Virus record (IMG/VR): IMGVR_UViG_3300044625_001067
Span: 124,001 to 188,000 of that record
Reading direction: 5' to 3' (one strand)
DNA: 64,000 nucleotides
How positions within the stretch are numbered: the first letter of the stretch is position 1; each line of letters starts with the position of its first letter. Below the pieces are notes generated by a model, which was not told where the DNA came from, ran no database searches, and worked only from the letters and a program-made list of their open reading frames with translations. Positions 1-64,000 of the stretch are shown here, piece after piece. The translations under genes were made by a program, and so were the position numbers.

Positions 1-608
1 CGTTTGTCTCCTCTGCCGTCCTCGTCGTAGGCGTAACAATGAATGACATCACCGGGGCTAAGAGACTGCGTGAGGAGCCCAAACATACGTCTTACGGTGA
101 GTGCCGCTTTGACTTTGTCGCGAGGGTCTTCTATACTACCGTAGTCGTACTCGCCATTTACAAGAAAATCAACTTCCTTCGTGTTCCCCTTGAACTTTAG
201 GGAAACTTCGTCAAAGTCGTTCAGTCTTCTCTTTAAGGATACAAAAGTCTGGTTCGACACGACAACTGTGGACCCATCGTCTAAGTTTCGTATGTTGTTG
301 GCCTTGTCACGATTTAGGTTAAACCTCTTGATAGCAATATCTCGTCTTTCGGGCTCATCAACTAGCTTTTCATTAATCTGTTTGGTCCACCAGCGATCTT
401 CGTACTCTTGTTCCTGTTTCTCCTCGTCGGACCTCTTCACCGCCCTGCGCAGGATTTCCTTCGCCTGCTCTACACCTTTACGGCACTTTCCCGATGTCCC
501 GTACGCAGTACCGTCCTTCCTAACGCAACGTGCGAAGTCGAGCGTGTAACCCTCAGGCAAAAGTTGCGAGAGTTTTTGAAAACTTTCGTGAGAAAAAGAA
601 CTTTGCAC
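1..608 (-). CDS. hypothetical protein (3'-truncated by window) with N-terminal 'FARCVRKDGTAYGTSGKCRKG' Cys motif
   Basis: Manual translation: open frame from GTG at 608 to the window edge (MQSSFSHESF...DFARCVRKDGTAYGTSGKCRKGVEQ...). Absent from the ORF track because incomplete. Motif shared with 43659..44171. Confidence 0.8.
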   Translation of the reverse strand, partial: MQSSFSHESFQKLSQLLPEGYTLDFARCVRKDGTAYGTSGKCRKGVEQAKEILRRAVKRSDEEKQEQEYEDRWWTKQINEKLVDEPERRDIAIKRFNLNRDKANNIRNLDDGSTVVVSNQTFVSLKRRLNDFDEVSLKFKGNTKEVDFLVNGEYDYGSIEDPRDKVKAALTVRRMFGLLTQSLSPGDVIHCYAYDEDGRGDK

Positions 609-660
609 TTGAAGATGGCACTCTTACAAATTTACCCTCTTACCTGGAAATCATCCGTAA

Positions 661-732
661 AAGCTGTAGCAGGAATCGAACCTGCGACCCACTCCGTATG
701 AAAGAGCTGTTCTACCGCTGAACTATACAGCC
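661..732 (-). tRNA. trnM: tRNA-Met or Ile2 (CAT)
   Basis: Cloverleaf GGCTGTA/TACAGCT, loop TT-CAT-AC, T loop TTCGATT; no encoded CCA. Confidence 0.9.
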
Positions 733-779
733 TTGTTCCCGCCGTGTGGCGGGGTTTTGAACCAAGGTTTATTGTACCC

Positions 780-971
780 TCAGCTAAGATTCGTAAACGC
801 ACTGAGCTGCTTCAGGAGCCAAATAGAGTGAACAATTCCGCTCACGAACGCAACGCCAATGAGACCACTTACCCAACCGACTCTGCGTTCGTGCCGCATT
901 ATTTTTTCATCAGCAATCTCGCTGGCGATACGGGTTATTTCTGCCAGGGTGGGCGGGTCGAGGAGTGTCAT
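780..971 (-). CDS. small membrane protein
   Basis: 63 aa ORF with one hydrophobic segment, co-oriented with neighbours. Confidence 0.6.
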   Translation of the reverse strand: MTLLDPPTLAEITRIASEIADEKIMRHERRVGWVSGLIGVAFVSGIVHSIWLLKQLSAFTNLS

Positions 972-978
972 TGTTTGC

Positions 979-1251
979 TCAACATTTCATCCTGGTGGTC
1001 GATGTACGATGTTCTCCGTGCGCCGTAGGGTGTCCCGACTCTGGACACGTGGATTCACTCTGTGGCAACCCTGAGTGAAGCCTATTTAGGGCTTCTTGTT
1101 CTTTCGGGCCACCAAAGGAAGGGTCAATCTCGTGGTGGAAAACCATGCTCAAGTGGTTTCGAATCATTTGAACTCGCGTCGGTGTGAGTGTGACCGGTTC
1201 GGCAAGCTCGAAGAACCCTTGAAGCCAGTAGCAAAAGTCGCGTGATTTCAT
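979..1251 (-). CDS. hypothetical protein, 'F..WLQGF' paralog 1
   Basis: MKSRDFCYWLQGFFEL; motif shared with 1291..1503 and 2752..3162. Confidence 0.8.
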   Translation of the reverse strand: MKSRDFCYWLQGFFELAEPVTLTPTRVQMIRNHLSMVFHHEIDPSFGGPKEQEALNRLHSGLPQSESTCPESGHPTAHGEHRTSTTRMKC

Positions 1252-1290
1252 TTTGGTTTAGTACTGCAATAAGTTGTGTGAAGGTTCAAG

Positions 1291-1503
1291 TCAGCAGCGG
1301 TAAATTTCACCGTTCGGGCCGGTGCCGCCAGGACTCCACGGGGTCGTACCCGTGAGTGTCTCTGTGACGGGGGTATTGGCCGTGTCAGACTTCACCTTGT
1401 TCAGGTTACTCTTAATGAGACTCACTTGGGCCTCGTTCAGTTCTACACCTGTTACCCCAAGGATAAACCCTTGGAGCCATGTTGAAAATTCGTCTTTGTT
1501 CAT
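1291..1503 (-). CDS. hypothetical protein, 'F..WLQGF' paralog 2
   Basis: Start moved to ATG 1503 (MNKDEFSTWLQGFILG) by alignment with the paralogs. Confidence 0.75.
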   Translation of the reverse strand: MNKDEFSTWLQGFILGVTGVELNEAQVSLIKSNLNKVKSDTANTPVTETLTGTTPWSPGGTGPNGEIYRC

Positions 1504-1534
1504 TTTGTATGAAGATGTGAGTGAAGTGAAGAAG

Positions 1535-2704
1535 TTAGATTGAAGTGAGCCACCTCTCCCTCTCGTCGGACCTGAGAATGACTTGTTCGCCATCTTTGAC
1601 AGCTTCCTTTGCAATTTTGTAGAGGCCAATGGCGCGACGAAACACTTCAGCCGCATTCAGTCCAGTAATTTCCTGAATCTCGTGAAACTCTTGTGCGAGT
1701 TCGTCGCTCATTCTTACCTCAAAGTGGTTGCATGGAGTTGTAGGGCTGAGCAAAGATTCTTGGTCATACAGGGGCCACTCCTCCTTTTCTATATTGTCTT
1801 CTTCGGTGCGAACAACATCTTGGACAACTGAGAGAAGAATCTTGTGTCCGTCCAAGTCAGTGTTCTGGCTACCCTCGTGTCCCCCCGGAGTCCACAGCTT
1901 TCGGGTCTTGTCCATGAAAGTATCAAGGATAATCCCCTTTAGGCAGTCTGAGAGAAACTCTTTCAGGTTGCACAGTCTTTCTTCCTGGCTAAGGCTCTCT
2001 GCTGTCGCAATACTAAAGACAATATCATCAACATTTAACGATGAAGCCGTCCTGTTGCCACTAAACAGCCCAGACAGTAATTGCTCTGTAAACAACGAGC
2101 CTGACCAGTCTAAGATATACTTGATTTTGTGCAACTCGGGGAATTTTGCGGAAAATACCCAGGTTGGCCCATACCCGTTATTCCGGTCGTTGAAAGCCCT
2201 TTCAATTTTCTCAGCTATCGCTTCAATCTGTTTCAAACAGTCGTGGTAAGTGTAAGATTTTGAATCTTGGTAGTTGTATAACGAGAAGCGGTTCAGGACC
2301 CCGTCTACAACGTCTTTGCGCATCATCGTAAATTTCACTGGCCTATTGCCCCTGTGGCTGGAAACTTGAAGGCGGTCTTCGTGACAGGACTCGAAGAACT
2401 TATCAATGTCGAACTCGTCGCGCTTCACGGCGATGTCATGGTAGCTATTCGCTCCAACTTCAAGCTCAACGAGGTTCTTTCGTAAGCCATCGAGGAGGTA
2501 GGGAAGGCTAATGCCAGAGGAGTTCTCTCCGCCACCGTAATCGTCGTACACGCTGGTGAACGGCACAAGACACGGTGTGTAAAGGCAGCTGGAATAGCAA
2601 AAGTTGTCCTTGTTTACATTTTCCTCAAGAATAAACACATAGACTGGTTGCCCAGCATGAATGTGAAGATTGGATAGACCACAAGTTTTGTTCCAACTGC
2701 CCAT
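1535..2704 (-). CDS. hypothetical protein with C-terminal ribbon-helix-helix-like segment
   Basis: 389 aa ORF. C-terminal FEVRMSDELAQEF...AAEVFRRAIGLY resembles CopG/RHH and 23282..23617. Confidence 0.8.
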   Translation of the reverse strand: MGSWNKTCGLSNLHIHAGQPVYVFILEENVNKDNFCYSSCLYTPCLVPFTSVYDDYGGGENSSGISLPYLLDGLRKNLVELEVGANSYHDIAVKRDEFDIDKFFESCHEDRLQVSSHRGNRPVKFTMMRKDVVDGVLNRFSLYNYQDSKSYTYHDCLKQIEAIAEKIERAFNDRNNGYGPTWVFSAKFPELHKIKYILDWSGSLFTEQLLSGLFSGNRTASSLNVDDIVFSIATAESLSQEERLCNLKEFLSDCLKGIILDTFMDKTRKLWTPGGHEGSQNTDLDGHKILLSVVQDVVRTEEDNIEKEEWPLYDQESLLSPTTPCNHFEVRMSDELAQEFHEIQEITGLNAAEVFRRAIGLYKIAKEAVKDGEQVILRSDERERWLTSI

Positions 2705-2751
2705 TTTATTGTATTAGCGAGATGTGAAGTTTCGGTGAAGTTGTGCGCCAG

Positions 2752-3162
2752 TCAACAATTTAAGAGAGGAAGGTTCCAAGTTTGTGTTACAGCTGGCCCC
2801 CTATAAACGTACTTGTGGGGGTTCCAGGGTTCGATACCAGGGTGCCTGTAAGGGTTGTACGGAGTGGGGATTTGAACCGGGGCTTGCGGCGACCACGGAG
2901 AGGGTACGAAGGGCGAAAGAGGGACTTTCTTCTCCCGGTCTCTCAAGTACTCGTCGTAGACCCTGCGAAGTTCCTCCGATACTGAGTCGCTGGTGCGGCA
3001 ATCTGAGTCGGGATTAAAATGTGTAAAAACTGCGTGGAGCTTTTCTTTTAGGACAGAAAGCTGGTTGGATGTAAGTTCACTGCCAGCTCCCTCTAAGAAG
3101 CCTTGAAGCCAGATGCAAAATGTTGCCGGTGTTGTCTTCGGTTGTGTGTCTGTCATGGTCAC
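2752..3162 (-). CDS. hypothetical protein, 'F..WLQGF' paralog 3
   Basis: ATFCIWLQGFLEG...LTSNQLSVLKEKL with a Pro-rich tail. Confidence 0.8.
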   Translation of the reverse strand: MTMTDTQPKTTPATFCIWLQGFLEGAGSELTSNQLSVLKEKLHAVFTHFNPDSDCRTSDSVSEELRRVYDEYLRDREKKVPLSPFVPSPWSPQAPVQIPTPYNPYRHPGIEPWNPHKYVYRGPAVTQTWNLPLLNC

Positions 3163-3488
3163 TCGTCTAGGTTTTCACAAGGGTCATAGGGACTAGGCAC
3201 GCCTCGGATTGTATCAAGGTGCCACCACAGGGACTTTCCAGGCTTGTCACTTATTTCCGGGAACAACGCGATAAGGGCACTCCCTTCTTCCTGCGTTATC
3301 ACTTCTGCACGCCGAAAGCCGTTTCCTCGAAAGGGGTTACCATCCGAGTCGACAATGTCGTGTCTAACTTTGGTGTACTGAGTGAGGGGTTTATGGTAAG
3401 ATCCCACACAGAAATGATCACAGGGGTCGCCGTCGTCGTACTTGGTGGCGAGGACGTAGTCCCCTTCCTTTAGTGTTTCTCCCATCAT
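3159..3488 (-). CDS. hypothetical phage protein
   Basis: 3' part of ORF 3159..3704; start moved to ATG 3488 to avoid overlap with the upstream gene. Confidence 0.7.
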   Translation of the reverse strand: MMGETLKEGDYVLATKYDDGDPCDHFCVGSYHKPLTQYTKVRHDIVDSDGNPFRGNGFRRAEVITQEEGSALIALFPEISDKPGKSLWWHLDTIRGVPSPYDPCENLDE

Positions 3489-3489
3489 T

Positions 3490-3729
3490 CTATCTACTCT
3501 CAACAACAACGTAGTCTTTGAGCCGAGACTCTGGGATCGCTTTGGGATCCCCGTTCGCAAACATACGCTGGGCTGCCAGGTAGCCCCCAGTGCGCAAATG
3601 CGGTGTAATAAGATAGACCCTATAAAGGTTTCCATCCCGTTTGTTCCGGAAAACAGTGGTGTCGTCGCTACGTGGAGCTTTGTCAAAGGCAAACCCTCGG
3701 TCAACGAGTTGTTTCAGAGTTGTTTTCAT
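3490..3729 (-). CDS. hypothetical protein
   Basis: MKTTLKQLVDRGF..., ATG at 3729, tightly packed. Confidence 0.65.
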   Translation of the reverse strand: MKTTLKQLVDRGFAFDKAPRSDDTTVFRNKRDGNLYRVYLITPHLRTGGYLAAQRMFANGDPKAIPESRLKDYVVVESR

Positions 3730-3780
3730 GGGGATTTTAGAGGGGTTTATGGGGGCCACCAAGGAGGCAGCCCCGTGAGA

Positions 3781-4002
3781 CTAGGCGGATGGGGCCAACT
3801 CAACCCAGTATGCGGTTGGACATCCCTCTTCTCGGATTTTCGTGCTCACAACGAGTCCCTTTTTGACCAGACTCCCGAGAGTTCCGTTGGTGCTTAGGCT
3901 CTCATCGGCCAGCTCGTGTAGCCAACCTGATCCAGGTGCGTCCATACCTTTGGTAATGGAGTTCAGAAGGGAAGTTTCTTGGGGAGTGAGGGTGGCGGTC
4001 AT
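3781..4002 (-). CDS. hypothetical protein (winged-helix-like, low confidence)
   Basis: 73 aa ORF directly downstream of promoter cassette 4026..4090. Confidence 0.7.
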   Translation of the reverse strand: MTATLTPQETSLLNSITKGMDAPGSGWLHELADESLSTNGTLGSLVKKGLVVSTKIREEGCPTAYWVELAPSA

Positions 4003-4025
4003 GGCTGAGTTGGTTCGCTGTAATT

Positions 4026-4090
4026 ATTATACCGTTTCTGCGCCGCAGAAACAAGGGTGGAAACCGTCGGTTTAGGTTCGGTAAACCGCC
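4026..4090 (-). promoter_or_regulatory. repeated promoter cassette
   Basis: Two dyads 22 bp apart, TTGTTT-17-TATAAT, spacer dyad TTTCTGC-GGC-GCAGAAA. Confidence 0.85.
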
Positions 4091-4119
4091 CACTTTAGTG
4101 TAACCTTGCGACAGGGACC

Positions 4120-4359
4120 TCAGTCGTACTCGGCCAAAGTCACCTCCGGCTCATTTTGTACACCGTAGAAAACATTACCTTTTACAACTTCCCTGTGTGC
4201 TTCAAACTCCCATACGCTTACACTCTTCCCCTCATCGCCATCTATTTTACAGATAAGGGGTACCTCTAACGCTTTGTCCACAGCGTCTTCTTTGTCCACA
4301 GCGTCCACAATCATTATGACGCTCATTGTACAGGGGAGAATGACTTCGAACTTAGGCAT
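4120..4359 (-). CDS. hypothetical protein
   Basis: MPKFEVILPC..., ATG at 4359. Confidence 0.65.
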   Translation of the reverse strand: MPKFEVILPCTMSVIMIVDAVDKEDAVDKALEVPLICKIDGDEGKSVSVWEFEAHREVVKGNVFYGVQNEPEVTLAEYD

Positions 4360-4430
4360 GGTTTGACTTAGGTTGATAAGGGATGTGAGTTTAGGTTGCC
4401 CAGCGACACTATCACAGGTGGGTCCGCAAG

Positions 4431-4727
4431 TCAAGGTAAAACAGTGGCCCGGTACATCCAAGACGCGGAGTAATGCTGCAACTCAGCCAACTTGCTGAAC
4501 ATATCCTCCCGGTCAAGTTGGGCTTGCTTCCAGGCACCCTCTGAGTGAAAGTCCCGGGCGTCGCAAGTGGCGGCTGCCAGAGCCTCGCAGGCCCGGTTAA
4601 GCGCCTGGTGTGCAGCCTGGTACTCGTCGGCTAGCTCTCTAGCTCCAGTGCCGGAGCCTTCTGAGTGGGCCGTGGGCAGTTCATAAGGCTCTACGTATCT
4701 TTCTGCGGGAATAGAGTAGCGTGACAA
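4431..4727 (-). CDS. hypothetical protein
   Basis: 3' part of ORF 4431..4829; TTG start at 4727 is a guess that avoids overlap. Confidence 0.55.
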   Translation of the reverse strand: MSRYSIPAERYVEPYELPTAHSEGSGTGARELADEYQAAHQALNRACEALAAATCDARDFHSEGAWKQAQLDREDMFSKLAELQHYSASWMYRATVLP

Positions 4728-4750
4728 TTCACTTAGCAGGGTGGGGTGGT

Positions 4751-4948
4751 TTAGGGTCCAATACGCCGAGCAGGAACCACACGTAAACACTCTGGAGCGA
4801 CTACTCCGGCGGCAGCAAGCTCGTAGCAAGCTGACTCCGCGTCTCCTTCAGTGTGCCAGCGGTTGTCTCCTTCAGTGGCGCCATGGCCCAGGAAGCTGGG
4901 GTCGTCGGTCCATCCGAGAGTCTTAGACAAAGTTTCGATTTTAAACAT
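4751..4948 (-). CDS. hypothetical protein
   Basis: 65 aa ORF, ATG start, fits the packing. Confidence 0.65.
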   Translation of the reverse strand: MFKIETLSKTLGWTDDPSFLGHGATEGDNRWHTEGDAESACYELAAAGVVAPECLRVVPARRIGP

Positions 4949-4959
4949 GGGTCACGTAG

Positions 4960-5178
4960 TTAGGATTTAAGACACCAGTCGAACCTGCTAAACCTGTCAA
5001 TTTCGGCAGGGAAGTCATGTATTCCCCTCATTCTCGTAGCGTGTTTCCTTATGAAATCAGGGCAAACACGCGGATAGTCGGCTACCACCTTTTCAACTGC
5101 GGCTGTCCCATGATAGTCTAACCAAGACTGACTTTCTTTTAGTAGTCTAGTCCTTGTTTTCTCAGAAATCGGTACCAT
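4960..5178 (-). CDS. hypothetical protein
   Basis: 72 aa ORF, fits the packing. Confidence 0.6.
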   Translation of the reverse strand: MVPISEKTRTRLLKESQSWLDYHGTAAVEKVVADYPRVCPDFIRKHATRMRGIHDFPAEIDRFSRFDWCLKS

Positions 5179-5202
5179 GCGCCAATGCAGTGAGTTGGGG
5201 GC

Positions 5203-5418
5203 TCAGGTAGCTTTGCTACGCTTCAGCTGCTGTAACAAAATGTAGTGATTACCGCTGTTGGGCTTGCAATCTGAGTTGCCCATACAGAAGTCGAAGGCTT
5301 CGCAAAGCCGTCGAACTTCTGCGTCTGTCAGAAGTAGTCGGTGCAGCTTGGCGTCTGGAATCGGAAGAGTACCGTTGGTAAGGGTGCTGGCCAGACTGTT
5401 TCGCTTGTCTTTTGACAT
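5203..5418 (-). CDS. hypothetical protein
   Basis: ATG 5418 (MSKDKRNSL) lies just downstream of promoter cassette 5441..5505. Confidence 0.65.
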   Translation of the reverse strand: MSKDKRNSLASTLTNGTLPIPDAKLHRLLLTDAEVRRLCEAFDFCMGNSDCKPNSGNHYILLQQLKRSKAT

Positions 5419-5440
5419 GGAGGTTCCTTTCAACTCCTTT

Positions 5441-5505
5441 ATTATACCGTTTCTCCCCCGCAGAAACAAGGGGGGAAACCGTCAGTGTAGGTACGGTAAA
5501 CCGCC
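5441..5505 (-). promoter_or_regulatory. repeated promoter cassette
   Basis: Two dyads 22 bp apart, TTGTTT-17-TATAAT. Confidence 0.85.
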
Positions 5506-5524
5506 CCATTGGGCCGATTACAGC

Positions 5525-5944
5525 CTAAAACCCAAACTTCTTGATGGCTTCTCTTTCTTCGACTGTCAATTTGGCTAACGCACTACGGTGGGCGGCACGG
5601 TCTTTTCGTCTGGTCTCGTTAGCTTGCGTCCCCCTTTCAACACGAGAAGTCCATTCCTCGTCTGTTTCAGGACGATCACGAAAGTACCTTGTCTCAGCAC
5701 TACTTCGTGCTTCACCGTACTCGTCGAGATTAGCCGAGACAAAAGTATATATGTTGTCGAACCCCTTTTCTTTCACTCGCGTAAGGTAATCAACCACTTC
5801 TGCTATGCTCCCGGAAAAGATTTGGTCCGGGTAATCAGTGTGTATCCCGCGATAGGATGAATTCCATGTTGAAGAAAGAGGGGATTCTAACATCCACTCC
5901 CGAACGGTGTGGCGGGGATGAAATCTTGGGTTTGGGGTTTCCAC
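5525..5944 (-). CDS. hypothetical protein
   Basis: 139 aa ORF. Confidence 0.7.
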   Translation of the reverse strand: METPNPRFHPRHTVREWMLESPLSSTWNSSYRGIHTDYPDQIFSGSIAEVVDYLTRVKEKGFDNIYTFVSANLDEYGEARSSAETRYFRDRPETDEEWTSRVERGTQANETRRKDRAAHRSALAKLTVEEREAIKKFGF

Positions 5945-6009
5945 GTTGTTAATCGGTTTTAGTTTAAGGGTAGCTTTTACGGGCTACCCCGGAAGCCTTA
6001 AGCGTCGTG

Positions 6010-6462
6010 TCAGATGCAAGTTTGAGAGAGGATGTCAAGATTGGCATCGACCCACTCTTTCCCGTTGCTGTACACCTCGTCTTTAACCCCAATCGCAATA
6101 TAGTCAGGGTGGTACACTTTCGTGTCACCTTCAAGGGTCTCAAGGGTGATCTCGAAGCCGGGGGGCACGGCTACTATTTTGGCCAGAGCCTTGCGGCGAT
6201 ACACTCCCACTCCCGAGTTCGGCACAGTCTCTTCCCAGCTATCTGCAAAGATGTCAATCTTGCAAGGGTAGGGGTGGGACCCGTCTAAAGGTTCGAGTAC
6301 GTAATCGACCCCTTGAACCGCTGTCAAGTCTCCGTAAGACAAAGAGAAGACTTCTTCTCCAACCGCTTCACGTTTTTTCACCAAAGTCTTTCGACGGGCA
6401 AGGATCGGGGCACCGAACTGAGCTTCAACTTGGGCACCGGTTGAGAAAGTTAGTCGTTTCAC
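6010..6462 (-). CDS. hypothetical protein (PGDYG-like family, tentative)
   Basis: 150 aa ORF containing GDLTAVQGVDYVLEP...YPCKIDIF. Confidence 0.7.
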   Translation of the reverse strand: MKRLTFSTGAQVEAQFGAPILARRKTLVKKREAVGEEVFSLSYGDLTAVQGVDYVLEPLDGSHPYPCKIDIFADSWEETVPNSGVGVYRRKALAKIVAVPPGFEITLETLEGDTKVYHPDYIAIGVKDEVYSNGKEWVDANLDILSQTCI

Positions 6463-6509
6463 TGTTGTTTAAGTGTGAGGAGATGAATTGGCGTGCCCCC
6501 GAAGGGGAA

Positions 6510-6582
6510 AGTTCCAGGTCGGATTCGAACCGACGATACGGGCTTTGCAGGCCCGCGCCTTAGGCCGCTTGGCGACTGGAAC
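6510..6582 (-). tRNA. trnC: tRNA-Cys (GCA)
   Basis: GTTCCAG/CTGGAAC, loop CT-GCA-AA, U73 discriminator. Confidence 0.95.
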
Positions 6583-6709
6583 ATTAAACCCTGTTTAAGG
6601 GTGCCCAAGGGGGGAGTAAACTATTTAGAGCCGGACGGTGTTGAAGCATTCTGTACCAATCTAAGACGTGTTCGAGAGATAAGTTTCCAAAGGTGACACA
6701 TCAAAGACC

Positions 6710-7015
6710 TCAGTGGCTGGGGGATGATAACCCACAAACAGTACTTCCCGAAGGTATCGGCCTTGGTTTCTGCTCACGGGTTTGCCATTTCTTTTCGAGG
6801 AACTCAGTATCCCGCTGAATAATTTCGTTAAGCCTTTCGTAAAATCGTTCTAACTTTTGATCGACCTCTTCTCTGTCTAACGTCCGTGGCATACTGTAGC
6901 GACCCTTTTCTAGTGCGACTAATGCGTCACGAACTAAAGTTTTGAGAGATCCCACTTGACTCCCAAGATGATACATCTCGTCTCGCTGCTGGACCAGGGA
7001 ATTAATGTTTGCCAT
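6710..7015 (-). CDS. hypothetical coiled-coil protein
   Basis: 101 aa ORF. Confidence 0.7.
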   Translation of the reverse strand: MANINSLVQQRDEMYHLGSQVGSLKTLVRDALVALEKGRYSMPRTLDREEVDQKLERFYERLNEIIQRDTEFLEKKWQTREQKPRPIPSGSTVCGLSSPSH

Positions 7016-7046
7016 GACTTTGTAAGCGAAGGAACTTGGATTGAGA

Positions 7047-7283
7047 TCAGTTAAGCAATAATTGTTCTATTTGACCAAGGATGGACTCTGTATAACCGGC
7101 AATGAAGCCGTAGGCTTGCCTGGGGTCGGTTTCCCCCCGGACCCCTACACAACCGCATTCTGCGCAGTAGTGCTTTTTACGGGGCTTTTTAGGCCCGTCA
7201 GTTTGACCGGACAGAGCCTTGGACCGGGCTTCCTTCTCCGACTGAATGAGTCGGAGGATTTGTTGCTTGGTGGTGTCTTCCAT
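7047..7283 (-). CDS. hypothetical protein with CxxC
   Basis: 78 aa ORF directly after promoter cassette 7290..7354. Confidence 0.7.
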   Translation of the reverse strand: MEDTTKQQILRLIQSEKEARSKALSGQTDGPKKPRKKHYCAECGCVGVRGETDPRQAYGFIAGYTESILGQIEQLLLN

Positions 7284-7289
7284 GCACTT

Positions 7290-7354
7290 ACTATACCGTT
7301 TCTGCGGGGCAGAACCAAGCCGGGAAACCGGCCAAGGAAAGGCGGTTAACCGCC
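7290..7354 (-). promoter_or_regulatory. repeated promoter cassette
   Basis: Distal dyad is the perfect palindrome GGCGGTTAACCGCC (7341-7354); TTGGTT-17-TATAGT. Confidence 0.85.
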
Positions 7355-7409
7355 TTCAACCGAACGGGAACTTACAAACTCTTTTAGCTTCTGCAGGACT
7401 CCTATGGCG

Positions 7410-7775
7410 TTAAATCTGTGAAAAGACCAGGGCCAAGTAAGTGAGTTGGTGAAGAAGCTGGTCAATGCCGATGAGAACCCAGAACTCCTTGTTGGTGGGT
7501 GAGAGCCTTAGGGTTCGAGCGAGATTTTGCTTTAACCAGTCAATGTGATAGTGTAGCACACCATCAATCAACCCTAAGAGGATGGACTCGGTGGGAAAGA
7601 AGGGTAGGAACACGAGCATTGTTGCAAGTGCATGCTTCGCCGAGTGCTGTATTCCAACAGGATGGAGGTAGGTGCCCTTGTGCTTCACCTCGTCGTCTGT
7701 TTGCAACAACCAGTCCACAACAAAGTGCTTGACAAGGAGCAAAGTCACAAGGAGCAAGACTCGTGAGGAATCCAT
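7410..7775 (-). CDS. DUF3307-like membrane protein
   Basis: KHFVVDWLLQT...HSAKHALAT...LHYHIDWLK...IGIDQLLHQL motifs; ATG at 7775 chosen. Confidence 0.8.
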   Translation of the reverse strand: MDSSRVLLLVTLLLVKHFVVDWLLQTDDEVKHKGTYLHPVGIQHSAKHALATMLVFLPFFPTESILLGLIDGVLHYHIDWLKQNLARTLRLSPTNKEFWVLIGIDQLLHQLTYLALVFSQI

Positions 7776-7798
7776 ACAAATACTCGCACTCAAAGATA

Positions 7799-7869
7799 AG
7801 CCCCCAGCGAGAGTTGAACTCGCGTCTCCTCCTTACCAAAGAGGTACTCTGCCACTGAGCTATGGGGGC
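7799..7869 (-). tRNA. trnT: tRNA-Thr (GGT)
   Basis: GCCCCCA/TGGGGGC, loop TT-GGT-AA. Confidence 0.93.
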
Positions 7870-7984
7870 GTTCACCAGGAAGAACCTGGAAACCGGCACG
7901 GTAGCTACATACCTGAGATGCGAAGGCGCATTGCCAGATTTCCACATTGTGAAAACTTTGCCCTTCCTCCAGATTCAGAGCAAA

Positions 7985-8056
7985 TGGGAGATACTGGGAT
8001 CGAACCAGTGACGGCCTGTTTGTAGGACAGGTGCTCTACCGCTGAGCTAATCTCCC
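7985..8056 (-). tRNA. trnV: tRNA-Val (TAC), atypical C33
   Basis: GGGAGAT/ATCTCCC, loop CC-TAC-AA. Confidence 0.9.
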
Positions 8057-8087
8057 GATAAGGGGCAACTTTAATTGCCCGCGTATT

Positions 8088-8282
8088 TCAGTCCAGGAGG
8101 ACAAAAACGGAGTTTTGTATCACGTCCGACCCAAAGAAGACAGGACCGTCCTCCGTATCAAAATTGAAGTACTCAAGATCCTTCAGCTTAGTAGTTAACA
8201 TCTGGGTGAGTTCTTTCCTTTGGTTTAGGTGAAGATCCACATACACGAAGACCCCCATAGGGGTGATTGCTCTGATTTTCAT
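8088..8282 (-). CDS. hypothetical protein
   Basis: 64 aa ORF. Confidence 0.65.
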   Translation of the reverse strand: MKIRAITPMGVFVYVDLHLNQRKELTQMLTTKLKDLEYFNFDTEDGPVFFGSDVIQNSVFVLLD

Positions 8283-8297
8283 CGTTGGCTCTAGGGT

Positions 8298-8537
8298 TCA
8301 GGGGGCGAGTCGAAGGTAGTTAACTACCAGCTCAATAAAGAAGTCGTCGGTGTGCCCGTTCCCATGAATCTGAACAAACTCACGAAGCCGGTTCCGAATC
8401 TCACTGTGAGTTACAGTACCGTTGTCGAGAAGGTCAATTAGCTGTCCAGAAATGGACACGCAAAGCTCGTTCTCTTCACGAGCACTGAGGCACCGAATGC
8501 TGCCGAAGGAAGTTTCAGGCATTGGAGAGGAGTTCAT
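8298..8537 (-). CDS. hypothetical protein, paralog of 14840..15064
   Basis: Shared LSAR.E.ELCVSI.G.L..LL...TH.EI...HGNGH.DDFF. Confidence 0.8.
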   Translation of the reverse strand: MNSSPMPETSFGSIRCLSAREENELCVSISGQLIDLLDNGTVTHSEIRNRLREFVQIHGNGHTDDFFIELVVNYLRLAP

Positions 8538-8724
8538 GCTCGCGGCCTGCCTCGATCCCTGCGTCTAAGAGAGCCATAACAAGGGATAGAAACCTCGCTT
8601 GAGACACAGGGTCTGGGTCAATGTGGCTTTCGGAAAACCGCTTGACACGGTCAAGCAGACCGGGGGTTTCGTTTAGGGGCTTGACACGGTCAAGCAGACC
8701 GGGGGTTTCGTTTAGGGGGTCCAT
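8515..8724 (-). CDS. hypothetical protein with duplicated 13-aa unit
   Basis: PLNETPGLLDRVK twice; follows promoter cassette 8748. Confidence 0.65.
   Translation of the reverse strand: MDPLNETPGLLDRVKPLNETPGLLDRVKRFSESHIDPDPVSQARFLSLVMALLDAGIEAGREHELLSNA
8641..8718. repeat. perfect 39-bp tandem duplication
   Basis: cttgacacggtcaagcagaccgggggtttcgtttagggg at 8641-8679 and 8680-8718. Confidence 0.95.
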
Positions 8725-8747
8725 GGTGCTTTGGTTTCAGCCTAACT

Positions 8748-8812
8748 ACTATAGCGTGTCTGCGGCGCAGAAACAAGGGTGGAAACCGTCCGGGTTGGGG
8801 CGGTAACCCCTG
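8748..8812 (-). promoter_or_regulatory. repeated promoter cassette
   Basis: Two dyads 22 bp apart, TTGTTT-17-TATAGT. Confidence 0.85.
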
Positions 8813-8831
8813 CTATCCAAAGGTTAGGGCC

Positions 8832-9395
8832 TCAAGTTTGAAAACACCCGTAGTAGGCTCGTCCGTAGCACCCGAACTCGGACAGGTTGGTGGTGCAGCC
8901 TGGCTGGCCTATCCACTCATTGAGAGAAACTTCGGTGAGTTCGTGAGGGTGGCCATCGTGGGCAGGAACGTCAACCCACTCGAAAATTCGAAAAATCGGT
9001 GCGGCTCGCAGGGCGTTCCGAATGATTTTGGCGGGGTCTACGGTGTGCTGGAGGCAATTGTACATCCATACCTCGTCCCACCCTTCCTCTTCAATTTCTT
9101 CACCCAACGAAACTGAGACCGAGATATTTTTACTCGCGTACCGGTCAACGGTCCATTGGGGGTAGACAATTGGGTCTACAACTTTCCCTTCAGATAGGTT
9201 TACAGCTTTTAGGAGAAGACTACTCGGGCCACCCCCAATATCAAGGACTCTCTTTCCGGCCACGTCAAAACCGTAGTGAGTCTGACGCAATCCCATTAAT
9301 CGACCGTAGACAAACTGCTTCGTTTCTTCGTCGTAAGTATTGCAACAGTCGCCCCAATAGGCTTTTTCAAACTCATAGTCTTCGTCGTGACTCAT
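8832..9395 (-). CDS. class I SAM-dependent methyltransferase
   Basis: RVLDIGGGPSSLL motif I; ATG at 9395 (MSHDEDYEF). Confidence 0.8.
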   Translation of the reverse strand: MSHDEDYEFEKAYWGDCCNTYDEETKQFVYGRLMGLRQTHYGFDVAGKRVLDIGGGPSSLLLKAVNLSEGKVVDPIVYPQWTVDRYASKNISVSVSLGEEIEEEGWDEVWMYNCLQHTVDPAKIIRNALRAAPIFRIFEWVDVPAHDGHPHELTEVSLNEWIGQPGCTTNLSEFGCYGRAYYGCFQT

Positions 9396-9439
9396 TTTAG
9401 AGTACCGTGGTTTACGGGGGGTTTGCGCTAGCAAAACAA

Positions 9440-9522
9440 TGGGTGTGGTAAGGATTCGAACCTACGTGTGCATAACAAACCGGGTTACAGCCGGTTCCCT
9501 TCGACCGCTCGGGCACACACCC
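9440..9522 (-). tRNA. trnY: tRNA-Tyr (GTA)
   Basis: GGGTGTG/CACACCC, loop CT-GTA-AC, long variable arm. Confidence 0.93.
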
Positions 9523-9556
9523 TTTTACTTTGAGCTGTGACTCAAAGGTTGTACAA

Positions 9557-9605
9557 GATGATTGTTTTTCTACCAAAAAGAAATTTGTGAATCGCTGAAT
9601 CATCT
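9557..9605 (-). repeat. stem-closed CAGCGA loop element, copy 1
   Basis: AGATGATT...AATCATCT stem; identical to the copy at ~10345-10393. Confidence 0.8.
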
Positions 9606-9627
9606 TAGTTTTGCATTCGCAAAACAG

Positions 9628-9699
9628 TCCGAGAGGGGAATTTCGAAATCCCGACTTCTGGTTCCCAAAACCAGCGCTCTTCCTCTGAGCTACCCCCGG
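9628..9699 (-). tRNA. trnP: tRNA-Pro (TGG)
   Basis: CCGGGGG/CTCTCGG, loop TT-TGG-GA. Confidence 0.9.
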
Positions 9700-9759
9700 T
9701 TAGAGCCGTTTCGTCTTATATAGACCCGGACGGACAGACCGGGTGGGGTATTTCCCGAG

Positions 9760-9832
9760 TGGAACCATGGGGTTACGATCCCCATACCCCCTGCTTGCAA
9801 AACAGGTGCTCTACCAATTGAGCTATGGCCCC
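9760..9832 (-). tRNA. trnA: tRNA-Ala (TGC), atypical T loop ATCGTAA
   Basis: G3:U70, loop TT-TGC-AA. Confidence 0.88.
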
Positions 9833-9878
9833 TTGCGCTAAGCGTGTAACTTAGGTGTTTTACCCTACTAGGGGCAAA

Positions 9879-9950
9879 TTGCTCTACCAGGAGTCGAACC
9901 TGGGTCTCCCCCCTTATAATGGGGGCGTCCTACCGTTAGACTATGGAGCG
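9879..9950 (-). tRNA. atypical tRNA with TAT (Ile) anticodon
   Basis: Cloverleaf with CCCCC-ATTATAA-GGGGG arm; C1:A72 and C6:A67 mismatches; D arm identical to the tRNA-Trp here. Confidence 0.75.
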
Positions 9951-10152
9951 GAGCTCTCTTTATGCTAACGACTGCCAATCGTTTCGCAGAGAGGGTTGTT
10001 TACTTGGCGAGTACTCAACCTGGGACTCTCACCCTTTTGCAAGGTTGTTAGTTTCCCTATGCTAAATCCAACTACTTTCAAGGTCGGTGAACTTAGGCAT
10101 TTTCGTCACTTGCTCGGCGAATCCAACCGCTCAGGGCCCATAGCGGTTGGTA

Positions 10153-10224
10153 TCGGAATGGCCGGGATCGAACCGACGACTTCTCGCCCCCCAGACGAGC
10201 GCTCTCCCTCTGAGCTACATTCCG
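10153..10224 (-). tRNA. trnP: tRNA-Pro (GGG)
   Basis: CGGAATG/CATTCCG, loop CT-GGG-GG. Confidence 0.92.
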
Positions 10225-10242
10225 TTATAGACCGTTTACCCG

Positions 10243-10335
10243 CCACGGTCAAGGGGATTTACTTAACTCTCCAGCTAAAACTGTGAGCAGTGTCGGCACC
10301 ACTTTCTAAGTCAGTTCCGAAGCTTGTAACCGTGG
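10243..10335 (-). ncRNA. candidate multibranch structured RNA
   Basis: CCACGGT/ACCGTGG plus CAAG/CTTG closing helix; inner ACTTA/TAAGT, AGTG/CACT and CTC-CAG/CTG-GAG helices. Confidence 0.45.
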
Positions 10336-10344
10336 GGTTAAACA

Positions 10345-10393
10345 AGATGATTGTTTTTCTACCAAAAAGAAATTTGTGAATCGCTGAATCATC
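10345..10393 (-). repeat. stem-closed CAGCGA loop element, copy 2
   Basis: Identical to copy 1. Confidence 0.8.
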
Positions 10394-10433
10394 TTCGAAA
10401 ATGCTATCGCATTTCTACCCTGTTAAGGGAAGA

Positions 10434-10505
10434 TCGGAAATCTCGGCATCGAACCGAGTACTCACGGGCTTCAACCGTGCGCTTTACCCTTCAAGCTCAT
10501 TTCCG
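10434..10505 (-). tRNA. trnF: tRNA-Phe (GAA), atypical (G8, G37)
   Basis: CGGAAAT/ATTTCCG, loop TT-GAA-GC. Confidence 0.85.
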
Positions 10506-10564
10506 TTGTGTCCCAGGTTTGAACCCCGGAAATTTATCACCTTGGGTGGTACCCCGAAGGCAAA

Positions 10565-10635
10565 CTGGGCGCACGGGACTCGAACCCGCAACCTTCCCCA
10601 TCTCAGAGGACGCTCTGCCATTGAGCTAGCACCCA
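10565..10635 (-). tRNA. tRNA, anticodon undetermined
   Basis: Good acceptor (TGGGTGC/GCGCCCA, G73), D and T arms; anticodon arm TCCTC-TGAGAT-GGGGA has a 6-nt loop. Confidence 0.7.
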
Positions 10636-10737
10636 AAACTCCCTAGCACAGTATCTGCAAATACCATTTTAAGGAGGGTTAAGCAATTGCAGTCGCTTCA
10701 CCTGGGGACTTTCACCCGTTTCCCCGGTGTGGGGTCA

Positions 10738-10808
10738 CGATCCTGAGGGGACTCGAACCCCCCTTCACCGGTAGACAGCCGGTGGCCTTCCCTGACGGCA
10801 ACAGGACC
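10738..10808 (-). tRNA. trnD: tRNA-Asp (GTC)
   Basis: GGTCCTG/CAGGATC, loop CT-GTC-TA, G73. Confidence 0.9.
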
Positions 10809-10859
10809 ATATTCCCGGAGTAAATCCGGGAGGGGCCAGGAAACCACTCCTGGACTTTT

Positions 10860-11050
10860 GCTGGGCTAGAGCACAAACCTCGCCCACAGTGAGTTATCGG
10901 CTCATGTCAGGTATCTCACTAACCTTGCACCCCGCTCTTTTTCGTACACGGGGAGTCCCTTGAGCTGGGCACGCTGTATCTTTCTGGTTAGGGGGCCAAC
11001 AGTGCCCTTGCCCGCTTTACTGTATTCCTGACACCGCAACGTGGCGGTCG
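10860..11050 (-). ncRNA. candidate pseudoknotted structured RNA (~190 nt)
   Basis: TGTCAGG/CCTGACA, GGGCAC/GTGCCC, CCCCG/CGGGG, crossing CTAACC/GGTTAG and AGTGAG/CTCACT, TGGGC/GCCCA; no ORF. Confidence 0.55.
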
Positions 11051-11074
11051 GTTCTTGCTTAAGCGTTGAGGCAA

Positions 11075-11148
11075 CACCCTGGGATGGAGTTGAACCATCG
11101 ATCTTCCGGTTCGTAGCCGGACGCTCTAGTCCACTGAGCTACCAGGGC
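11075..11148 (-). tRNA. trnR: tRNA-Arg (ACG)
   Basis: GCCCTGG/CCAGGGT, loop CT-ACG-AA. Confidence 0.93.
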
Positions 11149-11176
11149 ATTGTTTTAAGTTCCCGTTAAGAGAACA

Positions 11177-11258
11177 TACCGACCGAGAGACTCGAACTCT
11201 CACTCCTTTCGGAACCTGATTTTGAGTCAGGCGCGACTACCAATTCCGCCAGGCCGGC
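11177..11258 (-). tRNA. trnL: tRNA-Leu (CAA)
   Basis: GCCGGCC/GGTCGGT, loop CT-CAA-AA, long variable arm. Confidence 0.95.
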
Positions 11259-11333
11259 AATGTTTAAATTTTCAAGTTGCCCCGGAAAACCGGGTCGGGG
11301 GGTGAGAAACAAAGCTCTCTCAACCACTCCTTT

Positions 11334-11378
11334 AGTATAACCGGTTTCGCCGTGGGGCGAAAGGGCGGTTTACCGTCC
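11334..11378 (-). promoter_or_regulatory. promoter cassette heading a tRNA operon
   Basis: Dyad GGCGGTTTACCGTC, TTTCGC-17-TATACT, followed by conserved leader GGTGGTTG...GGCAACTTGAAAATTT. Confidence 0.85.
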
Positions 11379-11393
11379 CTTTGCTGGGGGTCT

Positions 11394-11564
11394 TCAGGTT
11401 AATACGGTGTCCCACACCACCCCAGTAACTGCATCGACAATGTAAATGTCCTCACCAGTTGAGCGGGAAATGTCGCGAGCTGCGTTTATTGCCTCGCCGT
11501 AGCTTGGGTAGCTTTCACCCCCAACAGAATCCCCGGTCACGGCTTTCTTGAGATAAAAGGTCAT
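11394..11564 (-). CDS. hypothetical protein
   Basis: MTFYLKKAV..., downstream of promoter 11588. Confidence 0.6.
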   Translation of the reverse strand: MTFYLKKAVTGDSVGGESYPSYGEAINAARDISRSTGEDIYIVDAVTGVVWDTVLT

Positions 11565-11587
11565 GAGTTTGTTCCGGCTACAGTGCA

Positions 11588-11636
11588 ATCATAGCGCCTT
11601 TCCACCGAAGAGTAAAGGGCGGGTGACCGAACCGCC
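11588..11636 (-). promoter_or_regulatory. repeated promoter cassette
   Basis: TTTACT-17-TATGAT with an adjacent degenerate dyad. Confidence 0.7.
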
Positions 11637-11715
11637 ACCCGAAATTTCTCTCAAGTAGCGGGGTTACGCACCTACTATAGTGCTACCCTGGCAAAGTAAA
11701 CGTGAAACACGCAGG

Positions 11716-11886
11716 TTAGAGGTAAGCGGAGCCAAGGATCACTTGTTCGCTCAGTTCATTAGTTCTCTTCAAGACTTGAGCAGCTTTTAGGAACTTTAAC
11801 GCCACTATGGGGTTAAGCCCACGAGATTGCTTGTACTTCCCCATTAAAGAAAGGTAAAGTTTTTCCGAGTTAGTTAATGTATTCAT
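11716..11886 (-). CDS. hypothetical protein
   Basis: MNTLTNSEKLYLSL..., ATG at 11886. Confidence 0.6.
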   Translation of the reverse strand: MNTLTNSEKLYLSLMGKYKQSRGLNPIVALKFLKAAQVLKRTNELSEQVILGSAYL

Positions 11887-11905
11887 GAGGGGTTCTTTAG
11901 AAGAC

Positions 11906-13066
11906 TTACACACCCTTGTATAGGAGGCTAACTAGATCTTTAGCGTCCGCTTCCGAAAGTTTGGACCAAGGGCCTTGCTCAAAAGTCTTGAGTGGGGATT
12001 GTGTACCATGCATATATAGGGCAACCACCTCGTCTTCTGACAAACCGAACTTTTCTTTTAGTTGCTTATCAACTTGAAACCTGTTTCTTCTAACAGTTCC
12101 CAGTATAGGAAGGTCTTCTTCCAACTTTTTCACGGAGGGCTTCATACTAGCTTTGTCTACTCTATGCATACCCATGACTTTCCACTCACGGGTTTGCCAA
12201 TTTCCGTAATTACCTAAAATAGCTCCTGTAGCATCCGCAGGAACTAGGGCTTCTGACCCTTTCCCGTGCTCCATGCCGGGGAAGTAGAAGGCACCAAGGG
12301 ACTCGGCCAAGGAAGCTTTAAAGCTTTGTTGGGAAAGCCCGAAGTCCACCCACCTCCCCTTTCCTGTCTTCTCTTCTACAAACAGGTTTCCTGGGTGTGC
12401 GTCGTTGTGAGCTACACCTAGTCGATGGAGGTCTGCCAAAGCTTTCCAATAAATATCGGCTGCAGGTGTGCCGGATACTTTTTGTTCGGGATTAGTAGCG
12501 AGAGACTCTATATCTCGCCCTGGAACTTTAGTCATGGCTATTCTACCGTGCCTCAACCCCAAGTGCTCCATGCCCATTTCGTCTGTTCCTTGAGTCTTCA
12601 ATCTGCCGTTTAAGTCAGCGGCTATTAAGTCCGGGCCGAGATCTTTAGCTCCTACTTTCTTTAAAATACTTGCCTCATTCTCTCCGAGAATTCCTCTCTT
12701 TATATATTGCCCCTTTTCGTTCACGGTTACGAACCCGTAAGCACCGCGTCCGGCCACCTGAGCTACGCTGCCTTTCTTGTCGGACCAGTCTTCAAAATCA
12801 GGGTTACCTGTTCTTTTGAGAATTTTGCTCTCAAGTTTTTTGTCATAACTATGCTCGTTGGACATATCCCAATCTTCTCGTCTTGTTGCGGTATCCTTGA
12901 TTTTATTAGTTTTATCTACGTCTTTCGTTGCATTACCAGAAAGTTTATCCTCAATGGAAATCAAAGACTTTGAAACTTGTGGACTAAGAGTTGCAGAACA
13001 CTTTTTAGAACTTTGAACACAGGATGCCCCACAACTCTTTCCGGCTTTACAATTCTTCTTAGTCAT
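11906..13066 (-). CDS. protein kinase-like protein with N-terminal Cys motif
   Basis: GRGAYG Gly loop, LHRLGVAHNDAHPGN catalytic loop, VDFGL; N-terminal CKAGKSCGASCVQSSKKC. Confidence 0.85.
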   Translation of the reverse strand: MTKKNCKAGKSCGASCVQSSKKCSATLSPQVSKSLISIEDKLSGNATKDVDKTNKIKDTATRREDWDMSNEHSYDKKLESKILKRTGNPDFEDWSDKKGSVAQVAGRGAYGFVTVNEKGQYIKRGILGENEASILKKVGAKDLGPDLIAADLNGRLKTQGTDEMGMEHLGLRHGRIAMTKVPGRDIESLATNPEQKVSGTPAADIYWKALADLHRLGVAHNDAHPGNLFVEEKTGKGRWVDFGLSQQSFKASLAESLGAFYFPGMEHGKGSEALVPADATGAILGNYGNWQTREWKVMGMHRVDKASMKPSVKKLEEDLPILGTVRRNRFQVDKQLKEKFGLSEDEVVALYMHGTQSPLKTFEQGPWSKLSEADAKDLVSLLYKGV

Positions 13067-13121
13067 GTGTGTTTGCGCCGATAGCTTAACTTACCCTTAC
13101 GAGTGATCTTTTAGTTCTGTA

Positions 13122-13192
13122 CACGTGGTAGAGGATTCGAACCCCTACGGGGAGTTTTGGAGACTCCAGTCCTACCGTTAGACGAACCACGT
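13122..13192 (-). tRNA. trnW: tRNA-Trp (CCA)
   Basis: ACGTGGT/ACCACGT, loop CT-CCA-AA. Confidence 0.92.
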
Positions 13193-13216
13193 AGGTTTGA
13201 GTTTCGCGTTAGCGAA

Positions 13217-13298
13217 AGCGGGTAACAGGATTCGAACCTGCGTGAACTATTCGCCTCTTGTTTGGAAAACAAGTGCTCTACCGCTGAGCTATACCCGC
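13217..13298 (-). tRNA. trnG: tRNA-Gly (TCC) with 15-nt variable arm
   Basis: GCGGGTA/TACCCGC, loop TT-TCC-AA, variable region AGGCGAATAGTTCAC. Confidence 0.9.
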
Positions 13299-13329
13299 AT
13301 TTTACTTGAGTTTTTTCGTGAGAGAAAAG

Positions 13330-13402
13330 AGCGGTCGACGTGACTCGAACACGCGACTTTCTACTTGGAAGGAAGACACTCTACCGACTGAGTTACGACC
13401 GC
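13330..13402 (-). tRNA. trnG: tRNA-Gly (TCC)
   Basis: GCGGTCG/CGACCGC, loop CT-TCC-AA. Confidence 0.9.
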
Positions 13403-13438
13403 ATTTTGCTTTAGTGTAATTTTCGCGTAAGCGAAAAG

Positions 13439-13511
13439 GGTGATAGACGGGACTCGAACCCGCTAATTACTGGTTCACAACCAGTTGCCCATCCCTTAGG
13501 CTTCTACCACC
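13439..13511 (-). tRNA. trnH: tRNA-His (GTG)
   Basis: Encoded G-1:C73 pair, loop TT-GTG-AA. Confidence 0.92.
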
Positions 13512-13542
13512 ATTGTAGGGGAGTTTCTGACTAATTTAAGCT

Positions 13543-13589
13543 AGATGATTGTGTTTCCAATAACGAAGGAGTTAATTGCTGAATCATCT
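13543..13589 (-). repeat. stem-closed CAGCAA loop element, copy 3 (diverged interior)
   Basis: Same AGATGATT-CAGC.A...AATCATCT frame with a different inner sequence. Confidence 0.7.
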
Positions 13590-13610
13590 ACTTTTCTGCA
13601 GAGCAGAAAA

Positions 13611-13684
13611 TGGCGGACCGGGGAATTGAACCCCTGTTCCTCTGGGTTATGGGCCCAGCGTGACTACCGTGACACTCGTCCGCG
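13611..13684 (-). tRNA. trnfM: initiator-type tRNA-fMet (CAT), C33
   Basis: Unpaired C1:C72, GGG/CCC anticodon stem, loop CC-CAT-AA. Confidence 0.82.
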
Positions 13685-13735
13685 TTACACCTATACTATA
13701 GCGTTTTTAGCTAGGAGTAAACTTCTCAAGGCAAG

Positions 13736-13806
13736 TTCCTAAGATAGGATTCGAACCTATATAATCTCCTTCAAAGGGAGGTGTCCTTCCGTTAGACGAC
13801 TCAGGA
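13736..13806 (-). tRNA. trnQ: tRNA-Gln (TTG)
   Basis: TCCTGAG/CTTAGGA (U1:A72), loop CT-TTG-AA. Confidence 0.88.
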
Positions 13807-13881
13807 TCGGCTGCCTTAAGTAGGGAGGCTATTATAGCCCCCTAAGATGAAAGTAAACTCTTGGCTAAGGTAGCAAGGAAA

Positions 13882-14000
13882 GGAGCAAGGTTGGACTTGA
13901 ACCAACGGCTTGCTTTGCCCTCCAGCGTTACGGTCCTTTACCGAGGGTCTCTTGCGAGACTCAGAGGAGGTTGCCGCTCTACCAACTGAGCTACTTGCTC
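13882..14000 (-). ncRNA. tRNA-like RNA A (anticodon arm replaced by branched domain)
   Basis: Perfect acceptor GAGCAAG/CTTGCTC, canonical D and T arms, ~65-nt insert with two hairpins. Confidence 0.8.
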
Positions 14001-14050
14001 TTTGCACCCTGAATTAAGTCAAGGAGCTAGAGTTCTCCGTAAAGAGAACA

Positions 14051-14132
14051 TACCCGCCGGGAGACTCGAACTCCCACGCCTTTCGGCACTAGTTCCTAAA
14101 ACTAGCGTATATACCAGTTTCACCAGGCGGGC
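14051..14132 (-). tRNA. trnL: tRNA-Leu (TAG)
   Basis: GCCCGCC/GGCGGGT, loop TT-TAG-GA. Confidence 0.94.
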
Positions 14133-14160
14133 TTGACTGTGATCCCTATGAAAGGGAAAG

Positions 14161-14232
14161 AGCGAACGAAGGGATTTGAACCCTCGACATTCTCGTTGGC
14201 AACGAGGTACTCTACCGCTGAGTTACGTTCGC
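14161..14232 (-). tRNA. trnG: tRNA-Gly (GCC)
   Basis: GCGAACG/CGTTCGC, loop TT-GCC-AA. Confidence 0.95.
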
Positions 14233-14274
14233 ATTGCTCCTTGGAGCAGTTTTCTTCTGCTTTTACAGAAGGTA

Positions 14275-14362
14275 CGGAGAGAACAGGAATCGAACCTGCG
14301 CAGGGGGTCTCCCCCCTGTAACCGTTTTCAAGACGGTCTCCTCGTCCAGCCGGACTCTCTCC
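14275..14362 (-). tRNA. trnS: tRNA-Ser (TGA), atypical D arm
   Basis: GGAGAGA/TCTCTCC, loop CT-TGA-AA, 7-bp variable stem with GAGA loop. Confidence 0.88.
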
Positions 14363-14411
14363 AGTTACCGTAGCACGGTAAGTTTTAGCTAGAAAACCGG
14401 AAGGTTTTCAA

Positions 14412-14570
14412 TGGGAAATGTTGGATTTGAACCAACGCTCTCTCAACTGATCAGGTTGTGAGCGTGCTGTTACAAAGGCGAAGGTCGGGGATCAATCCGC
14501 CATTCGACACTCGTACTGAAGCACTCACCTGGGTAATGTGCCCAGGGCTCTACCGCTGAGCTAATTTCCC
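14412..14570 (-). ncRNA. tRNA-like RNA B (~95-nt variable region)
   Basis: Acceptor GGGAAAT/ATTTCCC, canonical D and T arms, arm CCTGGG-CACATTA-CCCAGG, large structured insert. Confidence 0.8.
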
Positions 14571-14637
14571 GTTAACTCTGTTGACCGGAATTGAATCGGT
14601 CCCTGAACGTGCTGCCGTTTTTCTGCAAAGCAGAAAA

Positions 14638-14709
14638 TGGGGCATCTCGGATTCGAACCGAGGACTGACCGGTTAAAAGCCGGATACTCTACCGCTGAGT
14701 TAATGCCCC
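14638..14709 (-). tRNA. trnK: tRNA-Lys (TTT)
   Basis: GGGGCAT/ATGCCCC, loop CT-TTT-AA. Confidence 0.95.
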
Positions 14710-14792
14710 CCGTATTAAATTTTCAAGTTGCCTTTTGCTTTCGCAAAAGCGGGGAGGAGGTGAAGGCGAAGCCCTCTCTCAACCACCCCTTT

Positions 14793-14836
14793 AGTATAAC
14801 CGGTTTCGCCGAAAGGTGAAAGGGCGGGAAACCGCC
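14793..14836 (-). promoter_or_regulatory. promoter cassette heading a tRNA operon
   Basis: Dyad GGCGGGAAACCGCC, TTTCAC-17-TATACT, conserved leader. Confidence 0.85.
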
Positions 14837-14839
14837 GTA

Positions 14840-15064
14840 TCAAAGGGTGAACTCAAATACAACCTTGCGAACAAAGAAATCGTCAAGGTGCCCGTTGCCG
14901 TACATCCTGACGCAGTCCTGCAGCTTCGCAAGAATCTCGTCGTGGGTGGGAGCGGATGCCCCCTCTTCCAAAAGCTCGGTGAGTTCTCCAGCGATGGAGA
15001 CACAAAGTTCGTGCTCCTTACGAGCACTCAACCCTTTAAGGGTGCCGAAAGTTGCTTGAGCCAT
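14840..15064 (-). CDS. hypothetical protein, paralog of 8298..8537
   Basis: ATG 15064 (MAQATFGTLKGLSARKEHELCVSI). Confidence 0.8.
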   Translation of the reverse strand: MAQATFGTLKGLSARKEHELCVSIAGELTELLEEGASAPTHDEILAKLQDCVRMYGNGHLDDFFVRKVVFEFTL

Positions 15065-15095
15065 TTTGACTTGGAGGACCAACGGTAACAATTTA

Positions 15096-15161
15096 AGTTT
15101 AGCTGGTTTCACCGTGAAGCGAAAGGGTGGGAAACCGCCCCGGTTCGTTCGGTTAACTGAG
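15096..15161 (-). promoter_or_regulatory. repeated promoter cassette
   Basis: TTTCGC-17-TAAACT with dyads upstream. Confidence 0.7.
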
Positions 15162-15176
15162 CGAGTCACGGAGCAA

Positions 15177-15247
15177 AGCCCTGCCAGGGAATCGAACCCT
15201 GCTCTGCAGTTTACAAAACTGCTGCATCACCACAATGCTTGAAGGGC
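15177..15247 (-). tRNA. trnT: tRNA-Thr (TGT)
   Basis: Loop TT-TGT-AA; one acceptor mismatch. Confidence 0.85.
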
Positions 15248-15277
15248 ATTTTCCTTGTAGTTCTTCGGGGAGAACAA

Positions 15278-15366
15278 CGGAAGATGTGAGATTCGAACTC
15301 ACGGAGCTGCTTGCGCAGCTCAACGGTTTAGCAAACCGTCGCCTTCAACCACTCGGCCAATCTTCC
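15278..15366 (-). tRNA. trnS: tRNA-Ser (GCT)
   Basis: GGAAGAT/ATCTTCC, loop TT-GCT-AA, long variable arm. Confidence 0.94.
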
Positions 15367-15386
15367 AAAATTTCTCGTTAGAGAAA

Positions 15387-15459
15387 TTGCCCCAACCGGA
15401 TTCGAACCGGTATTTCCACCTTGAGAGGGTAGCGACCTAAGCCATTAGTCGATGAGGCC
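15387..15459 (-). tRNA. trnE: tRNA-Glu (CTC)
   Basis: Loop CT-CTC-AA, G1:A72 mismatch. Confidence 0.88.
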
Positions 15460-15496
15460 GTTTTCTGCGAAAAACAGAGAGTTTGCTTAAGCAAAG

Positions 15497-15569
15497 TAGG
15501 AATGACAGGATTCGAACCTGTGTATCTCGGTAATCGGCCGAAGGTATTAGGCCACTATACGACATTCTC
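15497..15569 (-). tRNA. trnI: atypical tRNA-Ile (GAT), C33/U37
   Basis: Loop CC-GAT-TA, weak acceptor end. Confidence 0.7.
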
Positions 15570-15630
15570 AGAAAACGAGCAGTTACGTATGATGCTCAGC
15601 ACAGGTTCCCCAGCAAAAGGGCTGAGAGGA

Positions 15631-15702
15631 TGGGAGCACTCGGGAACGACCCGAGGGCCTTTTCCGTGTCAAAGAAACGCTCTACCACTGAGCTATGCTC
15701 CC
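15631..15702 (-). tRNA. trnV: tRNA-Val (GAC), atypical T loop GTCGTTC
   Basis: GGGAGCA/TGCTCCC, loop TT-GAC-AC. Confidence 0.87.
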
Positions 15703-15813
15703 AACCGGAGCAGTCACGCTCCGTACCTAGTTTCCTATAATTGCCTACTCGTGTCATCGCGGAAGTTGACGAAACTTCTAGAACTTTCGGCTCAAGTGGT
15801 GTTAGGCACCTGA

Positions 15814-15968
15814 TTAAAGTGGAGAGACTCGAACTCCCATAGCAGGATTACGTCTAGCTGTCACCTGCACGGTGGTTGCAACCATGAGCTAGGAGGTTGC
15901 TATTTGTTCACAACCCCATCCGTATTGGCTGAATCCACACCGCCGTATACCAATTCCGGCACACTTTG
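15814..15968 (-). ncRNA. tRNA-like RNA C (Leu-type body, expanded anticodon and variable arms)
   Basis: AAAGTG/CACTTT acceptor, Leu-type D arm CCG-GAATTGGTATA-CGG, T arm GGGAG-TTCGAGT-CTCTC, ~65-nt insert closed by GGTG/CACC, GCAGG/CCTGC variable stem. Confidence 0.78.
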
Positions 15969-16027
15969 TTCTTAGCGTTTGAGGAGAACCTGAAGTAGGT
16001 CCCTCTTCTTTCTCTCTGTAAGAGAAA

Positions 16028-16100
16028 CTGGAGTGGGAGGGTTCGAACCTCCAACGAAGCGGTTAACAGCCGCACGATCTGCCAATTGATCTACACCCCA
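16028..16100 (-). tRNA. trnN: tRNA-Asn (GTT)
   Basis: TGGGGTG/CACTCCA, loop CT-GTT-AA. Confidence 0.92.
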
Positions 16101-16252
16101 TTGAGCCCTGCATTACGGCAGAGGGTACTAAGAAGCACTCCGGGGTCGCGAGCGTCCCCATACGAGTAGGAATCGTTACTGAAACCGGTTATTACTGTCC
16201 CTTAAGTTGCAAACCGACAACCTCGCTTAAGGAATTTTCGCGAGTGCGAAAA

Positions 16253-16325
16253 TGGAGACAATCGGAATTGAACCGATCACAAGTCGCTTGCGAAGCGTCC
16301 TCGCCACCCTGGAACATGTGCCCCC
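16253..16325 (-). tRNA. trnA: tRNA-Ala (CGC), atypical D arm
   Basis: G3:U70, loop TT-CGC-AA. Confidence 0.8.
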
Positions 16326-16431
16326 GTTTTCCTATCGGAAAACAAAAGTTAGCCGATAGGGGACAGAGCGTCTCACCTCTGCGAGGAACGTTTCAGTTCG
16401 TTTTCCCCTTAGGGAAGTTGCCCGAAGGCAA

Positions 16432-16504
16432 TGGGTTTGGTGGGATTCGAACCCACAACATACCGGGTAAGAGCCGGTTACTCTGCCAATTGAGCTACAA
16501 ACCC
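16432..16504 (-). tRNA. trnK: tRNA-Lys (CTT)
   Basis: GGGTTTG/CAAACCC, loop CT-CTT-AC. Confidence 0.94.
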
Positions 16505-16567
16505 GAACCCCAAGTTTAGAAAGCACCATCGCAGGTACTTGGGCAACCTTTTTCGCTAACGCGAAAA

Positions 16568-16640
16568 TGGGAACGGCCTGATTTGAACAGGCGGCCTATC
16601 GGTTATCAACCGATTGCTCTTACCGCTGAGCTACGCTCCC
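16568..16640 (-). tRNA. trnI: tRNA-Ile (GAT)
   Basis: GGGAGCG/CGTTCCC, loop TT-GAT-AA. Confidence 0.93.
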
Positions 16641-16715
16641 TTGGTACTAAATTGTCAAGTTGCCCCCCGGAAACCGGGTCAGTAAGGAAAGCGGAAGCTT
16701 TCCAACCACCCCTTT

Positions 16716-16759
16716 AGTATAACCGGTTTTGCCGTAGGGCGAAAGGGCGGTTTACCGCC
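16716..16759 (-). promoter_or_regulatory. promoter cassette heading a tRNA operon
   Basis: Dyad GGCGGTTTACCGCC, TTTCGC-17-TATACT, conserved leader. Confidence 0.85.
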
Positions 16760-16817
16760 CCCTTCACCCCTGGTCAACATTGAAGTATTCACTCAGGAAT
16801 GCTTGCGTAAGCAAACA

Positions 16818-16892
16818 TGGCGAGAGGCAGGATTTGAACCTGCGATCTCCAGCTTATGAGACTGGCGAGATACCGGGCTTCTCCACTCCGCT
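16818..16892 (-). tRNA. trnM: tRNA-Met (CAT)
   Basis: Loop CT-CAT-AA; acceptor needs a 1-nt bulge. Confidence 0.82.
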
Positions 16893-16948
16893 ATAAAGAC
16901 CTAGTATTTCAGTTCGGTTTTCGTTTTACGAAAAATGCCCAAGGGCAA

Positions 16949-17056
16949 TGGGTATGGACAGGATTCGAACCTGCAATGCCAGAGGCGACTGCTGTACTTA
17001 CAGCCCACTATTCCCAAGAACCGTGTACACAATTCCTGCTTCAGTGAGACATACCC
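16949..17056 (-). ncRNA. tRNA-like RNA D (Tyr-derived, expanded D arm, 4-nt anticodon loop)
   Basis: GGGTATG/CATACCC acceptor, T arm GCAGG-TTCGAAT-CCTGT, long hairpin in the D position, GCTGT-AAGT-ACAGC arm, GCC-TCT-GGC variable arm. Confidence 0.72.
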
Positions 17057-17079
17057 GTGAAGTTTCCGATAGGAAACAA

Positions 17080-17162
17080 TGGGAGCGGTAGGATTCGAAC
17101 CTACGAAGCATTGAGCAACCGGGTTACAGCCGGTCTCCTTTGACCACTCGGAGAACACTCCC
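17080..17162 (-). tRNA. trnY: tRNA-Tyr (GTA)
   Basis: GGGAGTG/CGCTCCC, loop CT-GTA-AC. Confidence 0.93.
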
Positions 17163-17169
17163 ATTTTGC

Positions 17170-17358
17170 TCTGCAGACACTGCTTTGGGTTGAGCCACCC
17201 CCTACTTTGTATCTCTAAAGTAGTAAAATAGGTTCTTCTAATTGCGGTTTTAACCGCATAACGAGAGAAGTTTTTGGATTTCGAAGAAACCTTTGCACCC
17301 CTTAAACTACCCAAGCATGGAGCTCAGGGGCTGAGTCGAACAGCCATTTCTCTCTTTT
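17170..17358 (-). ncRNA. possible circularly permuted tRNA-like/tmRNA-like element
   Basis: Orphan T arm GGCTG-TTCGACT-CAGCC followed by ...GAGCTCCA; downstream GGGGTGCAAAGGTTTC and several hairpins. Confidence 0.35.
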
Positions 17359-17377
17359 ATTTTCGCGTGAGCGAAAA

Positions 17378-17458
17378 TGGGTCAGGTGGGACTCGAACCC
17401 ACGGTGTTTGTATATCCGGTTAAAAGCCGGGACCTGTCGCCGCTAAGGTAACTGACCC
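17378..17458 (-). tRNA. trnK: atypical tRNA-Lys (TTT) with 12-nt variable loop
   Basis: GGGTCAG/CTGACCC, loop CT-TTT-AA, variable TATACAAACACC. Confidence 0.8.
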
Positions 17459-17533
17459 ATGGTGTTAAATTGTCAAGTTGCCTCCCGCAAGAGCGGAAGC
17501 GAGGCGGAAGCCGAGCTTCCCAACCACCCCTTT

Positions 17534-17576
17534 ACTATAGCGTTTTTCACCGGGCAAGTAAAGCGGGGAAACCGCC
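17534..17576 (-). promoter_or_regulatory. promoter cassette heading a tRNA operon
   Basis: TTTACT-17-TATAGT, dyad, conserved leader. Confidence 0.85.
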
Positions 17577-17616
17577 CTCTTGAACCCCCAGTCGCAAGCT
17601 AGCTTAGCGCACCCTC

Positions 17617-17850
17617 TCAAAAGTAAACCTTTTTAAGGCTGTCGAATACTTCTGCAATCTCGGTGAATCCTAGATAGCGAACGAAGTCCACAAGGAGACC
17701 GTCGGCTTTCACGTGGTCACTCTTTATGTCCCCGATCGTATTTACTTCTTGACTCTCTCTAATCTGATTCAAGTCTTTCAGTGTCTGTTGGGCTTTGAGA
17801 AAGTTTTCAACTTTCTGCTCAATTAAGTAACGTTCGGTATGGTCTTCCAT
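17617..17850 (-). CDS. hypothetical protein
   Basis: 77 aa ORF. Confidence 0.7.
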   Translation of the reverse strand: MEDHTERYLIEQKVENFLKAQQTLKDLNQIRESQEVNTIGDIKSDHVKADGLLVDFVRYLGFTEIAEVFDSLKKVYF

Positions 17851-17884
17851 AATTCTCGCGTGGTTTGCGTAAAGTGAGTATAGG

Positions 17885-18040
17885 TCAGTAACCAGCTTTC
17901 TCTAGAGCTTCGCGTACCCTGTCGATTTCGTCGTCCCAAGCGTACATTCCATCTAAGCTGACTAGCCTTGCGGTCAAGGCATCAAAAGCCAGCAAAATCT
18001 CTTTGCTGTCACGTTCGTTAGCTTTGGTTTCGTTGGACAT
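17885..18040 (-). CDS. hypothetical protein
   Basis: ATG 18040 (MSNETKANE) downstream of promoter 18066. Confidence 0.6.
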   Translation of the reverse strand: MSNETKANERDSKEILLAFDALTARLVSLDGMYAWDDEIDRVREALEKAGY

Positions 18041-18065
18041 GGCGTTGACGGGTTTGACTGTGGTA

Positions 18066-18109
18066 ACTATAGCGGTTTTCACAGGGGAAGTAAAGCCGGG
18101 AAACCGCCC
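18066..18109 (-). promoter_or_regulatory. repeated promoter cassette
   Basis: TTTACT-17-TATAGT, dyad GCCGGGAAACCGCC. Confidence 0.85.
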
Positions 18110-18116
18110 TGCTAGC

Positions 18117-18518
18117 TCAGTTCCAGGGTGCAAACAATTCGCCGCTCCCGTACCCAGTTAGCGTATTCATTACTCGACCCCACCACGAGGTTCTTCGATT
18201 AAGGACTCTGCGTGCCTGGGCGTAAGAGACGGAGGGCACGGATACCTCCGTGACACCGTTGTTCGAGCGAAAGGAAACCCAGTGTCCCACCCACTTCCAA
18301 GGGCTAACCAGAACTGCGTCCCCGTTGCTGCCAAGGTAAGCACTCTCACAGAAGACTATATAAGAGTATTCTCCTACTTCTTCGCCTGTCTCAGGGTGAT
18401 TGAAGTGTGTGGTCACCGTAACCTGCTTGTCTGAGTGATTGTCAATCGAAAACAATGTAGTTTTCTCGATGAGCGAAGGTTTTGTGGAGAACATTGGTTT
18501 GCTTGTGTGTACTAACAA
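18117..18518 (-). CDS. hypothetical protein
   Basis: 133 aa ORF; alternative ATG at 18494. Confidence 0.7.
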   Translation of the reverse strand: MLVHTSKPMFSTKPSLIEKTTLFSIDNHSDKQVTVTTHFNHPETGEEVGEYSYIVFCESAYLGSNGDAVLVSPWKWVGHWVSFRSNNGVTEVSVPSVSYAQARRVLNRRTSWWGRVMNTLTGYGSGELFAPWN

Positions 18519-18524
18519 TGGAGG

Positions 18525-18713
18525 TTAGACTCCGAACTTAACCTTCTCAACTTCGAACCAGTCCCCGTCGTCTTCTGGAGGTTCATTCGGTAAGCCAAGG
18601 TTGAAGCCAGCTGTCAAAGCAGAGACCTCAGTTGAATGGGCAGAGACGAGTCGGCTTTTCCGAATGTCAAAGTCTCCCCATCTGAAAATTAGGAGGACGA
18701 AAATGTGGTCCAT
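18525..18713 (-). CDS. hypothetical protein
   Basis: ATG 18713 (MDHIFVLLIF) downstream of promoter 18740. Confidence 0.6.
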   Translation of the reverse strand: MDHIFVLLIFRWGDFDIRKSRLVSAHSTEVSALTAGFNLGLPNEPPEDDGDWFEVEKVKFGV

Positions 18714-18739
18714 TGTGAGCTGGTGATACTTGCCTTTAA

Positions 18740-18783
18740 AGTATACCGTGTCTGCCGAGCAGGAACAAGGGCGGGAAACCGCC
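18740..18783 (-). promoter_or_regulatory. repeated promoter cassette
   Basis: TTGTTC-17-TATACT, dyad GGCGGGAAACCGCC. Confidence 0.85.
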
Positions 18784-18819
18784 CTTAACGGGACTGTCAA
18801 CCCTACAACCCGTACAAGC

Positions 18820-19260
18820 TTACGGCATTGTGCGATTGAAAAAGTCGTAGCCAGGGTAGTCTCCTCCCCAACTGAAAAATTCGTAAGTGATGTCCTTAAA
18901 CTTCCGGGTACTCGCCAGCTTCTGGTCAATAGACCAGCCGTATTGAAGAAGATTGTAAAGGCTCCTGGCGAACCCTTGATGGAGTCTCAGGAGAAAAACT
19001 GCCTCGTCCGTTCCTTGAACCTTACGAACTTTCCACAGGGCTTTTAGTAGCTTTTCGCACGCCTCATAGAGAACTTTAAACCGTCTTTTCTTACCTACAG
19101 GAAAAATCTTGTACTTTTCGTAGTTTGCTTCCGCCTCAATTACGTCTGCGTGGGCAGTCTCAAAGTCTAGGTCGTTGTCAGCAACCATGAAGAAATTCCC
19201 TGAGACAATCCCACCAGAGCACTCTGTTGGCAGAGCGATGGTGTCGTAGTTGATTTTCAT
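18820..19260 (-). CDS. hypothetical protein
   Basis: ATG 19260 (MKINYDTIAL). Confidence 0.7.
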   Translation of the reverse strand: MKINYDTIALPTECSGGIVSGNFFMVADNDLDFETAHADVIEAEANYEKYKIFPVGKKRRFKVLYEACEKLLKALWKVRKVQGTDEAVFLLRLHQGFARSLYNLLQYGWSIDQKLASTRKFKDITYEFFSWGGDYPGYDFFNRTMP

Positions 19261-19305
19261 GGTTAAATTCGGAGTTTCCAGGGACAAGGTGTAAACTGAG
19301 TCGAG

Positions 19306-19476
19306 TTAAAGCATTGGGAGGGGTTTCAACAGGACCCCGTCGTACCCCTCATCGGTAAGCTCCTGCCGGTACGCTTCAGCGTCCCTCTTATGCACAAAAA
19401 GACGCAGACGGGAATCTTCGAAACCAAAGGAGTCAACAAACCCGTAAGGTTCGATCATTACCGCAAAAACTTCCAT
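19306..19476 (-). CDS. small hypothetical protein (56 aa)
   Basis: Manual translation MEVFAVMIEPYGF...KPLPML; directly after promoter 19515; below the ORF-track cutoff. Confidence 0.6.
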   Translation of the reverse strand: MEVFAVMIEPYGFVDSFGFEDSRLRLFVHKRDAEAYRQELTDEGYDGVLLKPLPML

Positions 19477-19514
19477 GTCCTTTTCCCTGAGGGGCGGTGT
19501 TGCCCTGTGTGTAT

Positions 19515-19579
19515 ATTATAGCGTTTCTGCCGAGCAAACCAAGCTGGAAAACCGCCTTATGGGGGTAGGGTTTACCGCC
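19515..19579 (-). promoter_or_regulatory. repeated promoter cassette (last minus-strand copy)
   Basis: TATAAT, TTGGTT (16-bp spacing), two dyads. Confidence 0.75.
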
Positions 19580-19592
19580 CTTTACGCAGTAA

Positions 19593-19888
19593 AGACCGCC
19601 CTCTTTACATGGAAACACGGAAGGCACTGTTGAGGCTCCAGTCACGAACGCCGAAGGAGACGATCTTGACGACTTGACGAGCTGGGGGAATACGACGGTG
19701 AGAAGGATGGGGTGTGGTCGGACCAGGACCCTAAGTTTGATGGGGTGAACGTTGAGTCCACACACTCCCTGGCGAAGCTACTCACATCAAGTGTTATGGA
19801 GCCTATCATGGAGATCATGTTCGGTTCTGACAACGTCATAGTTGCGACTCGTGCCGGATTTAGTGTAGACCAAGCGGACCACGACTGA
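19593..19888 (+). pseudogene. 5'-truncated, frameshifted remnant of a phage hypothetical gene
   Basis: Startless frames ...LHGNTEGTVEAPVTNAEGDDLDD and, shifted, LDELGEYDGEKDGVW...MFGSDNVIVATRAGFSVDQADHD*; protein-like acidic composition. Confidence 0.45.
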
Positions 19889-19904
19889 CTTGGTGAAGGG
19901 GTTG

Positions 19905-19969
19905 AACGGTTAACCCCCACCCTAGGGCGGTTTACCCCCCTTTGTTCTGCTCCACAGAAACGGTATAGT
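19905..19969 (+). promoter_or_regulatory. repeated promoter cassette (first plus-strand copy)
   Basis: Two dyads 21 bp apart, TTTGTT-17-TATAGT. Confidence 0.8.
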
Positions 19970-19993
19970 TAAAGGGTCAATCAGACAACGAAA

Positions 19994-20524
19994 ATGCTTA
20001 CCCAAACTGCTCAGCCCCTTAATAAGCAGCACGCTGGACAAATTCTCCTTCGTGCTACGCGATTCCTGACTGCACCCACCCTAAGCCCCCGACCCGACGG
20101 GTCTGTGAGAGATGTGGCACTCGACACCCGCTGGCTGGGGCGAGACCTTGTGCGTGAGGTCTTTCGGGGCCGAACTGCTGACGAAACGGATGGAAAGTAC
20201 GTGGACGTTGTTACGGACAACGGTAAAAGACTGCGAGTGTTCACTCGCGTCATTTCACGTAGAGCCGATAACGCACTGGTCGCTTGTGCGAACTCTGCTG
20301 AGATAAGCCCCATCAACTTCGCAACTGAAGCGGATAAGCCAGACTCAGTCTTGCTCGTTGCTGTAAACCCTCAGCGAAACACTGTTGACGTATTTGACTT
20401 CCCCCTTGAAGACCGAGGCGGGAAGAAAGTGACCAGGGAGACCTTGGCCGTGTCCTGGTCTGTGAAAAAACAGAATTACGGTAAGCACCAAGCAAAGCTC
20501 ACGTACAGCTACAAAGCTAACTGA
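19994..20524 (+). CDS. hypothetical protein
   Basis: 176 aa ORF after promoter. Confidence 0.8.
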   Translation: MLTQTAQPLNKQHAGQILLRATRFLTAPTLSPRPDGSVRDVALDTRWLGRDLVREVFRGRTADETDGKYVDVVTDNGKRLRVFTRVISRRADNALVACANSAEISPINFATEADKPDSVLLVAVNPQRNTVDVFDFPLEDRGGKKVTRETLAVSWSVKKQNYGKHQAKLTYSYKAN

Positions 20525-20560
20525 TCTGCTAGTCTCTAGCAGCACTTTCACCGGGCAAGT

Positions 20561-20626
20561 GACGGTTAACCGAACCTTTCGAGGACGGTTTCCCCGCTTG
20601 CCTTTTCAACCGTAAGACGCTATAGT
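20561..20626 (+). promoter_or_regulatory. repeated promoter cassette
   Basis: Two dyads 23 bp apart, TTGCCT-17-TATAGT. Confidence 0.85.
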
Positions 20627-20632
20627 AGGTGT

Positions 20633-21238
20633 ATGGAACTAAAATCAACCCTTTCTGAGTCGTTCTTTCACCGGTTCTGCCCAGATCCCACGGTGATGTA
20701 CGATCTTGGAGAGATTTACGCAGAATTTAACGCCCGCTACTTCACTGGGAACTTACCACTTCTTCCTTGTAAGATTCGGACAGACGAAAACGGAGAAACT
20801 TGGTCGCGATACGACACCCTAAAGTGGGATGGTCGCATGGGTCGCAGAATTCTTGGCACATACAAAACGTCTGCACGACGTGGGTTCGGAACAATTCGCC
20901 TCTCTCGCGTAATTGCAGGTGACCCTGTAAAAACACGAAGCGTCCTCCTGCACGAGATGCTTCACAAGTATCTTGATCTTGAGCGCCGAGACGACGGTAT
21001 TAAGGGTCACGGTGAAAATTTCGTATCCGAAGCAAAGAGAATCAACGAACTTTGTGAAAGCACCAGAGTTAAGCACCGCATTCAATTCTACGACGAAGAG
21101 ATCACACAAGATCAACCGTTCGTCATACCCGAGCTTTTGGATGACAAAGTTAATTGTAGCAAAGATCTAGACATTGCTCGAAACATGCAGTCTGTGATGA
21201 GGGCCGCGTTCTCACAAAAATTCGAGTACTTTCAGTGA
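20633..21238 (+). CDS. SprT-like zinc metalloprotease domain protein
   Basis: FNARYF...IRLS...VLLHEMLH...GHGENF SprT pattern. Confidence 0.8.
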   Translation: MELKSTLSESFFHRFCPDPTVMYDLGEIYAEFNARYFTGNLPLLPCKIRTDENGETWSRYDTLKWDGRMGRRILGTYKTSARRGFGTIRLSRVIAGDPVKTRSVLLHEMLHKYLDLERRDDGIKGHGENFVSEAKRINELCESTRVKHRIQFYDEEITQDQPFVIPELLDDKVNCSKDLDIARNMQSVMRAAFSQKFEYFQ

Positions 21239-21278
21239 TACCTTCGGGTCTCTTTTTATTTCAACCAAAACATGTACT

Positions 21279-21620
21279 ATGAGACCTAAACAAGAACAAT
21301 TGAACGAATGGGGAGAACGTTACTTCTGTGAAGACCAGTCTAAAACCGAACTTTTTGTGCAAGAGGTGGCAGAGTGGGTAGTCAAGGAAATTGCACAGGA
21401 GTTTGACAGGAAAGAACAAGCAGGTGCAAAAGGTTACGGGCCGAGTCTTCCCGCTAAGCTAGTACGACAGTTTGGTTCGCCATCTGGCCCAACACTCAAG
21501 CAGCTTTCCTTGCTTGCTCTAAACGAACTTGTGCCTGTCGAGGACAGGGAGAAAAGTTCATACAAGCTGCTGTTAACCGTTATTTCAACCTTGCCCGAGA
21601 CACCAACCAATACTCTTTAA
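21279..21620 (+). CDS. hypothetical protein
   Basis: 113 aa ORF. Confidence 0.7.
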   Translation: MRPKQEQLNEWGERYFCEDQSKTELFVQEVAEWVVKEIAQEFDRKEQAGAKGYGPSLPAKLVRQFGSPSGPTLKQLSLLALNELVPVEDREKSSYKLLLTVISTLPETPTNTL

Positions 21621-21738
21621 GAGTGTGTGATTGATGTTAATTAGTGACACCTTTTACTAGGGTCAACTCTTTTGTTCAGTCGCAAGAAAAAGAGCCAGTT
21701 AACATCGTTGGGTAATAATTCCTCCCGATCAACCAAAG

Positions 21739-23226
21739 ATGACATTTGTGACAGAAAACTTAACGAAGAGTTCTAAAGCTGCTTCGAACGGAAATGGAAA
21801 ATGCAACGATAACTGTTCTGTGAGTGAAGCCGTTGTCTGTGATTTACGCTCTCGCCCGGAACCTCGTCGAATTGACCTCGACAAACTATACGAGTGCGAC
21901 CCGAAAGACTATATTGGCTATTTTGCCGACGAAACCTCTTACGACAACCTTATTCAAGAAGACTGCGACGTTTATGTGGGCGGAGTGAAAGTTGTTGCCT
22001 TTCGTAAGGCACTTTTTCCGAAGCTGCGCGATGGTTCGAAAGGTAGCCCGGAAACTTGGAAATACTTCCGCTGGGCAGCAAGAGACTTGTACTCAGACCA
22101 ACGAGGCCTAGTTGCTGGTAGAGAACTAACTACCCAACTCGAGATAAGGGTAACCAACGGTATTCTAAACTTCTTCAAGAAGGCGATGGCCGGTCAAGTC
22201 ACTGACGTGGAAGAGGCACTGAAAATTGCTTCTCTCTCCCCCGACATGTCAAAGCTCACTGTCCGAGTGAATGATGTTAAAAAGGACTTCCCAGAAATTG
22301 AGAAAGCTTTAGAATCTATCGAGAAGGAACTTCGCAAGAAAACGCTGAGCGAAGAAAGAAAGGTAGAGCTGAAGGAAGCGAAGGGTAGAGAACTTGCGAA
22401 GTGGTTCCCGACTTGGCTGTCTGAGACTTGGAGTGCATCTACGGATAAGGTTTCTGAGGCGAAACGTGCCGACGACAGGTATGTGGGAAAACAATACCGT
22501 TCAAACAAGTGCTATTCCAACGTGATTGGTGCTTTTGATAGGGGTGCACGTAACCCTTACGGTCGTTTGACCGCAACAACTGTAAAAGACTATGAGGGGT
22601 TCGTAAGCCACACGGATATTTATCAGACCGCGTGCTCTGCGCTCAAAGAGACCTTGAACACTCCGGAAAACCCTCGGTGGGACCTCCTTCACGAACGGTT
22701 CAGTAACGTGAAAGACCCGCACTATAACCTCTTCGGTACGGTGTTCACTGCCCTTACGTTAAACTGGAACTTCCGCTGTGCGATGCACTATGATGGAAAT
22801 AACTGCGAAGGTGGTATTGCCGTTCTTACTGCAATTACTCAGGGCGAATATGACGGTCACTACCTTGTGTTCCCTGAAATTCGTTGCGCTTTTGACCTTC
22901 GCGACGGAGATTTCATTGCAGGCGACAACCAGGGCTTGATTCACGGCAACACCGCGATGATCCCTAAAACTCCGGACGCTGAACGAGTTTCGTTCGTTTT
23001 CTATTCACGAGAGCGCATGACCGCTCTTGACGATATGGAGTGTGAGGAGTGCCGCCGAGATTTCATGCGATACGCAGCAGACAACCACAAGGAATACGGA
23101 AAGGGTCACAAGACATGGAATGGTGTCTGGAGCGGAATGTGGAAATCACCGGAATGGATGACGTATAAAGCCGAACACGGCATGGAACGTTGCTCAAATA
23201 CTAACTATTGGGGCACCGATAATTGA
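21739..23226 (+). CDS. 2OG-Fe(II) dioxygenase, TET/JBP family (copy 1)
   Basis: FTALTLNWNFRCAMHYD (HxD), IHGNT (distal His), ERVSFVFYSRE (2OG Arg), YLVFPE; matches the JBP/TET pattern. Confidence 0.85.
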   Translation: MTFVTENLTKSSKAASNGNGKCNDNCSVSEAVVCDLRSRPEPRRIDLDKLYECDPKDYIGYFADETSYDNLIQEDCDVYVGGVKVVAFRKALFPKLRDGSKGSPETWKYFRWAARDLYSDQRGLVAGRELTTQLEIRVTNGILNFFKKAMAGQVTDVEEALKIASLSPDMSKLTVRVNDVKKDFPEIEKALESIEKELRKKTLSEERKVELKEAKGRELAKWFPTWLSETWSASTDKVSEAKRADDRYVGKQYRSNKCYSNVIGAFDRGARNPYGRLTATTVKDYEGFVSHTDIYQTACSALKETLNTPENPRWDLLHERFSNVKDPHYNLFGTVFTALTLNWNFRCAMHYDGNNCEGGIAVLTAITQGEYDGHYLVFPEIRCAFDLRDGDFIAGDNQGLIHGNTAMIPKTPDAERVSFVFYSRERMTALDDMECEECRRDFMRYAADNHKEYGKGHKTWNGVWSGMWKSPEWMTYKAEHGMERCSNTNYWGTDN

Positions 23227-23281
23227 GTCCTAAAGACTACCAAAGTGGCATTTAACGAACGAAAACACAGGATTACTAACT

Positions 23282-23617
23282 ATGGACACAAACAAACAGC
23301 TTAACGGTGGCGATGCGGAGCGGCAAGTTGCCTCGGGGAGTATTGAACCCAGTGAAGCAACAACCGCCATTACAGTGGAACTCCCGGTAAACTTCGCTGA
23401 GGCTTTTCGAGCACTTGCTGAACGAGAGGAGTTGTCGGAGAGTAACCTTATTGTACGATCGCTCGGGCTCTACTCCGTTGCATCTCAAGCCGAGAGTGAA
23501 GGGTACGGACTGACGTTTACTCGTATTGAGGGAACCAACGACCTGACCGCCAAGGAAGCAATTCGCGTCGAAGATGAGCCCGCGTCTAACTTGATCCTTC
23601 CTGGAAATAGGCAATGA
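23282..23617 (+). CDS. ribbon-helix-helix-like protein
   Basis: ITVELPVNFAEAFRALAERE..SESNLIVRSLGLY; similar to the C-terminus of 1535..2704. Confidence 0.6.
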   Translation: MDTNKQLNGGDAERQVASGSIEPSEATTAITVELPVNFAEAFRALAEREELSESNLIVRSLGLYSVASQAESEGYGLTFTRIEGTNDLTAKEAIRVEDEPASNLILPGNRQ

Positions 23618-25101
23618 TCCGAGAGGTAATATCAAAAGAGTTACAGTCAAGGGTCGAACCCTTACAGATTGATAGGGGTGCTCTTGAAAACTGCCCTCGC
23701 AGTGAATATATTGGACAATTCCCTAAGGCGACAGACTATGACCGCGTAATCGATGAAGACTGTGATGTTTACGTCTCAGGTGTAAAAGTCTTGTCCTTCA
23801 GGAAAGCTCTTTTCCCACTTCTTTCCGAGGGTTCTTCCAAACAGAAGGAGACTTGGGACTTTTTCCGAGCAGCTTCAAAAGAAGTTTACGGCACCCAAAG
23901 AGGTGTCGTTGCGGGCACAGAGTTTACAACTCGCCCCGAATCACGCTTAACCAAAGGACAGGTTGCCTTTTTCGCTAGTGCTTCAGTGGGCTTGATCACA
24001 ACGCTCGCTCAAGCGCGAGAAACCCTAGAAAGTTCGGATGAGCTCACCAGCAAGACTCTGAAAATCAAATACGTGAAGAAAGACTACCCCGAACTTGCGG
24101 AGAAAATGAAACCGTTAGAGGCGGAAATTCGCACACTGAACTCCGGAGACCCGAAACCAGAAAGTCTGAGAAACCAGAGAAGAGAACAGCTTTGGGGTTG
24201 GTTCGAACCTTGGTTACTAGAAGTTTGGCTGCCCTCAGAAAACAAAGTAGAAGAAGTTAAAAAAGTTCTAAACACTTACATAAGTTCCCAGTTGAACTTT
24301 AACCACTGCTACAGTAACGTCCTTGGGGCGATTGACCGTGGGGCTAGATTTCCCTACGGTCGTTTAAGCGGAACCACTCAGAGATACTATGAGCAGTTCT
24401 CAAAATACAGAGACATTTATTACACAGCCTGCGAAGGTTTCAGGTACAATTTTCCGGAGACTTGGGTCAAAGTCAAGGAAGTGATTTCGAGGGCTAAAGA
24501 CCCTAACTACAACTTGTTCGGCACTGCCTTTACGAGTGTAACCGTAAATTTCAATTTCAAGACTGCCTACCACGTTGACAAGAACAATTTGAAAGGGGGT
24601 ATGTCCGTCTTAACTGCTTTTACAAAAGGTGTTTATGAAGGTCACTACTTAGTGTTTCCCGAAGTGAGATTGGCCTTCAATTTAAGAGACGGGGACTTCA
24701 TCGTAGGGGATACTCAAACTTTGCTCCATGGTAACAGCCCCATGACAAAACTTACTGAAGATGCTGAGCGGGTTTCTCTGGTTTTCTACTCACGAGAGAA
24801 CATGAACCGATTGGACGATCTTGAGTGCGAAGAATGCCGAAAACAGTTCATGAAGTTTTCACTTCAGTCTCTGAAAGAACGGGGCAAAGATCATAAAGAT
24901 TGGAGAGGTGTTTGGCAAGGTATGTGGACTTCTCAAGAATGGCTAGACTTTAGAAAAGAAAGAAACTTGGAACACTGTTCAAACTCTAATTGGCAGCTTT
25001 CCTCGCCGTACGAGAACGAAGTTACGAAAGAGGTGAAGTTGTTCAAGGATGATCCAGGCGAAGGGTGGAAACTCGTACAAGTGTTTACACAAGATCGGTA
25101 A
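23614..25101 (+). CDS. 2OG-Fe(II) dioxygenase, TET/JBP family (copy 2)
   Basis: [33 protein letters not shown]; collinear with copy 1 along its length. Confidence 0.85.
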
Positions 25102-25157
25102 ACCGCCCTGAAGCCTTCGGCTTCCCCCTTGTTTCTGCTTCGCATAAATGCTATGAT
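25094..25157 (+). promoter_or_regulatory. repeated promoter cassette
   Basis: TTGTTT-17-TATGAT; distal dyad ATCGGTAAACCGCC. Confidence 0.75.
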
Positions 25158-25162
25158 TGTTT

Positions 25163-25760
25163 TATGGAAATCTACTTCAGCACAGACGTTGAGACCGACG
25201 GACCGATCCCCGGACCTAACAGCATGCTTTCGCTCGGGTCGGCTGCGTTTTCCCCTGAAGGAAAACTCCTAAGCACCTTCTCGGTGAACCTAGAGACCCT
25301 CCCCGGAGCCGAACCGGACCCCACTACCCAAGCGTGGTGGGAGTCTCACCCGGAGGCCTACAGAGCCTCTCGGGAGCATACCCGGAGTCCGGACCAAGCC
25401 ATGTTGCTCTTCTCGGGTTGGGTTGGCCAGACCGTGAAAGCTAACAGTAACCAAGATTCAGGTGGCCGGAAAGCCTTGCCCGTATTCGTGGGTTTTCCTG
25501 CAGGGTTTGACTTTCTTTTCGTGTATTGGTACCTTATTCGGTTCACTGGACAGTCCCCATTTAGCTTCTCGGCGATTGACGGTAAGACCTATGCTATGGC
25601 CTTGCTCAAAAGAGGATACCGGGAGTCCACAAAACGAAACTACCCAAAGGAGTGGTTTCCCATCGAAAACAAGCATACTCACATCGCTGTAGAGGATGCC
25701 ATTGAACAAGGTCGTATTTTCTGCAATATGCTTCGATCCAATCTTAACATCCTACCTTAG
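25163..25760 (+). CDS. DEDDh-type 3'-5' exonuclease
   Basis: [22 protein letters not shown] motifs; ATG 25163 after promoter. Confidence 0.85.
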
Positions 25761-25939
25761 TGACTAACAAAGTTAAAGATTACTGCGAAAAACTTAGCTT
25801 GTCCCTGAAGTTAAGGGGAGAGGGAAACGAGGACGCGGAGGAGGCCTTGCTCGACGAGCTTGACCTTCTGTGGCTGAAGTTGTCAAGAGAAGAGGCCCAG
25901 TGGGTTAATGCCAATATACTGTCGTTGTTACCTAACTAA
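25760..25939 (+). CDS. small hypothetical protein (59 aa)
   Basis: Manual translation; GTG overlaps the upstream stop. Confidence 0.55.
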   Translation: MTNKVKDYCEKLSLSLKLRGEGNEDAEEALLDELDLLWLKLSREEAQWVNANILSLLPN

Positions 25940-25948
25940 TTACCCACC

Positions 25949-26713
25949 GTGACGAAAAATCCTACTTTCCTACTCCAGTCCGGAGGACCACTACAAATCG
26001 AAAAGGTTGCGTGTAGTTTCTCCTGTTACCCTGTCCAATATTGCTCGTTTTATGATCTGTCGAAGTTAGACCCTAAAGGTTTCATGGCTACATTGATTCC
26101 TGTGGGATCGGTGGAATTTGTTCAAGCTTACAGTGAACACGCAGGTGTTGTGCTACCTGAAGACTTTTCTTACGGACACGGTGGGGAACTGGAAAAGTAC
26201 CTTATGAGGTCCGTTCGACAAGGAGTGTACGGTGAAGCAACCTTGGAAGACTTTGTGAAGCCAACCGCAATAAAGTTGTTTACCGGGGACATCAAGAGAG
26301 AGCTCGAACTGAAGATACCTGGACTAATTTCTGATAACACTTCAGTGTGGATCTCTCAGGCTGTGCTTTTTGAGTCGGAATTTAGGTTCTACATTCACGA
26401 CTTCATTGGGGGCGGTAAAATTCAGGGGTGGTCGCGGTATGACGACAAGCCCGTAAGAAACCCAGAACCCGACTTCGGCCTGATTGAAGAGATTATGGGT
26501 GTGCTAGAGGCAAATATTGCGCCCGGTGCTTACACGATTGACATCGGCTGGAGGCCTGACCTGAATCGGTACTGCCTAGTTGAACTTAACGATGCGTGGT
26601 CACTGGGATTTTACGAAAATAGTGACCCGCAATCAAACCCTCCAACTCGACAGCAGTACGCTGACATGCTGGTGTCTCGCTGGAGACAAATTACCTTTTG
26701 CAACCTAGTGTAA
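25949..26713 (+). CDS. ATP-grasp domain protein (DUF4343/R2K-like)
   Basis: FVKPTAIKLFTG, ESEFRFYI, YTIDIG, LVELNDAWSLGFY. Confidence 0.75.
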   Translation: MTKNPTFLLQSGGPLQIEKVACSFSCYPVQYCSFYDLSKLDPKGFMATLIPVGSVEFVQAYSEHAGVVLPEDFSYGHGGELEKYLMRSVRQGVYGEATLEDFVKPTAIKLFTGDIKRELELKIPGLISDNTSVWISQAVLFESEFRFYIHDFIGGGKIQGWSRYDDKPVRNPEPDFGLIEEIMGVLEANIAPGAYTIDIGWRPDLNRYCLVELNDAWSLGFYENSDPQSNPPTRQQYADMLVSRWRQITFCNLV

Positions 26714-26801
26714 CCACTGGATAACACAGTCGGAGATAAGAGGACGCGGCAAACGTCTACTCTTGACGCTCCGACAACAGTCACATCAACTGCACTCAAA
26801 T

Positions 26802-27629
26802 ATGGACTATCAGATTGCCATCCCAACTTACGGAAGGCCCGATGGAGTGAAGAAACTCACTCTAAATTACCTTGAAAAAACAGACATTAATTGTTCCCAC
26901 GTGACTTTGTTCGTGGCAAACGATGAAGAGAAGGAAATTTACCAGAGTTCAAACCCTACATACAATATCGTTGTTGGTGAAAAGGGTTTGACAAAACAAC
27001 GTCACTTCATCTCTAACTTTTACGACAAAGGGACTCCTGTTTTTTCGTTCGACGACGACGTTAGCGCCGTTGAGGAACTTGAGCTCTTAAAAGACCTTGA
27101 GGGGACTCAGAAGCCACTTGACCACCCGTGTCGCCTGAAAACCGTGGTGGAACTCTCGGATCTTATCGATCGCGGCTTCCGAATGTCCAAGCGGCGCAAT
27201 ATTGGCCTGTTCGGTTTCTATGCCGTTCGCAACAAGGGTTTTCTTCACCCAAAGGTGACTGTGGGACTCAAGTTCATTATGGGCCACGCATTCGGTTTCT
27301 ACGCAGGCGACCCAGCCTTTGATCTAATCGCTGAGTACAGTATGAAGGACGATTACTTCTTGTCTCTGTACCACACTGTTAATGGAAACGGAACACTGCG
27401 ATTCGACAACATCTGTGTGAAAGCTAAACAGCACACAGGCGGTGGCGGAACCTGCGAAGACCTGGAGCGAAAGCTTCAGATTAATAACCAAACCGTAGAG
27501 AAACTTTGTGCTGAGTTTCCGGACCTCGCGAGTCCAAAGAGCCGTCGAACAAAGGATGAGTGGCTTTCCCGGTACTCTGAAATCCGCCTCAAAACAATCA
27601 CAAACGAGACAATCTCAGTGCTTAACTGA
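26802..27629 (+). CDS. TET-associated (GREB1-like) GT-A glycosyltransferase
   Basis: IAIPTYGR, GLTKQR, FSFDDD (DxD), KDDYFLSL, GGGG motifs; ATG 26802. Confidence 0.82.
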   Translation: MDYQIAIPTYGRPDGVKKLTLNYLEKTDINCSHVTLFVANDEEKEIYQSSNPTYNIVVGEKGLTKQRHFISNFYDKGTPVFSFDDDVSAVEELELLKDLEGTQKPLDHPCRLKTVVELSDLIDRGFRMSKRRNIGLFGFYAVRNKGFLHPKVTVGLKFIMGHAFGFYAGDPAFDLIAEYSMKDDYFLSLYHTVNGNGTLRFDNICVKAKQHTGGGGTCEDLERKLQINNQTVEKLCAEFPDLASPKSRRTKDEWLSRYSEIRLKTITNETISVLN

Positions 27630-27636
27630 GCACCAA

Positions 27637-27679
27637 GGCGGTTTTCCGCCCTTTACTGTAAGCTCCTCTCCCCTATGTT
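27637..27679 (+). promoter_or_regulatory. repeated promoter cassette
   Basis: Dyad GGCGGTTTTCCGCC, TTTACT-16-TATGTT. Confidence 0.65.
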
Positions 27680-27700
27680 TAGAACAGCTTCCGGCTACCA

Positions 27701-28057
27701 ATGATTCCCGACCCAAAGAAAACCATAGTTTTCGATGTTGACGACACCATCCTCACAACAGAAAACCGCGATTACGAAAACTCTCTACCGAAGATGGAAG
27801 TAATTGTGGGTATGCGAGCAATGAAGGACGCAGGGTGGACGATCATCTTGAATACAGCGAGGGGAATGGGTCGTTCAGACGGTGACATCGAAAGTGTTAG
27901 ACAAGAAGTTATCGAGGAAATCGAAAAGTTCTGCACTAAATTCGATGTACCCTACGATACCATCTTGGTTGGAAAACCTTGGGCGGCATACTACGTAGAC
28001 GACAAAGCAATGACTCCCGCTCAGTTCTCCGCAAAATATAAGGAAATCGCACAATGA
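27701..28057 (+). CDS. HAD phosphatase (capsule-biosynthesis phosphatase-like)
   Basis: VFDVDDTI, TARGM, GKP, YYVDDKA. Confidence 0.85.
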   Translation: MIPDPKKTIVFDVDDTILTTENRDYENSLPKMEVIVGMRAMKDAGWTIILNTARGMGRSDGDIESVRQEVIEEIEKFCTKFDVPYDTILVGKPWAAYYVDDKAMTPAQFSAKYKEIAQ

Positions 28058-28767
28058 AGAACGCACTCATTCTTGCTGCCGGTCGTAGTACTCGGTTTGG
28101 CCGAAACAAACTTGAGGAAAAGTTTGACGGGGTGTCACTTCCTTACCTGGCTGCCAAGTTCGCTCTTGAAAACGGTGCGGAAAACATCTATCTGACGCTC
28201 TCGCGCTCGGCGATTAAGACCGACGGGACTCGCATTTACCACCCTGTTCTAGATGAAGTTTCCAAGATTTGCGACCCGATTGTTCGTTTCCAGAGTGAGG
28301 AAACTTACGGACCAGGCGCTGCGATCACTACGTGGGCAGGCGTGATCAACGGCCCACTCACTGTGCTGTTTGGGGATAATTACTACCACGGAACGATCCC
28401 CCCTGCCGAACGAGTTTTACTTGGCTCTGACCTTGAGAACTCAGTGTGGTTTTCATACCTTCATAAGTCACTAAATCCACGAAATCTTCAACTCGCCACA
28501 GTAATCGACAACTATGTGATTGAAAAACCACACGGACAACTCGAAGGCCGTTACTTCTGTGGTTTTGTCCGTTTCCCTGCGGGATACCTTGACACCATTG
28601 GTGACCTTCGCAAGAGCGACCGTGGCGAGGTTGAAATTACGGATATGATAAACATGGCGGAGCATCGTCAAGCAGTATCACTTTCTTCCATGGGTGTGAT
28701 ATGGGGAGACTTAACTTACGAGGCGGATTGCGCTCGCATTCGGGAGCTTGTTAGTGAAGGGAAGTAG
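28054..28767 (+). CDS. sugar-1-phosphate nucleotidyltransferase (RmlA-like)
   Basis: ILAAGRSTRF, GDN, IEKP, SDRGEVEITD. Confidence 0.87.
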   Translation: MKNALILAAGRSTRFGRNKLEEKFDGVSLPYLAAKFALENGAENIYLTLSRSAIKTDGTRIYHPVLDEVSKICDPIVRFQSEETYGPGAAITTWAGVINGPLTVLFGDNYYHGTIPPAERVLLGSDLENSVWFSYLHKSLNPRNLQLATVIDNYVIEKPHGQLEGRYFCGFVRFPAGYLDTIGDLRKSDRGEVEITDMINMAEHRQAVSLSSMGVIWGDLTYEADCARIRELVSEGK

Positions 28768-29500
28768 TGGGGCCACCCTGGATTTCTCTGGGGATTTCAT
28801 ACGGAAAAAGTGTAAGGATGCCGGTGAGCAGTGCGAGTGGTTTCGCATTGCTTCTCGGTATACCTTGGCACCAAGTGTTCGCCTCCCGCAAACAATCTGT
28901 GTGTCGGACTCAGACTACGACATTGAGTTTATTGAAGGTGTTTGTGGAACACAAATTGAATCTACACGTTTGATTGACACTTTGGTAGACCAGGTCTTCC
29001 TTTGGTCTAAGCTCCCTGCGTCAAGACACACGGACTGGGGGTCTTACAAAGAGCGTCTTCACTTAGAGCACGTTTCTCTGACAGACAGCGAGATAGTTCG
29101 TCGAACTTTCGATTTCCTCGACGAAATAGTTCCACTACCTTCCTCCTTCTCGCATGGTGACCTAACGCTTGAAAACATCATTGTAGAAAATAACGGGGGA
29201 ATAGTTCTGATCGACCCTAATTTCAAGACTAATTTGTTTCAGTCTTACGTTCTCGACTTAGGTAAATTGCTACAGTCTGTCCACAGCGATTATCACCGGT
29301 TGTTCAAATCACACCCAGGATGTGACCCTGCGCCTCTGTGCGCCCACTTGAGACAACGGCTAGGCAAACCCTTATGGACTCAGGCGCTGGCCGCTGAGAT
29401 ATCGCACGTGATCCGCCTGCGCAAGTACCGCCCTTCCGCCCAGTGGCCGACGGTCGACCGGCTGTTGGGGCAGCTGCTGGCTGAAGCCCATGGATGTTAA
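28748..29500 (+). CDS. APH/choline-kinase-fold phosphotransferase (putative sugar kinase)
   Basis: SHGDLTLENII and LIDP motifs; coupled to the nucleotidyltransferase. Confidence 0.82.
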   Translation: MLVKGSSGATLDFSGDFIRKKCKDAGEQCEWFRIASRYTLAPSVRLPQTICVSDSDYDIEFIEGVCGTQIESTRLIDTLVDQVFLWSKLPASRHTDWGSYKERLHLEHVSLTDSEIVRRTFDFLDEIVPLPSSFSHGDLTLENIIVENNGGIVLIDPNFKTNLFQSYVLDLGKLLQSVHSDYHRLFKSHPGCDPAPLCAHLRQRLGKPLWTQALAAEISHVIRLRKYRPSAQWPTVDRLLGQLLAEAHGC

Positions 29501-29602
29501 CCTTACCCTCGCGGTGCGGTCCACCCACTTTCGACAACTTAATAGCATTATTATTACGACCCCAAGCTTGAATACCGTACTCCGCAACGACGAAACTAAG
29601 CA

Positions 29603-30121
29603 ATGTCAAACTCCCAAGACCTAATTGAGAAGCTTAAAGACCAGATAGCGTTCCTAACCGCTGAGCTCGAACGGGCCCAACGAAAGTCAAATTCCCTTTG
29701 GAGCCAAATTCAAGGTGCATTTCTCCAGGAAGGCAACGACGAAGAGAACGCAGACTTTTGGGCCGACAAAATTTCGCAGATTTTATCTGAGTGGGTTCAC
29801 ACTCAGCGAACGAGCCTGTCCCAGAAGATAGTAGAAACAGGAACAATGCCCCCCTATACCGACTGTCTCAACCACCTTGTGGTCAGTCTTTCGCCCCCTG
29901 GGTCAGCTCCCCCGAGCCTTCCCCCTGAGTTCACAGAGCTTACCAACACTCCCTCACCTGGACCAACTTTCAGTCCAACAGGCTTGGAAGCACCGGCTTA
30001 CGGGGGCCTGTCCGCAGACGCGCAAGTGGGACCGCCGAAAGAGCGCAAGATCGGGGTGCCCAAGGCTATTCCCGGTGCGGTACCATTGCCGTTGCCTCCA
30101 CTTTCAGAGGGTTCCCCTTAA
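29603..30121 (+). CDS. hypothetical protein with Pro-rich C-terminus
   Basis: 172 aa ORF. Confidence 0.7.
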   Translation: MSNSQDLIEKLKDQIAFLTAELERAQRKSNSLWSQIQGAFLQEGNDEENADFWADKISQILSEWVHTQRTSLSQKIVETGTMPPYTDCLNHLVVSLSPPGSAPPSLPPEFTELTNTPSPGPTFSPTGLEAPAYGGLSADAQVGPPKERKIGVPKAIPGAVPLPLPPLSEGSP

Positions 30122-30137
30122 GCGGATCTTTTGCTAA

Positions 30138-30205
30138 GGCGGTTTCCCGGTTGCTCTGGGGGCGGTTTACCCTCCTTTGTTTCTGCAGCGCAGAAACGGT
30201 ATACT
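30138..30205 (+). promoter_or_regulatory. repeated promoter cassette
   Basis: Two dyads, TTGTTT-17-TATACT, spacer dyad TTTCTGC-AGC-GCAGAAA. Confidence 0.88.
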
Positions 30206-30229
30206 AAGTACGTTGAAAGCAAATTTCCA

Positions 30230-30514
30230 ATGGAAACTCATCAAGTCACGATCACTTTGTCCCTTAAGCTAGAGGGAGACCCGAGCACTCAAGACATTGC
30301 TAACGCCGCTGCTGCCAGCATGCGAGAACTGCCCCCTTTCCTTGAGGAAGGGTGGCTAAATAGCGTCCAACCCCCATTAAAGAAATTAACTCTTACTCCT
30401 AACCCCAACGCAAAGTGGTTCTTCAGTGTCACAAAGCTTCCACTCACCCCTGTGACTTCCTCTCGTGATTCTACACACGACTGCTACAAGGGTCGCTCAC
30501 CGATGGGTTTTTAA
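30230..30514 (+). CDS. hypothetical protein
   Basis: ATG 30230 (METHQVTITL) after promoter. Confidence 0.6.
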   Translation: METHQVTITLSLKLEGDPSTQDIANAAAASMRELPPFLEEGWLNSVQPPLKKLTLTPNPNAKWFFSVTKLPLTPVTSSRDSTHDCYKGRSPMGF

Positions 30515-30614
30515 AGTTCAGTCCAAGGGCGATAGATAATCGTACGAACGTTAGTTTATTCCCCGCATTCACCAATGGTTTCCGGGGATTCTCTCTAAGC
30601 GAGTCATTTGCTTA

Positions 30615-30679
30615 GGCGGTTTCCCGTTCACCCTGGGGCGGTTTCCCGGCTTGTCTCTGCGGAGCAGAAACGGTATACT
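30615..30679 (+). promoter_or_regulatory. repeated promoter cassette
   Basis: Two dyads 22 bp apart, TTGTCT-17-TATACT. Confidence 0.88.
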
Positions 30680-30712
30680 TAGTGTAACTCCCGAGTCAAG
30701 TACCCAACAACA

Positions 30713-31003
30713 ATGCTAAACCTTAAAGTTTCAAACCGAATCACAGCTGCTGAAGCTTCACAGAGGTTTGTAACTCCCCCGGACCCACAAGCTAACCCTG
30801 AAACCGTGAGGAGATTTTTGGAGCACTGCTACAAAGCCATACGTGAGGATATTAGTAGGGGTTACGGTGTCAAGTATACGAACGTTTACCTTGGAGACTG
30901 CGATTACTCCACTAAAGGGGAAGTTGCTAGAGTTCTAGAAGAAGAAGAAGACGGGTACAAGGTTAGACTAGTTGGGACCCTTCACATTTTAATTTCCTGG
31001 TAA
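30713..31003 (+). CDS. hypothetical protein
   Basis: 96 aa ORF after promoter. Confidence 0.7.
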   Translation: MLNLKVSNRITAAEASQRFVTPPDPQANPETVRRFLEHCYKAIREDISRGYGVKYTNVYLGDCDYSTKGEVARVLEEEEDGYKVRLVGTLHILISW

Positions 31004-31032
31004 TTTAATCACAACTACTTAACCTTGAAACC

Positions 31033-31575
31033 ATGGCAACTATTTACAAACCACCGGCACAGCTACCCCCTTTCTCATCGAGGCTCAGTGTATTTCTTGC
31101 AGGTTCAATAGAAATGGGCTCTGCACCCGACTGGCAAGCTGACCTCGAACGTAGTCTTGCTGACATTGACATTGACATTTACAATCCGCGACGCGACGAT
31201 TGGGACCCAACTTGGGTTCAAAGCGCCGATAACCCGGTGTTTCGAGAGCAGGTTGAGTGGGAGCTTGATGCCCTAGAGATGGCTGGCATGGTTGTCATGT
31301 ATCTGGCACCGGGTACCATTAGTCCTGTTTCTTTGCTCGAACTTGGCTTCGTCGCCGGATTCGGTTTCTACGCTGTCAGAAAAACGGTTGTGTGTTGCCC
31401 AGAGGGGTTCCACCGCAAGGGTAACGTTGACATTTTCTGTGGCCAATACGGAATTCCCCAGGTTTCAAGTCTTGACGGGCTTGAACTGGCTATACGACGA
31501 GAAAATGCAAGGGTACAGAAACTCAAGTCTCATGGGAATCGTGGGAGCATTGAGACGAGAAACCCTGGAGAGTAA
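31033..31575 (+). CDS. nucleoside 2-deoxyribosyltransferase-like protein
   Basis: VFLAGSIEMG, NPRRDDWD, QVEWELDAL, SPVSLLELG. Confidence 0.85.
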   Translation: MATIYKPPAQLPPFSSRLSVFLAGSIEMGSAPDWQADLERSLADIDIDIYNPRRDDWDPTWVQSADNPVFREQVEWELDALEMAGMVVMYLAPGTISPVSLLELGFVAGFGFYAVRKTVVCCPEGFHRKGNVDIFCGQYGIPQVSSLDGLELAIRRENARVQKLKSHGNRGSIETRNPGE

Positions 31576-31577
31576 GC

Positions 31578-31937
31578 ATGACCGGCACCACCTTTAACTA
31601 TCCACCCCATTTACCCGACTTCGATGACATGGACCCGGACGGTGCCATTGAAGTTTTGTTAGGGGAAGACGAGGACGGGTACCAACATACTCGTTTCGAG
31701 AGCGTGGCCTACTACCGGAACACAGGAAAGACCCACCCTTGGCGTCACACCAAAGACTGGGCTCCTCGCTCAAACTACACCGAGGAGGACTTTACCTGGG
31801 CTTTGTCGAGAATTTTGAACACAGTTACCTGTTCTCGTGACCTTCGTAGCAAGGGCCTTGGGCTCACCGACGACGAATGCCGACGCATATACTCAATGCG
31901 GGACCGGGCTAGGGAGGTAGCGAAGCACGATGGGTGA
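31578..31937 (+). CDS. hypothetical protein
   Basis: 119 aa ORF. Confidence 0.7.
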   Translation: MTGTTFNYPPHLPDFDDMDPDGAIEVLLGEDEDGYQHTRFESVAYYRNTGKTHPWRHTKDWAPRSNYTEEDFTWALSRILNTVTCSRDLRSKGLGLTDDECRRIYSMRDRAREVAKHDG

Positions 31938-31993
31938 CCGGTTGCTCCGGGGCGGTTTCCCGCCTTGTTTTCTCGAAGAGAAAACGCTATAGT
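31929..31993 (+). promoter_or_regulatory. repeated promoter cassette
   Basis: Dyad GGCGGTTTCCCGCC, TTGTTT-17-TATAGT, spacer dyad TTTTCTC-GAA-GAGAAAA. Confidence 0.88.
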
Positions 31994-32023
31994 AGTTACA
32001 AGACAAACGCTCCCGAGAAAGAC

Positions 32024-32485
32024 ATGAAAGGACAACTCCTCAATAAAATGCTGGTACTGGCGACCAACTCCCACGCCGATCAGTACGACAAGGGTGGCAA
32101 CCCTTACATTTTGCACCCGCTCAAGGTGATGCATTACCTGAAGACCGACGATGTTGAGCTTCAGTGCATTGCGCTCGGTCACGACATTATTGAAGACACC
32201 AAGGTCACTTACGCAGATTTACGTGATCAGGGGTTCACTGCCCGAATTATCGAAGGCATTCGATGCCTAACGAAAGCACCGGGGGAAACCTACGAAGAGT
32301 ACAAGTTCCGTGTTTTCTCAAACGAAGACGCCATGAGAGTGAAGCTCTGTGACTTGAGGCACAATACTGACGTTCGGCGTCTGAAAGGTGTCACCGATGG
32401 GGACATTGCTCGAACTGTAAAGTACCATGTTTTCTACCTGGAGATTATGGCCCGGCTACCGAAAATTGACGAAGGTGATTCTTGA
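32024..32485 (+). CDS. HD-domain protein, RelA/SpoT hydrolase (Mesh1/SAH)-like
   Basis: HADQYDKGGNPYILHP, ALGHDIIEDT, VKLCDLRHN; ATG 32024. Confidence 0.85.
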   Translation: MKGQLLNKMLVLATNSHADQYDKGGNPYILHPLKVMHYLKTDDVELQCIALGHDIIEDTKVTYADLRDQGFTARIIEGIRCLTKAPGETYEEYKFRVFSNEDAMRVKLCDLRHNTDVRRLKGVTDGDIARTVKYHVFYLEIMARLPKIDEGDS

Positions 32486-32832
32486 GGAGAATTAATCGAG
32501 TTCGCAAAAAGCCAGAATGCTACAGCCCCGGCAGGGCCAAGTCCTACACCGAAATTGCAGAGAACGACTGCTTTACGTGCCCTGAAAGAGTAACTTGCCT
32601 TGAATTTGTTGCTGAAGTTAAGGAAATGGTTGCTGCCGGTGTGTCAACCAGTCACCGTCCCCCACCACTCCCTACCCCTGAGCAAATCATTGCACTGGCT
32701 GAGTCTACGGACCTAGTCTACGTGAATAACTACGGATGCGTCTATTCACCCTACGTTGAAGATACAGATATTCGCGACATCGTGGTGAATTTTGCCATCA
32801 AGCTCCTATACACTTACGGTAACTTGCCATGA
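32482..32832 (+). CDS. hypothetical protein
   Basis: 116 aa ORF overlapping the upstream stop. Confidence 0.6.
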   Translation: MRRINRVRKKPECYSPGRAKSYTEIAENDCFTCPERVTCLEFVAEVKEMVAAGVSTSHRPPPLPTPEQIIALAESTDLVYVNNYGCVYSPYVEDTDIRDIVVNFAIKLLYTYGNLP

Positions 32833-33263
32833 CTGACCCCTCAAAGCCCAAACTAACTTACCTCAAGCCTGTCAAGGAGTACAAGAAACTCGATTGCGTA
32901 CTCCCTTTTCGTTATTTGTATTGGAATACTCTAGAGGAACTGAATACACAGCTTGAAGAGTTCAAAGAAAAACTTAACCAGTTTAAGGAAGAGGGTTGGG
33001 AGGGCATTATGGATAACTACGATGAAGGCCACCCTGTGGTCAATCTCTATAAAACTCACTTCGTAGAAGACGAGGAGTACGACAGGGCAATTACTGTTGC
33101 CTTGCAAAATAAGCCTAGTTGGGATGATTTAGAAGAAGAGGTGATGGCCATCGGACTTCCCCTTTGGGAGTGTGACTATCAATATGAATGGACGTTTTTC
33201 TACCACACTGACCCCTCTAATTGCAGTTTTGTCGAAAACAGACCCAAAACTAATGACAACTGA
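32829..33263 (+). CDS. hypothetical protein
   Basis: 144 aa ORF, ATGA coupling. Confidence 0.7.
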   Translation: MTDPSKPKLTYLKPVKEYKKLDCVLPFRYLYWNTLEELNTQLEEFKEKLNQFKEEGWEGIMDNYDEGHPVVNLYKTHFVEDEEYDRAITVALQNKPSWDDLEEEVMAIGLPLWECDYQYEWTFFYHTDPSNCSFVENRPKTNDN

Positions 33264-33543
33264 ACAAAACCTAAAGGAACCCATAGAAATCCTACTCAGA
33301 GTCTTGCTGGCGGGACACACCGTTACTGACGTAACGGGGCAGGAATATGGTATGGACGACGATGGGCGCCTTTGCATAAAAGCAAACCGGTTCCCCCCTG
33401 AATCCACCCCCAGTAAAGACCCCGAGAAAACATGGCTACAAATACCTTGTGATGTATCTGAGCTGAAGACGATCGCCGACAGGATTGGCCGTGATACCCT
33501 TTGGTTGAAGGCTTGCGAAGTTTCAATGAGATCTCTATTATGA
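33253..33543 (+). CDS. hypothetical protein
   Basis: ATG 33253 (MTTEQNLKEP). Confidence 0.7.
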   Translation: MTTEQNLKEPIEILLRVLLAGHTVTDVTGQEYGMDDDGRLCIKANRFPPESTPSKDPEKTWLQIPCDVSELKTIADRIGRDTLWLKACEVSMRSLL

Positions 33544-33794
33544 CCCACTCCGAAGAGGAGCGAGCTAGACGCGTAAAGCTATCTAAGCTGGCTACAGATA
33601 GTGCCAAAACCACTCTGAAAAGGGGAGATAGGCTACGAGTAACCAGGTGTCCCGGCACAAAGCGATGGGTTACATTCGACCATTGGGATGGATACTGGAT
33701 CGTGACCAAGTCTGGAATCGACGATATTCATGCAATTAACGTTGACAGGGTTAACACTGAGAGTGTTGACTTTACTACGAAAGGGGAGCAATGA
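33540..33794 (+). CDS. hypothetical protein
   Basis: ATGA coupling at 33540. Confidence 0.7.
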   Translation: MTHSEEERARRVKLSKLATDSAKTTLKRGDRLRVTRCPGTKRWVTFDHWDGYWIVTKSGIDDIHAINVDRVNTESVDFTTKGEQ

Positions 33795-34372
33795 GTAACT
33801 GCCCGGACTGGCTGAAGCCCTTTCAACGAGAAACAGAAGCTCTGGCTGCCCAAAATGCTGCGTTCAGAGAAGAAACTGAGAGAATTAGACGAGAAAATGA
33901 CGCGTACCGTCTCAAACAAGACACTCAACTCCGGGCACTCCGGGATCTTAATCGAAATCCGGAAAAAGTCAAACAAGTCTTCGAGTCCTCTAGATTTAAG
34001 ATTAAATCAACGACAACGACAGCACCTTGCGACCCGAACAAACATACAGGTCGCACTACTCGACTGCTCAAGGAAGCCTATAGCCTCGCCTCAGAGGGGA
34101 GGGCAGTTTATGTCCTGGGTCATCAAGAGAGCCACGCAAGTTCCCTGGAATTTATGTTCAACCAACTGTTCGGGTTGGGGGAATCAAGGAGGTTGGGGGT
34201 GAAGTTCGAGACTCCATGTGGGCTACCAAACTTTGACTTCAGAACAATGACACTCGGGAGAGGGGCTCACCCGAACTGCTGCGTTTTAGTCGATCATTAC
34301 ACGATTGAGTCTCACTATGCTAGAATGCTTCAGGAACTTCACCGGTTTGACGCACCTTCGGACACCAATTAG
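33791..34372 (+). CDS. hypothetical protein with degenerate P-loop-like segment
   Basis: 193 aa; HTGRTTRLL and VLVDH. Confidence 0.7.
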   Translation: MSNCPDWLKPFQRETEALAAQNAAFREETERIRRENDAYRLKQDTQLRALRDLNRNPEKVKQVFESSRFKIKSTTTTAPCDPNKHTGRTTRLLKEAYSLASEGRAVYVLGHQESHASSLEFMFNQLFGLGESRRLGVKFETPCGLPNFDFRTMTLGRGAHPNCCVLVDHYTIESHYARMLQELHRFDAPSDTN

Positions 34373-34424
34373 TAGTGCCCCGAAAGAATCCGCAGGGTAA
34401 ACCTTATAGCCCTGACATAACACG

Positions 34425-34829
34425 ATGGATCACTCAGCACCTTTTGACCCGAGAACTGTTGCGGAAAGAATCCGAGACAACAATGCTGTTCTGCAATCGG
34501 TAGCTGAAAGCTATACTCTCGTGTCAAAAGCAGACTTGTACGACACAGAGCAAGCTACAGCTTTCCTTGAGATTGACTCCGACGAAAGTGTAAGTAACTG
34601 GCTTGAAGGCGGGTACTTTCCCGGTGCTTTTCAGTCTGATGGGAGGTGGTTGTTCCCACTCGCGTCACTCATCAAGGTGAGGGAGCGGTTAGATGAACTT
34701 CAGTACAATAACAAACATCGGCTTCTAACCCTTGAAACTGAACCCGAGGACTACTGCAAAGTTTGCGGTGGAATCCCTGTCTTCCTGCCGAATAAGTTGG
34801 GGGTCCTAGCTAGAAACACAACAATTTAA
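34425..34829 (+). CDS. HTH_17/excisionase-like DNA-binding protein
   Basis: YDTEQATAFLEI...VSNWLEGGYFPGA...GRWLFP. Confidence 0.65.
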   Translation: MDHSAPFDPRTVAERIRDNNAVLQSVAESYTLVSKADLYDTEQATAFLEIDSDESVSNWLEGGYFPGAFQSDGRWLFPLASLIKVRERLDELQYNNKHRLLTLETEPEDYCKVCGGIPVFLPNKLGVLARNTTI

Positions 34830-34854
34830 CTCAGGCCACACGCGCCAAGACACC

Positions 34855-35124
34855 ATGCAATCCGTTAAACCTCTCGCAAACGAAACCGAGTACGACCTTG
34901 CCCTTAAGGACATCGACCGCTACTGGGACGCTTCGAAGGGTAGCCCCGAGTACAACCGGTTAGAGACCTTGATAATTTTGGTAGAGGAATACGAGGCTAA
35001 GCACTGGCCCGTTGCGCCTCCAGACTCAACGAGTCTTGGGGAGTTGGCCGAACGACTCCAGTCGCTGGTGGCGGGTGTCCAAGTCGACCTCGACGAGAAC
35101 CTATCGCCGGACGAGACCGACTAG
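34855..35124 (+). CDS. protein resembling the N-terminal part of HigA-type antitoxins (no HTH)
   Basis: KPLANETEYDLAL...GSPEYNRLETLIILVEEYEAKHWPVAPPD. Confidence 0.6.
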   Translation: MQSVKPLANETEYDLALKDIDRYWDASKGSPEYNRLETLIILVEEYEAKHWPVAPPDSTSLGELAERLQSLVAGVQVDLDENLSPDETD

Positions 35125-35196
35125 AAGACCACGCCAGGGAACCTTTACCTCGACTCCGGTCCAGCATACTAATTCACACCCCTAAACCACTGAAAA

Positions 35197-35790
35197 ATGA
35201 GAAACGCCACAATATACACTCTAACTAAAACGGTCGTACCCGTTTATGACAATGACAAATACGTCAGGTACGCTCCACTCTTAGACCCTGACGAGCTATT
35301 CCGCATACCTACAGATGACCCGGATAACGAGGTTTTACTCACGAGGAAGAATCACGTAGAAAGTCTCCCACTACACGAGGTTGGTTTCTGCTCAAGTTTA
35401 CCTCTTCATGATCTTCCTGAGGTTGAACGTTTATACTTAGAGAGTTACGATGAGGGTCGGAAGTCCGGGATCTACGACCCCTCCTACCTTCACTTATTTG
35501 CGATTGAGCCTCAGACCGAGAAGATTTTATCCACCTACATTAACTCCAAACTCCGTAATAAGGTGGTTAAGCTTGAAGACACAATATACGACCAAGGGCA
35601 GAAACTTTGGACGCTAGGGCGAAACCTTGAGAAGTCCCAGAATGATGCTCGTGCCTTAGCAAACTCCCTTAAGGTTACTGAAGGGAGGTTAGAACGGTAC
35701 AGAAAAGAACCGCTGCTCAAGAGACTATGGATTGCCCTTCGACTCCGGCAAGACGGTTCTAACTGTGCGACCTTGATGCCACACTTTTAA
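35197..35790 (+). CDS. hypothetical protein
   Basis: 197 aa ORF. Confidence 0.75.
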   Translation: MRNATIYTLTKTVVPVYDNDKYVRYAPLLDPDELFRIPTDDPDNEVLLTRKNHVESLPLHEVGFCSSLPLHDLPEVERLYLESYDEGRKSGIYDPSYLHLFAIEPQTEKILSTYINSKLRNKVVKLEDTIYDQGQKLWTLGRNLEKSQNDARALANSLKVTEGRLERYRKEPLLKRLWIALRLRQDGSNCATLMPHF

Positions 35791-35820
35791 CTCATTTGAG
35801 CAAACACCGAAGGTTCTAGT

Positions 35821-36012
35821 ATGGAAGAAACTGACTACAAGACAGAGTATATGAGAATTTCAACCCTTGTCGGGTCGCAATTCCCAGAATGCGAAGTTAC
35901 TACGCCAGATATGGTAATACTTTTGATACACGAAAACGACACGTTGCGTATGGCACTAAATTTACCCACGAGACGTGAGGTTCTTTCCAAACTTGACAAG
36001 TTTTACGAATGA
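35821..36012 (+). CDS. hypothetical protein
   Basis: 63 aa ORF. Confidence 0.65.
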   Translation: MEETDYKTEYMRISTLVGSQFPECEVTTPDMVILLIHENDTLRMALNLPTRREVLSKLDKFYE

Positions 36013-36728
36013 CAAACCGAGAAGAAAGAATTAAACTCCAAACAACCGTTACAGCAGTGATTCATCAGGAAGGCCCATGGTGGGTGGGCCGGACTGAAGA
36101 GATTCCAAGGGTGGTTGCCCGGTGGCGTACTAGTGCGGGGTGTTTACACTACCTTGAGAAGGCGCTACGTGGTGAATCAGCGAGTACACTTGACAGCTGG
36201 TCACCACAACCACAAACCCTTGAGCAAGTTGACGAAGGACTGCGCACAGCGTTTCGAGAGTCCCTAAAAGAGTGGGCTTTGACTAAAGATGATGTCCCCC
36301 TTATTGGACCGAGAGTGTCTAATCCACTTGAACAAAATTCCGACGCAATGACTCAGCACAATCCGATTGAAGTCCCCGACGAACTAGTTCATAGTTGGTG
36401 GCCTAGCGAGGGGTATTATGAGCGAGATGGTGATCTAAACATCCTCGCCGACAAAGCCGCACAATGGGGCGCCGACCAGGAGCTTGCTGCTTGCTGCGAC
36501 TGGTTGCGCCTCCAAGAAGATCCTCAGTTTAGTTCCGACGACGGGTGGGTGGGTAAAGACCAGGAACTTCGTGAAGCACGCAGGCCCAACGTACCTACAC
36601 TTAATGAAATCGCCCTGCAATTCATGGGGACTATTGTGAAAGACGGACGGTACCTACCCGAGATTACAAGCACTATTGTGAAAGCTTTGATAGAAGGTGG
36701 CAAAGCTCTAAAAGAGCTCAATGGCTGA
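36009..36728 (+). CDS. hypothetical protein
   Basis: 239 aa ORF, ATGA coupling. Confidence 0.75.
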   Translation: MTNREERIKLQTTVTAVIHQEGPWWVGRTEEIPRVVARWRTSAGCLHYLEKALRGESASTLDSWSPQPQTLEQVDEGLRTAFRESLKEWALTKDDVPLIGPRVSNPLEQNSDAMTQHNPIEVPDELVHSWWPSEGYYERDGDLNILADKAAQWGADQELAACCDWLRLQEDPQFSSDDGWVGKDQELREARRPNVPTLNEIALQFMGTIVKDGRYLPEITSTIVKALIEGGKALKELNG

Positions 36729-36957
36729 TAGATTGTACAAACAGGGGTGCCCGTGCTTTTATTGTGTCAAGGAAAGGGCAAACGCCACAGCGCAACCTTT
36801 GGTTCACCCTATGGCCGTTTGTCCAACTTGCGGCAACAAAAGGTGTCCAAAAGGAACTCACCACTCGTTCAACTGCAGCGGAAGCAACGAAGCAGGGCAG
36901 TTGGGAAGCCGCTACACCTTACCTAGCATTACACACACTAACCTTTCTCCAGCATGA
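36721..36957 (+). CDS. Cys-rich hypothetical protein
   Basis: CPCFYC...CPTCGNKRCPKGTHH. Confidence 0.7.
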   Translation: MADRLYKQGCPCFYCVKERANATAQPLVHPMAVCPTCGNKRCPKGTHHSFNCSGSNEAGQLGSRYTLPSITHTNLSPA

Positions 36958-37163
36958 CGACGCAAGTACCCGTACCCTTTACCGAGCGGTACCCTGGACC
37001 GGAAGACTGTAGTACAAACGGGGAGTTTTGGGTGTTTTGCCCAGGAATCGGTTGTAGAGATTGTTGGACACTCATGCGGTACGACAGCCAGAACTTAGAA
37101 TCTCGAGAGAAATACGGTCTCACTCATTGGTTGCCATACAACTCAATACCCTGCCCTGTTTAA
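36954..37163 (+). CDS. hypothetical protein
   Basis: 69 aa; THWLPY motif shared with the next gene. Confidence 0.7.
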   Translation: MTTQVPVPFTERYPGPEDCSTNGEFWVFCPGIGCRDCWTLMRYDSQNLESREKYGLTHWLPYNSIPCPV

Positions 37164-37164
37164 G

Positions 37165-37530
37165 ATGAACTTGCGTGACGCACGAGAGAAAGCCTTGCAG
37201 ATTTCTGCTGAAACTGAGCATGGCTTATTGAAGGATAGAGAAGCTGAGAGTAAGCTCTACAGAGCTGCTCCCGGTGAAACCTTTGACCCTGTAAGTGTTT
37301 CTGACCGTCTACCTAAACTTTCCGATTCTGACGCCGAAGAACTATGTTGGTGGTGGAGAACCGACGCCGACGGGTCAGCAGTTGAGGGTATGTGGGAAAT
37401 GCTACAATTTGACTGGCCAGTTAGAAAATATAACCTCTCAGGGAGCGGTTACAACTACACACACTGGCTGCCACACTGGGCCATTGTAAATCCTAATGCC
37501 TCCTTAGTTAAAGAACATGGCAAACAATAG
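37165..37530 (+). CDS. hypothetical protein
   Basis: 121 aa; PVSVSDRLP...THWLPH. Confidence 0.7.
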   Translation: MNLRDAREKALQISAETEHGLLKDREAESKLYRAAPGETFDPVSVSDRLPKLSDSDAEELCWWWRTDADGSAVEGMWEMLQFDWPVRKYNLSGSGYNYTHWLPHWAIVNPNASLVKEHGKQ

Positions 37531-37717
37531 ACAATGCTCAACTTGTTTTTACTCAGTTTCTACCCTAGTTATAAACCCTGTACTAGCCTCGATTCCTAAC
37601 ACACACGGCCTGGTAGCGGAACGAATTTCCACAAAGTGCCACATACAAGGTCCACCGAAGGAAGTCAATGCCGATAAAGATTGGTTCTACCAGTGGCGAT
37701 CCAGAGACCGCATATGA
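37517..37717 (+). CDS. hypothetical protein
   Basis: 66 aa ORF with CxxC. Confidence 0.55.
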   Translation: MANNRQCSTCFYSVSTLVINPVLASIPNTHGLVAERISTKCHIQGPPKEVNADKDWFYQWRSRDRI

Positions 37718-37784
37718 AAAAGGCGACGAACTTTACCGGAAAAATCCCAAGCTATACTACCGGCATAGTTAACCGTAGACCCCC

Positions 37785-37964
37785 ATGCTCGCCCTACTTG
37801 CCGTAACTTACCTGCTTGTGGGCTTTGCAAGGCTCCTTTCCGCACTCCCAGACTACGATCTACCGGTTATCGGGCACAGAGTAAGAATTTTGGACGTCTG
37901 TGGTCACGTTTTACTCTGGCCCTGCCCAGCAACCGCAAAGTTTCTAAGGAAGCTACGCCGTTGA
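37785..37964 (+). CDS. small membrane protein (59 aa)
   Basis: Manual translation MLALLAVTYLLVGF... Confidence 0.5.
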   Translation: MLALLAVTYLLVGFARLLSALPDYDLPVIGHRVRILDVCGHVLLWPCPATAKFLRKLRR

Positions 37965-38022
37965 CCCGCTGATCCGGAACCTGGCTCCGCTCATTTAAAC
38001 TTGAACACCACTAGACCCCAAG

Positions 38023-38406
38023 ATGAACGAAAAAACACCTCTACAGCAACTCCAAGAATGGCAAGAGCTTTGTGACCACTTTCGAACCTTGCACACGAAA
38101 GGTGTCGCTGCCCCCGAAAACTCACTGAGTGTTGGAGTTGAGGGGTACATAGATCCTCTTTCCAGGGAAACCACACTAGAAGCAGGGTGGACCCTAAATG
38201 GAAAGAAATTCACACGATCTACAACTTTCTCAACCATTTTATCGGAGTACAAAAACGGGCGGTGTGAGGAGAGTGCAGAAGCCGTTTCAAGACTCGCCGG
38301 ACTAATTGCTAAAGATGTCACAAGGGGGCTCGAAGAAGAAATGTACCGTCTTTTGCTGTCGTCTCCCAATTCAGTCCTACCTCGAAACTTTGCGCCACCG
38401 GAATAG
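38023..38406 (+). CDS. hypothetical protein
   Basis: 127 aa ORF. Confidence 0.65.
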   Translation: MNEKTPLQQLQEWQELCDHFRTLHTKGVAAPENSLSVGVEGYIDPLSRETTLEAGWTLNGKKFTRSTTFSTILSEYKNGRCEESAEAVSRLAGLIAKDVTRGLEEEMYRLLLSSPNSVLPRNFAPPE

Positions 38407-38430
38407 TCCTGTGTCCTTCCCTGTGTAAAG

Positions 38431-38495
38431 TACGGTTGACCGTTTACTTCGAGACGGTTTCCCGCCTTTACTTCCCTGGTGAAAACCGGCATACT
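38431..38495 (+). promoter_or_regulatory. repeated promoter cassette
   Basis: Two dyads 22 bp apart, TTTACT-17-CATACT. Confidence 0.8.
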
Positions 38496-38531
38496 TAGTG
38501 AAAGATGGCCTAACACGTGGGGGGCGAAGCA

Positions 38532-38759
38532 ATGAGCAAAAGCTGCGGGTCTTGTGTCTACTACACCAAGTGGAAAAAAGATTCCCTTGTGCAATCAAAC
38601 GGCGGTGAAGGAGGTGAGTTAGCATCGGGACTGTGTGAGTTTCTCGACACACGCACAAAGCCCGACTGGGGTCACAGCTGCCCACACTGGGTTGGTAAGC
38701 GATACGACCGGACCTCCTTGAAAAGGCAAACACTGAGCGAAATCAACGAGAATGATTAA
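38532..38759 (+). CDS. Cys-rich hypothetical protein
   Basis: MSKSCGSCVYY...GLCEF...CPHW. Confidence 0.7.
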   Translation: MSKSCGSCVYYTKWKKDSLVQSNGGEGGELASGLCEFLDTRTKPDWGHSCPHWVGKRYDRTSLKRQTLSEINEND

Positions 38760-39267
38760 CCGAACTTTGATAGCGAGAATCCAGAGCTACTACCCGAACT
38801 GGTTCCAGGACACGAATTGGAGTGACGAGGACGTTCTCGATGCCATTGCCATAGCAAAGCGTGTTGAGTCCGGAGAAGAAAAAACATATTCCTTTGAGGA
38901 AGCAATGGAAGATCTCGAACTCACCGGGGAACTTGGGTTGGTGACCCGCACCGAGAGGGGATTTGAGGTCATTGACTTTCAAGATCTATACAACAAGGAG
39001 TGCAGCCTGCAACAAAGCTCCCTTGCCGTTTATTGGGAGCCAGGGACGTCTGCGGTTTGGTTGGGCCAAGGGGAAGATAGAATGCACCTTGGGGAAGAAC
39101 AGGTTCAGTCCCTGGTTACTGTTTTGCAAAGGTGGCTGGACACAGGTTCTTTCATTCCCTACCCTACTACAGAAGTATCACCCCTCTCAAAACTTGCTGG
39201 GCGCCTTAAGAACATTTTTGGGCTTGCCTTAAGACCACTCAAATCACTTACAAACCGAAACCAATGA
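38752..39267 (+). CDS. hypothetical protein
   Basis: 171 aa ORF. Confidence 0.7.
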   Translation: MINRTLIARIQSYYPNWFQDTNWSDEDVLDAIAIAKRVESGEEKTYSFEEAMEDLELTGELGLVTRTERGFEVIDFQDLYNKECSLQQSSLAVYWEPGTSAVWLGQGEDRMHLGEEQVQSLVTVLQRWLDTGSFIPYPTTEVSPLSKLAGRLKNIFGLALRPLKSLTNRNQ

Positions 39268-39557
39268 CTTACGATGAAAAGACCCTTCAGTGTATTAAAG
39301 AGATTGGGGAGAAGGTTGATCTTAGGTTGGTTCAGGAATTCACCCTTGAGCAAGAGAGCTTTTTAAGGGCCATCCTGAAACAGGAAACCTTAGCAGCTTT
39401 GGACGAGGGATTAGCCCTTGCGGTTCAAATGATAAGGGAATCCCCACCTGGCTTAACTCGTGACCAACTGGCTAATTTAATTGAGAACTGTATTGGCGAC
39501 AAAAGAGCCTTAGAAGTTGTTTTACCCTCACTGGATCTTTTAACGACCCTAGACTAG
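39264..39557 (+). CDS. hypothetical protein
   Basis: 97 aa ORF, ATGA coupling. Confidence 0.7.
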   Translation: MTYDEKTLQCIKEIGEKVDLRLVQEFTLEQESFLRAILKQETLAALDEGLALAVQMIRESPPGLTRDQLANLIENCIGDKRALEVVLPSLDLLTTLD

Positions 39558-39579
39558 TTTAAAACCAAATGGAAGCTTA

Positions 39580-39780
39580 ATGACACTACACCCTTACAGC
39601 TATTACACAAAGCCCGAAGAGTGGCAAACGTGTTACACCAAGCATTCAGAAGACAGAGAGTCTCCGACTCTGTGTTACGAAGACCTAATTGACACCATTG
39701 TAGACCTTTACGAAAAGATCGCTAAGCTAGAGGCGAGGCTGGACCAAGAAGACACCTATAGGCACGAACAAAATGACTGA
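39580..39780 (+). CDS. hypothetical protein
   Basis: 66 aa ORF. Confidence 0.65.
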   Translation: MTLHPYSYYTKPEEWQTCYTKHSEDRESPTLCYEDLIDTIVDLYEKIAKLEARLDQEDTYRHEQND

Positions 39781-40060
39781 CGGGGACAAACTACTTGCTG
39801 ACTACGACTCCGAAATTTACGGAGAATATACACCCCTGGAACCACTTACTGTTGCATCTCTAATTGAGAGTCACAGACACTTAAGACAAAAAAACTTAGA
39901 GTGGCACGGGGCGTATAACGAAGCAGGAAGAGAAGGTTATGAGCAAGGTTACTCCTTTGGACTGAAGAAGGCAACAGAAGCCATGATCATGATCGAAGAC
40001 CTTCGCAAAATGACTATTCAGGAACTTGCAAATCTAATCGGAGACGAGAATGCCTACTGA
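39773..40060 (+). CDS. hypothetical protein
   Basis: 95 aa ORF. Confidence 0.7.
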   Translation: MTDGDKLLADYDSEIYGEYTPLEPLTVASLIESHRHLRQKNLEWHGAYNEAGREGYEQGYSFGLKKATEAMIMIEDLRKMTIQELANLIGDENAY

Positions 40061-40292
40061 GTCATCTGAGAGCCTAAGTCCTGATGCACAGTCAATAGAC
40101 GATGCTTTTAACGGGTACCATGAGCTGGTGAATCGTCGTGTAAAGATTGCCGCCGTACTCCGCGCAATTGCTGAGCTGTGCGAGCCCGACCTTGTGTTCG
40201 GGTTAAAGACAATTCGCCAGGGGAAACTAATATCTCTTGCCATCGAACTTGAGGGGTCAACGTCTCTCATTACACCTTCAAACAATGATTAA
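40050..40292 (+). CDS. hypothetical protein (AA.LRA motif, similar to 41349..41582)
   Basis: LSPDAQ..DDAF...IAAVLRAIA...IAIELEG. Confidence 0.7.
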   Translation: MPTESSESLSPDAQSIDDAFNGYHELVNRRVKIAAVLRAIAELCEPDLVFGLKTIRQGKLISLAIELEGSTSLITPSNND

Positions 40293-40524
40293 AACTCAAA
40301 TCTCTAGGTTTTCTCTGGTTCAAGAAACTGAACAAACAGGAGTACCTGAGGTCTGGCTTAACGAACTAGAAGAGACTTTACAGTCTTTATTTTTGACTAC
40401 GGTCGAAGAGTTACAACGGTACCACGAAAGTGATGCCGACACCACGGCAAGCGACGAGCTTGCTCGGGTAATCGTCACCAACAAAGTGATTGACTACCTT
40501 AATTCATTTAGTTCAGCTGAATGA
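40285..40524 (+). CDS. hypothetical protein
   Basis: ATG 40285. Confidence 0.6.
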   Translation: MIKTQISRFSLVQETEQTGVPEVWLNELEETLQSLFLTTVEELQRYHESDADTTASDELARVIVTNKVIDYLNSFSSAE

Positions 40525-40535
40525 GCTAAAACACT

Positions 40536-40558
40536 AGCCCCTTAACGGGGGCTTTTTT
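40536..40558 (+). terminator. intrinsic terminator
   Basis: AGCCCC-TTAACG-GGGGCT followed by a T run. Confidence 0.8.
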
Positions 40559-40675
40559 GTCCAGCAATTCCGCTGACACAGACTCCTCCTATGACTCAAA
40601 CACACTAACATAAGATAATGGTAACCGCAGAAGTTTACGCAGCAGCACAAAAGAAAGCTAGCATTCGGGGGCACA

Positions 40676-40906
40676 ATGGCTGAGAAAACTTTTCCGCTAC
40701 AAGTAGTTGGGGTTGAGTATGAATGCGACGAGTGTGAAAGTGGAACAATGCAGCCTTACGGCACCGTTGCCTGGCTAACTGAACCCCTACAATACCCGCA
40801 CAGGTGCTCAACCTGCGGAGCAACTAGGGGGCTTCCCGAGAAGTACCCCACCGTGCGTCACTTACGCATACTACCCGTCGATGACATTCCTGTTGATGAA
40901 TGGTGA
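40676..40906 (+). CDS. zinc-ribbon protein
   Basis: CDEC...HRCSTC. Confidence 0.75.
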   Translation: MAEKTFPLQVVGVEYECDECESGTMQPYGTVAWLTEPLQYPHRCSTCGATRGLPEKYPTVRHLRILPVDDIPVDEW

Positions 40907-40911
40907 AGTAA

Positions 40912-41271
40912 ATGAGTAGCATCCCTGGTCTCACCCTTGAGTCCTACGTAATGTGGAACCATAATCTTGTCGTTATTGGGTATCTCAGTGCAAACACATC
41001 TCTTCAGATTGCTGAAGCACTCGGAGTAAACACCCGCAGGGTAAGCCTATCCAAGGCGCAATTTGACACGATCCTCGCGATTTACGAACCGTACCGAACA
41101 ACCGTGGAGACCCGGTTGGAAGACTTTGACGAAGAGACTCAGTCGTGGCGAACCTACGCTGGTTCCTGCTTCAATGACATAGAGGACGCCATTGGAGACG
41201 AGGTGTCACTGACTTTACACAATTTTTCTACTGAGAGGGCCATGAAACAACTGCCAGGCGACAATGTTTGA
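40912..41271 (+). CDS. hypothetical protein
   Basis: 119 aa ORF. Confidence 0.65.
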   Translation: MSSIPGLTLESYVMWNHNLVVIGYLSANTSLQIAEALGVNTRRVSLSKAQFDTILAIYEPYRTTVETRLEDFDEETQSWRTYAGSCFNDIEDAIGDEVSLTLHNFSTERAMKQLPGDNV

Positions 41272-41348
41272 AATTTTGTACCCAACTCTGGGCACGATTG
41301 CCAGTTGTTTCTTGCTGTCCATTCTAATTATCAACTTTCTGGGAATAA

Positions 41349-41582
41349 ATGACTAAGCACAAACTCAGCCCTGAAGCCGAAGCCGCATGGAACGCCTACT
41401 GCGATGTTGCAGACCGAATCGGAGTTTTTGAAGACACCGGGGAAGCACTAGCTGCTTTTCTTCGAGAACTGATAACGCAGATTGAATTTCGAGGTGAACT
41501 CGGACTTACACCGCTTGGCGCACACGGGCACTACCAAGAGAAGTTGTACGCGATTGCAACTGAGTTGGATGGGTACGGTTAA
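41349..41582 (+). CDS. hypothetical protein
   Basis: LSPEAEAAWNAY...LAAFLRE...IATELDG; similar to 40050..40292. Confidence 0.7.
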   Translation: MTKHKLSPEAEAAWNAYCDVADRIGVFEDTGEALAAFLRELITQIEFRGELGLTPLGAHGHYQEKLYAIATELDGYG

Positions 41583-41638
41583 CCGCTTGCTCTGGGGCGG
41601 TTTCCCGGCTAGGTTTCTCGAAGGGAAACCGGTATAGT
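41574..41638 (+). promoter_or_regulatory. repeated promoter cassette
   Basis: Two dyads 22 bp apart, TAGGTT-17-TATAGT. Confidence 0.8.
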
Positions 41639-41674
41639 TGCCTTATACGTACTCGCGCAGACTCAACTTTTAAC

Positions 41675-42451
41675 ATGCAACCGGCAGACTTTTACGTTCG
41701 ACTTTCGAAGTCCATTGAGTGGCTCGGGTCTATTTCCTCCAACGGTGGTGTTCTTGAAACTATTTGTCCGGAAATCACGTTCGTCACATCCGCGCACGAG
41801 TTCCGGTCCGAAATCAGGCGCATAGCCAAACGGGACGACTTTCACTCTCCTGAAGAGGGTTGGCCCTGGAAATGGAAAACCAGCGCATCTACCGACTTTT
41901 GCTATGTCTTTACGAAGGACCAAGTGGAGGTCTACAAGTTTGGCCGAAAGAGGTCTTTCACCGAAGACGACACCGCCGTATACTCTAGCCGAAAAGACAC
42001 TTGGTTCCCGGACATGTCGAGTGCTAAGAGCACGGTTAGCCTCTCCGGCACTAGTACTCCAAAACTAGAGTATCTTGAGCTATCCGCAGAAGTGCGGTAC
42101 TGGGGAGACGCGACAGTCAATGAGACGATTGATAAAGAGGGGACACTCATCCCTTTAAGGACCGGTAAATGTTGGACTCCAACAATTCGCCTGAAAGACG
42201 GCCAGGTAATGGAGTGGCCCTACGGAGTCACCGCCGAAATTTACTACAAAGTGTGCGACCAAGGTGAGTACTGGCTCAGAGACTCGGAGCACCGCTTATT
42301 TAAGTACCGTGGGGAGTACGTTCCTGACGAGTATTTGTGCAAAGGTGACGCGGGGTTCGGCGACTACATTATCTTGTCTATCGACAAAGCCGGTAAAGTT
42401 CGAAACTGGTGGCGACCGAAATTCAAGGCGAACGAGTGGGAGGCTGTATGA
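41675..42451 (+). CDS. two-domain hypothetical protein
   Basis: 258 aa; WPWKWKTS in the first half, YVPD...GFGDYIILSID..G in the second. Confidence 0.8.
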   Translation: MQPADFYVRLSKSIEWLGSISSNGGVLETICPEITFVTSAHEFRSEIRRIAKRDDFHSPEEGWPWKWKTSASTDFCYVFTKDQVEVYKFGRKRSFTEDDTAVYSSRKDTWFPDMSSAKSTVSLSGTSTPKLEYLELSAEVRYWGDATVNETIDKEGTLIPLRTGKCWTPTIRLKDGQVMEWPYGVTAEIYYKVCDQGEYWLRDSEHRLFKYRGEYVPDEYLCKGDAGFGDYIILSIDKAGKVRNWWRPKFKANEWEAV

Positions 42452-42528
42452 GCTATCCCACAGGTATTAAGGAAGATTGTCCCATAACATTTCGCCTAGC
42501 ATTTTCTAGGTAACACTACTGCAACACA

Positions 42529-43635
42529 ATGAAAACAAAAACCGCAAAAACCGCAGCAACTGTCTTGGCTTTGACTTTCGCCTTAGCAACCCTGCTCTCG
42601 GCAACACCGGCACTCGCAGCGTCAGCCGGACGAATAAGCGGACGGAGCTTTCGCAGTTCGTCTAGCTATAACCGACCATCTCGGTCCCCAAGTTATAAGA
42701 GTAGCCGCTCCAGCTCTCCAAGCTATAGGGCCTCTCCCTCACCGGTGCTAAGAAGCATCCCTGCACCGGGGCTGAGTAGAAGTTCAAGCTACTACGGTGG
42801 CGGCCCTTCGAGAGCGTACCGAAAAACACTACCCTATAGCAACCCCGGAAACAACAGAACGAACATTATTGTCATGCCGGACATGACACCGAACGTTTAT
42901 CCGATTGCTCCTCCACTTTATTCGTCGCAAGTGGCACCAGTGCCGCAAACACCTGTGAGCCCTGCGTTCTTTTTCGTACTCCTTGCTGTGTTGGGGGCTG
43001 GGGGCTTGGCTATCTTTCTGCTGGCTGGGGGTTGGGACGACTTTGTGAGCCCATGGGTGAGTACTCAGCGGGACAAGCTTAGAAAGACGACCGTGGTGAG
43101 GCAGCGAGTGGCCTTGCTCGCCTCTGCAAAGGACCTACAAACAGACCTAATACGACTCGCTCGGCGAGGGGACACGGACAGTGCTGAGGGTCTCTCGAAG
43201 ATCCTGCAAGAAACTTCCCTCGCCCTTCTTCGCCACCCCGACAAAGTTGTTTACGCGTGGAGCAGTACTGAGCAGGTGGCGTCAGGAGAGGCAGAAAGCC
43301 GATTCGACCAACTTTCCATGGAAGAACGCTCGAAGGCATCAGAGGAAGTTCTCACGAATGTGGGCGGGAGCATCTCAGAGCGTAAGGTCAAACCACAAAG
43401 AGACGTCACGGAAAACGAGTATATCCTTGTGAGCGTGCTTGTGGCATCGGACCGAAAGCTGGGTCTCAAACTGTCGGACTCGCATGAGAGCCTAAACGCC
43501 AATCTTGTAACCCTTGGTTCAGTCTCTCCTGAGGATCTGGTGGCACTGGAAGTTATTTGGCAGCCCGAAGACGAGTTTGATGTTCTGTCAAAGGATGAAC
43601 TTTTGAGCCTGTACCCTGACTTGAACGTGCTTTAA
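42529..43635 (+). CDS. DUF1517 family protein (cyanobacterial / plant FLAP1-like)
   Basis: Signal peptide, ASAGRISGRSF, one TM segment, then RGDTDSAEGL..ILQETSLALLRHP...FDQLSMEERSK..EYILV..ALEVIWQP. Confidence 0.85.
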   Translation: MKTKTAKTAATVLALTFALATLLSATPALAASAGRISGRSFRSSSSYNRPSRSPSYKSSRSSSPSYRASPSPVLRSIPAPGLSRSSSYYGGGPSRAYRKTLPYSNPGNNRTNIIVMPDMTPNVYPIAPPLYSSQVAPVPQTPVSPAFFFVLLAVLGAGGLAIFLLAGGWDDFVSPWVSTQRDKLRKTTVVRQRVALLASAKDLQTDLIRLARRGDTDSAEGLSKILQETSLALLRHPDKVVYAWSSTEQVASGEAESRFDQLSMEERSKASEEVLTNVGGSISERKVKPQRDVTENEYILVSVLVASDRKLGLKLSDSHESLNANLVTLGSVSPEDLVALEVIWQPEDEFDVLSKDELLSLYPDLNVL

Positions 43636-43658
43636 GGAGGGGTAAAATAAAAACATAG

Positions 43659-44171
43659 GTGAACCCCCTCGTAACTTTCACACTTCCACCCATGAACAAA
43701 CTCGACCACTGTTACCTCGAAGCCCTTTCAGAAGCACTGAAAGGTAACTTAGGCGAAGCTTTAGAACTCCGCAATGAAGCGGATGCGTTAGCATCCGAAG
43801 GCTTCGCCTTCTCCGAAAATTACGGGAATAAATACCCATTCATTGAAGAAGCGGTGAATACACTCCTTGGCTCTTTTGACTTTACAAGATGTGTCCGAGC
43901 CGACGGCTCGGCCTATGGTACACGAGGAAAGTGTAAGAAGGGTACCGAACAGAGCTCAGCCAAGGGTCCGAATAGTATTTACGGGGACATTCACGAGACC
44001 ATTCTTAGAGGGCTTGAAAAACAGAGCTCAGTCAAGGTTCCGACTAGTGTTCTAAAGGCCCGTATTAGAAGGCTTGAAAAAGCTATGGACGACACCTATT
44101 CAACTACAGAACAAGAGAGAATTTCCACAGCCATTCGGAAACTCAAGAAGACAATAGATGAAGCAGGTTAG
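43659..44171 (+). CDS. hypothetical protein with 'FTRCVRADGSAYGTRGKCKKG' motif
   Basis: Motif shared with 1..608; alternative ATG at 43692. Confidence 0.8.
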   Translation: MNPLVTFTLPPMNKLDHCYLEALSEALKGNLGEALELRNEADALASEGFAFSENYGNKYPFIEEAVNTLLGSFDFTRCVRADGSAYGTRGKCKKGTEQSSAKGPNSIYGDIHETILRGLEKQSSVKVPTSVLKARIRRLEKAMDDTYSTTEQERISTAIRKLKKTIDEAG

Positions 44172-44183
44172 GGCAAAAGAAAG

Positions 44184-44199
44184 AAAAAAAAAAAAAAAA
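44184..44199. repeat. 16-nt poly(A) tract
   Basis: Direct reading; intergenic. Confidence 0.9.
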
Positions 44200-44269
44200 G
44201 TCTAACTAAACCCCTTCTGAAGAAAAACTCCCCAAAGCTACAAACAATGAAAGAAACATAAGACTAGCA

Positions 44270-44461
44270 ATGGATCGTCGTAGTTTGGCGTTGATGAAGC
44301 AAATCTCGAAAGAACTAAACAAAGACGAGGGAAGTTTAGAGGTTTTAAAAGAACTAAGCAAACGACAAAAAACTGATGAAAAGTTTACAGCTTTGCGTTC
44401 CAGAGCTGTAGAAATTGTTAAAGGACTAAGGGCACAACAAAAGAAAAAGACAGACCTTTGA
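44270..44461 (+). CDS. basic hypothetical protein
   Basis: 63 aa ORF. Confidence 0.55.
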   Translation: MDRRSLALMKQISKELNKDEGSLEVLKELSKRQKTDEKFTALRSRAVEIVKGLRAQQKKKTDL

Positions 44462-44471
44462 CTGGGGTTAA

Positions 44472-44669
44472 ATGAAAGGGGAAAGTGCCACTTGGCAGTG
44501 GGGTGACGAGCTACAAGAACGAAAGCTACCGTCTCCTGAGGAACAAGCCTTAGCTGACGCCGAGCACTCACTGCGAATGGTAGCGGCAGGCCTACAGCTA
44601 GAAAAAGCGGATAACCGCCCTGAGCGGGGCGGTTTAGGCCCTTGCTTTAACGCGACAAACACGCTATAA
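44472..44669 (+). CDS. hypothetical protein
   Basis: 65 aa ORF; the 3' end runs through a promoter cassette. Confidence 0.45.
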   Translation: MKGESATWQWGDELQERKLPSPEEQALADAEHSLRMVAAGLQLEKADNRPERGGLGPCFNATNTL

Positions 44670-44670
44670 T
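44606..44670 (+). promoter_or_regulatory. repeated promoter cassette
   Basis: Two dyads 22 bp apart, TTGCTT-17-TATAAT. Confidence 0.8.
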
Positions 44671-44692
44671 AGTTTTTGTTTGGGGAACCACT

Positions 44693-45328
44693 GTGAAAAT
44701 CAGATTCATCGGTGATGTTCATTGCAAATGGTCGAAGTATGAGAAGCTAATTAGAGAATGCAACCGCTCTCTTCAAGTCGGGGACTTCGGTGTGGGTTTC
44801 ATCGACCCGAAGACCGAGAAGCCATACAGCAGCCCACCCTACGACGCGATGTCAAAAGGCGAGCACTTTTTCGTACGAGGAAACCACGACAGTCCCGGTG
44901 CCTGCAAAAGACACCCTTACTGGGTGAAAGACGGGGGCTCGATGTTCGGGCGCGACGACATTTTTTGTGTGGGTGGAGCTTACTCCATCGATAGGGACCG
45001 ACGCACAGAGCGCTACGACTGGTGGCCTGACGAAGAGCTTTCTTACGGCGAGCTTTGCAACATTACGGACGCGTATGAGCTTGTGAAGCCGAAGGTTGTC
45101 GTCACGCATGAGTGCCCGGACTCTGTAATTTCTCTGGTTTGTCACAAAGTGGGGATGCACAAATTTGACATCCCTTCGGTAACACGAAGGTGTTTTGACA
45201 ACATGCTCGAGATTCATAAACCGGACCTTTGGATTCATGGCCACTGGCATCTAAATCACCATACGGTGTACAAAGGTGTGGAATTTATTGGTCTTGGTGA
45301 GCTATCCTTCCTCGACATGGACGTTTAA
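44693..45328 (+). CDS. calcineurin-like metallophosphoesterase
   Basis: IGDVH, VGDFG, RGNHD, VTHECP, HGHWH. Confidence 0.9.
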   Translation: MKIRFIGDVHCKWSKYEKLIRECNRSLQVGDFGVGFIDPKTEKPYSSPPYDAMSKGEHFFVRGNHDSPGACKRHPYWVKDGGSMFGRDDIFCVGGAYSIDRDRRTERYDWWPDEELSYGELCNITDAYELVKPKVVVTHECPDSVISLVCHKVGMHKFDIPSVTRRCFDNMLEIHKPDLWIHGHWHLNHHTVYKGVEFIGLGELSFLDMDV

Positions 45329-45456
45329 TCAAGCCCCCACTCATAGGGAACGTCGTACGAAGGTCAATTACAAGGAATCTACACCGCTATACTAAGTTTG
45401 TGGCCCCCCCTTCTTTCTACCTATAAGCCTTAAATCAAAACCACCATTAAAGCAAA

Positions 45457-46026
45457 ATGACAACAGTAATTAACCTCTTCGGCGGGTCCGGTTGCGGAAA
45501 ATCAACCACAGCTGCGCTCCTCTTCGCCAGAATGAAGCTGGCCGGCATTCACGTTGAACTTGTAAGAGAGTATGTGAAGTACTGGGCGTGGAACGACCGC
45601 AAAGTGCGTGAGTGGGACCAACTCTACCTCCTCGGTAAGCAAAGCGCCTACGAGAGCATGCTGTACGGCAAAGTTGACTACATTGTTACCGACAGCCCTA
45701 TACTTCTGGCAGGAATCTACCAAGACTACCGGTCTCAAGGCAAAGACACGTACGTAAGTTCCGCCGCTCAATCCTTCATGGCTCACGCAGAGGAAAGGGG
45801 TGTAACGTACAAGAATTTCTTCCTAAATCGCATCAAGCCCTTCGACCCTCGCGGACGTTACGAAACCGAAGACCAAGCCAAAAGAGTTGACGAGTTTGTC
45901 TACGACTATCTGTGCAAGTACAGTGGGTTCCGTCCAATCTCAATATCTGGACCGGACGAACGCAGGGACACAGAGATTTTGAGCTATCTTGGTGAGCTAC
46001 ATTTTAAGGAGGCTCCCTCGCTGTGA
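45457..46026 (+). CDS. P-loop nucleotide kinase (NadR/AAA_28-like)
   Basis: NLFGGSGCGKST, VTDSPILL, GRYETE. Confidence 0.85.
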   Translation: MTTVINLFGGSGCGKSTTAALLFARMKLAGIHVELVREYVKYWAWNDRKVREWDQLYLLGKQSAYESMLYGKVDYIVTDSPILLAGIYQDYRSQGKDTYVSSAAQSFMAHAEERGVTYKNFFLNRIKPFDPRGRYETEDQAKRVDEFVYDYLCKYSGFRPISISGPDERRDTEILSYLGELHFKEAPSL

Positions 46027-46208
46027 CACTAACTTTCCGAGAACTTTTAGAAAGTTTGCAGACTTTTGCTAACGATGACCTGGACAAGGACGCTACTGTG
46101 GAGGTAGACGGGGAATTTTTTGGAGTGTCGCACTTTGGAGTGTCCACCTGTTTGGATGACACACCGCTTGATGAAGGGCACCCCTTTCTTTCAACTGCAA
46201 CAAGGTAA
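46023..46208 (+). CDS. hypothetical protein
   Basis: 61 aa ORF, GTGA coupling. Confidence 0.6.
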   Translation: MTLTFRELLESLQTFANDDLDKDATVEVDGEFFGVSHFGVSTCLDDTPLDEGHPFLSTATR

Positions 46209-46221
46209 AGTGTTGCCTTAG

Positions 46222-46264
46222 GATGGTTCCCCGGCTTGCTTTGCTGGGGCAAAACAGCTATAAT
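46222..46264 (+). promoter_or_regulatory. repeated promoter cassette
   Basis: TTGCTT-17-TATAAT with a degenerate dyad. Confidence 0.75.
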
Positions 46265-46287
46265 ACGCTCATAAATCCTGAAAACCA

Positions 46288-46464
46288 ATGTCATACAACC
46301 CGGACTCAGATACCTACCCCTTCAACGACAGCGAGACTCTGTTAAACTTCCTGGACCGTCTTCTACTGGAGTCCGTGTCGTGCGAAGGAGGCCTTGTGCC
46401 CCTCACTTCTTCTCGGTTTCAACGCCTTTCCAGGCTTGTTGAAGGTGTCTCAATTGACGATTGA
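46288..46464 (+). CDS. small hypothetical protein (58 aa)
   Basis: Manual translation MSYNPDSDTYPF...; after promoter. Confidence 0.55.
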   Translation: MSYNPDSDTYPFNDSETLLNFLDRLLLESVSCEGGLVPLTSSRFQRLSRLVEGVSIDD

Positions 46465-46486
46465 CCTTGACCCCCGTTGGGCGGTG

Positions 46487-46550
46487 AGCGGTTAGCCCCC
46501 TTGCCTTGGGCGGTTTCCCCGTTTGTTTTCCAGAAGGAAAACGCTATAGT
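46487..46550 (+). promoter_or_regulatory. repeated promoter cassette (last copy in window)
   Basis: Two dyads 22 bp apart, TTGTTT-16-TATAGT. Confidence 0.82.
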
Positions 46551-46574
46551 ATTTACGTGACCTTCGAAGAACCA

Positions 46575-46841
46575 ATGTCATTCAACCCAGACTGGGCTTC
46601 ACCTCCAGGGTCTATCGTAAGGGAGTTACGTCTGGAGCGTAGAATTTCTCTTCACGACTTTGCGGGAGAAACAGGGTTAACCGTACCCGAAGTTCTTGAA
46701 CTTGAGGAAGGGAACCTTCGCATCGACCCTCATCTAGCGGAGCGCCTTGAGTACGTGTTCGGACAACCAACTGAAAAGTTTTGGCTCACCCTTCAACTAA
46801 ACTACGACAATGACCTTAAAAGAGGAAGAAAGCATGATTGA
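46575..46841 (+). CDS. HigA/VapI-like XRE-family HTH protein
   Basis: PPG..VRE....SLHDFA...GL...LEEGNLRID..LAERLE.VFG...FWLTLQ.NYD; ATG 46575. Confidence 0.8.
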   Translation: MSFNPDWASPPGSIVRELRLERRISLHDFAGETGLTVPEVLELEEGNLRIDPHLAERLEYVFGQPTEKFWLTLQLNYDNDLKRGRKHD

Positions 46842-47109
46842 GCTACTTGTAACGGAGAACAAAAGTATTGATCCCGCACGATTTTACCGAAACCGAGTTC
46901 GTGTCTTTCTCGATAGAAACTACAACTATGGTATGTGGGTAGACGAAGACAAATTGTTTGACCTTTTGTCGCTGGAGCAGAAAAAACAGTACCTTGTTGA
47001 CAGATCCTCTAGTGGATGCAAGTACAATGTTACACGAGAGGTAGCACAGAGGGTTCTTGCAGTGGGACACACTCACCTCAGTAAGCAGAAACTTCGCCCA
47101 TGCTTGTGA
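46834..47109 (+). CDS. hypothetical protein
   Basis: ATG 46834. Confidence 0.65.
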   Translation: MIELLVTENKSIDPARFYRNRVRVFLDRNYNYGMWVDEDKLFDLLSLEQKKQYLVDRSSSGCKYNVTREVAQRVLAVGHTHLSKQKLRPCL

Positions 47110-47315
47110 CTCCTCGCAGGGTCGGTGACGCTGCTAGAAAAGTTATTGAGACACTTCGCGAGCTTGGTCTATCCCACTTGTACAAAGAGGACCAAGTTCT
47201 GAGAGAGATGCTGGAAAAGTTTAACAGCAAGGACTCGTGGGGTTGGACCTCCCAGACTCTTGCCGATCACTGGCTGCAGAGCAATGGCTTGTGGGATTTG
47301 AACGACAATAATTAA
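47100..47315 (+). CDS. hypothetical protein
   Basis: 71 aa ORF. Confidence 0.6.
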   Translation: MLVTPRRVGDAARKVIETLRELGLSHLYKEDQVLREMLEKFNSKDSWGWTSQTLADHWLQSNGLWDLNDNN

Positions 47316-47361
47316 TACACCCTTCTTTAACAACCAAATTAGCTCAGCAATTACCCTTGAA

Positions 47362-49383
47362 ATGACAAACACTGTCAATGTAAACCTAGTCCAGCAAATT
47401 CAGGACGATTACCTTGCCTACTCGCTCAGTGTAATCGTGGGGCGAGCATTCCCCCGGTACACGGACGGGTGTAAGAGTATCTCTCGACGCATTGTAACAG
47501 CCATGAAGTGGCTCAACTTGAAGCCGGACGGTCGCTACATGAAGAGCGCTAGGGTAGAGGGGGAGGTTATGGGTAAATTGAGCCCCCACGGCGGAAGCTA
47601 CAGCTCTATTGTCACTTTGGCTGCCCCATGGAATAATATGGCCCCGCTCGTAGACGGGCACGGGAATTGGGGGTCTTCGACAGACTCTGCGGCGTCGTCA
47701 AGGTACACTGAGTGCAAGCTCTCCCCTTTCGCCTGGGACTGCCTCCTCGACGACTCAGAAACCTGGGAGACGATGTCAAACTACGACGGTACGCTGCAGG
47801 AGCCAATCGAGTTGAACGCAAAGATCCCTTACGTTTTGCTCAATGGTCAAGAGGGCATTGGCGTGGGATACGCCTGTAAAATCGCCTCTCACAGTCTCCG
47901 TTCGATTGTTGAAGCAACCAAGCTGGTTTGCAAGGAAGCAACAACGTTTGAGGCACGCGCAGAGAACCTACGAAAAGCACGGGAGGTTCTCTCCCCTGAC
48001 TTTCCAACTGGGACCCAGATTGTAAAAGACGATCAGTTGGAACAGTACTCACTAACAGGTATTGGCAGCATTCGCTGCATGGCGAAGGTTGAGATTGGTA
48101 CCCAGACCCGTAGTGGAAAGGCAAAGGACCGTCCTTCCTTATCCTTTACGAACTTACCGCCAGGAACCAATCCTGAGAAAATCGGTGAGCAAGTGAAAAA
48201 TGAGGTTGAGAAGGGAAGGATTGATGGTGTCGCTGAAGTCAATGACCTGTCCGATCTTACGGGGGACTGCGTTCAAATTGTGGCCAAGCCCGGTGTGAGC
48301 CCGGAAAAGCTAAGAGATCAACTTTACGCCTACACAGACCTTGATTCCAAGTTTTCAGCGAGAACCTTAGTTATCGACGGCACGAAGCCCGTAGAGCTCT
48401 CCCCGGTGGAAATTGTAGAGAAATGGGTGACATGGAGGTTGGGTAGATTACAAGTTAAATTCGAGAATGAGCTCACTCATCGAGAGGCTCGCCTGGAAAT
48501 TGTTCAGGGACTGCTCAAGGCCATTGACACGATGGACTTGATTATTAAGCGTATTCGTGCGGCAAAAGACAAGTCTGAGGCGAAAGTCGCTCTAACGACT
48601 GCACCTCTGAAGTTCTCGGATAAGCAAGCTGAGGCCATTCTAGACATGCGCTTGCGCCAGCTTACGAACCTTGATCAAAACGATCTTATTGTCGAAGATA
48701 ACTACCTTCAAGGCCGGATTCAAGAGCTGGTAGAGCTGTCCAGCGACGAAACCAGAGGGACTACCGCGAGACAAGTGTATATGCTCAATGAGCTGACCGA
48801 GATAGGAAAACGCCACGGAGAGGCTCGCCGAAGCCCCCTCATAGACCCCCCAACTGGCGGTGTGACCCGTGCTCCTGGGGAAAGCGTGAAGCGCCCTGCA
48901 GCCGCACCAAAGCCACGATTCCTGAAGATTGACTCGAAGAAGGGCACTGTTGAGCAGGTGAAAGGGCCACGTGGAGCTCTTGTCGTAGACCCCAAAGACA
49001 AGGTTATTCTTATGACTGAGGACGGGACACTGAAAAAGGTGTCAGCAACCTTCAAGGGAGTTATCTCAACAGCGTACTCCGCTGTTTGCTTGGCGAAGAA
49101 GGAGTCCGACGTTTCCTCGAAAAAGTACCTAGTTGTGCTCGAACTCGACGGGCAGCTCAAGGCACTGACCCTGAGCGGAGAAGACCTTTGCAAGGTGACG
49201 AGTAAAGGCAAGAGATGGCTACCCGAAGGTTCCACACTGAGGCACTTTGGAGAGGGGGGTTTCACCCTGGACTGGGTTTCAACTCGAAAGAAGGCAATGA
49301 AACTCGACCTGTCAGTAAAGCTCGGGAAGCCGGGGGGCAAAGGAATTAAAGTCGCAAATATAGATGAGGTGAAACTACCTTAG
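47362..49383 (+). CDS. gyrA: type IIA topoisomerase subunit A (GyrA/ParC-like)
   Basis: DYLAYSLSVIVGRA, DGCK, KSAR, SPHG, LVDGHGNWGS, ASSRYTE (catalytic Tyr), LLNGQEGIGVG; short C-terminal domain. Confidence 0.92.
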   Translation: MTNTVNVNLVQQIQDDYLAYSLSVIVGRAFPRYTDGCKSISRRIVTAMKWLNLKPDGRYMKSARVEGEVMGKLSPHGGSYSSIVTLAAPWNNMAPLVDGHGNWGSSTDSAASSRYTECKLSPFAWDCLLDDSETWETMSNYDGTLQEPIELNAKIPYVLLNGQEGIGVGYACKIASHSLRSIVEATKLVCKEATTFEARAENLRKAREVLSPDFPTGTQIVKDDQLEQYSLTGIGSIRCMAKVEIGTQTRSGKAKDRPSLSFTNLPPGTNPEKIGEQVKNEVEKGRIDGVAEVNDLSDLTGDCVQIVAKPGVSPEKLRDQLYAYTDLDSKFSARTLVIDGTKPVELSPVEIVEKWVTWRLGRLQVKFENELTHREARLEIVQGLLKAIDTMDLIIKRIRAAKDKSEAKVALTTAPLKFSDKQAEAILDMRLRQLTNLDQNDLIVEDNYLQGRIQELVELSSDETRGTTARQVYMLNELTEIGKRHGEARRSPLIDPPTGGVTRAPGESVKRPAAAPKPRFLKIDSKKGTVEQVKGPRGALVVDPKDKVILMTEDGTLKKVSATFKGVISTAYSAVCLAKKESDVSSKKYLVVLELDGQLKALTLSGEDLCKVTSKGKRWLPEGSTLRHFGEGGFTLDWVSTRKKAMKLDLSVKLGKPGGKGIKVANIDEVKLP

Positions 49384-49473
49384 GACGAAAAACGGAGTGA
49401 AACCGGGTAAAATTGGGTACGGGACTTTACGTAGGATCTTGCCCGGCTAAACTCTTAATAGTTGAACAGAACC

Positions 49474-50019
49474 ATGACTGTAGTCTATCCGGTTTCCAGG
49501 TTACTTTCAAACCCCCGAATTTTCCTAGCTATCTCAAATCATTTGGGAGGAGTTCTAGATGCAGAGGTACTGAGAGACGTTTTTTACGAACTCCTGGAAG
49601 TAGAAATTAACGGGTCTCCTGACGAAGAATGTGAGTTTTCCGCAGAAGAGGCGTGCTTTGAAGTTGAGGAGGACGGGCTTGTTTACCATATCTACTTTGA
49701 CACGGGTGCGTCGTTCAAACTCGAAGTTACAGAAGACGGTTTCCACCCTCAAATTTCCACCGAGTTTGAGTTGGCGACAGCATCTGCAGTGAACAACCGG
49801 CTCATCTCAGCAATCGAAGACTCCCACCCGGAGCTCAAAGACGATATTTCGTTCGAGCACCCCCCAACACCGGGAAACAGCTTCTTAAGTTCAAAAGACG
49901 GGGAAGGATTCTCCGGTAGTTTTCACCTTCGATCGGACCCCGACAAAAAGTTTTCCTTTACAATAACCTCAGTAGACCCTGAGTCTGACCACTTAGAAGC
50001 CAAAATCAAACCCCTTTAA
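49474..50019 (+). CDS. acidic hypothetical protein
   Basis: ATG 49474 within ORF 49462..50019. Confidence 0.75.
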   Translation: MTVVYPVSRLLSNPRIFLAISNHLGGVLDAEVLRDVFYELLEVEINGSPDEECEFSAEEACFEVEEDGLVYHIYFDTGASFKLEVTEDGFHPQISTEFELATASAVNNRLISAIEDSHPELKDDISFEHPPTPGNSFLSSKDGEGFSGSFHLRSDPDKKFSFTITSVDPESDHLEAKIKPL

Positions 50020-50031
50020 AGCGAAACACCC

Positions 50032-50898
50032 ATGATGGATAACATAGTGTTTGCAACCGATAGCATGAGGTCTTCGGTTTCTTCACTCAAGAAAAAAATA
50101 TCAAATTTCAAGATCAGCATCGAACAACTCAGTTCGGAAGTAGAAAAAATTGATACAAAGTTTGACAAGCTTTTAACACAAACTGAGATATACAAGGCTA
50201 AGCTAGAACGAGAAATGGGTCGCGAGGTGAGGCGTCTTGAGCTTGAACTTACCAAGCTTCGAAAACAAGTGAAAGAGTCACTCCCCCCTGAATCTCCTTT
50301 GGAGGACGAGACAGAGCTCGGAATAGCGTCAACACTTGCCATTATCGAGTGCCTTCTGAGGCATATCTGCGAAGGAGCAGACGACTTTAGGCTAATGAGC
50401 TACTCCTTCCTCTTCCCGGCTGTGATAGAAAGAGTTGCATCGTCTGACGACCCCGCGTACTTCATGGAAACTCTCCCAGAGTCTGCACAAGTTGTGATTG
50501 ACCGGGGGAGGCAGTACGTTGCATACCTAAGAGGAGACTGCAAAACTCACGTCACAGATCCCGACGCATGGGAGCAATACATAGACCAAGTTACAGACTG
50601 GTGGAGGAACGACGCTCTTCCTTTGCTTTACGGGCAACGAGACGAACAATGGGACACAGACGTCCCGCTCTCTCTTGTTGAGATTCTAATGTGGCGTGAC
50701 GAACCGGGTGAGCGACCCCTACACTTCTCACCGATTTTCGACGCCTACGAAACCTACAAGCTTCACAAAGACGCTGTTTACACAAGCAGCGGTGTTCGAG
50801 CTTTCGACCTAAAAATGCACAAATTCGACTCCGGAGCCCCCGAGGAAGAAGTGAAGCCCCCAGTCATTCTGACACGACCTGTTTACAGGAAGCCTTAA
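50032..50898 (+). CDS. hypothetical protein with N-terminal coiled coil
   Basis: 288 aa ORF. Confidence 0.8.
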   Translation: MMDNIVFATDSMRSSVSSLKKKISNFKISIEQLSSEVEKIDTKFDKLLTQTEIYKAKLEREMGREVRRLELELTKLRKQVKESLPPESPLEDETELGIASTLAIIECLLRHICEGADDFRLMSYSFLFPAVIERVASSDDPAYFMETLPESAQVVIDRGRQYVAYLRGDCKTHVTDPDAWEQYIDQVTDWWRNDALPLLYGQRDEQWDTDVPLSLVEILMWRDEPGERPLHFSPIFDAYETYKLHKDAVYTSSGVRAFDLKMHKFDSGAPEEEVKPPVILTRPVYRKP

Positions 50899-50954
50899 AG
50901 CTTCCGATACGACAACCCCCCCTACGATAAACTAAATCATAACAATTCAACGAC

Positions 50955-53885
50955 ATGAGAACCAGCGAACTCGGCTACCCTGTCCTGTCTACCCCACTGC
51001 ACACTAAGGTTTTCGGCAAACAAAAGGCAGCTTCAATGGGAGTTAAGGCACGTCAAAAGGCCGAGCGACTCTTAAAGCAATTTGGTATATCTGTCCCTGT
51101 TGATCACCCGGACAACCTGTACGATGGTCCCTTGCCCCTTCCAAGCTTAAGGGGTAGCAATTTACAGGAGCACTTTGAAAACATAGCAACAGAGCAGGTA
51201 GGGGTGTACAAAACCCTTGCGAATTCTCTAGCGGGGTGCAAACTCCCAAAACTCCCTGCAGTTTCCGACTTCGTCTATCAGGCGGGATGGACACGCTATG
51301 AGTTTGTAGACGGAAAGTTTCTTGTAGAGTCCGTACCATGCCCACTCGAAGAAGCTTTCACGTACGACACTGAAACCTTCGTAAAAGCGGGTGCGTTTCC
51401 GATTATTGGGACGGCGCTAAGTGAAAAAGCAACCTACATTTGGCTCGCGGCAGAGCTTATTGACCCAACCATACCGGAGGAAGAGTGGGACCAACACGAT
51501 CTCATTCCCATTGGTGAGAACAGGTTTGTAGCGGGACACAATATTAGCTACGACCGAGTGAGAACACGGGAAGGATACTCACTTAGCCGTAACAAGCCTG
51601 AAAACTTCTACTTTGACACACTCTCCGCGCATATTGGAGTGTCGGGTTTGGCCTCAGGTCAACGGTGGTTGTACCTTCTTGCGGCGAAAGACCCCGAAAA
51701 CCTGACTGAAGAGGAAAAGAGAAAACTCAGGTATGCTCCAAAGTGGCTAGACGAGGGATCAACAAACAGTTTGGTGCAATGCTACAACTTTCACGTTTAC
51801 GAGGTTCGTAAGTACTTCGGCGATGACACTGTCCGCCCACTCAACCAAGGGGACAAAAAGGTACGGGACATTTTTGTAGACGCTACGCATATCTCGCAAA
51901 TCACCGCAGTTCTTGAGAAGGCCGTAGAATACGCGGTAAGGGATGCTTTTTACACGGCGGAGCTTTTTCAGGCTTTGTGGCCGAAGTATCTCGATAGCAC
52001 TCCCTCAATGGTGGGCCTTTGCGGCCACTACCACTTAAACGGCTCGGTCGTACCCCTGGTAGAAAACTGGGCTGAGTGGATTCAGAACACAGAAAGAGTG
52101 TTCCATGAGCACAGCCAGGAAATGACTGAGTTGTGCAGGGAGCTCGTATGGAAGACGTACAACGAGTGGAAGGCTGTCCTCAACAGCGTGGAGGACCCGG
52201 AGCGGGGCCTCGCGAAAGCACAGGAGTGGGCAGAGCAAGACCCTTGGGTGTCTCAGCTTAATTGGGAGCTTTGGAGTAGAAAAGGTAAGTACGCGTGGGT
52301 CCCTACTTGGGTGCAACCCTTTGTGAAAGATCCGCAACAACACATCGGAGTGAAGTCTCAATTGGCTCACTTGCTGTTGAAGCTCAAATACGAGGGATCA
52401 CACATTGTTCAAACCAAAACAGAGGGCTGGTGCTACTACGATGAAACAGGTAGCCTTGTAAAAGTTCCCCACCCCAAAGGAACCGGGGATAATACCGGAG
52501 TGTTACTCAGCAAGGACTTTGTCCAAGATATGGAAACCGGGAGGCTAAGTAGCGATCTCCCTGAAGCTAAGAGAGCTCTGGAGATTTCAAACGCTATTTC
52601 TTACTGGACTTCTGTTCGTAAGCGGGTGATGGACCGGATCTTCCTCCGCGCTGAAAACCCGCATGGTTCATCCGCCCTGGTGACTCTTCCTGAGATTCTC
52701 TGCCACGGAACGGTAACTCGCAGAACAGTTGAAAGCTTGATGGCAACCATGTGCTCCACGAAAAACTGGAGAATTGGCACGGAGTTGAAAACACGAGTGC
52801 AGGCCCCCGAAGGCTGGAAAATTGTAAGCGCCGACTACGATGGTCAAGAGCTTCAGATCGCATCCATATACAGCGATACTTGGGAAGGTGGCTTTGTCGG
52901 GTGCTCGCCGATGGGGTACAACGTCCTGTCTGGGTCCAAGGAAAACGGCACTGATCCTCACACCGCTCTTGCTCGTGCTATTCTCCCTGAGATGTATAAG
53001 GGGCTTGTGTGGGACAGGAAGCTAGGAATTTGTTACAGTCATGAGAGTGAACCGTTGAATGTACCAAATTGTGTAAAGGCTGGAGAAAAATGGTTAAGCC
53101 CAATTGAACCCCAGTTGTACAAACTCCTGGCGAAAGCCAGAGACCTGAGTAAGATTGTCGGTTTTGCAACCTTGTACGGGGGGAGCGTAAGAGCCCTGAG
53201 CACTCCAATTCGACGAACTTTTCCTGAGAAAGGAGAGAGAGAAGTTAAGGATTTCGCACTGAAAGCACTGTCCTCGAAAAAAGGTGTTCTTGTGAATGGA
53301 GTGTATGAAGGTGGTTCTGACTCCGGCGCATTCAACTTGATGGAGCAAATATCCATGAAGACAAAGGTCCCTCAGCTACCCTGCCTTGGTACCAAAATTT
53401 CGACTGCAATGCGACCTGCGGCAGTTGGGACCGACTTTAGGACAGGACGCACAAACTGGGCCATCCAGGCATCGGGTGCCGAAATTCTATCCATAACGCT
53501 CACGGCTGTCGCGTGGCTAGCGGAAGAGTACAAAATTCCCTACCGCTTCATTATCAGCATTCATGATGAACTCCACTTCATGACCCCTGAGAGGTACGCC
53601 ACTCAGTTTGCCGTGCTGTTTCAAATTGCCCATCTTTATACCTGGGCGAATTTCCATAGCGCAATGGACATACCGGAGCTTCCACTGAGTCGTGCTTTCT
53701 TCTCCTCAGTAGCAATTGACTCTCGGATTCGTAAGTCCCCAAAAGAGTGCACGGTAACACCTTCAAACCCCCACGGTGCGAAAGAACCTAACGGAGTTGA
53801 GTACTCGATGACCGAACTCGGTGAGATTGGGGCTGTAGACAAGCTAAAGACACGATACGAAGCTATTCAAAAAGGATTGATTTGA
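50955..53885 (+). CDS. family A DNA polymerase, mitochondrial Pol gamma-like
   Basis: Exo motifs YDTET, GHNISYDR; HGTVTRR, IGTELK..VQAPEGWKIVSADYDGQEL, GTDPH, GFATLYGG, RTNWAIQASGAEIL, ISIHDEL. Confidence 0.92.
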   Translation: MRTSELGYPVLSTPLHTKVFGKQKAASMGVKARQKAERLLKQFGISVPVDHPDNLYDGPLPLPSLRGSNLQEHFENIATEQVGVYKTLANSLAGCKLPKLPAVSDFVYQAGWTRYEFVDGKFLVESVPCPLEEAFTYDTETFVKAGAFPIIGTALSEKATYIWLAAELIDPTIPEEEWDQHDLIPIGENRFVAGHNISYDRVRTREGYSLSRNKPENFYFDTLSAHIGVSGLASGQRWLYLLAAKDPENLTEEEKRKLRYAPKWLDEGSTNSLVQCYNFHVYEVRKYFGDDTVRPLNQGDKKVRDIFVDATHISQITAVLEKAVEYAVRDAFYTAELFQALWPKYLDSTPSMVGLCGHYHLNGSVVPLVENWAEWIQNTERVFHEHSQEMTELCRELVWKTYNEWKAVLNSVEDPERGLAKAQEWAEQDPWVSQLNWELWSRKGKYAWVPTWVQPFVKDPQQHIGVKSQLAHLLLKLKYEGSHIVQTKTEGWCYYDETGSLVKVPHPKGTGDNTGVLLSKDFVQDMETGRLSSDLPEAKRALEISNAISYWTSVRKRVMDRIFLRAENPHGSSALVTLPEILCHGTVTRRTVESLMATMCSTKNWRIGTELKTRVQAPEGWKIVSADYDGQELQIASIYSDTWEGGFVGCSPMGYNVLSGSKENGTDPHTALARAILPEMYKGLVWDRKLGICYSHESEPLNVPNCVKAGEKWLSPIEPQLYKLLAKARDLSKIVGFATLYGGSVRALSTPIRRTFPEKGEREVKDFALKALSSKKGVLVNGVYEGGSDSGAFNLMEQISMKTKVPQLPCLGTKISTAMRPAAVGTDFRTGRTNWAIQASGAEILSITLTAVAWLAEEYKIPYRFIISIHDELHFMTPERYATQFAVLFQIAHLYTWANFHSAMDIPELPLSRAFFSSVAIDSRIRKSPKECTVTPSNPHGAKEPNGVEYSMTELGEIGAVDKLKTRYEAIQKGLI

Positions 53886-53893
53886 GACTAACT

Positions 53894-54091
53894 ATGAAAA
53901 CACCCATCAAGATCAAAAAGCCACGAGTTCAATCCGCAGACATATACCCATGCAGAACAAAAGTAGGCATGTACTGGTGGCCGATCCCGTTTGACAAGAA
54001 CGGAAGATTCATCCCGTCGTCTGTGGACTGTTTGTACTCACAAGAGTACTTCTCCCAAGGTGATGCAATTCGCATGCTTCGTTCTCTATAA
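53894..54091 (+). CDS. hypothetical protein
   Basis: ATG 53894. Confidence 0.65.
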   Translation: MKTPIKIKKPRVQSADIYPCRTKVGMYWWPIPFDKNGRFIPSSVDCLYSQEYFSQGDAIRMLRSL

Positions 54092-54108
54092 CTAACAAGA
54101 GCTTAATT

Positions 54109-55128
54109 GTGGGACACTACTTAGAAAAGCTACTAAAGTGGTTGGGGTTTGGTTCCTATGAGAGGGACTCAGTTTGCGCAGATTCGGGTAGCTCTATCGA
54201 GTTTTTAGAAAGCTGTGACGACTTTCTTGAGTGGGTGAATAACCCGACCACGTCTATCGCCGATCTTGAAAATTACGGAAAAGACAATCCCATAACATTT
54301 TTTGATAAAACCCTAACTTTCCCACCAAACCCATCGAAAGGGCAAATATACCACTGTCCAGCCGAGGGTAGGAGGTATATTTGGATGGAGACCGCGAGTA
54401 GCTCAAACTGGGTGCCCCTGCTCGACCAAGCTTGTGTCTCACCTTTGGGGAGTCTTGTGCAGGGGTCCGGTGGTGCAGGTGGTGCTGGCGTAGTTAGTCT
54501 TATGCAGGGGTCCGGTGGCGCGGCGGGTGCGACGGGGATAGAGCTCGCGTACACTCCGTGGAACTACCTACCACCCACAAAAGCTGTTACAATTCTGGCG
54601 CACGAGAGCGGCGACAGCAACCACCCACCTTCGGGATCCTACATAGATGGTTCCACATGGGTTCACCCGTTGTCAGAAGAATCCCACCTACTTGTACTTG
54701 TGGTGAAAGAGGGTAAATGGCGGCTCACTCATGAGTCAGCCGAAGAGTTAGAGACCTACTTGCGTTTGTATCCCAACACAAGATTCAACACTTACTTGAC
54801 CGATGCGCAAATTAGAGATGCTGTGAAGTTACTCCTGCTCAACACCCTTGGGAGTTCAGGTATATCGGACTACAACAGTTTAACTAAGCAGTTTGCAATT
54901 AGGGATGGAAAAGAGTCCTGGAGTTTATTTTGGGAGTTTTTACACGACCTAACCCCTTCTGCTTTTGTTGGGGATATAGAAAAGACTCGTATAGAGAAGG
55001 GGTTAAAGGGAAGGGAGTACGACCACTGGCTGGAGCGACAACCACTGACAAAACTCAATTCTCAAGAAGTAAAACAGCAGAAAATGCTCCATAAGCTGAA
55101 GAGAAGAGGTGCATTTATCAACCTTTAG
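54109..55128 (+). CDS. hypothetical protein with FP.NP..GQ.Y...W module and Gly-rich linker
   Basis: 339 aa ORF. Confidence 0.75.
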   Translation: MGHYLEKLLKWLGFGSYERDSVCADSGSSIEFLESCDDFLEWVNNPTTSIADLENYGKDNPITFFDKTLTFPPNPSKGQIYHCPAEGRRYIWMETASSSNWVPLLDQACVSPLGSLVQGSGGAGGAGVVSLMQGSGGAAGATGIELAYTPWNYLPPTKAVTILAHESGDSNHPPSGSYIDGSTWVHPLSEESHLLVLVVKEGKWRLTHESAEELETYLRLYPNTRFNTYLTDAQIRDAVKLLLLNTLGSSGISDYNSLTKQFAIRDGKESWSLFWEFLHDLTPSAFVGDIEKTRIEKGLKGREYDHWLERQPLTKLNSQEVKQQKMLHKLKRRGAFINL

Positions 55129-55150
55129 CCAACTTTCACACTTCCTTAAC

Positions 55151-55366
55151 ATGCCGTTCCCTATCCCCCTAGACCCTGACTTTCGGAAAGAAGTCATACA
55201 GAGTTGGATCGAAGACATTTACGATCGCCTAGGTGGTGGTGACGTAGAAAGTGCGAAGAAAAGTTGGGAAATAGCAAATAATCTTTATCTCTCCCTCCCA
55301 GTTGGGCAGGGGGATTTTTTCATTGAGGAAAGGCTCTTAGAAGCTAGGGTAAAACTAGAGCGGTAA
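55151..55366 (+). CDS. hypothetical protein
   Basis: ATG 55151. Confidence 0.65.
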   Translation: MPFPIPLDPDFRKEVIQSWIEDIYDRLGGGDVESAKKSWEIANNLYLSLPVGQGDFFIEERLLEARVKLER

Positions 55367-55381
55367 AGATACAACATCACC

Positions 55382-55705
55382 ATGCGAACTGTAACTACAG
55401 AACCAAACCCACCCGCAGAACCAAACACCCGTCACGATCTTCTAACCTTTAGCGGAGCCTTGTCGGACGGAAGGCAGATCACAGTTCGTGAAATGACTGG
55501 ACGAGACCTGCTCTATATCGAGGACGAATTGTCGGCACTCGGGGAGACACGGCAGAGCTTTCACCTTGTTGAACGACTAAACGTGGGGCCTGAAAAAGTG
55601 TCCTTTGACGAAGTTGCAGACATGGGTGCTCGAGACCTGAAGGTTGTAGTCGGGTTGATTAAACAGGCTAACGGGTCCGACGAAGAAAAGAAAGACCCAA
55701 AATAA
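55382..55705 (+). CDS. tail assembly chaperone (gpG/Mu gp41-like)
   Basis: LSDGRQITVREMTGRDL...VSFDEV.DM..RDL; ends at a slippery site. Confidence 0.75.
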   Translation: MRTVTTEPNPPAEPNTRHDLLTFSGALSDGRQITVREMTGRDLLYIEDELSALGETRQSFHLVERLNVGPEKVSFDEVADMGARDLKVVVGLIKQANGSDEEKKDPK

Positions 55706-56127
55706 CCGTTGAAGAACTCGAAGACTTTTCCTTTTTAGTCTCAGTAGGGCGAAACAAGGCAGTTCATGTTCGGGACATTGTTCCGAAAGACTTTATCTTC
55801 GCCAGAGTTCTACAAGACAAGGGTTTAAGTGCTATGGGGCTACTTGTCAGGTTAATAAAGAACCCTGAAAGTCTTGAGACTTTATCTTCCACCAACTTTC
55901 GAGCCCTCTACAAGTGGGTCACGGATAATATTCTCAACGAGAGTATTCTCACTCCGGAAAGTTGGATGGAGATTTCGTTTCACTTGAACAAGCAACGCTG
56001 GGACGGCGGAATAGACTGGTTGGACTCTCAACCAATGGCACGAATAAAGCGCATGATTGAAATAAACCAGAAAGTCGCTGAGCAGCAGCAAGACGAGATC
56101 AAAAAGTCAAGGAGAGCAGGCCGCTAA
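55696..56127 (+). CDS. -1 frameshift extension of tail chaperone (G-T-type fusion 55382..56127)
   Basis: Slippery C CCA AAA at 55696-55702 just before TAA; the -1 frame is open from 55696 through ORF 55834..56127. Confidence 0.7.
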   Translation, partial: PKITVEELEDFSFLVSVGRNKAVHVRDIVPKDFIFARVLQDKGLSAMGLLVRLIKNPESLETLSSTNFRALYKWVTDNILNESILTPESWMEISFHLNKQRWDGGIDWLDSQPMARIKRMIEINQKVAEQQQDEIKKSRRAGR

Positions 56128-56537
56128 TGTTCAAGTTTAACCTAAGAACACCTTTCAGAGGTGAGCCATTCAACCCGAATTGGTGGGAACCAACGAAGTT
56201 AGAGTGGGCTCCTGTACTCCTAAACGAAAACAAACCGTACTGGAAGAACCAAACTGACACGAACGGTCGAGCCTGGCGCCCACTTACAACACAGTACCGT
56301 GCTTGGAAGAGAAAGCAGTACGGCGATCTCCCAATTCTCAGGGTAACAGGAAAGATGCAGGATACTGCAAAAGTCTTATCTTACCTTAAAAACGATCGCT
56401 TTGCGGTCCTTACAACTAGTGTAGGACCCTACCACCAGTTTGGTACAAAAAACATGGCTGCAAGGCCGTGGATGGGGGTGCCTAAGTCATCTCTCGAAAA
56501 ACTTTCAGGAATCGCCTGGAAACACATTCTCAATTAA
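56127..56537 (+). CDS. phage virion morphogenesis protein (Mu gpG-like)
   Basis: W.PL...Y..WK....PIL..TGKM...YHQFGTKNM.ARPWMG. Confidence 0.82.
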   Translation: MFKFNLRTPFRGEPFNPNWWEPTKLEWAPVLLNENKPYWKNQTDTNGRAWRPLTTQYRAWKRKQYGDLPILRVTGKMQDTAKVLSYLKNDRFAVLTTSVGPYHQFGTKNMAARPWMGVPKSSLEKLSGIAWKHILN

Positions 56538-56546
56538 CTCATCACC

Positions 56547-56960
56547 ATGACAAAGACAAGAGCGAAGGACGACAAGGGACAATTTCTTGGAGACAACCCC
56601 GCAACGCCGGACGTAGACGAGGCGTGGGTCGAAGACAAGAGCGAAGTTGCACCTGCCGAGGGGAACAACGCCGATTCAACCGTTGAGGACAAGGTTGAGA
56701 AACTGTCGCAAGAGCCCGCCACGGTGGAGATTAAGACATCTGAAACGACCGCAGTGAAAGAAAAGCAGAGCAAGGAGTCCATTGAAGCTTCCGTACAAGA
56801 AAAGCTCTCAAAAAGACTAGACGGTGAAGTAGACCCCTTCATCCCGTCGGCACAGCTTCAAAAGGAAGTTAAAGAGATTGCAAGTCAGGAGGGTTTCCAA
56901 CTCACACGTGGAACCGAAGCTGGTGCGGCTCTCATGGCCCGCGCACGTAGGTCTGCTTAA
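56547..56960 (+). CDS. hypothetical virion-region protein
   Basis: RAKDDKGQFLGDNPATPDVDEAW motif. Confidence 0.75.
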   Translation: MTKTRAKDDKGQFLGDNPATPDVDEAWVEDKSEVAPAEGNNADSTVEDKVEKLSQEPATVEIKTSETTAVKEKQSKESIEASVQEKLSKRLDGEVDPFIPSAQLQKEVKEIASQEGFQLTRGTEAGAALMARARRSA

Positions 56961-56962
56961 TC

Positions 56963-57325
56963 GTGAAATCATTTGTCTTCCAACCTGGAATGACCTGGAG
57001 AAAGCTAGGGTACGGGTTTCACTCGGACTCCTTGGCTTACCGGGAAGTTCTAAACTACAACCCCAAGTGGTCTGTCGTTGAGCTCCCCCCTCCAGGAACA
57101 GTTCTTCAAGAGGGGGCAAACACAGCAGGGTCAGGGGCATCACAGCAGTCCCCAATATTCGGTAGAAGTTCAGGGCAGACATCCTTGGACTTCTACCCCT
57201 TTTCAAGCGAAGCAGAATACTTTTTGTCCTTGTCATCCTACAATCGGTCCGCCCTTCGTGAAGTGAGCAGGTTGAACGGGTGGTCACTCGATAGCTCCGA
57301 AGTTGTTACCGGACAGGTAGGGTAA
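56963..57325 (+). CDS. tail X/LysM-like protein
   Basis: PGMTWRKLGY....AYREVLNYNP......LPPPG. Confidence 0.6.
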   Translation: MKSFVFQPGMTWRKLGYGFHSDSLAYREVLNYNPKWSVVELPPPGTVLQEGANTAGSGASQQSPIFGRSSGQTSLDFYPFSSEAEYFLSLSSYNRSALREVSRLNGWSLDSSEVVTGQVG

Positions 57326-57423
57326 AACCTCCAGGTATACACCCTAAACCTTTGGCCTACGGGCACCACCGCCGGACTTATCCTCGCCGGCACAAAGGTA
57401 AGGAAAAGGAGGAATCTACCCAA

Positions 57424-60400
57424 ATGGCAACTTTTTCTTTCGGCACCGGTATAGTCCCCGGAGCACCAGGTACATATATCAACGAGCGTGTTGGAAATGT
57501 AGCTTCCGCAGGTATTGCCTCGTTCAACACAACTTACATGTTGGTTGAAACTGAGGAAGACGTCACTGTCGCACGTTTCCCATTCAACACACCAGTTCCA
57601 GTATCTTCACTAACTGACTACAAAGCCTTGGTAGGGAAAGTTCCCGAAGCCCGAATCCCACTTCTTAGCTACAACTGTGTGAATGCATTCTTTTTGAATG
57701 CGCAAGTTGGCGATCTTCGAGTAGTTCGTGTTGGAACTCCAAACCAGATCGTAGAAATTGAGATTCTTCCGTCGGGCTCCAAGATTAGTAGCACCGGCCT
57801 TCCATCTACCCTTAAAGCTGGCGACGTAGTTTATGCACAGCTCATCTTAAACGGATTGAAGCTTGTTGCTGGAGACGGCTCAAACGGATACACATCCGAA
57901 GGGGAATGGCTCGGCGTGCCAACAGTAATTCCTGTTGATTACATTTCCGGTGACAAGGTCAATAACCGCAAAATTTCTGCCGCAATTTCAAGCTCAATCG
58001 CCGCAGCTATTCAAAGTAATCCAAGTGTAAGCAGTGCCATATTCGTTCGTGACTCGGGCCTCGCAAACGATTTGCTCCCTTCCTCAAACTCGGAAAGCGG
58101 CTACGTAACAATTGCAGCAGCCACCTACGACGGGAGTGTTTCCGTAGTAACCGAGCAGCTGCCAGTTGGAGCGCAAAAGGTCTTAATGCAGACCGCGTAC
58201 AGTATTCAAAATGTCGTTGGCCTTCAAAACAATCTTGAGCGAGTTCCTCAGGATTACGTTCAGTGTATTAACACTGCCTTTGACGGACAAGCAAACCAAG
58301 GGTACCTTGTAACTCCCACCGCGTACGCTCAGTTCGACGCCGAAGGCCGGTCCCTAGTTGGAGCAGCAGCTGCCGCACACTGCCAGGACAACAACTTTAT
58401 GTGGATGGCCGCAGCAGACCCAGGCTCCTTTCTTGTTACCGACGTAAACAAGTACAAAGAGTACACTCCGCATCAGCCCGCAGAAGACCTTGTAACCGAC
58501 AACCTGTACCTGGTTGATAACGCCATCTATCAGTGGAAGGGTGAAGAAGTAACATACGACCGTCTAAAACACCAGACCCTAGTTCCCGGCTACGACCCTA
58601 AGGTTGCTGTTCAGTCGTCAGTGGAGGGAGTAGCGGAGGGCGAAACTGTTGGCCTCCTAGACTTAGCCAAGTTCACAGTCACATCCTCTGCCTCTCTAGC
58701 AAACCGGGGAGTCTTCGCCCTGGGGTCAAGCACAGTTTGGCCGGTAGACTACCAGATTCAACGAGTAACATTGAGTGGCCTTGGCGCGGATTTTCTGCCC
58801 CTACTTCCACTTGGAGAAACCTCAACTGAGGTGTACTTCGTAGCACCCCCACTTTCCAGTGCCCAATACGGAACGTACCCATCAGACGGACAAGTACAAT
58901 ACGTGTATATCGCACAAACTTCTACTCAAGCTGTGTCAATTCTGGCTGAAGTTACAGCCTTGGGAGGTACCAGTGCTGCATTAAACGCACCTTTAACTCC
59001 CTCCGGAGCATTCAGTGTTGCATCCCCAACTTCAAGTACAGCTCAAGCGACTTACACCACACCCCAGTGGGATTTACCTGCAACTATTGAGGGTCAGACC
59101 TCAAACTTGATTCACAATCTGACTGGTGCTCCTGCTTTTGTGAACACTCTCCACTTACCTGGAAGCTTACAGAACACCACCGATGACTACCGCCTATCCT
59201 TTGTAAGCCGCTCACTATTCAACCCCTCAACTGTGCTTTCCTCAAGCACTGTCCCAGGATACACCGGTGCCGCTTCCTTCGGAGTAACATCTCACAAATT
59301 AGTTAACGGACAGAAACTTTTCTTTACTAAGCCCATTCTGGCAGGCGCTGCAACCCTCTTTAAGGCAACAGTTAGAAACAATCTACAAGCTTATTATGTT
59401 AAGGTAATTGACCCCGATAAGTTTGTACTTGCAACTTCTAGCTCCAACTACCTTGCAGGTTCTTACGTTCCCTATCCTGTTGGGATGGTAAGCATTTCCA
59501 CGAGTCCCACCATCTTATACACTTCGGTCCTGGGCGGTGGGTTAACTACTGTAAACCTCTCGGAGTTGAGCGTTGTTCCGTTGGTTCGAGGGAGAAAGTA
59601 CGGACTGGCTTCGGGTACAATCGCAGACCGTGCGTACGATCACAACTTGCTCACGGCGAACGACGATCCAACTGTATCCCTGTACCTGAACTCAAGTCCT
59701 TTAGTTATTGGGTCGGAGCACGTCTACCCGTACGGTGAAACTGCTAACGCGGGGTGGTTACCCTCTTTAGAACTTGTGGGGCCTGGGGAAACCTCAACGA
59801 GTGTTGAGAACTTTCTTTGCACCCCCACTGTGGACCAAAACTTCTCCTCGGAAGCACACATCGTCCCGGTGATTGATCCGATTTTCGGAGGAAACTTCAG
59901 CGCAAGTACCACTGTTGTCCTCGGAACGCTTGCTTCTGTAACGCCATACGTCACCGCTTGTGGTCTCCTCGTTGACAGCACTGGAGTTGAAATTCAAGCA
60001 GCTCTCTCAAAATTGAGCGGAGTTTATTTTAACGTTACGGTTGCACCGGCGAACTCCGTTGCCCCTGACGGAGTTACACGAGTCGTTGTCGGGGACAGGT
60101 TGGCGGTTACATTTGACGGCTCATCCTACAGTTGGGTTGTTGTGCCGGCGAACACCCTTGGCGGTGACTTGAGCACAGTTTCCACTGTTTGTTACGGTTC
60201 ACAAGTTGAATTTGCCCTCACTCCTGAACAAACACCAAGCGCAAATCTGTGGAGATTCGAGACCATCACGTCTACCGAAATTATCGACGAAGCACTTCGT
60301 GGTGTTGGATTTGCAGGCGAACCCCAAGCTGTGTTTATCGAAGCAGGTGTTGACAATGTCAATAGACTATTCGAGGACAGCCAGCGCTACTTCAATGCCT

Positions 60401-61077
60401 TTGGCTTCATCGCTTTCTACGGCCCATACGTGGAGAACTCGGCAGGACAATTTGTCTCCCCCTCACCGTATGTGACCGGTATCGCAGCTCGCCGTTACCG
60501 CTCTGAAGGATTCCAGTTCCCACCTGCAGGTACCAAGTACCAACTCGCAGACGCTGCTGGCGTTCAAATTTCTGTGAACTCGGCTCAGCAAAACTTGCTC
60601 AACCCTGACGGCTGCAATGTTCTTCGTTCCTTGCCAGGGTACCCCAACACTGCGGTGTTTGTCTGGGGTGGCCGCACTCGAATCAAAAAGGCAGTTGCGG
60701 ATCAGCGTAAGTTCCAATTTGTGAACACTCGTGTGATTCAGAATGTTGTTTACGGTTCTCTTCGCAATGCTTTCGACAACCAGATCTTCTCGGTTGTTGA
60801 CGGGTTTGGTATTGTGTTCAACCAAATTGTTTCTATTGGGAACAGCGTTCTGAGCCAGCTTTACCTCTCCGGTGCACTCTTCGGTGCGAGACCCTCAGAC
60901 GCATTCCAAGTGATTTGTGACGAGCGCATTAACAGCGGAGACAACCTCGAGAACGGTGTTGTGTTTGTGAAGGTGTTTGACACCCCCGTACCAACACTGG
61001 AAAGAATCGAGGTTGATCTTATTCGCGTCTCTGTTGGCCAAATGAACAGAGAACTTGATTCTCAGGGCCTAGGTTGA
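57424..61077 (+). CDS. contractile tail sheath protein (unusually large)
   Basis: APGTYINE N-terminus; C-terminal PS..V.GI...GFQFPPAG, N.L..G.NV, VWGGRT, FVNTRVI, FQVICDERIN. Start moved to ATG 57424. Confidence 0.9.
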   Translation: MATFSFGTGIVPGAPGTYINERVGNVASAGIASFNTTYMLVETEEDVTVARFPFNTPVPVSSLTDYKALVGKVPEARIPLLSYNCVNAFFLNAQVGDLRVVRVGTPNQIVEIEILPSGSKISSTGLPSTLKAGDVVYAQLILNGLKLVAGDGSNGYTSEGEWLGVPTVIPVDYISGDKVNNRKISAAISSSIAAAIQSNPSVSSAIFVRDSGLANDLLPSSNSESGYVTIAAATYDGSVSVVTEQLPVGAQKVLMQTAYSIQNVVGLQNNLERVPQDYVQCINTAFDGQANQGYLVTPTAYAQFDAEGRSLVGAAAAAHCQDNNFMWMAAADPGSFLVTDVNKYKEYTPHQPAEDLVTDNLYLVDNAIYQWKGEEVTYDRLKHQTLVPGYDPKVAVQSSVEGVAEGETVGLLDLAKFTVTSSASLANRGVFALGSSTVWPVDYQIQRVTLSGLGADFLPLLPLGETSTEVYFVAPPLSSAQYGTYPSDGQVQYVYIAQTSTQAVSILAEVTALGGTSAALNAPLTPSGAFSVASPTSSTAQATYTTPQWDLPATIEGQTSNLIHNLTGAPAFVNTLHLPGSLQNTTDDYRLSFVSRSLFNPSTVLSSSTVPGYTGAASFGVTSHKLVNGQKLFFTKPILAGAATLFKATVRNNLQAYYVKVIDPDKFVLATSSSNYLAGSYVPYPVGMVSISTSPTILYTSVLGGGLTTVNLSELSVVPLVRGRKYGLASGTIADRAYDHNLLTANDDPTVSLYLNSSPLVIGSEHVYPYGETANAGWLPSLELVGPGETSTSVENFLCTPTVDQNFSSEAHIVPVIDPIFGGNFSASTTVVLGTLASVTPYVTACGLLVDSTGVEIQAALSKLSGVYFNVTVAPANSVAPDGVTRVVVGDRLAVTFDGSSYSWVVVPANTLGGDLSTVSTVCYGSQVEFALTPEQTPSANLWRFETITSTEIIDEALRGVGFAGEPQAVFIEAGVDNVNRLFEDSQRYFNAFGFIAFYGPYVENSAGQFVSPSPYVTGIAARRYRSEGFQFPPAGTKYQLADAAGVQISVNSAQQNLLNPDGCNVLRSLPGYPNTAVFVWGGRTRIKKAVADQRKFQFVNTRVIQNVVYGSLRNAFDNQIFSVVDGFGIVFNQIVSIGNSVLSQLYLSGALFGARPSDAFQVICDERINSGDNLENGVVFVKVFDTPVPTLERIEVDLIRVSVGQMNRELDSQGLG

Positions 61078-61079
61078 AA

Positions 61080-61361
61080 ATGAGTGAGTTAACAGACAAG
61101 GAAGTAAATCTACAGATTCCTGACTCACTCTTCCTTTCACTTACAAGAAAAGCAAAACAGCAGGGTGTCTCAATTGAGGCACTCTGTGTTTCTCTACTTG
61201 AAGGAGAGCAAGTTTTCGTAGAGCCGTCCCTATACCCCTCAATGGGTAATGGGGACTTACGAGCGGAAATTCAAAAGCTTATGCAAAGCTCTCTACCGAA
61301 AGACGAGGTAAATAAGCGAGTGCGGAAGTTAGAAGCACAACTCTTAAGGCTAATACGATGA
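61080..61361 (+). CDS. CopG/RHH-like protein
   Basis: VNLQIPDSLFLSLTRKAKQQGVSIEALC. Confidence 0.65.
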   Translation: MSELTDKEVNLQIPDSLFLSLTRKAKQQGVSIEALCVSLLEGEQVFVEPSLYPSMGNGDLRAEIQKLMQSSLPKDEVNKRVRKLEAQLLRLIR

Positions 61362-61735
61362 CGGTACCACAAACTTTATCGCCGTCAGTGCGAGGCTTGT
61401 CTTACCCGTTGAGGGTGTTGAACGGAAACTTAGCCACAAGTACGGACTATGACTTGAAGACGCAGGAAATTCGAAGTGTCGTTGAAACGAGGTTCTTTGA
61501 GCGAGTAATGAGGGCGGACTACGGCGTCGGAGACCACACCCTCGACATAATCGACCCCGGACAAATTAACTCAGAGTTTCAAAATTCGATACAAACCCAT
61601 GTGTCCGGGTTGTCGTCCCTCGTCGTGAAAGGGGACTGGATCACCTCGGGAGAGGACGGAATATACAAAGTGTACATAATTTACCAAGTCAACGGAATTC
61701 CTCAACCGCCGCTCGAATTCTCCCTCGGAAACTAA
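61358..61735 (+). CDS. baseplate wedge protein gp25/gpW-like
   Basis: GLSYPLRV..G...QEIRSVVET...ERVMRADYG. Confidence 0.82.
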   Translation: MTVPQTLSPSVRGLSYPLRVLNGNLATSTDYDLKTQEIRSVVETRFFERVMRADYGVGDHTLDIIDPGQINSEFQNSIQTHVSGLSSLVVKGDWITSGEDGIYKVYIIYQVNGIPQPPLEFSLGN

Positions 61736-61795
61736 GCGGGTAAAACCTACACAGGAAATAAATGCCGAAACCAAAACGTGTGAAAAGAGGTAACT

Positions 61796-63307
61796 TTGGC
61801 AAATAGGTTTAAGACTGCCCCGGTACCAAAGGGAGAGATTTCAAGTTATACGAGCGACCCCTATAACTTATCCAGTATTTACATGTTTGGGAGCTCTTCT
61901 CCCTTTACTGGATCCGGAAATAGCATCGTTCGACCAAGTGACGACCTTCTCATCCAGAAGGGAGGGAACCGTGCGCTTTCCGTCTATCAGCGGCTTTTCT
62001 TTGACGAGCACGTACAAAGTTCGTTCTCAAAGTTAGTTCAAGAGGTTGTATCGAGACCGTGGTACGTTGAGGAATACAGCTCAAAGCCTGGCGATACTGC
62101 AGTAAGGGACTTCGTAGCAGAAATCCTCGAAGAACTACCCTTAGATGAGATATATAAGGGACTTGCTGAAGCTCTTATCGTGGGGTTTAGTGTTGGCGAA
62201 ATAATGTGGAAGAAATCAAAACGCGGGGTAATACCCTTTGACATTAGAATTAGAGACCAGCGCCGATTTGTTTTCCAAGAAGCGGAAGACTCACAAACAG
62301 GCTTCACAATGAGGTGCTTAACCTTCAATCGTATGTTTGAGGGGGTTGAGCTCCCTGCTCGAAAATTCGTCGTAAATCGCTACTGGACTCAGCACAACGG
62401 GGACCCATACGGAACTTCGCTAGGGCGAGTTCTTTACCCCCTGGTGAAATTCCGGAGAAGAGCCCTTGAGTCCTACGTTCTCTATGGGGACCGGTATGCG
62501 ACACCCACAGCTGTTGCGACCGCACCCCTAAGCGCGTCTTCTGCTGAAATTGACACGATCTATGATCATATCTCAAACTTATCTCAGGAAACTGCGCTTA
62601 TTTTGCCGGAAGGGTACAAGCTTGAGTTTGTTAACCCGAGCGGAACTCCGGATGTGTTTAAGGGACTGATTGACTATATCGACAAGGAAATTAGCCTCAT
62701 ACTTTGCGGGGAAAACGAGGCTGGGCAAGCTGAGTCTGGATCCAGAGCTTCTTCGCAGGTTGCAAACGTTGTTCGAGTTGTGAAGGCAGCGGAAATTTCC
62801 GAAGCGATCTCTCACACTCTGACTCGCACTCTGGTACGATGGATTGTAGACCTTAACTTCGGTGTAGACGTTGCAGCGCCAACCCTCACAAGGGAGTTTC
62901 GAATTGAGGAGTCTTCCCTCACTGCCACCGACCTGGGTTCCCTTATCGACAAGGGGTACAAACCGCGTAGGGAGTGGGTTGAGAGGCATTTTCGTATTGA
63001 GCTTGAAGACGAAGCTCCTGAGTTCATGACGAAAGAGGAAGAAGGGAATACCACCTATAGCCCTGACGAGGACGAGGACCTTTACGGATCTATTTTTGGT
63101 GCTGACGGGGAGTACCCCGAAGGAAGTCTGGAGGACGAGCCGGAGGGTGGCGACGAGCCAAAGCCGGAGGAAGAACCATCTGGTGAGCAAACCACGTACA
63201 ACCCTGAAGAAGACGGAAACCTTTACGACTCAGTGTTCGGGAATGACTTAGAACCCGCTGAAGAAGGCGAAAAGAAGGGTAAAAACGTGTATGAGTACAA
63301 CGAGTAG
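61796..63307 (+). CDS. portal protein, DUF935 (Mu gp29-like)
   Basis: D.HV.S...V.SRPW, ALIVGFSVGEIMW, NPYG.SLGR..Y, YGDRYATP, ISLILCG; acidic C-terminal tail. Confidence 0.88.
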   Translation: MANRFKTAPVPKGEISSYTSDPYNLSSIYMFGSSSPFTGSGNSIVRPSDDLLIQKGGNRALSVYQRLFFDEHVQSSFSKLVQEVVSRPWYVEEYSSKPGDTAVRDFVAEILEELPLDEIYKGLAEALIVGFSVGEIMWKKSKRGVIPFDIRIRDQRRFVFQEAEDSQTGFTMRCLTFNRMFEGVELPARKFVVNRYWTQHNGDPYGTSLGRVLYPLVKFRRRALESYVLYGDRYATPTAVATAPLSASSAEIDTIYDHISNLSQETALILPEGYKLEFVNPSGTPDVFKGLIDYIDKEISLILCGENEAGQAESGSRASSQVANVVRVVKAAEISEAISHTLTRTLVRWIVDLNFGVDVAAPTLTREFRIEESSLTATDLGSLIDKGYKPRREWVERHFRIELEDEAPEFMTKEEEGNTTYSPDEDEDLYGSIFGADGEYPEGSLEDEPEGGDEPKPEEEPSGEQTTYNPEEDGNLYDSVFGNDLEPAEEGEKKGKNVYEYNE

Positions 63308-63311
63308 CAAA

Positions 63312-64000
63312 GTGTTTTCAAAACGTGTTCATGTTTTTACGGCGGGACCCCAGGTTTCTGCCCAGGGCGTAGAAAGGGACTTCACACCCCAAGACCTTCA
63401 GCAAGTTGTTGATTCCTACGACCCCCAAACACATGAGGCACCCCTTGTTATTGGTCATACTGGGGACAACGACAGTGTTCCTTCTTTTGGGTGGGTCAAA
63501 AAGTTGGTCAGAAGCGGAGAGAAGCTATACGCAGACGTTGACTTCACTGACACTGCTAAAGATTTAGTGAAAAAAGGGCATTACCGCAAAGTCTCCATAT
63601 CCTTCTACTCTCCAAACTCTCCAATTAACCCGCATGAGGGACAGTGGAGCGTTCGGCACTTGGCACTTTTGGGAGCGTCGCCCCCTGCGGTTAAGGGCCT
63701 GGAGCCTTTCTCGTTCTCTGAGGAAGGTGACGGAGTGTTCAACTTCGCTTCAGCCCTCTCTCCCGAAGACATCTTTGACGATGAGCTCGGCCCCACACTT
63801 CTTGTTGAGCGAGGCCCGTTGGAAATCCTAAAGGAAAAGCTTGAGGAAATTCGTGGAGACATGAGTTCTTCTCTTCAAGAGCTACAAGAAAACCAAGACG
63901 ATCAGACTGAAACAGACGTCGATTCGACACAAACTACAAATTCGGCGGATGAAAGTACCGCCCCCGAAAACCCTAACCAGCAATTTTCCGAAATGAAAAA
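63312..64000 (+). CDS. Mu-like prohead protease (3'-truncated by window)
   Basis: Manual translation from GTG 63312: VHVFTAG...EAPLVIGH...SFGWV...YRKVSISFY...LALLGASPPAVKGL. Confidence 0.88.
   Translation, partial: MFSKRVHVFTAGPQVSAQGVERDFTPQDLQQVVDSYDPQTHEAPLVIGHTGDNDSVPSFGWVKKLVRSGEKLYADVDFTDTAKDLVKKGHYRKVSISFYSPNSPINPHEGQWSVRHLALLGASPPAVKGLEPFSFSEEGDGVFNFASALSPEDIFDDELGPTLLVERGPLEILKEKLEEIRGDMSSSLQELQENQDDQTETDVDSTQTTNSADESTAPENPNQQFSEMK

What the first reader, a model, noticed from the sequence alone, without database searches (positions are those of the whole stretch)
13882..17056. Family of four tRNA-scaffolded RNAs, each with a different arm replaced by a large folded domain
Four elements in the tRNA operons keep a well-paired acceptor stem and a canonical T arm, and three also keep a normal D arm, but they are 108-159 nt long. 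A (13882-14000) has a branched domain in place of the anticodon arm. B (14412-14570) has a ~95-nt variable region. C (15814-15968) has expanded anticodon and variable arms. D (16949-17056) has an expanded D arm. The inserts are mutually unrelated, strongly paired and free of ORFs. Established: RNase P, RNase Z and CCA-adding enzyme recognise the acceptor/T elbow, and T4 encodes stable tRNA-like RNAs of unknown function (species I/II) in its tRNA cluster. Inference: the phage uses tRNA maturation to release stable RNAs with custom domains, e.g. anticodon-nuclease decoys, ribosome or synthetase ligands, or aptamer scaffolds. This is my best candidate for an undescribed system.
Basis: partly seen in the sequence, partly recalled or inferred. 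Interest (0 to 1): 0.88.

Follow-up and report, generated by a model that had tools for sequence, protein, structure and literature searches.

The report
Phage tRNA-shaped RNAs with extra domains
Three of the four over-long tRNA-like genes in this phage's tRNA cluster are conserved structured RNAs built on a tRNA frame (one also lies unannotated in the cultured cyanophage S-CRM01), so they are real phage RNAs of unknown function; the fourth is a one-off.

Summary
All four elements exist as described, on the minus strand inside the tRNA array of a 277-kb phage contig. ARAGORN and Rfam miss them at default settings. A and B reach 45 bits on the tRNA model only with permissive filters.

A, C and D each have homologues in tRNA arrays of distantly related freshwater phages. 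Compensatory changes support their added helices:
- C: 11 sequences, 24 of 42 pairs compensated, including a pseudoknot.
- D: 9 sequences, 15 of 34 pairs.
- A: 4 sequences, 7 of 22 pairs.

C is also present, unannotated, in Synechococcus phage S-CRM01. B has no homologue and is missing from the closest related array.

They are not one family. D is a tRNA-Tyr paralogue (GUA anticodon, C37) with an optional D-loop hairpin. C is tRNA-Leu-like with a rebuilt anticodon arm. A has no anticodon loop. None matches a group I intron or any other Rfam family.

All four carry the same 3' hairpin as the true tRNAs, and no CCA is encoded. Co-transcription and release by tRNA-maturation enzymes is therefore plausible, but inferred. 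Function is unknown; I favour tRNA mimicry, with low confidence.

The closest known case is T4 species 1 RNA. I class this as a new variant of a known kind, of moderate to high interest.

The parts
13882..14000 (-). Element A: 119-nt tRNA-like RNA. It has an acceptor stem, D arm and T arm. The anticodon loop is replaced by a 5-bp stem carrying two hairpins.
   Evidence: RF00005 45.4 bits, only with permissive filters. Homologues at L060:5240-5358 (91%), L059:252-361 (88%) and, more distantly, L022:19165-19263. 22 pairs, 7 compensated.
13947..13960 (-). A, hairpin P1 (GUCUC-GCAA-GAGAC). Its sequence is hypervariable but it is always paired. It is absent in the distant homologue.
   Evidence: The stem is GCUUUC/GAAAGC in L060 and GACUUU/AAAGUC in L059. 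It is missing in L022.
13931..13943 (-). A, hairpin P2 (CGGU-AAAGG-ACCG), followed 3' by the conserved UAACGC segment.
   Evidence: Invariant in window, L060 and L059. A recognisable counterpart exists in L022.
13910..13923 (-). A, 3' strand of the 5-bp stem (GGAGG; it pairs with CCUCC at 13966-13970), plus the conserved 9-nt GMAAAGCAW segment.
   Evidence: The stem is CCCGC/GCGGG in L022, a compensated change.
14412..14570 (-). Element B: 159-nt tRNA-like RNA. It has an acceptor stem, D arm, an anticodon-like arm and T arm, with 91 nt between the anticodon arm and the T arm.
   Evidence: RF00005 44.8 bits with permissive filters. Whole-molecule fold z = -3.97. No homologue was found. Its 5' 28 nt are 93% identical to tRNA-Val(UAC) at 7985-8056.
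14528..14546 (-). B, anticodon-like arm: 6-bp stem and loop CACAUUA (CAU flanked by A33 and U37, which is non-canonical).
   Evidence: Sequence. The stem resembles that of the weak tRNA(CAU) at 13611-13684.
14437..14527 (-). B, 91-nt insert in the variable region, predicted to form two hairpin domains.
   Evidence: MFE fold only; z = -1.82. No comparative support.
15814..15968 (-). Element C: 155-nt RNA with a tRNA-Leu-like D arm and T arm, a three-tier extended anticodon arm and a long variable arm.
   Evidence: 11 homologues, including S-CRM01 NC_015569 135449-135597. 42 pairs, 96.8% paired, 24 compensated, 0 of 500 shuffles as good. No member matches any Rfam family.
15870..15942 (-). C, extended anticodon-arm domain: three stacked helices separated by two large conserved internal loops.
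   Evidence: Helices 3-5; compensated pairs in each.
15887..15892 (-). C, pseudoknot 5' strand CUAGCU, in the internal loop of the anticodon-arm domain.
   Evidence: It pairs with 15854-15859. The pair becomes CUGGCU/AGCCAG in L059 and L062, an A-U to G-C change.
15842..15868 (-). C, variable arm. Its loop holds the invariant ACAGCUAGACGUAA, including the pseudoknot 3' strand AGCUAG at 15854-15859.
   Evidence: All 5 stem pairs are compensated (helix 7). The loop is invariant apart from the covarying position.
16949..17056 (-). Element D: 108-nt tRNA-Tyr paralogue with a hairpin in the D loop, GUA in the anticodon loop with C37, a class II variable arm, and an extra C between the T stem and the acceptor.
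   Evidence: 9 homologues. 34 pairs, 98.3% paired, 15 compensated, 0 of 500 shuffles as good. Aligns with the window's tRNA-Tyr genes.
17015..17038 (-). D, 24-nt hairpin inserted in the D loop before G18G19. Its apex is a 6-nt palindrome (UGUACA).
   Evidence: 8 of 9 pairs are compensated (helix 3). The hairpin is absent from the L059 and L060 homologues. The apex is palindromic in 7 of 7 hairpin-bearing homologues.
16988..17004 (-). D, anticodon arm. The loop is AAGUACA here and NUGUACA in most homologues.
   Evidence: GUA in 8 of 9 and C37 in 8 of 9. L026 has GUU with A37.
16925..16948 (-). 3' hairpin directly after D. Equivalent hairpins follow A (13858-13881), B (14388-14411) and C (15790-15813).
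   Evidence: Such a hairpin follows 25 of 34 true tRNAs and 6 of 6 odd elements, against 117 of 500 random 24-mers.
14793..14820 (-). Promoter-like repeat (TTCACC, 16 nt, TATACT) upstream of the Lys-B-Ser-Gly-Leu-A block. Similar copies lie at 17534-17562 and 18066-18094.
   Evidence: Consensus scan. Part of repeat families D3-D5. Conserved in related arrays.

Best explanation
The four loci are genes for tRNA-derived RNAs that lie among the true tRNA genes on the same strand.

Shown:
- A, C and D belong to three separate families, each conserved in the tRNA arrays of a group of freshwater, probably cyanobacterial, phages.
- In each family the extra helices are kept by compensatory substitution.
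- The parts of a tRNA that make the L-shaped elbow (D-loop GG and T loop) and the T arm are retained in all four.
- The anticodon loop is either gone (A, C) or non-canonical (B has A33/U37; D has C37).
- No CCA is encoded, and each element is followed by the same short hairpin as the true tRNAs.

Inferred:
- They are co-transcribed with the tRNAs.
- In this phage they are cut out by RNase P at the 5' end and by the tRNA 3'-end pathway, with CCA then added. This would give stable RNAs of 108-159 nt.
- They do not decode. Instead they act as tRNA mimics that occupy proteins which recognise tRNA shape, such as host tRNA-targeting defence nucleases or modification and charging enzymes.
- D keeps every TyrRS identity element and may be charged. 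It may be a nuclease-evading or non-decoding tRNA-Tyr variant.
- B may be a recent, possibly non-functional, derivative.
For: Existence and tRNA derivation.

Conservation across phages whose neighbouring kinase-like protein is only about 45-57% identical.

Covariation:
- C: 24 of 42 pairs compensated, 96.8% paired, 0 of 500 shuffles as good, slid controls 31-53% paired.
- D: 15 of 34 pairs, 98.3% paired, 0 of 500.
- A: 7 of 22 pairs.
- C pseudoknot: one compensated pair.

Selection on the RNAs: between distant arrays, only the tRNAs, the promoters, C, D and one other non-coding block align. Spacers do not.

C lies in an unannotated gap between tRNA-Ala and tRNA-Val of the cultured phage S-CRM01.

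Shared punctuation and no encoded CCA. Promoter-like repeats are present, and terminator-like sites are no more frequent than in shuffled sequence.

No group I intron or any other Rfam family matches.

Precedent: T4 rnaC has a T arm, a weak acceptor and a large interior.
Against: - There are no expression, end-mapping or charging data. Processing and function are inference only.
- B has no homologue and is absent from the closest related array (L060, 90-96% identical).
- P1 of A and the D-loop hairpin of D are missing in some homologues, so those domains are not essential.
- In most C homologues the terminal helix is 8-10 bp, or 4 bp plus an internal loop plus 5-9 bp. RNase P/Z-type release at tRNA ends is therefore not general for C.
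- The inserts fold no better than shuffled sequence.
- D could simply be a working tRNA-Tyr.
- The perfect palindromy of the D hairpin could be kept by template-switch mutation rather than by selection on the RNA.
- The sequence samples are small (4-11) and partly closely related.
Confidence: 0.6

Rival explanations
1. They are intron-containing tRNA genes. The inserts are spliced out to give ordinary decoding tRNAs, for example A giving tRNA-Arg(CCU) and B giving tRNA-Val(CAC) or a CAU tRNA.
For:
- Many single deletions give ARAGORN-acceptable tRNAs for A and B.
- The window has no Arg(CCU) or Arg(UCU) tRNA, whereas relatives do.
- Related contigs carry a tRNA_lig_CPD-domain gene near their arrays.
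- D homologues without the hairpin exist.
Against: - No group I intron or other ribozyme family matches, even at E up to 5-10.
- The inserts are 24-91 nt, below the size of any known self-splicing intron. Bacteria have no known protein-only tRNA splicing pathway (established knowledge).
- ARAGORN's solutions for A and B give 88- and 81-nt products with unexpected long variable regions, and pyrimidine 37 in A.
- No deletion gives a tRNA for D, and almost none does for C.
- Insert sequences and a pseudoknot are conserved in C, which is unexpected for a spacer to be discarded.
- D without its hairpin is still non-canonical (C37, extra C) and is still not called by ARAGORN.
Confidence: 0.07
2. They are decaying or insertion-scarred tRNA pseudogenes, by-products of recombination and palindrome insertion in a fast-changing tRNA array, with no function of their own.
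For: - B is a singleton and is absent from the closest relative.
- B looks chimeric: its 5' end is Val-like and its anticodon stem resembles that of the weak tRNA(CAU) at 13611-13684.
- The hairpins in A and D come and go.
- These arrays hold many other odd tRNA-likes, some with duplicated T arms.
- The whole array is a variable module, missing from otherwise near-identical phages.
Against: - A, C and D are kept over deep divergence, while the spacers around them are not alignable.
- They keep 97-98% pairing and many compensated pairs.
- C has 14-nt invariant loop sequences and occurs outside tRNA arrays and in a different phage family.
- This rival remains reasonable for B alone (about 0.4 for B).
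Confidence: 0.1
3. They are working tRNAs with tolerated expansions. D is a tyrosine tRNA and B a CAU (Met or Ile2) tRNA. They are charged and used on the ribosome, perhaps altered to escape anticodon nucleases.
For: - D keeps G1-C72, A73, G34-U35-A36 and a class II variable arm like the neighbouring tRNA-Tyr.
- G18G19 are retained next to the hairpin, and the insert sits in the variable alpha region of the D loop.
- B has a complete anticodon arm with CAU and three G-C pairs.
Against: - Pyrimidine 37 is conserved in D (8 of 9), and the window copy also has A33. B has A33 and U37. U33 and purine 37 are near-universal in decoding tRNAs (established knowledge).
- A and C have no anticodon loop at all.
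- Canonical tRNA-Tyr genes sit beside D in several arrays, so D is not needed to supply Tyr decoding.
- D has an extra nucleotide at the T-stem/acceptor junction in all 9 copies.
Confidence: 0.15
4. The perfectly palindromic hairpin in D, and similar palindrome-tipped hairpins, act at the DNA level (a protein-binding site, a cruciform, or a small mobile palindrome). They merely sit in a tolerant loop of a tRNA-like gene.
For: - The apex of the D-loop hairpin is a 6-nt palindrome in all 7 hairpin-bearing homologues, with 5 different sequences. A hairpin selected only as RNA does not need a self-complementary loop.
- Several copies are perfect 18-22-nt DNA palindromes.
- The hairpin is present or absent between close relatives (window versus L060).
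Against: - The hairpins are homologous across lineages, share their basal sequences, and always sit at the same D-loop position. This speaks against repeated insertion.
- The stems of the window and L061/L062 copies contain G-U pairs, which are mismatches at the DNA level.
- The explanation does not cover A, B or C.
Confidence: 0.08

Closest known systems
Bacteriophage T4 species 1 and species 2 stable RNAs (rnaC, rnaD)
   Same: Both are encoded in the phage tRNA cluster on the tRNA strand. rnaC (139 nt) has a canonical T arm, a weak terminal acceptor-like helix and a large folded interior. Its biological role is unknown (PMC3014915).
   Different: There is no sequence similarity: T4 was not hit by A, C, D or X in the phage collection. 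rnaC has no recognisable D arm and rnaD no T arm. A-D keep far more of the tRNA, and each traces to a particular tRNA type (Tyr, Leu, Val-like).
Engineered tRNA scaffolds for expressing recombinant RNA in E. coli (anticodon arm replaced by a cargo RNA; own knowledge)
   Same: A and C have the same design: acceptor, D and T arms kept, and the anticodon stem continued into an unrelated structured domain. In the engineered case this gives processing and stability through the tRNA machinery.
   Different: These are natural, conserved and phage-encoded. The cargo in C also interacts with the variable arm through a pseudoknot. Processing was not shown here.
YrlA / bacterial Y RNAs (Rfam RF02553)
   Same: They are non-coding RNAs that contain a tRNA-like elbow module, and some are phage-encoded. 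S-CRM01 has a sub-threshold YrlA-like match in the same array (L069:2774-2888, 35.9 bits).
   Different: In YrlA the RNA ends form the Ro-binding stem at the anticodon side, and the acceptor is closed by a loop. Here the ends form the acceptor or terminal helix. The Rfam score at the window loci is only 14.5 bits against a threshold of 69.
tmRNA tRNA-like domain, including cyanobacterial two-piece tmRNA
   Same: It has an acceptor and T arm with the anticodon arm replaced by a long helix leading to other domains. It is present in related phage contigs (L027 RF01851 81 bits; L055).
   Different: A-D have full D arms, no tag reading frame and no tmRNA pseudoknot series. ARAGORN and Rfam find no tmRNA in the window.
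Naturally non-canonical tRNAs (for example 8/4 and 9/3 acceptor/T-stem tRNAs, PMC5389517) and class II tRNAs with long variable arms
   Same: D and B could be viewed as extreme structural variants of tRNAs. D has a class II variable arm and an odd acceptor/T junction.
   Different: Known variants keep a canonical anticodon loop and do not carry a 24-nt helix in the D loop or a 91-nt variable region. The 8/4 and 9/3 pairings do not fit D (inspection).
Candidate structured RNAs catalogued in IMG/VR (PMC10690425)
   Same: That survey reports tRNA-like candidates in phage contigs. Some of these families may be among its 8,495 unnamed models.
   Different: No description of these architectures was found there. 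I could not check the survey's models against these sequences.

Membership tests
Canonical tRNA (Rfam RF00005) | 7-bp acceptor stem stacked on a 5-bp T stem, with a GTTCRANYC-type T loop | tested here: met
   A and B are perfect. C has 6 of 7 pairs (C1xA72). D has 7 bp plus one extra C at the junction, in all 9 homologues.
Canonical tRNA (Rfam RF00005) | 5-bp anticodon stem with a 7-nt loop carrying U33 and purine 37 | tested here: not met
   A and C have no such loop. B's loop is CACAUUA (A33, U37). D's loop is AAGUACA here and NUGUACA in homologues, with C37 in 8 of 9.
Canonical tRNA (Rfam RF00005) | Length of about 70-95 nt and detection by standard tRNA finders | tested here: not met
   Lengths are 108-159 nt. 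ARAGORN makes no default call and Rfam makes none at gathering thresholds with default filters. A and B reach 45 bits only with permissive filters, through a local gap.
tRNA gene with a group I intron (as in cyanobacterial tRNA-Leu and tRNA-fMet) | Group I catalytic core (Rfam Intron_gpI), typically at least about 200 nt, inserted in the anticodon loop | tested here: not met
   No intron or ribozyme family matches at E up to 5-10 in 13500-17500. The inserts are 24-91 nt, and those of B and D lie outside the anticodon loop.
tRNA gene with an intron (any kind) | Removing one contiguous segment restores a canonical cloverleaf with a normal anticodon loop | tested here: inconclusive
   Deletion scan with ARAGORN: many permissive solutions for A and B but with odd features, 4 of 1219 for C, and none for D. 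ARAGORN is lenient, so this is weak evidence either way.
Archaeal-type tRNA intron (bulge-helix-bulge) | A 3-4-3 bulge-helix-bulge motif at both junctions and a splicing endonuclease in the host or virus | not tested
   No formal motif search was run. The sigma-70-like promoters, the cyanobacterial tmRNA in a relative and the S-CRM01 host point to bacterial hosts, which lack this pathway (established knowledge).
T4 rnaC-type stable RNAs of phage tRNA clusters | Encoded inside the tRNA cluster on the tRNA strand, with a T arm and a terminal helix enclosing a large non-tRNA interior | tested here: met
   for A-D; for rnaC.
T4 rnaC-type stable RNAs of phage tRNA clusters | Sequence homology to rnaC or rnaD | tested here: not met
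   Searches of the phage collection with A, C, D and X hit no T4-like record except S-CRM01, and that hit was for C itself.
T4 rnaC-type stable RNAs of phage tRNA clusters | Accumulates as a stable RNA processed from the tRNA precursor by RNase P | not testable with these tools
   This needs RNA from infected cells. Only context is available: the shared 3' hairpin and no encoded CCA.
tmRNA | tRNA-like domain without a D stem, plus a tag reading frame and pseudoknots | tested here: not met
   ARAGORN and Rfam find no tmRNA in the window. A-C have full D arms.
YrlA / Y RNA | Match to RF02553; RNA ends forming the Ro-binding stem, with the tRNA-like module internal | tested here: not met
   The best match is 14.5 bits against a threshold of 69, and it only partly overlaps A. 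The topology is the opposite: here the ends form the acceptor.

The most novel reading that the evidence does not exclude
A group of freshwater (cyano)phages carries a toolkit of several independently evolved RNAs displayed on tRNA frames: families A, C, D, X and others. These exploit the host tRNA-maturation pathway for release and stability. Their added domains are functional ligands, for example decoys or inhibitors of tRNA-targeting defence nucleases or other tRNA-binding host proteins. C would be a new pseudoknotted RNA class with a specific partner.
Probability: 0.25. Interest if true: 0.85.

Novelty: new variant of a known kind. Interest (0 to 1): 0.62.

Why it matters
Phage tRNA clusters are usually read only as codon-supply or anti-defence tRNA sets, and standard annotation skips anything that is not a clean cloverleaf. 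These arrays also hold conserved, covariation-supported RNAs built on tRNA frames. They match no Rfam family, and one lies unannotated in a cultured cyanophage.

This gives natural counterparts of the engineered tRNA scaffold. It also gives relatives in kind for the T4 species 1 RNA, whose role is still unknown. Finally, it offers a tractable system (S-CRM01 on Synechococcus LC16) for asking what such RNAs do. If they prove to be decoys for tRNA-targeting immunity, they would be a new class of RNA-based counter-defence.

Tried and rejected
1. Close relatives found through the Tet/JBP gene (L003-L015). They share DNA only to the right of window 19642 and carry no tRNAs, so they were useless for comparison.
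2. The kinase-like protein as a single query found only the window's own contig. An alignment of its homologues was needed.
3. The first metagenome scan for D used a wrong gap length (6-9 instead of 5-6) and found nothing. It was corrected.
4. The genome-contig scan for C used too loose a pattern. Nothing can be said about presence in bacterial genomes.
5. The B-specific scan of viral contigs found only the window's own contig.
6. The deletion scan with ARAGORN to test for hidden introns was too permissive to decide.
7. Folding energies of the inserts alone are unremarkable.
8. A search for a protein gene consistently next to C found none.
9. Pfam scans of the ORFs inside the array and of the larger window ORFs found no RNA ligase, splicing endonuclease, CCA enzyme or aaRS in the window.
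10. Known families considered and rejected: hammerhead, twister and other small ribozymes, group I introns, tmRNA, YrlA, riboswitches. None has a significant Rfam match.
11. 8/4 or 9/3 cloverleaf pairings for D do not fit, by inspection.
12. Literature searches found no description of these elements.

Full report
**Source and setting.** The window comes from IMG/VR contig IMGVR_UViG_3300044625_001067, 277 kb. It carries 34 ARAGORN tRNA genes, all on the minus strand, between 660 and 17459. To the right lie genes for DNA hypermodification (two Tet/JBP oxygenases, a TET-associated glycosyltransferase, an ATP-grasp enzyme), a topoisomerase, a family A polymerase and a sheath protein.

The host is probably a cyanobacterium, for four reasons:
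- The promoter-like repeats are sigma-70-like.
- One window protein matches DUF1517 at 1.3e-54. To my knowledge, not checked here, this family is found in cyanobacteria and plants.
- A related contig has a cyanobacterial two-piece tmRNA.
- One of the RNA families also occurs in Synechococcus phage S-CRM01.

**Observation.** None of the four loci is called by ARAGORN or by Rfam at gathering thresholds. With permissive filters, A and B match the tRNA model end to end at 45 bits, with 59 and 100 nt where 13 are expected. C and D match nothing.

- **A** has acceptor, D and T arms. After two G-C pairs and an asymmetric internal loop, a 5-bp stem (CCUCC/GGAGG) carries two hairpins instead of an anticodon loop.
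- **B** has acceptor, D arm, a 6-bp anticodon-like stem with loop CACAUUA, then 91 nt, then the T arm.
- **C** has a tRNA-Leu-type D arm and T arm, a three-tier extended anticodon arm and a long variable arm.
- **D** aligns with the window's tRNA-Tyr genes. It has a 24-nt hairpin in the D loop just before the GG, the loop AAGUACA, and one extra C between the T stem and the acceptor.

The inserts alone do not fold better than shuffled sequence (z -0.3 to -1.8).

**Finding relatives.** Phages nearly identical to the right of position 19642 have no tRNA array at all, so the array is a variable module. Relatives came from three routes:
- homologues of the kinase-like ORF at 11906-13066;
- DNA patterns taken from the first alignments;
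- the GenBank phage collection.

The most useful locus is L060, an 11-kb lake-metagenome contig with the same array at 90-96% identity.

**Family C.** Eleven sequences were collected. They include four IMG/VR contigs outside the kinase-bearing group and S-CRM01, where the element lies in an unannotated 376-nt gap between tRNA-Ala and tRNA-Val on the tRNA strand.

On the 11-sequence alignment, a structure of 42 pairs is 96.8% paired. Twenty-four pairs are compensated, no shuffle of 500 does as well, and slid controls are only 31-53% paired.

Two invariant stretches are complementary: CUAGCU in an internal loop and AGCUAG in the variable-arm loop. In L059 and L062 both change together, to CUGGCU and AGCCAG. 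This is one compensated event in favour of a pseudoknot.

The terminal helix varies. It is 7 bp and tRNA-like in the window's clade. Elsewhere it is 8-10 bp continuous, or 4 bp plus an internal loop plus 5-9 bp. No member matches any Rfam family. No protein gene is consistently adjacent.

**Family D.** Nine distinct sequences were collected. The 34-pair structure is 98.3% paired, with 15 compensated pairs and 0 of 500 shuffles as good.

All copies keep G1-C72, a class II variable arm and the extra C. A73 and GUA are present in 8 of 9; the exception is L026, which has GUU and G73. C37 is also present in 8 of 9.

The D-loop hairpin is compensated at 8 of 9 pairs. It is absent from L059 and from the close relative L060, so it is dispensable. 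Its apex is a 6-nt palindrome in all seven hairpin-bearing copies, with five different sequences. I cannot explain this.

Canonical tRNA-Tyr genes sit next to D in several arrays.

**Family A.** Homologues exist in L060 (91%) and L059 (88%). A distant one in L022 has the stem as CCCGC/GCGGG and lacks hairpin P1.

P1 has a different sequence in each close relative yet is always paired. P2 and the 3' segment GMAAAGCAW are conserved. Seven of 22 pairs are compensated. The discriminator base differs (C or U), so a fixed aminoacylation identity is unlikely.

**Element B.** No homologue was found by BLAST in any locus or by a pattern scan of IMG/VR. In L060, tRNA-Lys and tRNA-Ser are 24 nt apart where the window has B. 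Its 5' end is 93% identical to tRNA-Val(UAC). Its anticodon stem resembles that of the weak tRNA(CAU) at 13611-13684. B is clearly tRNA-derived, but there is no evidence that its insert is under selection.

**Context.** No tRNA or element encodes CCA. A short hairpin starts within 5 nt of the 3' end of 25 of 34 tRNAs and of all six odd elements, against 117 of 500 random 24-mers. Promoter-like repeats precede blocks of genes, and terminator-like sites are no more frequent than in shuffled sequence. Between distant arrays only the tRNAs, the promoters, C, D and one further non-coding block align.

**What they are not.**
- *Introns.* There is no group I or ribozyme match. The inserts are too small. 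Excision does not restore a normal anticodon arm in A or C. C's interior is conserved. D without its hairpin is still non-canonical.
- *Ordinary decoders.* The anticodon loops are absent or break the U33 and purine-37 rules.
- *tmRNA or YrlA*.
- *Junk, for A, C and D,* given their conservation and covariation. This remains possible for B.

**Mechanism.** The genes, the structures and their conservation are shown. Co-transcription with the tRNAs and release by RNase P and the tRNA 3'-end pathway with CCA addition are inferred. This is plausible for the window's copies, which have tRNA-type ends, but it is not general for C.

Function is also inferred. I favour tRNA mimicry, meaning occupation of proteins that read tRNA shape. 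This could include host tRNA-targeting defence nucleases. D might be a chargeable but non-decoding, or nuclease-evading, tRNA-Tyr variant. My confidence is about 0.8 in the structural and genic part and about 0.25 in the functional part.

**Comparison and novelty.** The closest known case is T4 rnaC. It lies in the tRNA cluster, has a T arm, a weak acceptor and a large interior, and its role is unknown (PMC3014915). There is no sequence homology.

A and C are natural counterparts of engineered tRNA scaffolds (own knowledge). A large survey lists unnamed tRNA-like candidates in IMG/VR (PMC10690425), and I could not check for overlap. Literature searches found no description of these families.

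I class the finding as a new variant of a known kind, with C as a new structured RNA class.

**Limits.**
- The samples are small and partly related.
- One metagenome scan was wasted on a wrong gap.
- The genome scan was too loose, so occurrence in bacterial genomes is unknown.
- No transcript data exist.

Noticed in passing
window 10805-11075 (minus strand): A non-coding stretch of about 270 nt between tRNA-Asp and tRNA-Arg is conserved in L060, L056 and L026. RNAalifold gives 47 pairs, 9 of them compensated. There is no Rfam match at gathering thresholds. It is a further candidate structured RNA in the array.
   Followed up: partly
window 16253-16325 (minus strand): A weak tRNA-like gene (RF00005 26.6 bits, below threshold; not called by ARAGORN) with a 7-bp acceptor and a T arm. 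It is 97-99% conserved in L060, L062 and L063 and is followed by the usual 3' hairpin.
   Followed up: partly
window 13611-13684 (minus strand): A tRNA(CAU) found only by Rfam (31.2 bits). Its anticodon loop is CCCAUAA (C33 instead of U33), and the anticodon stem has three consecutive G-C pairs, as in initiator tRNAs. It is identical in L060.
   Followed up: no
L021:1189-1314 (same contig as the window, outside it); L027:8723-8845; L061:68-192: A fifth tRNA-ended family ('X', 123-126 nt) with a core of about 70 nt that is nearly invariant across 88-94% identical copies in three contigs. It has no Rfam match and no match in GenBank phages.
   Followed up: partly
window 17015-17038 and homologues (L022, L026, L052, L056, L061, L062): The apex of the D-loop hairpin is always a 6-nt palindrome (UGUACA, GGGCCC, UGCGCA, GGAUCC, CGGCCG), and several hairpins are perfect 18-22-nt DNA palindromes. 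The D anticodon loop (UGUACA) and a loop in B's insert (UGAUCA) are also palindromic. Unexplained.
   Followed up: partly
window 660-17459: Nearly every tRNA gene is followed within 0-5 nt by a short U-led hairpin (25 of 34, against 23% of random 24-mers), and none encodes CCA. This looks like a regular punctuation of the array.
   Followed up: yes
window 1-19642: The whole tRNA-bearing left part is missing from contigs that are 91-96% identical to the right of 19642 (L003, L005, L007). L060 carries the array up to the same breakpoint. The array behaves as a swappable module.
   Followed up: partly
window 11906-13066 (minus strand): A protein-kinase-fold ORF (weak Pkinase/ABC1/APH matches) sits inside the tRNA array. 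Homologues sit in or beside tRNA arrays of several other phage contigs, some of which (L022, L025, L055) also carry a tRNA_lig_CPD-domain gene. It is absent from L060. A second paralogue lies elsewhere in the same contig as L041.
   Followed up: partly
L022:7528-7616; L056:1104-1223; L027:7203-7346; L065:3381-3485; L066:7119-7245: Related arrays hold further odd tRNA-likes. Some have two T-arm-like hairpins or inserts of 30-70 nt. Some are conserved between contigs: L027 elements recur in L061, and an L057 element recurs in L061.
   Followed up: no
L069:2774-2888 (S-CRM01 NC_015569 about 132222-132336); L027:14586-14818: S-CRM01 has a sub-threshold YrlA (Y RNA-like) match, 35.9 bits, in its tRNA array. 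L027 carries a cyanobacterial-type permuted tmRNA, 81 bits.
   Followed up: no
window 21739-29500 (plus strand): A DNA hypermodification cluster: two Tet/JBP oxygenases, a 3'-5' exoribonuclease-like protein, an R2K ATP-grasp enzyme, a TET-associated glycosyltransferase, a nucleotidyltransferase and an APH-like kinase.
   Followed up: no

What the first reader, a model, noticed from the sequence alone, without database searches (positions are those of the whole stretch)
14412..14570. tRNA-like RNA B: CAT-centred arm plus pseudoknotted ~95-nt variable region
After a canonical D arm comes CCTGGG-CACATTA-CCCAGG (7-nt loop, CAT at the anticodon positions, A at position 33). Then a long helix TGAG-TGCT...AGCA-CG-CTCA encloses GTCG...GGCG...CGAC...CGCC, an interleaved order consistent with an H-type pseudoknot. 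A CAAC-CTGATCA-GTTG hairpin and the T arm follow. It could be a Met/Ile-anticodon tRNA with a huge appended domain that affects ribosome behaviour (inference).
Basis: partly seen in the sequence, partly recalled or inferred. Interest (0 to 1): 0.72.

Follow-up and report, generated by a model that had tools for sequence, protein, structure and literature searches.

The report
Oversized tRNA-shaped RNA in cyanophage
This is a real tRNA-derived gene in a giant freshwater phage that carries about 90 extra bases which stay in its RNA, but it comes and goes between strains, the claimed pseudoknot is no better than chance, and it is probably a tRNA look-alike rather than a working decoder.

Summary
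Window 14412-14570 (minus strand) is a genuine tRNA-derived gene in the tRNA array of a 277-kb cyanophage-like jumbo myovirus. Rfam's tRNA model matches it end to end (44.8 bits, cut-off 29); ARAGORN misses it. Acceptor stem, D arm and T arm are canonical. Between D and T arms lie about 110 nt: H1, an initiator-type anticodon stem-loop (three G-C pairs, CAU, but A33); H2, a 61-nt irregular hairpin; H3, a second anticodon-like hairpin (loop CUGAUCA) in canonical register with the T arm.

The H-type pseudoknot does not stand: 56% of shuffles show an equivalent one, its ensemble probability is about 0, and no pair covaries.

Contigs from three metatranscriptomes span the whole gene with the insert retained. 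The phage encodes no RtcB or splicing endonuclease.

The locus is accessory. Of 32 related contigs, 15 carry it full-length (four alleles, one with two helix-breaking changes), 7 carry a 70-nt internal deletion and 10 lack it.

Best reading: a non-decoding, tRNA-shaped stable RNA, possibly decaying. A functional tRNA mimic is not excluded.

Side finding: elsewhere the phage encodes a Ro60-like protein followed by conserved Y-RNA-like, tRNA-shaped RNAs.

The parts
14412..14570 (-). Whole tRNA-like gene B (159 nt; 3' CCA not encoded)
   Evidence: RF00005 44.8 bits, model positions 1-71. Whole-RNA fold -58.5 kcal/mol, z -3.97. Not called by ARAGORN.
14564..14570 (-). Acceptor stem 5' strand GGGAAAU. 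It pairs with 14413-14419 (AUUUCCC). The discriminator A is at 14412.
   Evidence: Seven Watson-Crick pairs, G1-C72 paired. Allele 4 has an A5/A154 mismatch.
14547..14561 (-). D arm GCUC-AGCGGUA-GAGC
   Evidence: Matches the Rfam consensus. The only variation is in the loop (U19C in allele 2).
14528..14546 (-). H1: CCUGGG-CACAUUA-CCCAGG, an initiator-type anticodon stem-loop (three G-C pairs plus CAU) with A33. Position 37 is U here and A in alleles 2 and 3.
   Evidence: Ensemble probability 0.8. An in-silico construct keeping only H1 is called tRNA-Met(cat) by ARAGORN.
14464..14524 (-). H2: 61-nt irregular hairpin closed by GUGCU/AGCAC.
   Evidence: Closing helix probability 0.94-0.99. H2 alone has z -1.96. 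Invariant in alleles 1-3; G66U in allele 4.
14501..14508 (-). GUCGAAUG, which matches the YrlA-type motif GNCGAAN0-1G. It lies on the 5' strand of H2.
   Evidence: It is the only one of nine long tRNA-like RNAs examined that has the motif. The genome-wide frequency of the motif is 6.7e-4 per nt, so about 0.06-0.1 is expected by chance in B. The motif is described in PMC4201824. It is destroyed in allele 4.
14437..14463 (-). H3: GCUC-A-CAAC-CUGAUCA-GUUG-AGA-GAGC, a second anticodon-like arm (U33, GAU, C37) followed directly by the T arm
   Evidence: Ensemble probabilities 0.92-0.96. Deletion of the CA bulge in allele 3 and in B' gives a perfect 6-bp stem. A construct keeping only H3 is called tRNA-Ile(gat).
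14420..14436 (-). T arm GUUGG-UUCAAAU-CCAAC
   Evidence: Rfam alignment. All allele differences lie in the loop, which reads UUCGAAU, UUCGAGU or UUCGAUU.
14393..14408 (-). 3' trailer hairpin AAAACC-UUCC-GGUUUU
   Evidence: Read from the sequence. The RNA-run contig X26 runs from 14571 to 14378, that is from the 5' end of B through this hairpin. The consensus scan did not call it a terminator.
14793..14820 (-). Promoter-like site (TTCACC-16-TATACT) inside a repeated spacer element, upstream of Lys(ttt)-B-Ser(tga)
   Evidence: a consensus match only. The highest RNA-run depth in the stretch is at 14780-14833. The element is repeated in the array.

Best explanation
B is a tRNA-derived gene that no longer works as an ordinary decoder. 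It is a tRNA-shaped stable RNA.

Shown:
- It sits in a 34-gene tRNA array of a cyanophage-like jumbo myovirus.
- It keeps a canonical acceptor stem, D arm and T arm.
- It carries about 90 extra nucleotides between the D and T arms, folded as three hairpins (H1, H2, H3).
- RNA-seq assemblies from three lakes contain the whole RNA with the extra part still in it.
- The locus is accessory: present, internally deleted or absent among near-identical phage strains.

Inferred:
- The gene arose from a Met/initiator-like tRNA gene by insertion or illegitimate recombination, in an array that visibly undergoes such events.
- The intact tRNA chassis lets RNase P and the 3'-end machinery mature and stabilise the RNA.
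- The anticodon-like loops (A33 in H1, C37 in H3) are not used for normal decoding.

Whether the RNA is now a neutral, slowly decaying relic or a mimic or decoy that displays an initiator-type anticodon arm cannot be decided. I weight the two about equally.
For: tRNA chassis: RF00005 44.8 bits end to end.

Phage context: tail sheath, portal, topoisomerase II and a DNA polymerase (PHROG matches) 57% identical to that of Synechococcus phage S-CBWM1, where it is annotated as polymerase gamma. The record is 277 kb and 98% complete.

Insert retained in RNA: one contig in each of three metatranscriptomes spans both junctions (14386-14623, 14429-14609, 14378-14571). No joint skips the insert, and the flanking canonical tRNAs have about zero depth.

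No splicing machinery: no RtcB and no tRNA-intron endonuclease in the phage. No Rfam intron or ribozyme match at E up to 10.

Non-decoder features: A33 (0 of 49 other tRNAs of the phage have A there) and U37/A37 polymorphism in H1; C37 in H3 (0 of 49).

Some constraint: the 91-nt insert is identical between allele 1 and allele 2. Spacers differ by 12% over the region and by 4.4% next to B, giving P(0 changes) of about 1e-5 and about 0.02 respectively. All differences among alleles 1-3 fall in loops or a bulge.

Accessory and unstable: 15 contigs full-length, 7 with positions 19-90 replaced by CUUC, 10 without the gene; also absent in G002, a relative with 87% polymerase identity. Allele 4 carries two uncompensated helix-breaking changes.

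Array-wide decay and recombination: T-arm remnants and a collapsed copy of RNA A in G002, and a B/Ser(tga) fusion in L122.
Against: The RNA evidence is weak. Logan contigs from RNA libraries can contain DNA, and one run (X19) also has a contig spanning several tRNAs and spacers. A mature spliced 72-nt tRNA would be invisible in such libraries.

Conservation of the insert may reflect recent common descent rather than selection, since all alleles are at least 97% identical.

No experiment or homologue outside this phage lineage is available.

U33 substitutions reduce decoding but do not always abolish it (my own knowledge), so decoding is not excluded.
Confidence: 0.55

Rival explanations
1. One reading: B is a working elongator tRNA (Met, or Ile after lysidine modification of C34). 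It decodes with the CAU loop of H1 and carries a giant appended domain in its variable region that modifies its behaviour on the ribosome.
For: The chassis is canonical and the discriminator is A. H1 follows the D arm in canonical register, and a construct with H1 alone is called tRNA-Met(cat). Allele 2 has the loop CACAUAA, one base away from the canonical CUCAUAA. G1-C72 is paired, as in elongators. The insert is retained in RNA. Other tRNAs of this phage also carry deviant anticodon loops (C33, U37), which in other phages are thought to evade anticodon nucleases (PMC10264068).
Against: A33 is found in none of the 49 other tRNAs. Position 37 is not conserved. A 91-nt, two-hairpin domain is 4-5 times longer than any class II variable arm (my own knowledge). 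The phage already has two tRNA-Met(cat) and two tRNA-Ile(tat) genes. The gene is dispensable, and its commonest derivative has lost H1 altogether.
Confidence: 0.12
2. B is a functional tRNA mimic: a stable RNA whose expanded centre is the working part. One version is a decoy that presents an initiator-type anticodon arm to a host tRNA-targeting nuclease or to the 30S P site. Another is a Y-RNA-like partner of a Ro60-type protein.
For: H1 has the three consecutive G-C pairs plus CAU that define initiator anticodon arms (PMC5389676, PMC6393288), and none of 97 other phage tRNAs has them. B carries GUCGAAUG, which matches the YrlA motif GNCGAAN0-1G, in a bulged helix. The phage encodes a Ro60-like protein with tRNA-shaped RNAs next to it. 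The insert is invariant across alleles 1-3. Phage tRNA clusters are known to encode stable RNAs of unknown role, such as T4 RNAC and RNAD (PMC3014915).
Against: The motif is expected by chance about 6-10% of the time. It lies on the strand running away from the tRNA core, which by my reading is opposite to YrlA. It is lost in allele 4. B is 78 kb from the Ro60-like gene and lacks the module shared by the RNAs next to that gene. Rfam's YrlA model does not match. The locus is frequently lost or truncated. No binding test was possible.
Confidence: 0.2
3. The extra sequence is an intron. It is removed by self-splicing or by an unknown enzyme to give a normal 72-nt tRNA: either Met(CAU) using H1 or Ile(GAU) using H3.
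For: Removing either B43-129 or B26-110 in silico gives a sequence that ARAGORN calls a tRNA. Cyanobacteria are known for group I introns in tRNA genes (PMC3984707). Standard RNA-seq would not capture the mature tRNA.
Against: The insert is not in the anticodon loop. At 87-91 nt it is far below group I intron size. There is no Rfam intron or ribozyme hit, and no RtcB or splicing endonuclease. ARAGORN's own intron solution needs a mismatched stem. All three RNA-run contigs keep the insert and no skipping joint is seen. The resulting tRNAs would still have A33 or C37.
Confidence: 0.06

Closest known systems
Canonical bacterial/phage tRNA (Rfam RF00005), in particular tRNA-Met/initiator tRNA
   Same: Seven-bp acceptor stem, U8, A14, G18G19, D arm, T arm with a UUCRANU loop, and discriminator A. 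H1 matches an initiator anticodon arm (GGGC-N-CAUAACCC in allele 2).
   Different: About 110 nt lie between the D and T arms instead of about 26. There are two anticodon-like arms. H1 has A33 and H3 has C37. G1-C72 is paired and C11-G24 is elongator-like, so it is not an initiator by its acceptor or D-stem features.
Class II tRNAs (Leu, Ser, Tyr, Sec) with long variable arms
   Same: Extra structured RNA between the anticodon arm and the T arm.
   Different: Class II arms are a single hairpin of roughly 13-21 nt (my own knowledge). Here the extra RNA is 91 nt with two hairpins, one of them anticodon-arm-like.
Bacterial and phage Y RNAs (YrlA), the tRNA-mimicking partners of Ro60/Rsr (PMC4201824)
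   Same: A tRNA-like D arm, T arm and acceptor module joined to a long bulged helix carrying GNCGAAN0-1G. YrlA occurs in phages. The M. smegmatis YrlA is cut by RNase P and receives CCA.
   Different: In B the RNA ends lie in the acceptor stem, not in the Ro-binding stem. B is not next to a Ro60 gene, gets no Rfam YrlA hit, and lacks the module carried by this phage's own Ro60-adjacent RNAs.
T4 RNAC and RNAD, stable small RNAs encoded in the T4 tRNA cluster (PMC3014915, PMC9697503)
   Same: Non-tRNA stable RNAs of 100-150 nt that are transcribed and processed with a phage tRNA cluster. Their function is unknown.
   Different: No sequence relationship was tested or expected. B keeps a complete tRNA chassis.
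Cyanobacterial tRNA genes with group I introns (tRNA-Leu UAA, tRNA-fMet; PMC3984707)
   Same: An interrupted tRNA gene in the cyanobacterial and cyanophage world, with a CAU anticodon.
   Different: Group I introns sit in the anticodon loop, are longer than 200 nt and are recognised by Rfam. None of this holds for B.

Membership tests
tRNA (RF00005) | Covariance-model score above the gathering threshold over the full model | tested here: met
   44.8 bits against a cut-off of 29, model positions 1-71.
tRNA (RF00005) | One anticodon arm with a 5-bp stem and a 7-nt loop having U33 and a purine at 37 | tested here: not met
   H1 has A33 and U37 (A37 in alleles 2 and 3). H3 has U33 but C37. Among the 49 other tRNAs of the phage none has A33 or C37.
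tRNA (RF00005) | Total length 70-95 nt, detected by a standard tRNA finder | tested here: not met
   159 nt. ARAGORN in default mode does not call it. In intron mode it gives a strained Val(cac) solution.
Bacterial initiator tRNA | Three consecutive G-C pairs (29-31:39-41) and a CAU anticodon | tested here: met
   CUGGG/CCCAG with CAU. 0 of 97 other phage tRNAs have GGG/CCC there. The feature is defined in PMC5389676 and PMC6393288.
Bacterial initiator tRNA | A mismatch at 1:72 (needed for formylation) | tested here: not met
   G1-C72 is a Watson-Crick pair in all four alleles.
Class II tRNA | A single variable-arm hairpin of about 13-21 nt | tested here: not met
   91 nt containing two hairpins.
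tRNA with group I intron | An intron in the anticodon loop with a group I core | tested here: not met
   Both anticodon-like loops are intact 7-mers. No Rfam intron hit at E up to 10.
tRNA with archaeal-type (BHB) intron | Splicing endonuclease and RtcB ligase available | tested here: not met
   PF01974 and PF01139 are absent from the 98%-complete phage genome, and the control genomes respond as expected. The host genome is unknown.
tmRNA | Detected by ARAGORN or Rfam tmRNA models; G3-U70 alanine identity | tested here: not met
   No tmRNA call at this site. G3-C70 is present. ARAGORN calls a permuted tmRNA elsewhere in the phage genome.
YrlA / Y RNA | GNCGAAN0-1G motif plus tRNA-like D and T arms | tested here: met
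   GUCGAAUG at B63-70. Chance expectation is about 0.06-0.1 per B. It is lost in allele 4.
YrlA / Y RNA | Encoded within about 4 kb of a Ro60 gene on the same strand; match to the YrlA covariance model | tested here: not met
   The Ro60-like gene is at G000:62134-63612, 78 kb away. There is no RF02553 hit on B, and the module model R1 does not hit B.
YrlA / Y RNA | Bound by Ro60/Rsr | not testable with these tools
H-type pseudoknot | Two interleaved helices supported beyond chance by energy or covariation | tested here: not met
   56% of shuffles have an equivalent. Ensemble probability is about 0. 0 covarying pairs and one uncompensated break. ViennaRNA cannot score pseudoknots, so the energy part of the test is indirect.

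The most novel reading that the evidence does not exclude
B is a functional tRNA mimic of a new architecture. A complete tRNA chassis matures and protects the RNA. Its centre displays an initiator-type anticodon arm and a YrlA-like bulged helix (GNCGAANG). The phage would use it to engage a Ro60/Rsr-type RNA-surveillance complex, or to decoy a host factor that recognises initiator tRNA, such as an anticodon nuclease or the 30S P site.
Probability: 0.15. Interest if true: 0.7.

Novelty: new variant of a known kind. Interest (0 to 1): 0.4.

Why it matters
Phage tRNA arrays are usually read as codon-supply or anti-defence devices made of ordinary tRNAs. B shows that such arrays also produce larger, tRNA-shaped RNAs that standard finders skip. 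ARAGORN misses four of them in this one genome.

If B is functional, it would be a natural example of a tRNA chassis carrying a cargo domain and an initiator-type anticodon arm. That bears on how phages interact with host tRNA-targeting defences or translation initiation.

If B is a relic, it documents how quickly tRNA genes in phage arrays are rearranged, truncated and lost. Here that happens next to a homing-endonuclease-like gene.

The side finding may matter more. A conserved Ro60-like protein with adjacent Y-RNA-like, tRNA-shaped RNAs appears in a large group of cyanophage-like viruses.

Tried and rejected
1. Homologues of B outside its own lineage: none found.
- Exact and gapped DNA patterns in IMG/VR gave nothing relevant. 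Of 70 hits, only an unrelated 140-nt tRNA-like RNA in L056/L072 was a single gene.
- blastn of the insert against GenBank phages found no match.
- A GTDB pattern scan gave three chance hairpins.
- Whole-record searches of nine related IMG/VR phages found B in none.

2. Repeat or mobile-element origin: the insert has no other copy in the genome.

3. Intron models: ARAGORN's intron mode gives inconsistent, strained solutions. There is no RtcB, splicing endonuclease, ribozyme or intron hit.

4. Fusion of two neighbouring tRNAs: H1 and H3 are unrelated in sequence. The middle is too short and shows only a faint T-loop-like GGAUUGAUCC. The perfect acceptor pairing would need explaining. I could neither support nor exclude this.

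5. tmRNA-like reading: an open frame of 23 codons runs from B49 to the UGA in the H3 loop, but there is no alanine identity and no tmRNA model hit. Rejected.

6. Membership in the Ro60-adjacent module family: covariance model R1 finds nothing at B or A. The best window hit is E 0.24, at 13573-13593.

It is not evidence either way.

8. A kinase-like ORF in the array was used to fetch relatives, and none were found.

9. The genome search 'relatives' is not available for virus records, so the host's initiator tRNA was not compared directly.

Full report
CONTEXT

The window is bases 124001-188000 of a 277-kb IMG/VR virus record that is 98% complete. It encodes a tail sheath, a portal, topoisomerase II and a DNA polymerase (PHROG matches). 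The polymerase is 57% identical to that of Synechococcus phage S-CBWM1, where it is annotated as polymerase gamma, and all 11 phage records that match it are cyanophages. Runs that hold the sequence are lake-water metagenomes. The record is therefore a cyanophage-like jumbo myovirus from fresh water.

The minus strand of window 660-17459 carries 34 tRNA genes called by ARAGORN. The whole genome gives 55 matches to Rfam's tRNA model.

THE OBSERVATION

Read on the minus strand, 14570 to 14412 matches RF00005 over the full model at 44.8 bits (cut-off 29), with about 87 extra nucleotides in the anticodon/variable region. ARAGORN does not call it.

I number RNA positions as p = 14571 minus the window coordinate. 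The parts are:
- Acceptor stem, GGGAAAU (1-7) paired with AUUUCCC (152-158). The discriminator A is at 159, and CCA is not encoded.
- D arm, positions 10-24.
- H1, CCUGGG-CACAUUA-CCCAGG, positions 25-43.
- H2, a 61-nt irregular hairpin closed by GUGCU/AGCAC, positions 47-107.
- H3, GCUC-A-CAAC-CUGAUCA-GUUG-AGA-GAGC, positions 108-134.
- T arm, positions 135-151.

The whole RNA folds at -58.5 kcal/mol, z -3.97. Most of that comes from the tRNA arms. The 92-nt insert alone has z -1.5 and H2 alone has z -2.0.

The pseudoknot is a different matter:
- The four segments GUCG, GGCG, CGAC and CGCC occur in interleaved order.
- But 564 of 1000 dinucleotide shuffles of the insert contain an equivalent interleaved pair of 4-bp helices with at least 3 G-C pairs.
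- In the ensemble both helices have probability about 0, because a nested register wins: CGAA/UUCG and GGCGG with CCGCC-like partners.
- The proposed UGAG/CUCA extension has probability 0.01, against 0.94 for the competing GCUC/GAGC.

WHICH ARM IS THE ANTICODON ARM?

H1 follows the D arm after one nucleotide, as an anticodon arm should. H3 is followed by five nucleotides (AGAGC) and then the T arm, as an anticodon arm should be. In-silico constructs keeping only H1 or only H3 are both called tRNAs by ARAGORN, as Met(cat) and Ile(gat) respectively. The extra RNA can therefore be read as an insertion 3' of one anticodon arm or 5' of the other.

Neither loop is canonical:
- H1 has A33, and U37 in this allele. 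H3 has C37.
- Among the phage's 49 ARAGORN tRNAs, position 33 is U in 47 and C in 2, and never A.
- Position 37 is a purine in 46 and U in 3, and never C.

H1 is nevertheless distinctive. Its stem has G29-31 paired with C39-41 and its loop carries CAU. That is the conserved signature of initiator anticodon arms (PMC5389676, PMC6393288). None of 97 other tRNAs from this phage and two relatives has that stem. B is not an initiator by its other end, because G1-C72 is paired.

IS THE INSERT REMOVED?

Three metatranscriptome runs each contain one assembled contig covering B with the insert: window 14386-14623, 14429-14609 and 14378-14571. No joint skips the insert. The neighbouring ordinary tRNAs, Ser(tga) and Lys(ttt), have essentially no depth in those runs. 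One contig ends one base before the predicted 5' end of B.

These are contigs from RNA libraries, not proof of a mature RNA. A spliced 72-nt tRNA would not be seen in such data. Still, the RNA-seq-visible species keeps the insert.

The phage has no RtcB and no tRNA-splicing endonuclease. Rfam finds no intron or ribozyme in or around B. ARAGORN's intron mode yields only a strained solution.

RELATIVES AND ALLELES

B has no counterpart in GenBank phages, in IMG/VR by pattern, in GTDB genomes or in nine related IMG/VR records. In G002, whose polymerase is 87% identical, the array is syntenic but B is missing. The gap there holds three T-arm remnants.

I used a metagenome pattern scan and the neighbouring 74-aa gene as a handle. 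Counting the window, this gave 32 contigs of this lineage:
- 15 carry full-length B, in four alleles.
- 7 carry an 89-nt derivative, B', in which positions 19-90 are replaced by CUUC. It has lost half of the D arm, all of H1 and most of H2.
- 10 go straight from Lys(ttt) to Ser(tga) with no B.

Six of the seven B' contigs carry a DUF559 endonuclease-like gene in place of the Leu(tag) region, either called or seen as a 958-nt replacement; the seventh, L144, ends before that region. One full-length allele 3 contig (L141) carries the gene too.

Differences among alleles 1-3 are U19C (D loop), U36A (H1 loop, giving CACAUAA), A143G and A145G (T loop), and loss of the CA bulge in H3. That loss makes a perfect 6-bp stem. 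Allele 4 is known from one contig. It has G66U in H2 and an A5/A154 mismatch in the acceptor stem, and neither is compensated. Across the four alleles, none of 42 tested pairs covaries.

Between allele 1 and allele 2 the 91-nt insert is identical. Spacers differ by 12% across the region and by about 4.4% right next to B. This is modest evidence of constraint, or of recent shared descent.

INTERPRETATION

The evidence fits a tRNA-derived gene that keeps everything needed to be transcribed, cut out and stabilised like a tRNA. Its decoding centre has been replaced by a three-hairpin domain. The array around it is visibly in flux:
- G002 holds tRNA remnants and a collapsed copy of RNA A.
- L122 holds a B/Ser(tga) fusion.
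- An endonuclease-like gene comes and goes between strains.

Homing endonucleases in phage tRNA clusters are known to drive such turnover; T4 SegB is cited in PMC8421152. I therefore take B to be a non-decoding, tRNA-shaped stable RNA. I cannot decide between a neutral relic and a functional mimic.

Two features keep the mimic reading alive. One is the initiator-type arm. The other is GUCGAAUG at positions 63-70, which matches the motif GNCGAAN0-1G thought to mark Ro60 binding in bacterial Y RNAs (PMC4201824). In the predicted fold it lies in a bulged helix.

The motif would occur by chance in about 6-10% of such RNAs. It is lost in allele 4, and by my reading its orientation relative to the tRNA core is opposite to that in YrlA.

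SIDE FINDING

ARAGORN misses three other long tRNA-like RNAs in this genome.

RNA A (window 13882-14000) has a three-way junction where the anticodon loop should be. One of its hairpins shows two compensatory double changes in strain L112.

Two more lie at G000:59854-59965 and G000:60765-60886, 1.2-2.3 kb downstream of a 492-aa DUF2828+DUF7788 protein on the same strand. The twelve best structural matches of that protein are all Ro60/TROVE proteins, aligned over their full length. The model is of moderate quality (pLDDT 65).

These RNAs share a module: a covarying hairpin followed by ACAGCAAU. The module sits in three different tRNA chassis. RNAs of about 120 nt carrying the same module lie directly downstream of homologues of that protein that are only 64-66% identical to it. 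They look like Y-RNA-type partners. A covariance model of the module does not hit B or A.

VERDICT

The gene and its hairpins are real. The pseudoknot is not supported. The decoder interpretation is unlikely. The RNA is a lineage-restricted, accessory, tRNA-shaped RNA of unknown and possibly fading function.

Noticed in passing
G000:59854-59965(-), G000:60765-60886(-) and G000:62134-63612(-), outside the window (L134 7855-7966, 8766-8887, 10135-11613); also L135 5687-5806 and L139 5656-6153: A 492-aa DUF2828+DUF7788 protein has Ro60/TROVE proteins as its 12 best fold matches. It is followed on the same strand by 112-122-nt tRNA-shaped RNAs. Their anticodon region holds a conserved module: a covarying hairpin GGUUAUCUNG...AGAUAC followed by (GG)ACAGCAAU. 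The same arrangement occurs next to homologues only 64-66% identical to it, and the protein has more than 7600 homologues. These are probably phage Y-RNA-like partners of a divergent Ro60.
   Followed up: partly
window 13882-14000 (-): A second long tRNA-like RNA ('A', 119 nt, RF00005 45.4 bits) that ARAGORN misses. Its anticodon loop is replaced by a CCUCC/GGAGG-closed junction with two hairpins. One hairpin (GCAA loop) shows two compensatory double substitutions in strain L112 and in RNA run X19. In G002 the gene is collapsed to a 5'-3' remnant.
   Followed up: partly
window 14001-14160, compared with L108, L113-L117 and L141: In some strains the stretch holding tRNA-Leu(tag) is replaced by about 958 nt carrying a DUF559 (Vsr-like endonuclease fold) gene. 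Where the contig reaches that far, these strains carry the truncated B' or allele 3, and flanks about 11% diverged. This fits homing-endonuclease-driven gene conversion in the tRNA array.
   Followed up: partly
window 14715-14836 (-); similar copies near 16648-16764 and elsewhere in the array: A repeated spacer element of about 120 nt contains a promoter-like site (14793-14820). It has the highest RNA-run depth in the stretch that was laid. It may be a repeated promoter or a small RNA.
   Followed up: no
G000:104340-104723 (-), outside the window: ARAGORN calls a permuted (two-piece) tmRNA in the phage genome. Related loci L135 and L139 give sub-threshold hits to the cyano_tmRNA and tmRNA_permuted models inside their tRNA arrays.
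   Followed up: no
window 7985-8056, 10737-10809 and 15496-15569; G000:43675-43747: Several otherwise normal phage tRNAs have deviant anticodon loops: Val(tac) with C33, Ile(gat) with C33 and U37, and two Asp(gtc) with U37. This recalls the anticodon-loop changes proposed to evade host anticodon nucleases (PMC10264068).
   Followed up: no
window 9879-9950 and G000:55147-55236: There are two tRNA-Ile(UAU) genes. The second is 90 nt long with a long variable arm, which is unusual for Ile.
   Followed up: no
L036 1432-1579 (G002) and L122 about 2000-2040: tRNA gene debris. G002 has three orphan T-arm remnants in one spacer. In L122 the 3' end of B is fused directly to the T arm of Ser(tga). Deletions between tRNA genes are therefore frequent in this array.
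   Followed up: partly
window 21739-23226 and 23614-25101 (+): Two paralogous 495-aa proteins with a Tet/JBP 2OG-Fe(II) oxygenase domain (PF12851). One also has a weak queuine tRNA-ribosyltransferase-like PHROG hit. They are possible DNA base-modification genes.
   Followed up: no
window 11906-13066 (-): A 386-aa ORF embedded in the tRNA array has weak, sub-threshold protein-kinase/ABC1/APH-like hits. No relatives were found in IMG/VR by pattern search.
   Followed up: partly
L056 8293-8432 and L072 12035-12174 (unrelated IMG/VR contigs): Another 140-nt single-gene tRNA-like RNA, with a perfect acceptor stem and T arm and an insert of about 70 nt. It turned up in the D-arm...T-arm pattern scan and is unrelated in sequence to B.
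   Followed up: no
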